DNA of 27,609 bases from a virus (taxonomy: Duplodnaviria > Caudoviricetes): positions 1-27,609 of IMG/VR virus record IMGVR_UViG_3300037422_000064, one strand, 5' to 3'. Below the pieces are notes generated by a model. The model worked only from the letters and a program-made list of their open reading frames with translations. It searched no databases and was not told the DNA's origin. Of the stretch, positions 1-27,609 are shown piece by piece. Every line of letters starts with the position of its first letter. Position 1 is the first letter of the stretch. The translations under genes and the position numbers were made by a program.

Positions 1-172
1 CGCCTGACGGGATGCTCGGTAACGTTAAAACGTCAACGTCGCCGATGTTGTTCGCGCCTGCCGGGATACTCGGCAGGGTCAAAACATCGACGTCACCGAT
101 GTTATTGGTCCCGGCCGGGATTGACGGAAGGGTCAGCACGTCGATGTCGCCGATGTTGTTTGTGCCTGCGGG
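1..172 (-). repeat. 54-bp coding tandem repeat (18 aa PAG[TA]NNIGD[IV]DVLTLPSI), 3 full copies plus the start of a 4th
   Basis: Units at 172-119, 118-65 and 64-11. Protein sequence is nearly identical between units while synonymous codons differ. Confidence 0.9.
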
Positions 173-310
173 AAGGGGTGCGCTGATAGCGACACTCGAT
201 CCGCTTACGTCTTGGATGGCCGTTCCTAAGTAGCTGGACACGGCTTCTGCTCGGCCCGCGAGGGCCAGCAGGAGCAACGTTGCGATGGTCTTCATGTTCA
301 TTTTCTTCAT
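2..310 (-). CDS. Secreted repeat protein, truncated at left window edge (not in ORF track)
   Basis: Manual translation: MKKMNMKTIATLLLLALAGRAEA|VSSYLGTAIQ...PAGTNNIGDIDVLTLPSI... The ATG at 310 overlaps the TGA of the upstream gene (ATGA). Signal peptide ends in an AxA site (AEA). Confidence 0.85.
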   Translation of the reverse strand, partial: MKKMNMKTIATLLLLALAGRAEAVSSYLGTAIQDVSGSSVAISAPLPAGTNNIGDIDVLTLPSIPAGTNNIGDVDVLTLPSIPAGANNIGDVDVLTLPSIPSG

Positions 311-762
311 CTCCTGATGGTGCATTTTGCTTTGTAGGTTCCGTCGGGCGAGCAGTTTGAGAATGTCGCTTTATGGGAGCCTAGCAAAATTCTTTCGCCG
401 GCCAGGCCGGTCCTGCCGACCAGGCGGCGTATATTTCCAAAGATGGGAAACTCGTCTGCATCGTTGGTTACTATTTCAAAGTCAAACGAGGCAGCGGCGC
501 TTGGAGGCACGAGGCCGCAATGAGTAATGGTTCCCGTCGATGAAAAGACGGCCGTTCCTGTGCCGCCTGCCGTCACGATAGAAACGGAAACGAGGTCAAA
601 TTCTGCCGTTGCTGTGATCGTGGCCGTGCCGATATCTACGCTGATCGGGTCGGCGTTTGCCACCTCGACCTGCTGGAGTTCCTGGTCCAGGTAGGAGCTC
701 GACTGCGCCCGTGCGGCTTGGGCGGCGGTCAGCAGGATGGCGACCAAAAGAAATTTTATCAT
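307..762 (-). CDS. Secreted beta-rich hypothetical protein (signal peptide), paralog of 759..1046
   Basis: MIKFLLVAILLTAAQAARA|QSS signal peptide; ATGA coupling at both ends; C-terminal domain resembles 759..1046. Confidence 0.8.
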   Translation of the reverse strand: MIKFLLVAILLTAAQAARAQSSSYLDQELQQVEVANADPISVDIGTATITATAEFDLVSVSIVTAGGTGTAVFSSTGTITHCGLVPPSAAASFDFEIVTNDADEFPIFGNIRRLVGRTGLAGERILLGSHKATFSNCSPDGTYKAKCTIRR

Positions 763-1046
763 CTGAAAAATAGTTTCATCTCGTAGGTGCCGTCTGTTCC
801 CGTGATCGTGAACGTGCAGTCGCCGTCGATCTTAAAGCGCGTGTCGACCTTCATGAGCTTCACTTTGACGTTGCGGGCGACAGCCAGCAAATGGCCGTCT
901 TCATCGATGGCTTGAAAGCTGTAATTTGCAGGGTCGGTCGGAGCGATGATCGAGATGCCGTCGCCCCATTGGGATCCCGAAAGCATAATAGACCCGGTCC
1001 CGCCGGAGACCACGATGTCGAAGACGTTGGACTTTTTGAGGGGCAT
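759..1046 (-). CDS. Small beta-rich hypothetical protein without signal peptide
   Basis: GGAGG RBS; TGATG overlap with upstream gene and ATGA with downstream gene; shares IVxxGGTG...DGTYxxK with 307..762. Confidence 0.8.
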   Translation of the reverse strand: MPLKKSNVFDIVVSGGTGSIMLSGSQWGDGISIIAPTDPANYSFQAIDEDGHLLAVARNVKVKLMKVDTRFKIDGDCTFTITGTDGTYEMKLFFR

Positions 1047-1333
1047 CAGTGACTAATGCCTCCGTTCTTTCTGCGTGCAGGTCGCCCGAGCAGTTGATCC
1101 ATGCCGTCAACCAAGTATTGAATATCGCGGCGCATGATTCCAAGTTCCACGTCGTGGCGGGCGGTGTGCGAGGTCGTGGCCTCGATGCGCGTTTCCATCT
1201 TTTCGGAGGATCGTTTCAGAGCATCGATCTCTGTGCGCGTTCCCGTGGTCCCGGCCGTCAGAAGACCGTAGGCTGTGCCGGCGCCGAAGGCTATACCGAC
1301 GACCCATTTGGCGATCTCGCCGCCGATTCTCAT
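1046..1333 (-). CDS. Single-TM plus coiled-coil membrane protein (holin/XhlA-like or inner spanin candidate)
   Basis: N-terminal hydrophobic segment WVVGIAFGAGTAYGLL followed by a heptad-like helix and a basic C-tail; located in the post-tail cassette. Confidence 0.55.
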   Translation of the reverse strand: MRIGGEIAKWVVGIAFGAGTAYGLLTAGTTGTRTEIDALKRSSEKMETRIEATTSHTARHDVELGIMRRDIQYLVDGMDQLLGRPARRKNGGISH

Positions 1334-1554
1334 AGACCAAAAGACCGGGGATCATGCCTGTCGATCTTTTGGTCTTCCTCTATGCTCATGACGCGCTCGA
1401 CGCATTGGTCGAGTTTAATCGCCATCTCGGTGTGAACCTGCGATAGATTCTTGACACGCTCCTGGCAGGCGGCCAGTTTCGTGGCGTCCTGGCCAGTGCA
1501 TCCACAGGCGAACATAACGGCCGCGGCGGCGATGGCGTAGGCGATATATTTCAT
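1330..1554 (-). CDS. Putative lipoprotein (outer-spanin-like candidate)
   Basis: Start reassigned to ATG 1554 (ATGA overlap, GGAGG RBS). MKYIAYAIAAAAVMFACG|C is lipobox-like and is followed by a short coiled coil with 2 further Cys. Confidence 0.6.
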   Translation of the reverse strand: MKYIAYAIAAAAVMFACGCTGQDATKLAACQERVKNLSQVHTEMAIKLDQCVERVMSIEEDQKIDRHDPRSFGL

Positions 1555-1709
1555 CGGCTGACCTCCGTGAAGCGTTTTTCCACAAGGTCGCAAAGGCTAC
1601 GAATAGCCGAGGCGATCTCGGGCTCTCCAAGGTCTTCAAATTTAAAGGCGACGTGCCGGATGCTGATGAGGCCGCGGATGACGGATTTCATGCCTTCGTC
1701 GACGATCAC
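1551..1709 (-). CDS. 52-aa hypothetical protein (not in ORF track)
   Basis: GTG 1709 overlaps the upstream TGA (GTGA), GGAGG RBS, and TGA 1551-1553 overlaps the next ATG. MIVDEGMKSVIRGLISIRHVAFKFEDLGEPEIASAIRSLCDLVEKRFTEVSR exactly fills the gap. Confidence 0.75.
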   Translation of the reverse strand: MIVDEGMKSVIRGLISIRHVAFKFEDLGEPEIASAIRSLCDLVEKRFTEVSR

Positions 1710-2956
1710 GCGATCCTCCGGGCCCAATAGGCGACGAGGAAATCGAGGCTGTTTTGGCGGTTGTCGGTGGCGCCGTCAAGTTGATATGGATTCCTCTGCC
1801 AGTGGAAGTCCTGCGGGGGCCTTTGCCACGCCGGCAGGGGTTGGGCGGCGTATTGTCGGCCGCCCCATTCGACTTTCTTAATCAACGGATTTTCCGTATT
1901 TCGGATCATCCCCGGGCCTTTGCCGTTGGGCATATCTGTGGCGGCCGTGAATTCAAGAAGGACCTGCTCGGCCAGTTCCTCTTGGCGCGATCCTACGGAG
2001 ACGCCGTTCATCTTGCAAAGAGCCACAAGGAGAGGGTTGGTCTTGCGTGCGTATTTCCCCGCGAGGATCCGCAGTCCCTCGCGGGCTTCGGGGTGGCCGG
2101 CGTCGTTGGGATAGGTCATGGCGCAGTAGGCGGCCGTCAGGAGGATGGCCATGTTGTCGTTGTAGTAGCCTTGCTTCCATAGGAAGTGGGTTTCGGTGCG
2201 GGCAAACTCGGGAGCGTAGTCCCGCGCGAGGTTGTACCATTGCGGGAGGCCGCGATGGATGAGGCCTAGGCGGGCCATCGCCGTGGCCGCCAGGTTGCGG
2301 ACAGGGGCCTGGAACGGGCCCGGCCGGCAGTCACCGTGGCGGGTAACGCTTCCGTCCCGGTTCTTGAGGCAGTAGCCGTCGGAGATAAAGCGTTGGGCGT
2401 ATTGGCCGATGCGACGGTCCTGTTCCGTGTTCAAAGGCAGATATTTGCTAGCCATAGCCACGCCGAAAATCCAACCGGCCAGGCTGTCGAGGCTGGCGTC
2501 TTCCCTTCTCAGGCGGCCGTCGGTGTCGTGCCAGTATTGGCCGGCCTTGCTCTCGTCGGGCTTGTAGACCGTGCCGTCATAGCGATTGGGCGTTATCCCG
2601 CGCAGGAGGATGTCGTCGGAGAAAAGAAGGAGCGCGTCCAGGGCATCTGAGGCCGCCTGCTTGGCTTCTGCGGTTGGTCTGGCCTTGTAGGCCATGACTC
2701 GCATGGCGGCGTAGATGCCCTGGTGGACGCATAGGTCGCCGAGGTCGTTTACAATGCTGTAAACGTAGAGGCCGCGGTCCTGCATGAAAGGCGCCAGGCC
2801 GCTGTCAAGGGCCGCCGCTAATTTTTCCATGCGGTCATGCTCGAGCGTTTCTCCGGGCCGTAGTTCCAGTGCCCGCGTGAACGGTTCGAAGGGCTCCGCG
2901 GCTTTGTTGGCGGCGTCGACGATTCCTAGCAAGGCGGCCTTGATCTTGGCGAACAT
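1706..2956 (-). CDS. Predicted (alpha/alpha)-toroid, six-hairpin glycosidase-like enzyme; function unknown
   Basis: Start reassigned to ATG 2956 (GGGAG RBS, 1 nt after the fibre stop). Helical protein with motifs GDLCVHQGIYAA, DASLDSLAGWIFG, GYCLKNRDGSVTRHG and PLPAWQRP..FHWQRNPY..DFLVAYW, recalled from an uncharacterised bacterial alpha/alpha-barrel family. Confidence 0.6.
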   Translation of the reverse strand: MFAKIKAALLGIVDAANKAAEPFEPFTRALELRPGETLEHDRMEKLAAALDSGLAPFMQDRGLYVYSIVNDLGDLCVHQGIYAAMRVMAYKARPTAEAKQAASDALDALLLFSDDILLRGITPNRYDGTVYKPDESKAGQYWHDTDGRLRREDASLDSLAGWIFGVAMASKYLPLNTEQDRRIGQYAQRFISDGYCLKNRDGSVTRHGDCRPGPFQAPVRNLAATAMARLGLIHRGLPQWYNLARDYAPEFARTETHFLWKQGYYNDNMAILLTAAYCAMTYPNDAGHPEAREGLRILAGKYARKTNPLLVALCKMNGVSVGSRQEELAEQVLLEFTAATDMPNGKGPGMIRNTENPLIKKVEWGGRQYAAQPLPAWQRPPQDFHWQRNPYQLDGATDNRQNSLDFLVAYWARRIA

Positions 2957-2957
2957 T

Positions 2958-4898
2958 TTAATTACTCCCGGCATATGTAATCGAGACTTCAAAGCTATAG
3001 GCGCTCGTCCCGTTGAGGGTCCTGGCAGTGCCGGTCTGTTGCCATGCTTGACACTCGACATAATCTCCGGCGACAAATCTCCAATGCGTGCCGAGACTGA
3101 TAATCGGATCGCCCGATCCCGTTCCGCTTTGCCCGCCGCTTGTTTCGTGCTGTTCTACCGCGATGACCGTCGCGCCGTTGACGATGAATCTGAGCGCGGC
3201 TGTTCCGTTCGCATTGCCAAGATCAAATTCTCCGTTGCAAAAGAGATTATAAAAACCAGTCCGGGGGATTGTCATCCTTGAAGGATTGACGCCGTTATCG
3301 TGATAGTTCGATGTGTCCCATCGCTCATTGAGTGACGGGGTTGTCCAGGTTGCGTTAGTGAGGCTTGTCCCGGATGCCTGATTCGCTCGGCATGAGTCGC
3401 CCTGATATTGCAAGAACGGCGTCGCCGCGCCGCTGTTGTGAATGACGAGGTCCGGGCTCGCTTGCCCGTCGAAGTCAAAGCAAAGAGCGTCGGATTCGCA
3501 TTCGGAAATGACGTAGTCTTGCGATCCGGCCATATCAAACTTCGCCTTGATCGCCCCGGTCCCGGCCGTCTGCCCGGCCCCGACTCTGATCGAAGTTGAG
3601 ACGACGAGTTGATTTGTAAACGTATTCCCGCCCGTGAATGTTTGCGTCGCGGCGAGGACCGCGTCGCCGCCGCCGGTCGAAATGCAGGAGCCCGCCGTCG
3701 TTATGCCGCCTTTGATAACCGCGCCGCCGACGGCTTGACCGGCCGAACAAGAGACCGTCGTCCCGGCCGTTGTGCCCTGCTTATAGACTCCCGAGACGTT
3801 GATATCGCCGCCGACGCCGAGCTTGTCAGTCGGAGTGCTCGACGATATTCCGACGTTGCCGCCGTCTTTGATCGTCATAGAGACGGCATCCGTCCAGACG
3901 CCGCCAACGAGCTTTATATCCTTGCCGGCCACGTTCGGGCTTATAAGCATATGCCCGACGGTATTTGAGAGCATAGAATCCCCGGCGACGGCGTTGCCGA
4001 TCGACCCGGAGAATGTCGTCATTCGATGTTCGCCGCCGCCCGCCGCGCCGTTTGCGACACGGACGGCCGTGTCGGCTGTGCCGGCATCGCCGTAGACGTC
4101 GAGATTGAATTGAGGGTTGTTCGTGCTAATACCGACTTCGCCTCCGGGGCTCTTGATAAAGAGATCAGCCTGCCCGCCGCTGACTCTCATGCTCGCGTCG
4201 ACGTTAGAGACCCAGGCATTCTCGGTCTGACTTGATTCGAGGGCCATCGTCGAGAATGTCGCGTCGGTTAGTTGAAGCTTGCGTACGAGCGACGACGTCG
4301 TGACGGGGAAAGTTAAATCAAGCGTATAGGTCGGGTCGGCGTTATTGATACCGAGGCGGCCGTTCTTAACGGCGAGCGTCGAAGTCCCGACGGAGAATTG
4401 ACTCCCGACGATCGTGCCCGTGCCCGTCGTTATCAGTTGCCCGGCGATGTAGGCCGTACCGACGTTATGCAGGGGATACAGCGGGAGGCTCGTCCCGATC
4501 CCGAGCTTGCCGCCTTGCGTGAATCTCCAAAGCTCCGAGCCCACGTTATTGCGGCCCGAGACGATTGGATGATTGTCCGTCGCGGTCGTGCTCTTGAAAA
4601 TTGTCGACGAGGCGATGCTGATATGATCGACCGTCGAGACCGCGCCGATCGTCGAGACGTAGAGCGTCCCTATGTTGCCGGTGCTGAACGTCGAATTGAC
4701 GATCGTCCCCGTCGATATCTTGTCGAAGGTGCGGTTGATGCATCCCAGGAAAAATGTCCCCGTCGCGTCCGCCCTGATCTTCTCGAGAGTGAGGGCGCCT
4801 GTCGTATCTTGGCATCCCTGGCCGGCGGCTCGCGCGGGTATGCGCGAAGCTCCTAAAAGACCCAGGATGATTGCGGAGACGGTTAAAATCTTTTTCAC
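2958..4898 (-). CDS. Tail fibre/receptor-binding protein with N-terminal Sec signal peptide and C1q-like C-terminal head
   Basis: Follows the hub gene; GTG start with GGAGGT RBS and GTGA overlap. Four Gx[LV]GI repeats (GKLGIGT, GRLGINN, GEVGIST, GNVGISS), a QTFTGGNTFT fibre motif, and a C-terminal RMTIPRTGFYNLF...GDYVE C1q/TNF-like pattern. Confidence 0.75.
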   Translation of the reverse strand: MKKILTVSAIILGLLGASRIPARAAGQGCQDTTGALTLEKIRADATGTFFLGCINRTFDKISTGTIVNSTFSTGNIGTLYVSTIGAVSTVDHISIASSTIFKSTTATDNHPIVSGRNNVGSELWRFTQGGKLGIGTSLPLYPLHNVGTAYIAGQLITTGTGTIVGSQFSVGTSTLAVKNGRLGINNADPTYTLDLTFPVTTSSLVRKLQLTDATFSTMALESSQTENAWVSNVDASMRVSGGQADLFIKSPGGEVGISTNNPQFNLDVYGDAGTADTAVRVANGAAGGGEHRMTTFSGSIGNAVAGDSMLSNTVGHMLISPNVAGKDIKLVGGVWTDAVSMTIKDGGNVGISSSTPTDKLGVGGDINVSGVYKQGTTAGTTVSCSAGQAVGGAVIKGGITTAGSCISTGGGDAVLAATQTFTGGNTFTNQLVVSTSIRVGAGQTAGTGAIKAKFDMAGSQDYVISECESDALCFDFDGQASPDLVIHNSGAATPFLQYQGDSCRANQASGTSLTNATWTTPSLNERWDTSNYHDNGVNPSRMTIPRTGFYNLFCNGEFDLGNANGTAALRFIVNGATVIAVEQHETSGGQSGTGSGDPIISLGTHWRFVAGDYVECQAWQQTGTARTLNGTSAYSFEVSITYAGSN

Positions 4899-7450
4899 GA
4901 TAAGACCTCCTCGAGCAACATCTCAGCCTGGTTGGCGTCCAGATTCGGTTTGTATTCTACCACTTTCATGTCAAGATCGCGGGCCAGGACGTTTTGGGCC
5001 TCGCCGGCCATGAAATAGGCGAAGCCGGCCTGCAATGGATCCCCGGCGATGGTCTGCTTCAATAGCGGATGGTCAAAGACGGAGACCGTTATCACGTCGG
5101 AAAGTTCAAGCCACGGGATGATCCATGTCGATATTCGCAGTTTTCTTTTCGGCCTAAAGCCAGCCTCGTAAATTGCCTGGGCCCGGCCGCGACCAATGTT
5201 CACGTCGTTTGCCAGGAGCAGTTCATAGGCTTCATCTTGAACGATGCGGCCGTACTCCTGCTCGGATGTCGGGCTGGCTTCGCCGGCATCTGCCCCATCG
5301 TACTCATTAAAATATCCGTTATATCGGACGCGCCCGACGTTGATTATGTCTTCAAATCCCTGGTCGGCTTCATTTACGCTGATGATGGCATTCTCTTGGT
5401 TAATCTCCAATATCGGAGAAGGCGTCACATCCTTGGGTCTGAAAAAGAATTTACCATCCCCGTCGAGGCCCATTTCGTAGTTTGAAATCTGGGCATAAAC
5501 TTCTATCGCGTCGAAGCAGTTTTGTCCTGAGAAGTTGGCAAGGGCCACGAAGACTTGCGTGTTCTGGAAATTGGCGACCAGCTTTTGAGTCTCCGGGCTT
5601 GTCCATGATCCAGAGGCCGGCGTAATTTCGACCTTGATTTTCAAGTACCTTTTCAATGCCGACAATATTTCCCCAGCCCCGCCTACGGCAACATAGGCAT
5701 CGTAGGGCCCGCCGGAAATGCTGGCGACTGCTGTTGAGTAGGTTATTGTGCCGCTGTTTAAGACGTGTGTCCTTTCCAAGATTCCCCAGGACGTAGGTGC
5801 GGCCAGAAGATCAAATTCCTCAGATTCATAGACTGCGGCGGCATCGCTCGCGGCCACGGCCGATCCGTCGAGCTCTTGGGTCCAGTGGATTTCGTCGATG
5901 ATGAATCCAGAGGAAACTCCGGTCGAAGCATTGACCTGATTGACGCAGAGCATCATGTGCGTATTGGTCGAGTGCGTTGTGTCGGTCGCCGTCATTATAA
6001 GAGAGCCATCATCGTAGACGTTGAAGTTTCCGCTGGCATCTCGGGTCACGCGGATATCTCCGACGGACGTGAATGCCGTAGAGCTCGCCAGGACGGTTTC
6101 AACCGTTCCGCTGACGGTGTATTTCACTAATTGGATTGGCACTCCCAAGCCGCCGCCGCCGCCCAAAACCTTTAGGGCGTAACCGTTTCCTGTCGGGAAA
6201 TTGCCGCTGAAGGCGTTGGAGTCCAAGAAAAAATACCATCGAACGTCATTTCCGACGGAGGATGGATTGAGTTGGTCAAGACCAAACTTGTCGACCTTAA
6301 ACCTCCATGATCCCGTGTTCTTTGCGACGCGCCAAGGAACGGAAACAAGGATATTCCCGTTTGCAGTTGATGGATGCGTTACGGTGAATTTGCCGCTGGA
6401 AACGGATACCGTCCCGCCGGTGTTGACGTGGACCGTCCATGTCGGGTCTAAGGTATAATCTCCGTCGGTGAAATTGTCCTGTAAGAACCACTTGCGGATG
6501 ATAGACCCTGGGAAGGCATCGGTCGAGATGTTGGTCTTAGCGGCTCCGGCGGCCTCCCATTGCGCTTCGGTGTCGATAGTCTTTGAGCCTGAAACGCCTC
6601 CGGGGAACGTGACAGGAACGATTGTCCTTTCGCTCGATATGATTCCTGCTTCTTCGCAGAGATCGGCCACGAGGCTTTCGATGGCTTGGTTTGTTTTCCA
6701 GCGAAGTCCGGAGGCTTTCACTGTGTGACCTGCCGTCGGAGCTGTCGTAAATGTTATGCGTGCTCTGCCGGTAACTCCCGGCTCAACGACTTGATTCAGG
6801 TTATCGACGCGCCAGTCCGTGCCTTGCGTCAGGCTGGATGCGTTCACTTGAACGTCGGTCAAATGGTCCACGCCGACGGATGTTGTTTCAAAAACTTTAT
6901 TGCTCCCATCGCCTGTGGCGGGAATACAGTTTTCCAAGGTGAATGTGAACGAGACTTTTTCGGCGTCTGCGTTTTCAAGAAGAAGGCCGCGGCTTGTCAC
7001 TTCGAGGACGACCTCGTCATCTTTGGAAGTCGGCCTGGAGCGCACTATAAGGCCCGTGAATAAGGCGGTGTATTCCTTCGTGCCGTCTTGCTTGAGGTAG
7101 CCGAATTGGACCTGAACCTGGGTCTTATAGAGGCGATAGCCGAGGGTGGCAATGGCATCGGCCGCGAATATCGACGGCGGCGCGGTGCCCTGGATCCATT
7201 CGTTGTTGGTATTGTCAAGCCGGACGGAAATCTGAGATGTGCGGTAGACGTTGGCGCGGGGCGTGTCGAGTTGCATGGGAATGGGCCCCACGCCGATGAT
7301 CTTGGAGTCGTCGAGGTCGGTCCAATTGGCCTCGTAGACGAAGGCTGATCCGTTCCAATAACGCCGCTTATATGATACTTTTCTGAAATCCCGGCCGCCC
7401 TGCTTTTTTTGCCAGACGTCTTTGAAGGCTTGGGAAACGGGGCGAGCCAC
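4895..7450 (-). CDS. Tail tip/baseplate hub (Tal-like) protein with inserted beta-sandwich domains
   Basis: Start reassigned to GTG 7450 (TAGTG overlap); the longer ORF-track N-terminus overlaps Dit and is Arg-rich noise. Hub-like segments LFTGLI, LDGDGKFFFRP, SEQEYG and PWLELSDVITV; position after TMP and Dit. Confidence 0.7.
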   Translation of the reverse strand: MARPVSQAFKDVWQKKQGGRDFRKVSYKRRYWNGSAFVYEANWTDLDDSKIIGVGPIPMQLDTPRANVYRTSQISVRLDNTNNEWIQGTAPPSIFAADAIATLGYRLYKTQVQVQFGYLKQDGTKEYTALFTGLIVRSRPTSKDDEVVLEVTSRGLLLENADAEKVSFTFTLENCIPATGDGSNKVFETTSVGVDHLTDVQVNASSLTQGTDWRVDNLNQVVEPGVTGRARITFTTAPTAGHTVKASGLRWKTNQAIESLVADLCEEAGIISSERTIVPVTFPGGVSGSKTIDTEAQWEAAGAAKTNISTDAFPGSIIRKWFLQDNFTDGDYTLDPTWTVHVNTGGTVSVSSGKFTVTHPSTANGNILVSVPWRVAKNTGSWRFKVDKFGLDQLNPSSVGNDVRWYFFLDSNAFSGNFPTGNGYALKVLGGGGGLGVPIQLVKYTVSGTVETVLASSTAFTSVGDIRVTRDASGNFNVYDDGSLIMTATDTTHSTNTHMMLCVNQVNASTGVSSGFIIDEIHWTQELDGSAVAASDAAAVYESEEFDLLAAPTSWGILERTHVLNSGTITYSTAVASISGGPYDAYVAVGGAGEILSALKRYLKIKVEITPASGSWTSPETQKLVANFQNTQVFVALANFSGQNCFDAIEVYAQISNYEMGLDGDGKFFFRPKDVTPSPILEINQENAIISVNEADQGFEDIINVGRVRYNGYFNEYDGADAGEASPTSEQEYGRIVQDEAYELLLANDVNIGRGRAQAIYEAGFRPKRKLRISTWIIPWLELSDVITVSVFDHPLLKQTIAGDPLQAGFAYFMAGEAQNVLARDLDMKVVEYKPNLDANQAEMLLEEVLS

Positions 7451-8274
7451 TAGGCGCCTCCGACTTCGCGCACGTCGAAGCCGACTGCATAGCCTCCCGA
7501 GCGCGAGCGCGTGATGTAGTTCTCGGTAAAGGTACCGGGCTCGATGCCTGCCTGGAAGATGTCGGCCTCGACCTCGGCCGGCTCGGGGATAACGATGAAA
7601 GGCTCCTGCTTGTGGAGGTCCTTGAAGTCTTGAACCTCTGTAGACGTTAAGCCGATGAAGTTCATGGCCGCGCTGTAGAGCCACGGAGAGGCGTCCGATC
7701 TGTAAACGTAGGCCCGTCGGATGCTGTTGTCGTGCATGACGGCCGTCTTGGCCTTGACGATAGTGTTTTTCTTCTTGTACTGCTGTAGCATGACGGGCGA
7801 TTGGAAGAGCTCGTCGGCCACGATGATATCACCGACCTGCTTTTCCTGATTGGCGGTCTGTGTCGTATGCATCGTTATCCGACATCGGTCGGCGAAGAAT
7901 GGAGCCGCGACGACCTGGCGGGTGTTTGCCGAGGCGACGAGGGTGAAGTTGTAGACGCCGGCGGTCCACGTCGAGCCTCCGTCGTTGGAAAACTCGACAT
8001 CGAAGGCTTTTAAATTGTGGTTCATGATCGCAAAATAGCCGATCTGCTGTGAAAGGACCGTGCCCGGAACCCAGAGGCCAAAGGTTATAGTCTCGTCGAT
8101 AGTATCGTTTGATCCCGAGGAAATCCAATAGCTCGCAGGGTCCATGTCAAAGAGGCGGTGCCGGAGATCGGTCATGCTCGAAACCAAAAGATCGCCGTTG
8201 TTGTAGGCGTTGCGGTTTAGCTTGTTGCCCGTCAGAAAGATGGGCCGGCCTCGGAGCGTTAAATCAAGAGCCAT
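7450..8274 (-). CDS. Distal tail (Dit-like) protein with N-terminal discoidin/galactose-binding-like domain
   Basis: Start reassigned to ATG 8274 (TAATG overlap with the TMP stop). LFDMDPASYWIS...FDVEFSNDGGSTWT is discoidin-like; position directly after TMP. Confidence 0.65.
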   Translation of the reverse strand: MALDLTLRGRPIFLTGNKLNRNAYNNGDLLVSSMTDLRHRLFDMDPASYWISSGSNDTIDETITFGLWVPGTVLSQQIGYFAIMNHNLKAFDVEFSNDGGSTWTAGVYNFTLVASANTRQVVAAPFFADRCRITMHTTQTANQEKQVGDIIVADELFQSPVMLQQYKKKNTIVKAKTAVMHDNSIRRAYVYRSDASPWLYSAAMNFIGLTSTEVQDFKDLHKQEPFIVIPEPAEVEADIFQAGIEPGTFTENYITRSRSGGYAVGFDVREVGGA

Positions 8275-10133
8275 TATACTGCCCTCGCTGAGTTGAGAAT
8301 GGATGCGTCGCCTGTCGCGTTGGCAAGCTGGACGGCCTCGATGACGCCTTGGCGCATCTGGGCGGCCATCTGCGACATCATCTTGCGTGCGGCCGATTCC
8401 TCGGAGAAGTCCACGCCGGAAACGTTGAAGCTCTGCGTGACGGTCACGCCGCCCATGCCGAGTTGATCGTTGGGAACAATCGTGCCAGGGCTGTCTGGAA
8501 TAAACATTTCCGGGCCCTGTTCTCCGACGATAGTCGGGATGCCCGGGAAAACAGGACCGCCTTCTGCTCTGAATAGGCCGCCTACAAATCCTAGGCCGAA
8601 GCTCTGGCCTGCCCCGGGGGCGATTGTCTTTAGGATTATCATCTGCGCGATGAGCTTGATGATCTGCTGGATCATGCTCTCGACAAATTGGTTGAACGTG
8701 ATGGCTCCGGTCGCCCATGCCGCCGTTATTGCTCCGGCCGTTGATGCCGTCTGGGCCTTAACGGAGGCCATGGCCGCTTCCATTCTTCTGGCCTCTGCCT
8801 GGATGGATTTAAAGTTATCTGCGGCGGCGCCTGCGGCGTCTTTTGTCTTGTTCCTCGCCTCAATGGCGGCCTCGGTCATGCCGGAGGTTGCGGCGGCGAC
8901 GGCTTCCCGAGAGGCCGTGGCGGCCTTGTCGGCCGCTTCTTTGGCAAGGGCGGCCTGCTCCATGGCTGTCGACGTGCCAAGTATAAGGGCCTCTTGTTGC
9001 GCCAGCCTGGCGGTGTCGGAGGCCTGTTGGGCCGCGGCGATGGCTTCCTGCATGGCCCGTTTGGCTTCTTCGGATACGATTTTGCTGGCCGCGCCGGTAC
9101 GCGGGGCCGATGCCGCGAGGCTGGCGTTCTTAGCCTCGAGGGCGGTTATTTCCTCGCCGGTCTTTTTAAAGGCTTCCTGGGCGGCGGTCGCGGCGCGACC
9201 CACGATGTTGATGCTCTCGCCGGATAGCTTGAAGGATTCCATGGCTGATCGCCAGTCGCCGGCGATCATCTTGCCGATGCCGTCCAAGAATCCGAAAACG
9301 ATCTGCATGGCGTCTTCGACGACGGACTTTATGGCCGCGAAGACGGCGTTAAAAATCTGGCTCATGGTCCCGAGGTTGGACGTGATGATGTTTATGGCGG
9401 CGGTTAATTGGCCGACGATGGGGCCTTTGATCTCGAGGAACGTATCCTCGAATTTATTGCGGAGGGCCGTCAAGGATCCTCCGAGGGTGTTTCGCATGGC
9501 CTCTGCCGACCCACCGACGGTCTTCTGGAATTCGTCCAAGATAACCTGTTGCGCCTCGGTCACTTTGCCGAGGTTGATCAAGTTCTTGACCTGTTCCTCA
9601 AGGGCGAAGTTCACGTCGATGCCGGCCCGCTTCAGGCGGTTGAGGCCCTCGACCGGGTTATTGAGCGCAAATCCGAGCATCTTGACGGCTTCGGTCGCGT
9701 CGCCTCCGGTGCTGGCGGCGAAGTCTAAAATGCTTTTGGTCGCGTCGCGGAAGACCTCGCCTTGGACGTTTCTGAATTTCAGCAGTTGCGTCTGGACGCT
9801 TTGGATGGCGTCGTCAGAGAAGGTCGTCGTGTCCTGGAGCGCGGCGGCCTGGGCTTTCAGTTGCTCGGCCGTGAATCCTGCGGCCTGGCCGGTTGCTCTG
9901 ACGGCGTTTTCGAGTAGCCTGTCTGCCCTTTCCTGCGCTACGGTCGCATCGAATACTTCCTTGAGGCCGATGGATATGCCGGCAAACGCAAAGGCACTTT
10001 TAATGCCTGATGCCAGGCTATCGAATTGTTGCGCTGTCCTCTCGGCGAGGCTCTGGGCCTGGAATAGTCCCTCGCTGAGCTTGGCCGCGTCCGTGCTTAG
10101 GACTAGGGTAGCTTCGCCGAGATTCTCAGCCAT
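8274..10133 (-). CDS. Tail tape measure protein
   Basis: Ala-rich helical 619 aa; lambda-like segment AEQLKAQAAALQDTTTFSDD...ALNNP..GL..L; C-terminal RAEGGPV...VGEQGPEMFIP motif typical of TMPs. Confidence 0.93.
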   Translation of the reverse strand: MAENLGEATLVLSTDAAKLSEGLFQAQSLAERTAQQFDSLASGIKSAFAFAGISIGLKEVFDATVAQERADRLLENAVRATGQAAGFTAEQLKAQAAALQDTTTFSDDAIQSVQTQLLKFRNVQGEVFRDATKSILDFAASTGGDATEAVKMLGFALNNPVEGLNRLKRAGIDVNFALEEQVKNLINLGKVTEAQQVILDEFQKTVGGSAEAMRNTLGGSLTALRNKFEDTFLEIKGPIVGQLTAAINIITSNLGTMSQIFNAVFAAIKSVVEDAMQIVFGFLDGIGKMIAGDWRSAMESFKLSGESINIVGRAATAAQEAFKKTGEEITALEAKNASLAASAPRTGAASKIVSEEAKRAMQEAIAAAQQASDTARLAQQEALILGTSTAMEQAALAKEAADKAATASREAVAAATSGMTEAAIEARNKTKDAAGAAADNFKSIQAEARRMEAAMASVKAQTASTAGAITAAWATGAITFNQFVESMIQQIIKLIAQMIILKTIAPGAGQSFGLGFVGGLFRAEGGPVFPGIPTIVGEQGPEMFIPDSPGTIVPNDQLGMGGVTVTQSFNVSGVDFSEESAARKMMSQMAAQMRQGVIEAVQLANATGDASILNSARAV

Positions 10134-10437
10134 GCGCCGGGACCTCCACGAAGGCTATACCAACGCCGCCCAGGACGCTGGCCATCTCGTCTTTGCTCTT
10201 GGCTGATCGCGTTTTAGCCGTTCCGGCCGTGCGTCGCCAGGCCCGGAGGGTCTGATCGGCGTCGCTTTTCTTCATGCGACCTGATCCCAATGCCACGATG
10301 CTCGTCTTGAGCAAGGCTTCCTCGGCCTGAATCTTGGGCATCGCGCCCGCGTAGGCGCGGACGAAGGCTACGGGAACGGACAACCATTCGCCGATGGTGC
10401 CACCGTAGAACCTTTGGAGTCGAGGGAGCAGGGTCAT
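10126..10437 (-). CDS. Tail assembly chaperone, gpT-like part (probably made as a -1 frameshift fusion with the upstream ORF)
   Basis: Directly upstream of TMP. Its frame is -1 relative to 10446..10787 and is open back through the slippery site. Confidence 0.8.
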   Translation of the reverse strand: MTLLPRLQRFYGGTIGEWLSVPVAFVRAYAGAMPKIQAEEALLKTSIVALGSGRMKKSDADQTLRAWRRTAGTAKTRSAKSKDEMASVLGGVGIAFVEVPAHG

Positions 10438-10445
10438 GATTTCCT

Positions 10446-10787
10446 TCAGGCCGCCGTCGGTTCTCCCGCCTTCGCCGGGGCCGTGAAAAAAAGCTCCAGA
10501 ATCTTTGCGCGTTGGGCGTCGCTGATTCGGGAGGCTACGTCTTCCGGAAGGTCGATGAAGATGATGGGAATGGCGTTCGCCAGACCGCTGGAGGCTCTGT
10601 CGGCCACACTCGCGTCGGCCTTGCCGGACGCAAATTCCACCATGTCCTTGGTCGCGGCTTGTAGGCGATAGGCTTGGGCCATGGAGAGCTCGTCCACGTC
10701 CCTGATTGAATACTTCGTCCCGTCGATCTCGACGACCCTTCGCGTCCTGGTCGTGTTGAGGTTATAAACTGCTGTCGCTTCGGCCAT
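10446..10787 (-). CDS. Tail assembly chaperone, gpG-like
   Basis: AAGGAG RBS favours ATG 10787; N-terminal VEIDGTKYSI beta-hairpin; slippery heptamer near the 3' end. Confidence 0.8.
   Translation of the reverse strand: MAEATAVYNLNTTRTRRVVEIDGTKYSIRDVDELSMAQAYRLQAATKDMVEFASGKADASVADRASSGLANAIPIIFIDLPEDVASRISDAQRAKILELFFTAPAKAGEPTAA
10485..10491 (-). other. Programmed -1 ribosomal frameshift site T TTT TTC
   Basis: Minus strand reads GAG CTT TTT TTC ACG. The -1 frame gives HGPGEGGRTDGGLKEIMTLLPR..., with no stop before joining ORF 10126..10437. Confidence 0.8.
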
Positions 10788-10977
10788 GATCATTCTCCTT
10801 GTCTTCGCCGATCTGTAGTTCTATGCCGAGGGCCTTACAGGCATCCCCGAGCTTTGACAACGCCTCCATGCACCTGCGGGCTCCGCGGCGATGTGCCATG
10901 GAGGCCCGCTTGTGCTCTTTGGCTGAATCTCGCAGGGCCCTTGCCGCTTGGGCTACGGCGTCCCGCGTAGGATTCAT
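10762..10977 (-). CDS. Small helical hypothetical protein
   Basis: ATGA coupling to the upstream small ORF; fills the gap before the chaperone gene. Confidence 0.65.
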   Translation of the reverse strand: MNPTRDAVAQAARALRDSAKEHKRASMAHRRGARRCMEALSKLGDACKALGIELQIGEDKENDHGRSDSSL

Positions 10978-11114
10978 TTTGCTTCCGCTTTGGCTCTCCG
11001 CTTGACGTCCTGGCCGTGGGCTTTTTTGTAGGACTGGATGTCTTTGAATCGCCCGTTTTTGGCTCGGACAGCGTAGAGCTTTTTGCCTTTGCGGCTCCTG
11101 TGCGTGGTCCTCAT
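10974..11114 (-). CDS. 46-aa very basic hypothetical protein
   Basis: ATG 11114 lies 1 nt after the major tail stop. MRTTHRSRKGKKLYAVRAKNGRFKDIQSYKKAHGQDVKRRAKAEAK; its stop overlaps the next ATG. Confidence 0.6.
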   Translation of the reverse strand: MRTTHRSRKGKKLYAVRAKNGRFKDIQSYKKAHGQDVKRRAKAEAK

Positions 11115-11115
11115 G

Positions 11116-11718
11116 TTATAGAGGGCTCGCGTTCTGTGCCACAATGCGGCCGAAGCGCAGGTTATCGCTCGCGGCGGCCGGATCCTCGAGGGCCATGAAT
11201 TCAAACAGCAAGCCGGCAGGCTCGCCTTTTTGAAACACGACCTCAGGCTCTCCGCTGTGGACGGCTCTGGGGATCTCGTACTGAAGATTCCAACCGTCTC
11301 CATACGGGCTTGGTCCCTTGATCAGCAGGGCCCGTTCGGAAACGTCGAGGCCCCGCCGGATGGGCAGGTGCTTATAGCCGGCCGTGCCAACGCCTGCGGC
11401 TACGGTGCTGACGCTTCCGAGGTTTAAGACGTGCTTGTACTGCTCGAGCGTCAGGTCGGCGAGCACGAAGGATAGACTCAAGTCTTCCTCGGTGCGGACG
11501 GCTTTGACGGGTCCGGTCGTGCCGAGCATCCTGAACATTTCCAGGGTCTGCGGGTGGCTGATCGTGACGCCGTCTTCGGTGATGTTTTTATCTCCCGAGG
11601 TTCCCAATAGGGCCCAATTGCCGGCGGGCGTTGCGTTGATCGCAGGCATGGCTTCCCCAACGGGCGCCGCGTAGACCTTGAAGGGCGCGGCGATGATTTC
11701 GTATGGCTGAGTGCTCAT
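11116..11718 (-). CDS. Major tail (tube) protein
   Basis: 200 aa; YAAPVG...W..LG...EDGVTI motif of siphovirus tube proteins; AGGAGG RBS; position after the tail terminator. Confidence 0.85.
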   Translation of the reverse strand: MSTQPYEIIAAPFKVYAAPVGEAMPAINATPAGNWALLGTSGDKNITEDGVTISHPQTLEMFRMLGTTGPVKAVRTEEDLSLSFVLADLTLEQYKHVLNLGSVSTVAAGVGTAGYKHLPIRRGLDVSERALLIKGPSPYGDGWNLQYEIPRAVHSGEPEVVFQKGEPAGLLFEFMALEDPAAASDNLRFGRIVAQNASPL

Positions 11719-11728
11719 CGTTTCCTCC

Positions 11729-12070
11729 TTACAGTTTTAACACGGCCACGTCGAGGCCCGTGATCTCGGAGAGAGTAAACTTTGCATCTCCGTTTCCATC
11801 GTTGTAAATGGCCGGCGGGAAAGGCCCGACCATTACATCTCCCGTTGTTGCGGGAACGTTCACCGTCTGTTCTGCGACTGCCAGGCCGCCAATCGTCGGC
11901 GGTGTCTGGATCGTGACCGTGCAGCCTCCTGCGCCCGACTTCCTGAAATGCAGGAAGGTGTGCCCGTCATTTCTGACGAGGTAGGTGTCGGAAACGCTAA
12001 GGCTTCCGGTCCTGGTCGGCGTGGTCCCCGATGCGGCCATCTGCTGAGGCGTTAGGGTTACGTTTGCCAT
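11729..12070 (-). CDS. Virion-associated beta-sandwich protein (tail module hypothetical)
   Basis: AGGAG RBS; NDG..FL.....G...TVT....VPA......GPFP...YN pattern recalled from phage structural modules. Confidence 0.65.
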   Translation of the reverse strand: MANVTLTPQQMAASGTTPTRTGSLSVSDTYLVRNDGHTFLHFRKSGAGGCTVTIQTPPTIGGLAVAEQTVNVPATTGDVMVGPFPPAIYNDGNGDAKFTLSEITGLDVAVLKL

Positions 12071-12079
12071 TGTTTTCTC

Positions 12080-12499
12080 CTATGTAGCCTCAATCTCAGA
12101 GGCCAGAAATTCCCAGGTTTCTGACGAGAAAGGCCACTGCGTGTCGCCATCCCGGGATGTATTTGCTCCCCCGAAGGGGTTTAAAGAATGAATGAGGGTT
12201 CCCAGTGCCGTCCGGCGGTTTAGCTGTTTCAATACCGCCCGCGTCGCCTGGCGCAGCTTCTCGGCTTCAAAGATGGTTTCTCCCCAACAGACGCAGTCTA
12301 TGGCGCCGCGCTCGACTTCCATGTAGCCGGGGATGCCGGTAGACCCGGAGACGCGCTGAACCACCACGGCCTTGCGGGGCATATGCTCTGCTTCGGCTGG
12401 CGGGAGCTCGCCGGCGAAGACGCGCGTACTCACAAGTGCCGTGACGGAGGCGTCGGCCTTGAGGGCGTCAACGACGGCGGTCAAAACATCTCGGCTCAT
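12080..12499 (-). CDS. Tail terminator/completion protein (DUF3168-like)
   Basis: LKADASVTALVSTRVFAGELP N-terminus; synteny. Confidence 0.8.
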   Translation of the reverse strand: MSRDVLTAVVDALKADASVTALVSTRVFAGELPPAEAEHMPRKAVVVQRVSGSTGIPGYMEVERGAIDCVCWGETIFEAEKLRQATRAVLKQLNRRTALGTLIHSLNPFGGANTSRDGDTQWPFSSETWEFLASEIEAT

Positions 12500-12861
12500 A
12501 GGCTTGCGAATGCCTCCCGTATGTTTTCTGTCAGGTTCGGATAGTTCTTCCGCGCGGCCGGGACCAAGAACGGGCGGGCGGGAATATTGACGGTCCCAGA
12601 CCCTCGGCGAAAGGATGCTCCGAATTCATGCACGGCGGCGTACATGACTGCGACGCTTCCCCAGATGCCGGCGAAGCCTTGGCCTACCTTGCGGGCCCCT
12701 TCGACAATCCTGATGGATCGCTCGAGCGTTCCGGTGCGGTTCTTCCAGGCATGATGCGTCTTGGCGTAGAGTACGCATTCGCCCATGGTCTTATTTAGAC
12801 CGACGCGCATGGCCTTTTCAAACTTGGCGTTGAATTTGTCGCCCTTCCAAACGAGAGGCAT
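12496..12861 (-). CDS. HK97 gp10-like neck/tail-completion protein
   Basis: RTGTLERSI, YAAVHEFG and IPARPFLVPA motifs. Confidence 0.85.
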   Translation of the reverse strand: MPLVWKGDKFNAKFEKAMRVGLNKTMGECVLYAKTHHAWKNRTGTLERSIRIVEGARKVGQGFAGIWGSVAVMYAAVHEFGASFRRGSGTVNIPARPFLVPAARKNYPNLTENIREAFASL

Positions 12862-13232
12862 TAGGCTCTATGCCTCCGAAGAAGGACGGATTTGTGGTCT
12901 ATCTTTGGGCCGCGCGATCTCTCGCTCACGGCCTCGACGTCAAGCTGTTGCTCGACGACGGTCTGGCCGCGCCTGTCTTGCAGGCTGAACACTCTATCCC
13001 CGCTTCGGATGTCGACGTCGGCCGGGAAGATGCCGCGGATTTCCTCGACGACGACGATCTTGCCGCCGTCGGCCACTTCCTTTTTCTGGCTGATCCAAAC
13101 AAAGCAGGGCGCCTCGGCCGCGATTATAGACCACACGGGAGTGACGGCCTTGCCGCCATAGCTGTCGGCGGGGGCAATGTCTCTTTGCAGGTTCGCTCTC
13201 ATGGTCATGCTCGCGCGGGCGATGCTGATCAC
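12861..13232 (-). CDS. Head closure/stopper (SPP1 gp16-like) protein
   Basis: Start reassigned to GTG 13232 (GTGA overlap, GGAGG RBS); DSYGG...W and DIRSGDRV motifs; synteny. Confidence 0.75.
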   Translation of the reverse strand: MISIARASMTMRANLQRDIAPADSYGGKAVTPVWSIIAAEAPCFVWISQKKEVADGGKIVVVEEIRGIFPADVDIRSGDRVFSLQDRRGQTVVEQQLDVEAVSERSRGPKIDHKSVLLRRHRA

Positions 13233-13756
13233 GCCACAATCCTCCGGCTGGTCGACGCGAATGCAGAGAGAAGGCGCTCCCTTTCGGCCTGGTAATTGTC
13301 GAAGTTCTGCACGCGAACGTCGCCCACCGAGCTTGACAAAACGCCGTCGTACTTCAGGGCCAGCTTGACGAGGTCTATCTCGAGGCGCTTGCGCGAGATC
13401 GTTGTGTCTTGGGGAACGTACACGATCGTATTGGTTCCGATCCAATGCGGCTGTGGATTGGTCCCTTGCGTCAAACGCTCGAGCTGATAACCGTCGCCGA
13501 GCAGGAGGTAGTCGTTTGCCGCCAGGACGGTGTTTATTTCCTCGATGCGTTGCGTAATCGACGTGATGCTGGACGCCTTGCGCGTCAGGAAAAGAATCTT
13601 TCCGTCGCAGACAAGCACGTCGGTGTTTGCGGCGGCCGCGCCGAGCCTTCTGATTATCTCGGCGTCGGCGTCATCGATTAGCCTCTGGAGAGCATCGTCA
13701 ACGAGGTCTGTCTCGATGTGTTGCCTGACTTCCGCGACTGTCAAAAGGCTCGGCAT
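13229..13756 (-). CDS. Head-tail connector/adaptor (HK97 gp6/SPP1 gp15-like)
   Basis: LLTVAEVRQHI...DDALQRLIDDADAEI N-terminus and SSSVGDVRV C-terminal motif. Confidence 0.85.
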   Translation of the reverse strand: MPSLLTVAEVRQHIETDLVDDALQRLIDDADAEIIRRLGAAAANTDVLVCDGKILFLTRKASSITSITQRIEEINTVLAANDYLLLGDGYQLERLTQGTNPQPHWIGTNTIVYVPQDTTISRKRLEIDLVKLALKYDGVLSSSVGDVRVQNFDNYQAERERLLSAFASTSRRIVA

Positions 13757-13759
13757 GAG

Positions 13760-14026
13760 CTATTCCTTCCCTTTCTTCTTGGCCTTGTTTGCTACTTGCG
13801 CGACGGCCTTGTCTTCAACGGAATCGGCTTGCTTTACGAGGCCGAGTTTTCTGGCCATGACTGGATCGACCGCGTGGCCTTTAGCCGCGAGAAGAAATGC
13901 GGCTTCTGGGCTATCTATCGGTACGATCTTCGTCTGCGCGGCGTTGATGTAGAGGTCTTTTTCCGCAATCACGGGAGCGTGATCGACGGGCTTCGCTTCT
14001 CGCCATCTTTCTATCGTGAGAGCCAT
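13760..14026 (-). CDS. Hypothetical protein, head module
   Basis: GGAGG RBS; fits between the decoration-like gene and the connector; K/A-rich tail. Confidence 0.7.
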   Translation of the reverse strand: MALTIERWREAKPVDHAPVIAEKDLYINAAQTKIVPIDSPEAAFLLAAKGHAVDPVMARKLGLVKQADSVEDKAVAQVANKAKKKGKE

Positions 14027-14042
14027 GCGTTCCTCCGTGCGC

Positions 14043-14306
14043 TTAAACGAAAGCGCAGACTTTAAACTTCTTGCCGCTCGTCACGGTGGCGATGACGTTC
14101 GTCGCGTCATGTGATCCCTCAACTGCGGTGTACGCTCCGACCGTTGCCGGCGCGGTGTCCGTTGGGACGATGAGCACGGCTCGCGGGATAGTTCCCATGC
14201 CGTGCGCGATGTTCTGAGGGGCTCCCGTCCCGGTCTGCTCGGACGAGATGAAATAGGCCGGTCCCTTCGCCCCGGTTATGACGTTGCCTCCGCTGATGAT
14301 TGCCAT
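14043..14306 (-). CDS. Putative capsid decoration/head fibre protein
   Basis: CAGGAG RBS; directly after the MCP; beta-rich with IAHGMGTIPRAV (the HGLGxxP motif of small phage beta-domains). Confidence 0.6.
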   Translation of the reverse strand: MAIISGGNVITGAKGPAYFISSEQTGTGAPQNIAHGMGTIPRAVLIVPTDTAPATVGAYTAVEGSHDATNVIATVTSGKKFKVCAFV

Positions 14307-14332
14307 GATCTGTTCTCCTGTTTTCAGCCTTT

Positions 14333-14364
14333 GGGGAGGCGGGCTGTGCGGGCCCCGCCTCCCC
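14333..14364. promoter_or_regulatory. 11-bp GC stem-loop downstream of the major capsid gene
   Basis: GGGGAGGCGGG-N10-CCCGCCTCCCC. There is no U-tract on the coding (minus) strand, so it is more likely an mRNA stabiliser or partial attenuator than a terminator. Confidence 0.55.
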
Positions 14365-14394
14365 TTCCGGCCGTTTTACGTCAGGCCGCCGACA

Positions 14395-15627
14395 TTAAAT
14401 GCCGGTGACTTTGCAGAAGGCCGAAGGCCGATAGATCGGCAATGCGACCCGCACGTCTGCGCGGACGGCTTGCTTGCCGTTCACGAAGAAGTCGGAGTGC
14501 GAGTCCGACACTTTGACCTGGATGCCGCGGCGCTCCGCGAGCTCGATGAATTGCCGGAAGTCTCCGACAAGACCCGTGCCTTCGGGCAGGGCGTCCGTCT
14601 GCGCGACGGGAAGACCCCAGATGCGCTCCGGCCCGGCTTCCGAGGGGTTGCCCCAGATGTAGATGCCGTCGGCCGTTCTCAGGAGGCGAATGCCCTCCCA
14701 ATCGTTGGGGTGGAGCATGACGCCGGAGGGCATCGCCCGCCCGGTCACGCGCACCTTGGTCATCGCCTTGTGGATTGCGTCCGGCACGGGATCCGCGCCG
14801 AGCGCTTGCGTCTGCACGCCGGCCGCGTTCAAGATGCCGGTCAGGTTGGCGCCGACGCCGTCGCCGTTGAGGATCTGGCTGTCGAGCCTCTGCATGAGCA
14901 TGAAGCGCAGGCGGTTGTCGAGGTAGCCCGACACTTGCGCCACGTCCTCAAGCTGTTCGTCCGTGACCGGGATGAAGACCGCGATCTTTTTGACGAGAGC
15001 GGACTTCTCGGTCAACGCCAGAGCGCCCTCGGGATAGGCTCCCGCTTCGGCGGTTTCCGCGGCGTTGTTCGTGAACGTGGTTTCTTCCATGTACACGATG
15101 GCGGCCTGGTTGGTCTGGCCGACCGGGATCAGGTCGATGACCTGAAGCGGCCGGGTGGCGAATTCCACGACGCGGCCGGTGCGGAGGGTTTCTGCCGCCC
15201 ATCCGGCGCTCGTCTGGAACAACGTTTTGAGGTTGATTCCCTCGGGGAGAATCGCGTCGACGTTGGACTTGCGTCCCTCATAGGCGCGGCTTTTCACGAA
15301 GGCTTCTCCGAAGGACATCTGCGGGCCCTCTTTCTTTTCAGGGGCGCCGGCTTCGGGATGCGCGTGGCGGGCCGCTTTGGCGGCGGCTTCCTCGCGGGAC
15401 TTGGTTCCGGCCGCGATCTGCTCGGTGGCTTCCAGGGCGTCGGCTTCCCGGCCCATGTCCTCGAGCTCTTTATTCATCTTGCGGATGGATTCGACCTTCT
15501 CGATCGAGGATCCCGACAAGGATTTAACCTTGTCCATGTCGAGGTCAGAACCGGCTTCCTCGAACACTTTAACGAGGGACGCCTGCTTGGCGGCCATCGC
15601 TTCACGAATTTGCTTGAGCTTGTTCAT
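14395..15627 (-). CDS. Major capsid protein, HK97 family
   Basis: N-terminal coiled-coil delta domain; EGALALTEK..VKKIAVFIPVTDEQLED, LNGDG, HPNDW, IWGLPV, GDF and RPSAF motifs. Confidence 0.96.
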   Translation of the reverse strand: MNKLKQIREAMAAKQASLVKVFEEAGSDLDMDKVKSLSGSSIEKVESIRKMNKELEDMGREADALEATEQIAAGTKSREEAAAKAARHAHPEAGAPEKKEGPQMSFGEAFVKSRAYEGRKSNVDAILPEGINLKTLFQTSAGWAAETLRTGRVVEFATRPLQVIDLIPVGQTNQAAIVYMEETTFTNNAAETAEAGAYPEGALALTEKSALVKKIAVFIPVTDEQLEDVAQVSGYLDNRLRFMLMQRLDSQILNGDGVGANLTGILNAAGVQTQALGADPVPDAIHKAMTKVRVTGRAMPSGVMLHPNDWEGIRLLRTADGIYIWGNPSEAGPERIWGLPVAQTDALPEGTGLVGDFRQFIELAERRGIQVKVSDSHSDFFVNGKQAVRADVRVALPIYRPSAFCKVTGI

Positions 15628-16799
15628 CGCTTGCTTCCTCCGGTGTGTGTTTGGGCGAGGTTCTTTTCGAACCGCGCCATTTCTTTGACCAGATCGCCGC
15701 TGTGATCCTCTGGCGTCAAGACGCCGGCGATCGCGGTGCTGGCCTGCTGGAGCGCTTTCATGACGTTTAGCAGGCGCTCCCTGCTGTCCTGGGCGATAGA
15801 TCGCCCGTCTTTCGCGCGGAGGTCAGCAAGCGACTTCGCACGCTCTGCGAGATGCCCGACGGCTTCAAGCGCCGCGTCAGCCTCATCGCAAAATCTTTTC
15901 CCCTTGGCCGCGTTCGTGGTCTGCATGACCATTTCTTCTTCTTGCGCCGGTGGGGTCGCTTCTTTCAACGGCGGCGGCTCAACGCCCGCGTCGCGCAGGT
16001 GCTTAGCCAGGTGATTGTAGACGCCGGACCTGTCGGCATCGGGAATGTCTGCCCCGCCTCGGCCGCCGTTCAAGACGGCGATGCCGGCGATGAGGCCGCG
16101 CACGTTGGCCGCGCCCGGGTCGCCGTTGGCCGAGACTTCGTGGTGCGGGAATTTGTACGAGCTCTTGGCCCCGGAGTCGCCTTGCGGGTTCTTCCAGGCA
16201 AAGACATGGGCATAGTAAGCCTCGTTTTCTTCCTCGCGGGCCCGGCGCACATTCTCTGGGCCGTCCCATGGCCGGTCGACCGTGGGCGTGTCGTGGGCCG
16301 GCAGGGCGGTTTTGAGGCCCTTGGCGTAGAGCGTCCCGGTGTTCTGGCCCGCGCCAACGAGCACGGGGGAGACTTCGTGGACCTCGAGGCCCGGCCGGCC
16401 GTCGGTCAGGCCGCGCAGGAAGCGAACGCGGCGGCCGTCCATTTCCCCGTCGCCGACGCCGCCCTCACGGATGTTGAAGCCGTAGGACCATTCTTGCAGG
16501 GGCTTGCCTTTCTCGAGGTCAAACTTCAAGGCCGTGAACCATTCCTGCCCCGAGGCGATGCCCATGTTCATCTGGATTTCTGCGATGGCCTGGTTGCCTT
16601 CCTCGCGGATGACGCCTTTACCGATCGGGATATGGCTCCAATCGTGGGCCGGGACGACGACGACTTCCTGCTCGCCGAAGGCTCCGGGGAGAGTGACGTC
16701 GCCGTCTTTGTCTATCACGTTCAGGGTGGCGATGACTGCGCGGATGACGCCGGAGTCCTTGAGTTCTTTGATTTCAATTGTCTTGCGGTACTTTTTCAT
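15624..16799 (-). CDS. HK97-family prohead protease with extra C-terminal domains
   Basis: Start reassigned to ATG 16799 (TAATG overlap). IDKDGDVTLPGAF, HDW..PIGKG, WSYGF and EVSPVLVGA match Peptidase S78-type motifs. Confidence 0.9.
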   Translation of the reverse strand: MKKYRKTIEIKELKDSGVIRAVIATLNVIDKDGDVTLPGAFGEQEVVVVPAHDWSHIPIGKGVIREEGNQAIAEIQMNMGIASGQEWFTALKFDLEKGKPLQEWSYGFNIREGGVGDGEMDGRRVRFLRGLTDGRPGLEVHEVSPVLVGAGQNTGTLYAKGLKTALPAHDTPTVDRPWDGPENVRRAREEENEAYYAHVFAWKNPQGDSGAKSSYKFPHHEVSANGDPGAANVRGLIAGIAVLNGGRGGADIPDADRSGVYNHLAKHLRDAGVEPPPLKEATPPAQEEEMVMQTTNAAKGKRFCDEADAALEAVGHLAERAKSLADLRAKDGRSIAQDSRERLLNVMKALQQASTAIAGVLTPEDHSGDLVKEMARFEKNLAQTHTGGSKR

Positions 16800-18835
16800 T
16801 ACGCCTCCCTTCCGGTAAAAACAGGCACAATATCCCGAGTGCCGTTGGGGTGTTCTTCGGCGAGAGATTGCCGGGCTTCCGCGATCGTGACCACGGCGCC
16901 GTTTATCTCCATGCATTCCTCGTCTGTTTCCCCGAGGCGGGCATCCAGAATCATGACCATCTCGCCGGCGCCCTCGAGCGCGGCGTATGCCCGGAGGGCT
17001 GATTCCGTCTGCGCGAAGCGGGTTTCGGTCCTGGCGATAACGTCTGCGCGAATCTTGGAGCTTGACCAGGGCCCCGCCGGGATCGCGTCGCGTAGCCTGC
17101 GGGCTACTTCAGGCACGCCCAGGTCTTCCTCGCGGGCGGCCCGGACGATACCCAATGCTTTCTGCGTGGCATCTTCTGTCATGCCGACGAGGCCGGCCCG
17201 CGTGCCGCCGAAAGACAATATCTCAAGCTGGACGGAGTCTGGAAGCCGCACGCCGAGGCCCAGGTTCCCCAGGCCGGACATGACTTCGTTGTGGACCGCG
17301 ACGTAGTGCGACCCGAAGATGCCGCGCAATTCGGTGCGTCGCTCGGGCACGTTGATTTGCTCGAAAAGCCTGCGGACGCGGAGCTCATCGCTGTCTTGCT
17401 TGGCGATACGAAGCCAGAGGCGCTCGACGTCTTTGCCTAGGTCGTCTAGGAATTTCTCGATCTTGCGCCTAAAGGCCGGCTCCATCTGCTTTCGGACGCG
17501 GTCCATGGTGCGGGCGATCCGGCTCTGGAGGCGCGTCATGCGCTTGTTGGCCTTGGCCCCGTCTTCAGCCGGAGGCGGCGCTTGAACGTTTTGTAGAACA
17601 GGCGGCGTCTGTTCTACTTCCTCTGCGGCGGGCCCAGTTTCAAAGGCCGAGACGGGCCGCAGGAAAATCTCATGCTCAGGCAGGACTTCGAGGCCGGCCA
17701 TCTTGCGGGCTTCCGAGACCATCATCCAGCCGCCGCTGACGGCGCGGTTGATGCGCTCGCTCTGCTTGTCGAGGTCGTCTTGCATGGCGCGGACGCTTCC
17801 GTCGTCGAATACGACTTCGCCTTCGGAGCTGAAGTCAGGGAGAAGCGATCGCGTCAGGTCGGCGGCCATGAGCGTCTGCATCGGGATGATGCCGCCGGTC
17901 CATGCCAGCCGGCGCATTTCTTCCATGGTCGCGCCGACCTTCGTCTGCTCGATGCCCGTGCCGAAGCCGACGATGGCGGCCGGGATGCCGAGAAGGGCAC
18001 AGACTCTTTCCTCGGTCAGATTACGAATACCGGACAGGTCCATCTTGTCGGGCGAGAGGCCAAACTCTTGCACGCGCGTGGCCGCGCCCAGGACCATGGG
18101 CTCGCCACGGTGGTCGCCTGTAAATTTGGTCTTGATGTAGTTCTTCGTGACCTCGACGTCTTCTGGGGAAATGGAAACGTCCTTTTCGGGGGTGATGATA
18201 AGACCGGGAATCCCGGCGTTTCTCAGCAGGCCTGCGACGTAGTTCGATGCCTCGTTGTCCATGAAAATCTCGCGCATGGCCGATCCCAAAGGCGCGAGGC
18301 CCTTGCGGACATTGCGCGGGTCGATGCCGTAGCGGAAATGGACGACGTCTTCCGGCGCCAATCGGATCATGCCTTCGGTGCCGCCAGGTCTGTACTCGTA
18401 ATAGCTGATGAAGTCGCGGCCTTCCCATTTCGGTTCGATGTGCCAGTGTGGTACATACCAAAGTTCAGAGGGCTGGCGGCGGGTGCCTTTTACTTTCAGC
18501 CAGTAGGCGTTCCCGTCAAGGCAGAATGAAAAGAGCGTGCCCATCCAGAGAGCGTCGCCGGAATAAAACGGGTTCGGATTGTTGACGAGTTTAGCGAGAG
18601 GGTGCTGTTGGTTGACGACTTCTTCGCCCTCTCGGTTGGTCTGCTTGACGGCGATCTTGGCTTCTGGAAAATTACGGGCGATCCAAAGGACGGGCGCCAT
18701 GACGACGTTGGAGCTTATGCCGTCGCCCACTTCTCGGGCGTAATCAAATTTCGTATTCGGCAAGAGAGACATAACCCACGGAATGCCGCGGCCGTGGATC
18801 ATTTCGTTGAGGGCCTTGACGATGCGCTTGATCAT
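16799..18835 (-). CDS. Portal protein (HK97 family) fused to an SPP1 gp7/Mu gpF-like minor head domain
   Basis: Start reassigned to ATG 18835 (ATGA). Portal motifs HPLAKLVNNPNP, LDGNAY, VVHFR, GLAPL and NAGIPG; C-terminal RADVIARTETRFAQ...HPNGT gpF-like segment. Confidence 0.9.
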   Translation of the reverse strand: MIKRIVKALNEMIHGRGIPWVMSLLPNTKFDYAREVGDGISSNVVMAPVLWIARNFPEAKIAVKQTNREGEEVVNQQHPLAKLVNNPNPFYSGDALWMGTLFSFCLDGNAYWLKVKGTRRQPSELWYVPHWHIEPKWEGRDFISYYEYRPGGTEGMIRLAPEDVVHFRYGIDPRNVRKGLAPLGSAMREIFMDNEASNYVAGLLRNAGIPGLIITPEKDVSISPEDVEVTKNYIKTKFTGDHRGEPMVLGAATRVQEFGLSPDKMDLSGIRNLTEERVCALLGIPAAIVGFGTGIEQTKVGATMEEMRRLAWTGGIIPMQTLMAADLTRSLLPDFSSEGEVVFDDGSVRAMQDDLDKQSERINRAVSGGWMMVSEARKMAGLEVLPEHEIFLRPVSAFETGPAAEEVEQTPPVLQNVQAPPPAEDGAKANKRMTRLQSRIARTMDRVRKQMEPAFRRKIEKFLDDLGKDVERLWLRIAKQDSDELRVRRLFEQINVPERRTELRGIFGSHYVAVHNEVMSGLGNLGLGVRLPDSVQLEILSFGGTRAGLVGMTEDATQKALGIVRAAREEDLGVPEVARRLRDAIPAGPWSSSKIRADVIARTETRFAQTESALRAYAALEGAGEMVMILDARLGETDEECMEINGAVVTIAEARQSLAEEHPNGTRDIVPVFTGREA

Positions 18836-20295
18836 GCGAGGGGCCTCCATGCCGTTGGCGATTGTAGCATACCGGAGGCGCCGAATAATACTAAGCCGAT
18901 CGCATCGGCTCGGTCGGGGCTTTTGCCGAGGCGCTTCTTCATGTCCTCTTTGCTCTCGACGCGGATGCGCCCGTCGGAGTCGATCTTGTATTTGACGCTC
19001 GAGAGCTCGGCTTGAAGGTCGGGATCCTTGGGGATGGCGACGGCATTGGGATTATCCGGGTTAAGACTCTCGCGCACAAACCACCATATCTGCGAGCGCA
19101 GATTCGTGAAACGCTCCTGATCGTCTTGCTTGCCGACTGGGCTCTCGGCCACGTTGATACCGTGGACTGGCTCGCCCTGCTCTTTGAGGCGATCAACAAC
19201 ACCGGCCCCAAGGCCGATAGCATCGACGTAAATCTTGCGGGCGCCGATCTCGCGGCGCTTGGCCTTAACCCATCCGACGGTGGCCATGGTGTCTTGGCCG
19301 TGGCGAGCCTCGAGGGGAAGGATACGCCGGCCCTTAGCCACGGCGATAACGCTGTCGTCGTCGCCGAAGCGGGCCACGTCGACGCCGATGTCGGTGGCTT
19401 TAGCTGTCTCGGGGACTTCGCGCATGGATGCCTTCTCGATCCAGTCCAGAGGGATGAGGGTGTCGGATTCCTGGTTGGGATATTCCGCGTCGAGTTTGAC
19501 TCGGCAGAAGTTCGAATCCGGGCCGTACTTGCGCCGCCATTCCCCTGCCTGCTCGGGGTGGAGCATCCCGGGGTAAACGATGCGGCCTTCAGTGAAGTTG
19601 GGCGTGTCGGTGTCGGCGATCTTTATGTTGTGCCAGAGGTGCGCCTGGTCGTGCGTGCAGTCGTAGGTGAGGCCGGCCAGGACGGCGGGGTTGTAGAGCA
19701 TTAAGATGTGCGTGTTGCCGCCGGCCATCATGTTCTCGATCTCGTCGAATAGCTCCTTATCGATGCCGTGAGCATCGTCGACGATCAAGAGGTCGTTGCG
19801 GCCGTGGATGCCGTGGACCATGTTCTTGTCTTTTGTTGAGAAGCCGAGGGCGTACCAGTTTTTCCCGAGCTTGAATTCTGTCGTTTCCATCATCTTGCCG
19901 CCGAGGGGCCGGCGGGCCTTGGCGTGCATATCACGCATCTCGCCCCAGAGGTTTGTCTCGACCTGGCGGTAAGACGGCGCCAGGGTGAAGACGCGCGATG
20001 GCTGATAGGCGAAGACCCACGCGAGGGCGGTCATGGCCGCGGCGTTGGTCTTGCTCGAGCTCACGCATCCCCTGACGGCGACGCGGCGATGCTCGAAGAC
20101 GGCGCGGGCGATATCGACCTGCTTGGTCCATGGATTCATTCCAAGGACGGAGCGCATGAAAAAATCAGGGCTCTGTCGAATCTTTAGGCGCAGGTCCTGG
20201 GCTTTGGCCGGCAGGTTTTTCTTCTGGCTCGGGATCTCCGGCGAGGAAATCTGCGAGGGTAACGTGGCCTGAGAGCTTGACTGTGGCGCGGTCAT
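18832..20295 (-). CDS. terL: Terminase large subunit
   Basis: PWTKQ Q-motif, RRVAVR..SKT Walker A-like, LLIVDDA Walker B-like; RNase H-type nuclease motifs IGVDVARFGDD, VDAIGLGAG and SPDRADA. Exact start uncertain because it overlaps TerS. Confidence 0.92.
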   Translation of the reverse strand: MTAPQSSSQATLPSQISSPEIPSQKKNLPAKAQDLRLKIRQSPDFFMRSVLGMNPWTKQVDIARAVFEHRRVAVRGCVSSSKTNAAAMTALAWVFAYQPSRVFTLAPSYRQVETNLWGEMRDMHAKARRPLGGKMMETTEFKLGKNWYALGFSTKDKNMVHGIHGRNDLLIVDDAHGIDKELFDEIENMMAGGNTHILMLYNPAVLAGLTYDCTHDQAHLWHNIKIADTDTPNFTEGRIVYPGMLHPEQAGEWRRKYGPDSNFCRVKLDAEYPNQESDTLIPLDWIEKASMREVPETAKATDIGVDVARFGDDDSVIAVAKGRRILPLEARHGQDTMATVGWVKAKRREIGARKIYVDAIGLGAGVVDRLKEQGEPVHGINVAESPVGKQDDQERFTNLRSQIWWFVRESLNPDNPNAVAIPKDPDLQAELSSVKYKIDSDGRIRVESKEDMKKRLGKSPDRADAIGLVLFGASGMLQSPTAWRPLA

Positions 20296-20605
20296 TGAAT
20301 CGCTCGGGGTTGTTTGCTTTCAGCAGAAATATTTTGAGGATTGTGTTGCCGTTGAGAGCATCTTGAATCGCGGCCGTTTCCAGGGTGTCGCAAACGTCGG
20401 CTCTGGCATCCTCGAAAAGCTGACGGAATTTCGCGTTTTTCTTCCAGCGCCTGTAGGCGATCCTGTCCACGCCTATGGCCTTGCAGGCTCCGAGCACTGT
20501 CCCCGTCTTCTTGAAGGCTTCGATAAAGGCGGCTTGCGCTATGGCCGGCCGGCGTTTGCCTTTTTGGGTGGGACTGGCTTTTGATGGTAGCTTTTCCTCG
20601 CTCAT
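20165..20605 (-). CDS. terS: Terminase small subunit
   Basis: N-terminal HTH (FIEAFKKTGTVLGACKAIGVDRIAYRRW), then LETAA...IFLLKANNPERF; directly upstream of terL. Confidence 0.85.
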   Translation of the reverse strand: MSEEKLPSKASPTQKGKRRPAIAQAAFIEAFKKTGTVLGACKAIGVDRIAYRRWKKNAKFRQLFEDARADVCDTLETAAIQDALNGNTILKIFLLKANNPERFNDRATVKLSGHVTLADFLAGDPEPEEKPAGQSPGPAPKDSTEP

Positions 20606-20671
20606 TCAAAGTTAAGGCTGGCGTCATGCCAGCCGCCTCCGGCGCAGCTGTGCCGCGACCTCGACGAGGCC

Positions 20672-20706
20672 AAAATAAAACCCGTCCAGGGTAAGGTCTG
20701 GACGGG
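20672..20706 (-). terminator. Intrinsic terminator between the early module and terS
   Basis: Minus strand: CCCGTCCAG-ACCTTACC-CTGGACGGG (9-bp stem) followed by TTTTATTTT. Confidence 0.8.
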
Positions 20707-20784
20707 CAAGGAACGCGGCGTGACGGGCGTAATCCGTCCGGCGCGAAGGGATGTTATTTCCCGATTCTGGCACGCTCCAAGTTT

Positions 20785-20813
20785 AGCATACCGCGACAGT
20801 GAAACACAAATCA
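20785..20813 (-). promoter_or_regulatory. Possible late promoter (-10 TATGCT, poor -35)
   Basis: TATGCT at 20790-20785 at the upstream end of the only large intergenic gap; -35 match is weak. Confidence 0.3.
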
Positions 20814-21221
20814 GCTTTTATGCTGAAATGTTCCGTCGTCGTTTTGTCGCCAGGATCGGGCGCGATTTATTTCCATCTTGCGTTCGATCTGTTCATGGAG
20901 GTCGATGCGGAGCTTGTCGGCAAGGCCCAAGAGAAGAACGCCGCAATCGGCGATCTCGTCGCAGACCTGTGGCCCGGGAAAATAATCCTCAACGGAAAGT
21001 GCGACGTCTAGCTCGCCTATTTCCTGCACGAGCTTCGTGCGCGTGGCCTTGATGGCTTCTGGATCGCCGGAGTTCTGTCCGAAGGCTCGCTGTTGCCAAT
21101 CACCTATTCGGCATTGCAGGCAAAACATGGAATCGCCGCAGTTGGCGCCCATCATCGCGCCAAAAATAAAACCGCAAAAAACGGCCGCGATGGCCGACAT
21201 GATGGCGAGGGCGAGCATCAT
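20811..21221 (-). CDS. MazG-superfamily dNTP pyrophosphohydrolase (DUF550/MazZ-like) with N-terminal hydrophobic helix
   Basis: Start reassigned to ATG 21221 (ATGA). Motifs W...AFG, KLVQEIGE, DEIADC..LL and KMEINRARSW...DG..H. Confidence 0.75.
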   Translation of the reverse strand: MMLALAIMSAIAAVFCGFIFGAMMGANCGDSMFCLQCRIGDWQQRAFGQNSGDPEAIKATRTKLVQEIGELDVALSVEDYFPGPQVCDEIADCGVLLLGLADKLRIDLHEQIERKMEINRARSWRQNDDGTFQHKS

Positions 21222-21589
21222 GCCTCCGGCCTCTGGGCGGCCGCGACGCCGGGCCACCAGCCCCACCTGCACATCAAGGCGATGAGGCCATAGTTGGCGA
21301 CATCACCCCAGGTGTCATCGCGCGTTTCGTCGGCCGGCTCTTGCTCGGTTCTGTGGAGGTTGGCCATGCGCTCGATCTTATCCGAGGCGCGGACCATGAC
21401 TCCCATCTCGCCGAATTTTGCGATATTGCCCGGGCCGTACTTGCCTTGCTTGTGATCGAAGACGCGGGCGGCGGTGATGGCGGCTCTCAAGAATTGAACG
21501 GTCAACGGTTCCTTGGCCCCGATTTTCAACGCGACCTGCTCTGCGATGTCTTCGTAGTCGGAGAGTTCCGGCTTCGCAAACGAGTTCAT
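21218..21589 (-). CDS. Nucleotide-modification-associated domain protein (DUF1599/Nmad1-like)
   Basis: Start reassigned to ATG 21589 (ATGA, AAGGAG RBS). K..KYG..NI..FG..G..VR..DK..R..NL...E...DT..D.ANY pattern. Confidence 0.75.
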   Translation of the reverse strand: MNSFAKPELSDYEDIAEQVALKIGAKEPLTVQFLRAAITAARVFDHKQGKYGPGNIAKFGEMGVMVRASDKIERMANLHRTEQEPADETRDDTWGDVANYGLIALMCRWGWWPGVAAAQRPEA

Positions 21590-23019
21590 GCTGTTCTCCT
21601 TTCGGCTTTCTTGCCCACGAAATTTTCCCATCTCTTGACAATAACATCGACGTAGGTCGGATCGAGTTCTGTTCCGAAGCATCGCCGGCCCATGACTTCC
21701 GCGGCGATAAGAGTCGATCCCGACCACAAAAACAAATCGGCCACTATGTCTCCGGCTTTCGTCGAGTTGGCCATGGCCCGTCGCGCGAGCTCTACCGGCT
21801 TTTGCGTCGGGTGCTTGTAGCCGTGGTCGCGGCCTATTTCCCAAACGGTAGATGCGGGATCCGGGCACTGGAGGATGGCCGGTCGGCCTTCCTCGACGCG
21901 AATGGCGCGGACGCGCTTGGTCTTGGGTGCTCGGGTTTGTAGATAAATCTCCCCGCCTTTGCCGTCGCGCAGGAGAATCCCGGTGGCGAGGGCCATAGAG
22001 ACGGCGGCCTTCGTCTGCCATGCCGCCCGCCAGATGGTGCTTTGCGTGCGGTCGCCGTAGAAGGCCGGGCTGTCGCCTTGCTTGACGGCGTAAAAGCATG
22101 GCTCGTGGGCCCAGTTGTAATCCGCGTGGCCGAGGGTGATCCCGGGCTTGGCCCAGATGATGTATTGCCTTTCGATGAGGCCGGCGGCCTTCATGGCCGC
22201 GGCGAAGTCTTCGCGCGTCGCGCTCGGATGCCAGATATAGAATGCGGCCTTTTCCGTGACGATGCGGACGGCGTTTTTAAAGGCGCCGACGAGCATAGCC
22301 ATGAGGTCATCGCCCTGCTTGGCGTCGCCCTTAATCACGTCCCATGGCTTTGTGTTTCCGGCGTAGCTCACGCCGTAAGGGGGATCGGTGAAGACGCAGG
22401 CGGCCCGTTCGCCGGCGAATAGACGGTCAACGGCGGCCGGGTCAGTAGCGTCGCCGCAAAGAACGCGGTGCTGGCCGAGGATGTAGAGATCGCCGGGCTT
22501 CGCCTCGGAGGCACCGGGCATGGATGGCGGGACTTCATCTTCGTCCTGGCGGGCATCTTTGTCGTGGCCCATCATGGTAAAGCGTTCGTCGGCCAAAAAT
22601 CCGGTAAGGTCAAGGTCAAAGTGTCCGTCGTCCAATTCCGCGATGATGCTTTTGACTGCGGCCATGTCGAAATCTCCGCGATGCTTATTGGCCGCGAGGT
22701 TGGCCGCCTTCTCTTTTCGCTCGGGCCAGTCGACTTCGCGGTAGGCGAGGCGGCCCCATGGCGTTTCGATGTAGCCTGCGGCCACCTGGCCGGTGGCGTC
22801 GGTCATCTCCTGCTTTTCTATCACCCATGCCGGCTCGAGGTTTTTAATGCGCTGATGGCCGCTGATGAGATTACCCGTTCGAACGTTAACGACGATGCCG
22901 CCGAGATCGCCGAATTCGCGCAGGGCCCGACCGAGGGCGGCGAGTTGCTCTTTACTGATCGTGCGCGGGTTGTACGCCGCGGGCTTGAGATCGCTTACGC
23001 GCTTTTTTCCGTTTGGCAT
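21586..23019 (-). CDS. ParB-like N-terminal domain plus N4/N6 DNA methyltransferase (beta class)
   Basis: LKPAAYNPRTI and ISGHQR (ParB/Srx); HRVLCGD, TDPPYG, HPTQKP and ELDP motifs. SAM-binding motif reads DLFLWSGST instead of the usual FxGSGS/T. Confidence 0.9.
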   Translation of the reverse strand: MPNGKKRVSDLKPAAYNPRTISKEQLAALGRALREFGDLGGIVVNVRTGNLISGHQRIKNLEPAWVIEKQEMTDATGQVAAGYIETPWGRLAYREVDWPERKEKAANLAANKHRGDFDMAAVKSIIAELDDGHFDLDLTGFLADERFTMMGHDKDARQDEDEVPPSMPGASEAKPGDLYILGQHRVLCGDATDPAAVDRLFAGERAACVFTDPPYGVSYAGNTKPWDVIKGDAKQGDDLMAMLVGAFKNAVRIVTEKAAFYIWHPSATREDFAAAMKAAGLIERQYIIWAKPGITLGHADYNWAHEPCFYAVKQGDSPAFYGDRTQSTIWRAAWQTKAAVSMALATGILLRDGKGGEIYLQTRAPKTKRVRAIRVEEGRPAILQCPDPASTVWEIGRDHGYKHPTQKPVELARRAMANSTKAGDIVADLFLWSGSTLIAAEVMGRRCFGTELDPTYVDVIVKRWENFVGKKAERRTA

Positions 23020-23399
23020 GGTTCAATGGTTACGATCGCTCCTGGTTTTACTTTGTCAGAGGCATAGATTTTTTGAACGTTCAATTTCACAATGATTGCA
23101 TCGTCGTCCCACCATCCTGCCGAGGTCATTGCATCCATGACGGCCTTGGCAACGTTGTCGACGTCTGGCTTCGTCGTCTTCCAGTGGGCCCAGGCCGGTT
23201 TTGATTTCGGCCGGGAGAAAAATAAAACAACGTCCATCTCTAACGGCGTGTCTTCAAAGCGAGGCTTGGGCTTGTGGGCTTTCGCAGCCATGAAGACAGC
23301 TTTCCAGAAGGCGGTCTTGGGGCTGTAGAAATGGCCCATGCCCCATCGCGGTCGCGGCTGTGCTTCGGGCTCACCGAAGACGCGCAGTTCAATCGGCAT
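22995..23399 (-). CDS. rusA: RusA-family Holliday junction resolvase
   Basis: GEPEAQPRPR, KPDVDNVAKAVMDAM and WDDDAIIVKL..KIY motifs. Confidence 0.92.
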   Translation of the reverse strand: MPIELRVFGEPEAQPRPRWGMGHFYSPKTAFWKAVFMAAKAHKPKPRFEDTPLEMDVVLFFSRPKSKPAWAHWKTTKPDVDNVAKAVMDAMTSAGWWDDDAIIVKLNVQKIYASDKVKPGAIVTIEPCQTEKSA

Positions 23400-23434
23400 A
23401 GGGCAGGCCTTCCGGCTCGCAGTGGATGGTGAAG

Positions 23435-25171
23435 CTATGAACCATAGCGCTCATCATTTTCCAGCGGGGCTTCTTCGCTGTCTTCGAGATGGTTGAAGAT
23501 CAAGTGATCGGAGTGAAAGTGCAGGTTTATGTCGCCCAGATGGCCGTTGCGATTTTTCTTGACGGCCAGTTTGGTTTCGCACGAGTTAAACTTCCGGTAC
23601 AAGAATAGCACAATATCGGCGTCGTGTTCCAGTTCTCCTGATTCGCGCAGACTATCAAGGCCGGGTTCATGGTCTTTGTTCTTCTTGTCCGGGTTGCGGG
23701 CGAGTGACGACATACAGATGACCGGGATGTTGAAGTCAAGGGCCATGTTCTTGAGGCCTTTGCTGGCGGCTTCGACTTGGATGCGCTTCTCTGAGGCGGC
23801 TTTCTTGACGCTCATGATCTGCAAGTAGTCAACGATGAGCATGAGTCCGCTATGGCGGGCCTGCGAGTTCTCGACCATCTCGCGGACGCTTTCTATCGTC
23901 GAGGCACTGTCAGACATATAAATCGGCAGACTCGAGAGTTTGTCAACGGTGGCGGCGGCCCGTTGGACGTCTTCCGGGCCAAGGTTGGCTCGACGTAGTT
24001 GGCTGGCGGGGATCGGGCTGTTTTGGGCGACCATGCGAAGCATGAGGGCGGCGTTCTTCATCTCCCTGGAAATGATGAGCACTGTCGTGTTCTTCTCGGC
24101 GATGCCGCGGGCCATTTGGAGAGCGAGGGCTGTCTTGCCGACGCCCGGCCTGGCGCCGAGGTATGTTAGTTCGCCGCCTTGGAAGCCGCCGCAGAGGTAG
24201 TAATCAAGGCGGTCGATAGAGCTCGTATAGAATTTTCCGGGGCCGGCTTTCAGGTTGGCGAGAAAATCCCTGCCGACGGTTTTGATGTGAACGGCCGAGG
24301 CCTTGTCTTGGCCGTTGCGCTGCGCGTCGCCTCGGGAGATCGAGTTGACGACGCGCAGGAGGTCTTTACGTTCCATGGGGGTTGGCTGGCCGTTGCGGGT
24401 ACATCTCTTGGCGAAGGTGGCGGCCATGATGTCGAAGGTCGCCTCCGGGCTCAGGCCGCGGTTGATGAAATAACCGGCCAGCTTGGCGGCTGTATTATCT
24501 ATCGACCCCCATTCCGCGCCTTTGAGCGCCTGGTCGACCCAATCTGGTTGATTTTGGGCCCCAGATGGCCCTAGGAGCGTTTTGCCATCCTGGGGGGTGA
24601 AGTGGGCCTCAATCATCGCAAGGAGGCCCTGCGGCGCTTGCGGGATGGGGCCATCTGGAGAGACTGCCCAGGCATATTGGCGCCCGCTTGGATGGGTGCT
24701 TGGCGGGAGGATGCCGTAGCTCCCGTTGGTCAGGATCTCAACAAATGGCTTTTTGCCGTTTGTGGACAAGAATTTTTCGCCAGGAATCTTGGGCCAGTCC
24801 TTGGGGGCCCTTAAATAAATTTGGTAACCGTTGCCGGTCATGACGCGCGGGGCGTCCTCTGGGATGACCACGCCGGCTTGGTTTAGCAGGGCTTCGGCCG
24901 CCTTGGCGCCCTGGTGGCCGTGTTCTTCGCCGCCGTCTAGGTCCACGATGACCATGCCTTGGGGAATAACGCTCCCGATGTTGGCCTTCTCGTCTTCGAA
25001 CCATGCGGTTATCTCGGCCTCGGTTGGTGGCCGCTTTTGATAGGGTTCCCAGGATGGTATCTTCTTCAGGTCAGGCCGCTTCCATGCAGGGTTGGGCTGA
25101 CCTTCCCGGTTTAGCGGGATGGGTCGCAGGCCGTAATCCAGATAGGCGAGGGCTATTTCGGTTAAATTCAT
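23435..25171 (-). CDS. Bifunctional primase-polymerase (Prim-Pol, PriCT-like linker) fused to a DnaB-like helicase
   Basis: IVDLDG, TGNGYQIY and LPPSTHPSGRQYAW (Prim-Pol); GARPGVGKT, ISREM, IVDYLQ, LRESGELEHDAD and KNRNG (DnaB_C). Confidence 0.92.
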   Translation of the reverse strand: MNLTEIALAYLDYGLRPIPLNREGQPNPAWKRPDLKKIPSWEPYQKRPPTEAEITAWFEDEKANIGSVIPQGMVIVDLDGGEEHGHQGAKAAEALLNQAGVVIPEDAPRVMTGNGYQIYLRAPKDWPKIPGEKFLSTNGKKPFVEILTNGSYGILPPSTHPSGRQYAWAVSPDGPIPQAPQGLLAMIEAHFTPQDGKTLLGPSGAQNQPDWVDQALKGAEWGSIDNTAAKLAGYFINRGLSPEATFDIMAATFAKRCTRNGQPTPMERKDLLRVVNSISRGDAQRNGQDKASAVHIKTVGRDFLANLKAGPGKFYTSSIDRLDYYLCGGFQGGELTYLGARPGVGKTALALQMARGIAEKNTTVLIISREMKNAALMLRMVAQNSPIPASQLRRANLGPEDVQRAAATVDKLSSLPIYMSDSASTIESVREMVENSQARHSGLMLIVDYLQIMSVKKAASEKRIQVEAASKGLKNMALDFNIPVICMSSLARNPDKKNKDHEPGLDSLRESGELEHDADIVLFLYRKFNSCETKLAVKKNRNGHLGDINLHFHSDHLIFNHLEDSEEAPLENDERYGS

Positions 25172-25722
25172 ATGCAGGTGGCGGTTTCAAAGTGCAAGGC
25201 ACCGCATTTTCGGCAAAAGCCGTTACCTTCAGGGTCGGCGTCGTAACCTGGGGCCCATCCGACCGGGCGACCGGCTGTTGGGCGACGCGCGCGCGTAGCG
25301 CGGCGCGGCGCACTCCCCCTCTTAGTAGTTATCTCCCTCTCATACATCTTGGTTACAGGTTGAACACGGTTTGGATACGCTTTGAGTCTCAAATTATCCT
25401 GCTTTTTCCTAAAGTTTAATATTTCGATCTCGAGGTCATCCCCGGATGACTTGAAGATGACCTTTGAGTGATCCCTGGGATCACTCGGGGGTCGGGAAAA
25501 AATAGTCAATGTTTTTATAACTTTTTCTTTTCGCGTCATCATGGCGTGTGCCAGCACGGTTGCAGAGCATCTTAAAGTGTTCTCTCGTCCGTGGCGGTGG
25601 AGCATTTCTAGCAGGACCCACCAGGCCCATCCGGCGAAATGACCGCCGCGGTCTATGCTTTGTTTTATCCATAGATCTTCGTGGGCGTTCGCGTCATGTT
25701 TGAACCAGGGTAGTTTATTCAT
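25168..25722 (-). CDS. Phage replication initiator-like protein (DUF4373/Lin1244-like N-terminus)
   Basis: Start reassigned to ATG 25722 (CAGGAG RBS). WFKHDANAHED...G...WWVLLEML winged-helix-type N-terminus; C-terminal CxxC...H...C; directly upstream of the primase-helicase. Confidence 0.7.
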   Translation of the reverse strand: MNKLPWFKHDANAHEDLWIKQSIDRGGHFAGWAWWVLLEMLHRHGRENTLRCSATVLAHAMMTRKEKVIKTLTIFSRPPSDPRDHSKVIFKSSGDDLEIEILNFRKKQDNLRLKAYPNRVQPVTKMYEREITTKRGSAPRRATRARRPTAGRPVGWAPGYDADPEGNGFCRKCGALHFETATCI

Positions 25723-26248
25723 CGAAGCGCTCCTGTCTTGCGGCGTCATAGGCCCTGATGATTTTGGGTGCGTCGTAGGAGTAGCCTTTGTCGCCTTCGT
25801 CCGGGAGGTGGCAGGCCCCCCCTTGTTGATGGCATGGCAGTCGGTGTGACCGCCCGTTGAATGTAATGCCGAAGGCTCCGCATCTCATGCATTGGCACCA
25901 TAGATAGCCTTCATCGAAATTTCCCCATCTTAAAATGATAGCGCCGGGATCGAAAGAGTCATCTCTTGGAATTTCGCCGTGAAATATAAAAACGGGATGT
26001 CCGGCTTCTGAAAGTCTGCGAGCGACTTCGATCTCTCTTTCGTTGGGCGGTGCGCCTTTTATTTCAATCCAGGCTTCTTGTTGTGGTAGCCAAAAATCGG
26101 GAAGGTATCGATAGCCGCCGCCGAGATCAAATCCCTCCATTTCGTAGGCGTAGGGGACGCCGAGGGTTTTGAAAAATACGGCCCACCTGGCCTCAAGGCG
26201 GGATCTAAAGAAATGACCGTCAAATTTTGTTTCTATGGCTTTGATCAT
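25715..26248 (-). CDS. PD-(D/E)xK nuclease-family protein
   Basis: FRSRLEARWAVFF, YEMEGF, YLPDFWLP and IEIKG motifs; C-terminal Cys cluster. Confidence 0.85.
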   Translation of the reverse strand: MIKAIETKFDGHFFRSRLEARWAVFFKTLGVPYAYEMEGFDLGGGYRYLPDFWLPQQEAWIEIKGAPPNEREIEVARRLSEAGHPVFIFHGEIPRDDSFDPGAIILRWGNFDEGYLWCQCMRCGAFGITFNGRSHRLPCHQQGGACHLPDEGDKGYSYDAPKIIRAYDAARQERFDE

Positions 26249-26519
26249 GATGTTCCTCGTACAAAATGCACGCCTGATCTTTCAGTCGGATATCGGTTCC
26301 GGGGCCGTTAGTGATTGGTGCCTTGCCGCATTTGTAGAATGTTTTGGTGCAGCGGTTGGCTTTGACAAATTTGCAAGACCTGCAAGTCCGACCTTCGGGT
26401 CCTGCGCCGCGCACGTCGGCCCATGGCTGGCCCGACCGCCGGCCGCCGCGGCCTCTTGAGTATCCCGGCGCCTGCGCGACTGCGATCCATTTGGGGTCGC
26501 CGAAGATTGGATTAGCCAT
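26220..26519 (-). CDS. Small Cys-rich (possible Zn-binding) hypothetical protein
   Basis: GPEGRTCRSC...YKC...TDIR....AC; overlaps neighbours at both ends. Confidence 0.7.
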   Translation of the reverse strand: MANPIFGDPKWIAVAQAPGYSRGRGGRRSGQPWADVRGAGPEGRTCRSCKFVKANRCTKTFYKCGKAPITNGPGTDIRLKDQACILYEEHHDQSHRNKI

Positions 26520-27609
26520 CGATGGCCTGCATCGCCGCCTTAATGAATTCCGCGGCTACTTGCGGGACGATCGCGTTGCCGTAGGCGCGTATTCGCACCA
26601 CTCGGCCGGGAATCCCATAAGCCAGCGGGGCAATGCCGGGCTCAAGGCGCCGCGTTTTTCCGTCGGCGCATGGGATGCGGTCATATCGGTCCCAAGGACC
26701 TGTGTTCTCAGGTCCTTCCCGCCCTGCCCGTGTTCCCCGGCTCCGTGGCTGTCCGATGTTCTCGGGGTTGCCCATCCGGCCATCTGCGCTTGTTGACCCA
26801 GGCATGAAACAACCACGCCCATTTTCGCTCCCTTCAAATTGGCCTTCCGCTTTCTTTCCAGGTGCGCTTCCGCTGATCCTCCCCATGTCGTTGCCGTAGG
26901 GCTGGCCCATCCTGCTGGGCGAGCCTCGCCCAGCAGGTTCGCTTTGCCGTTTCGCTTCCTGCCGCTGGATGATACCTGTGCCGTCGGACTCTGCCATCCC
27001 GCCATCGCCGCCACTTCTCCGAGATACAGTGGGACTGTGTTTTGATTGGCGTTGCGTTTCCGAAATGCGATGCACTTTGCCATCGTTTCCTCGTTGCGTA
27101 CTCGATCGACGGAAGTTGGCGTGGGCCATCCACCACAATCTTTGCCGGATGTGCGGCGAGTTGACGCTCGCAGCGCACAAATCGGCGGCCCCGACGGCAT
27201 ATCCCATCGCTTCCAGGTCAGAGCGTACTCCATCGAGCCAAAGGCGGCCATCCTTTGAAGTAACCTGCTCTCCAAAGACCGTTGCAGGACGGCGCTCGCG
27301 GATAAGTTCTCGGAAAAAAGGCCAGAGGTGGCGCTCATCCTCAACGCCTCTGCGCCTCCCGGCCTGTGAAAATGGCTGACATGGGCATGATCCGGTCCAG
27401 ACTTCGCGGTCTGCTGGCCAGCCGGCAAGCTGGAGGGCGAGTTCCCATCCTGCGATTCCTGCGAAAAAATGAACTCGCCTTGTTCTGGCGAGGTCTTGCG
27501 CTTTGATTTCTTGGATGGGTCTGTCATCGACGACTCCTTCGCTGATTTTTTTGGCCGCGATTAAATTGCGGAGCCATTGCGCGGTTTTCTTGTCGTACTC
27601 GTTATAGTA
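26512..27609 (-). CDS. C5 cytosine DNA methyltransferase, alpha polypeptide (5' end beyond the window)
   Basis: The frame is open from the window edge: YYNEYDKKTAQWLRNLI...HFFAGIAGW (motif I)...WTGSCPCQPFS (IV)...GEQV (VI)...PHIRQRLW (VIII)...AYGNAIVPQ (X). The ORF track shows only its 3' part. Confidence 0.92.
   Translation of the reverse strand, partial: YYNEYDKKTAQWLRNLIAAKKISEGVVDDRPIQEIKAQDLARTRRVHFFAGIAGWELALQLAGWPADREVWTGSCPCQPFSQAGRRRGVEDERHLWPFFRELIRERRPATVFGEQVTSKDGRLWLDGVRSDLEAMGYAVGAADLCAASVNSPHIRQRLWWMAHANFRRSSTQRGNDGKVHRISETQRQSKHSPTVSRRSGGDGGMAESDGTGIIQRQEAKRQSEPAGRGSPSRMGQPYGNDMGRISGSAPGKKAEGQFEGSENGRGCFMPGSTSADGRMGNPENIGQPRSRGTRAGREGPENTGPWDRYDRIPCADGKTRRLEPGIAPLAYGIPGRVVRIRAYGNAIVPQVAAEFIKAAMQAIDG
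26556..27527 (-). CDS. C5 methyltransferase beta polypeptide, in an alternative frame nested within the alpha gene
   Basis: GAAGGAG RBS 6 nt before ATG 27527; 323 open codons; four GWxxP units; motif IX-like LSPALPRWLMGFPAEW, which is absent from the alpha frame. Confidence 0.8.
   Translation of the reverse strand: MTDPSKKSKRKTSPEQGEFIFSQESQDGNSPSSLPAGQQTAKSGPDHAHVSHFHRPGGAEALRMSATSGLFSENLSASAVLQRSLESRLLQRMAAFGSMEYALTWKRWDMPSGPPICALRASTRRTSGKDCGGWPTPTSVDRVRNEETMAKCIAFRKRNANQNTVPLYLGEVAAMAGWQSPTAQVSSSGRKRNGKANLLGEARPAGWASPTATTWGGSAEAHLERKRKANLKGAKMGVVVSCLGQQAQMAGWATPRTSDSHGAGEHGQGGKDLRTQVLGTDMTASHAPTEKRGALSPALPRWLMGFPAEWCEYAPTATRSSRK

Follow-up and report, generated by a model that had tools for sequence, protein, structure and literature searches.

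A conserved predicted secretion signal on a siphophage tail fibre points to a probable periplasmic step in tailed-phage assembly

To our knowledge, the particles of tailed phages are taken to be assembled wholly in the cytoplasm. T4 fibres and P22 tailspikes are attached last, and their attachment is possible in vitro. Filamentous phages make structural proteins (pIII and pVIII) with leaders and with periplasmic disulfides, as we propose below for a siphophage fibre, but their particles are extruded through the membrane without lysis, whereas the phage considered here is an HK97-fold siphophage. Lack of a signal peptide has been taken to indicate phage origin, according to the available part of one report (PMC6199706), and the literature consulted, as far as its accessible text goes, contained no description of exported virion fibres in tailed phages. 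On the cellular side, the mosaic adhesive trimers (MATs) of Bdellovibrio combine a signal peptide and a conserved N-terminal domain with a mosaic, phage-like shaft and head, as set out in the accessible portion of their description (PMC10769870).

The stretch of DNA analysed here (the window; 27,609 nucleotides) is a single 27.6-kb contig of an uncultured virus with an HK97-type siphophage gene set. Its minus strand carries the capsid (PF05065), portal (PF04860), tape measure, tail tube and completion genes, assigned with Pfam, and the tail module runs from the tape measure gene through a distal-tail-like and a hub-like gene to a leader-bearing fibre gene, a gene for a 416-aa protein and small lysis-like genes (Table 1). 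The names 'hub' and 'distal-tail' were taken from gene position and are to that extent provisional; comparison of the hub with a podovirus stabilisation protein gave no match. No second fibre-like gene lies between the tape measure and the lysis-like genes. The 416-aa protein directly behind the fibre (1706–2956, minus strand; homologue in L012 at 12940–14202) is leaderless and had no match in Pfam or PHROG; its look-alikes in the ESM Atlas are unnamed clusters, the nearest named family there being an alpha/alpha toroid, and its position is held in relatives by an amidase, a DUF5675 gene or another lysis-like gene. Elsewhere, the 683-aa portal (16799–18850, minus strand) has a weak C-terminal match to Phage_Mu_F (E 0.0097) and may be a fusion, and two ORFs (21586–23019 and 26512–27609, minus strand) look by eye like DNA methyltransferases. 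A close relative of the window, the viral contig L026, has a 94% identical tail-tube accessory protein and ends before the fibre. Neither a prophage nor a host was found, as scans of genome contigs with the N-terminal-domain profile and the hub profile, the former also run on metagenome contigs, returned nothing; searching viral contigs with the hub as a single sequence likewise gave no hits. The sole clue to the host is a hint from P0044, a protein from an Elusimicrobiota MAG, which shares shaft modules with the fibre.

The fibre ORF (4898 to 2958, minus strand) encodes 646 aa and begins with a GTG that overlaps the TGA stop of the hub gene as GTGA. An earlier note on this DNA had called the start well supported on account of this coupling and a GGAGGT ribosome-binding site, and we agree: AGGAGG lies 7 nt upstream, and codons 2–118 include no further ATG, GTG or TTG. 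Codon 20 is ATA, preceded by AGGAG 8 nt upstream. The leader described in the same note, with a basic n-region, an h-region and an A-x-A site, was also confirmed; it comprises two basic residues, a hydrophobic stretch (Kyte–Doolittle mean over 7 residues at most 3.1) and an A-x-A site for cleavage behind residue 24, so that the n-, h- and c-region features of a Sec/SPase I substrate are present at the supported start, as judged, like most leaders here, by a crude self-written n/h/c-region rule, which is a heuristic and not SignalP. The rule was passed by five of 597 internal segments of the window's proteins and by one of 113 of the fibre itself; among genes of the window it called none of 18 head, tail and packaging genes, none of five other early genes and four of the six genes behind the fibre. 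A wrong start or a chance hydrophobic patch was ruled out by the start signals and this low background rate. Leaderless, cytoplasmic synthesis, which is usual though not strictly defining for siphophage fibres, is on this prediction a feature that the fibre gene of the window lacks. Two of the genes behind the fibre may be remarked on: the repeat protein at the window end is built of tandem repeats of about 19 aa, and the 74-aa protein is a candidate spanin subunit.

Table 1. Positions of the features discussed; those of the window unless a relative is named
Feature	Position	Strand	Basis or remark
Repeat protein with predicted signal peptide, cut by window end	2..310	-	leader rule; phrog_9224 E 8e-10
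151-aa late gene with predicted signal peptide	307..762	-	leader rule
74-aa gene, leader and 4 Cys, lipoprotein-like	1330..1554	-	leader rule
Fibre, C1q/TNF-like jelly-roll, residues 487-646	2961..3440	-	AF2 mean pLDDT 90.5 and Foldseek
Fibre shaft, G-x-V/L-G-I repeats, residues ~100-430	3609..4601	-	phrog_9942 tail fiber E 1.3e-4; common to P0044
Fibre, conserved N-terminal domain, residues 25-62, invariant C29 and C53	4713..4826	-	family alignment
Fibre, predicted Sec (SPase I-type) signal peptide, residues 1-24	4827..4898	-	crude rule; conserved in kind, 17/18 family proteins
Shine-Dalgarno AGGAGG, within hub gene 3' end	4906..4911	-	7 nt upstream of fibre start
Hub-like tail protein, ~850 aa, leaderless	4895..7447	-	phrog_1887 tail protein E 3.6e-5; start approximate; stop overlaps fibre start
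Distal-tail-like protein after tape measure gene, leaderless	7450..8274	-	discoidin PF00754 E 0.0012, below cut-off
Tail-tube accessory protein, leaderless in window	11729..12070	-	phrog_16194 tail protein E 1.2e-12
Leader protein and Wzy_C pair, in relatives	L007 (=L004) 2206-4473; L017 1896-4227; L038 5654-8045; L042 6665-8885		

Behind the leader, residues 25–62 are likely to be a tail-attachment segment, to judge from the family alignment and a weak, transitive link to leaderless fibre starts, and the modelled C-terminal domain is the predicted receptor-binding head. The best Foldseek match of the head was the phi812 spike knob (9eul; E 3e-10, TM 0.76), and others were the BC2L-C lectin domain (2wq4), the A-1(L) short-fibre domain (8ke9) and the receptor-binding domain of TM4 gp23 (9n6a). 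The gene product has three features of a siphophage fibre, namely a position behind the tape measure, distal-tail and hub genes, shaft repeats and a head of the receptor-binding type. Searches with the whole protein found no sequence match in Pfam, PHROG or the PDB, and residues 1–140 gave only unnamed or sub-threshold clusters in the ESM Atlas. The nine cysteines counted in the earlier note are at residues 29, 53, 384, 405, 467, 473, 503, 554 and 616. The fibre also has six N-x-S/T sequons and 22% Ser+Thr, which we do not count toward glycosylation, and its mature chain has no evident membrane anchor.

Protein searches and a full HMMER search collected, besides the query, 17 distinct proteins that have its domain of about 40 aa. 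All but one of these 18 pass the leader rule, the sole failure lacking only a basic residue. Residues C29, T32, G34, L38, K40 and C53 are invariant, with a Cys spacing of 24–25. Between pairs of members the leaders are on average 41% identical and the domains 55%. The cysteine pair that the earlier note had singled out, together with the leader, for comparison among homologues is thus kept in 18 of 18. Conservation ends near residue 70, and the sequence that follows the domain differs in all members (240–999 aa), one of which (P0005) ends in a Peptidase_S74 chaperone. On the alignment, the family architecture is that of a constant base carrying exchangeable shafts and heads. It shares with the MATs, as far as the available text describes them, a signal peptide in front of a mosaic phage-like fibre, S74 being found in some MATs as in P0005. 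However, the MATs are cell-encoded surface adhesins with a beta-rich domain of about 130 aa after the leader, whereas the query appears to have its shorter Cys domain there and its gene lies inside a phage tail operon; no PDB chain matched the query sequence. The total number of cysteines is even in 16 of the 18 family proteins as against 40 of 83 leaderless hits, and Cys density is 1.34 as against 0.51 per 100 aa, but the query itself has an odd number, and the remaining leader-positive hits show no bias (10 of 20 even).

The earlier note had likened the mature N-terminus to the segment with which many phage fibres start. The bracketing of this segment by C29 and C53 was confirmed, whereas the resemblance proved to be weak and transitive, running through intermediates to phiM5 gp19. 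The motif T-x-x-L-x-L-x-K-P...W-G...L-N starts the leaderless tail fibres of Sinorhizobium phage phiM5 (gp19; MF074189) and MW202496, and it is also found in two leader-bearing, Cys-free hits, P0077 and P0094. The mature chain of P0077 starts at the residue where leaderless fibres start, and its stretch matches six of 50,697 phage records. Among them is phiM5 gp19, matched at its leaderless start and annotated as a host-binding fibre 'detected in phage particle proteome'. The corresponding Cys-bearing stretch of P0086 found 12 records at E 2–9, among them phiM5 gp19, the others being annotated as tail fibre, minor tail or hypothetical proteins. With the 18-protein Cys profile, the starts of phiM5 gp19 and MW202496 outscored all of 2000 shuffles, and the score of Tunturi_4 gp112 was reached by 40 of 2000. 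The query alone matched the Cys-free profile at E 0.87, profile–profile comparison of the Cys and Cys-free sets gave a probability of 13.8% (E 0.002), and comparison of the N-terminal profiles with the PDB produced no meaningful match to a solved structure. The mature N-terminus of the fibre probably corresponds, weakly and through intermediates, to leaderless fibre starts. The query and phiM5 gp19 are alike in this related segment at the mature start, in the fibre shaft and in tail-module position; unlike the query, the leaderless fibres have no N-terminal Cys pair, and phiM5 gp19 has no Cys at all.

After merging of same-phage duplicates (L004/6/7/37; L005/11/12), hub- and accessory-anchored scans left 11 different phages, counting that of the window, whose sequence continues beyond the end of the hub gene. 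This count omits the loci that break off within the hub (L016, L020, L022, L023 and L042), and L001–L003, which have only shaft repeats in common with the query, were excluded. The first gene behind the hub bears a leader in nine of the 11 (window, L004, L012, L013, L014, L015, L017, L018 and L038; eight by rule and L013 by eye), each with the domain or a variant of it; in L017 the second Cys is absent at the expected position. The earlier note had raised the matter of a downstream start in homologues, and in each of the eight post-hub genes examined the leader start is accompanied by a Shine–Dalgarno motif; these genes have no internal start in common. The exceptions, L019 and L021, have a leaderless post-hub ORF and the most distant hubs (29%), and in L019 leader genes follow further on. 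L021 has a leaderless 83-aa post-hub ORF (~6987–7235) and then a leader-like gene, an order resembled by that of Tunturi_4, where gp112 is leaderless and gp113 and gp114 have leaders; such a leaderless ORF could be a cytoplasmic anchor for exported fibres. More leader-bearing tail-module genes were seen in L015 (2707–3279 and 13449–14072), L014 (from 8624) and L019 (8084–9754), and one of these lies directly after the tail-tube gene.

In relatives, the leader pattern reaches further genes at virion positions, on the reading of their sequences, a point absent from the earlier note. Of 23 viral loci with the tail-tube accessory protein (phrog_16194), 20 encode a leaderless form and three, namely L037 (the L004 phage), L038 and L042, a form with a leader; L013 is a fourth relative with a leader-bearing accessory. 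Cleavage is predicted at most a few residues away from where the leaderless homologues start. Among the 17 loci long enough to include the hub, the accessory leader is found in three of four that are positive for the hub family and in none of 13 that are negative (Fisher p 0.006, the genomes being related and not independent). Directly behind the capsid gene, four phages have a homologous leader protein (~165 aa) and a Wzy_C-type membrane protein, the latter assigned by Pfam in two of the four and linked by tblastn in the other two. The Wzy_C domain (PF04932; E 5.6e-18 and 5.6e-13) lies in a polytopic, O-antigen-ligase-like membrane protein and is the only Pfam domain in this enzyme at E<=0.05; the substrate may be protein or LPS. 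The window and L005/L012 have neither gene.

Leaders are also predicted on virion-annotated proteins of cultured tailed phages, which resemble the query in this respect. Three (gp085–087) of the 12 proteins annotated 'structural protein, MS/MS' at 26–71 kb of the Cellulophaga phage phi18:3 (KC821620) pass the leader rule and the remaining nine fail it, although mass spectrometry of particle preparations can pick up co-purifying proteins. Unlike the query, gp085–087 are Cys-poor (0–3 Cys). In Tunturi_4 (PP885687), the tail-annotated gp113 and gp114 pass the rule; the main text of the Tunturi paper does not mention signal peptide, SignalP or mass spectrometry (PMC11924767), and, as far as this search for terms shows, their annotation does not come from proteomics.

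The predicted secretion signal suggests that the fibre, as the host-recognition part, is likely to mature outside the cytoplasm and would have to join the particle late. Our preferred explanation, which we consider rather probable, is that the fibre is a Sec-exported, disulfide-bonded tail-tip protein that docks on the tail at lysis. The leader would direct the fibre through the host Sec pathway to the periplasm. There the signal would be removed by a cut after Ala24, and the chain would fold with a C29–C53 disulfide and form a trimer, while the capsid and tail core were built in the cytoplasm; docking, with the hub or the distal-tail protein as partner, would follow when the inner membrane is breached. 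The gain from export is likely to be periplasmic oxidation and, in relatives with a Wzy_C gene, possibly glycosylation. Late docking would be kinetically demanding because of dilution at lysis. We advance only tentatively, and with more doubt than confidence, the wider scheme of a lineage-wide two-compartment particle, in which the outward parts (tip fibre, tail-tube accessory and capsid decoration) would be periplasmic, oxidised, glycosylated by a phage Wzy_C transferase and clipped on during lysis, the route spreading gene by gene through added leaders.

The fibre might instead be exported yet never enter the particle, serving as a surface-displayed or released adhesin or receptor decoy on the infected or lysogenic cell. 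The MATs, on the available description, are themselves leader-bearing phage-fibre chimeras (PMC10769870), the shaft modules of P0044 are shared with the query (E 1e-9) while P0044 matches the MAT bd2133 (E 3.7e-5), and further leader genes are clustered behind the fibre. However, the fibre gene is coupled to the hub in nine phages, the usual place of a siphophage fibre, with no alternative fibre-like gene between the tape measure and the lysis-like genes of the window; its N-terminal domain is probably related to phage fibre starts, a leader is also found on a tail-tube accessory for which a role at the host surface is hard to see, and the mature chain is without an evident anchor. We judge display or decoy unlikely, and put it no lower because of the shaft modules common to cellular exported MAT-like fibres. 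It is more improbable still that the leader is a membrane tether, cut or kept later, by which tail tips are assembled at the inner membrane: such assembly in one compartment would avoid the docking problem, and topology is beyond the reach of a sequence rule, but a positive n-region, a short h-region and an A-x-A site form the canonical N-in, C-out pattern, and an oxidising compartment is suggested by the invariance of the two cysteines and by the even Cys counts. We find it hardest to credit that two products are made, a leaderless cytoplasmic fibre for the particle from an internal start and a leader form with a side role. The ATA codon 20 of the window with its AGGAG, an ATG at codon 16 of L017 with GGAG and, in the L004 accessory, Met22 where the mature chain begins could be so read, but the eight fibre genes examined share no internal start, and Met is absent from the mature start in the accessories of L013, L038 and L042.

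We conclude that the leader-bearing fibre is a real, conserved feature, and that it suggests a stage of tailed-phage assembly in the periplasm for which the literature consulted has no description. The idea can be tested now, since phi18:3 and Tunturi_4, with leader-bearing proteins annotated as virion components, are cultured. An exported fibre, if true, would mean that part of morphogenesis takes place in the periplasm and that infectivity depends on when lysis occurs, and it would give access to disulfides and glycans. The annotation and expression of such genes would change, and the exchange of fibre modules between phages and the MAT-like adhesins of cells would be explained.
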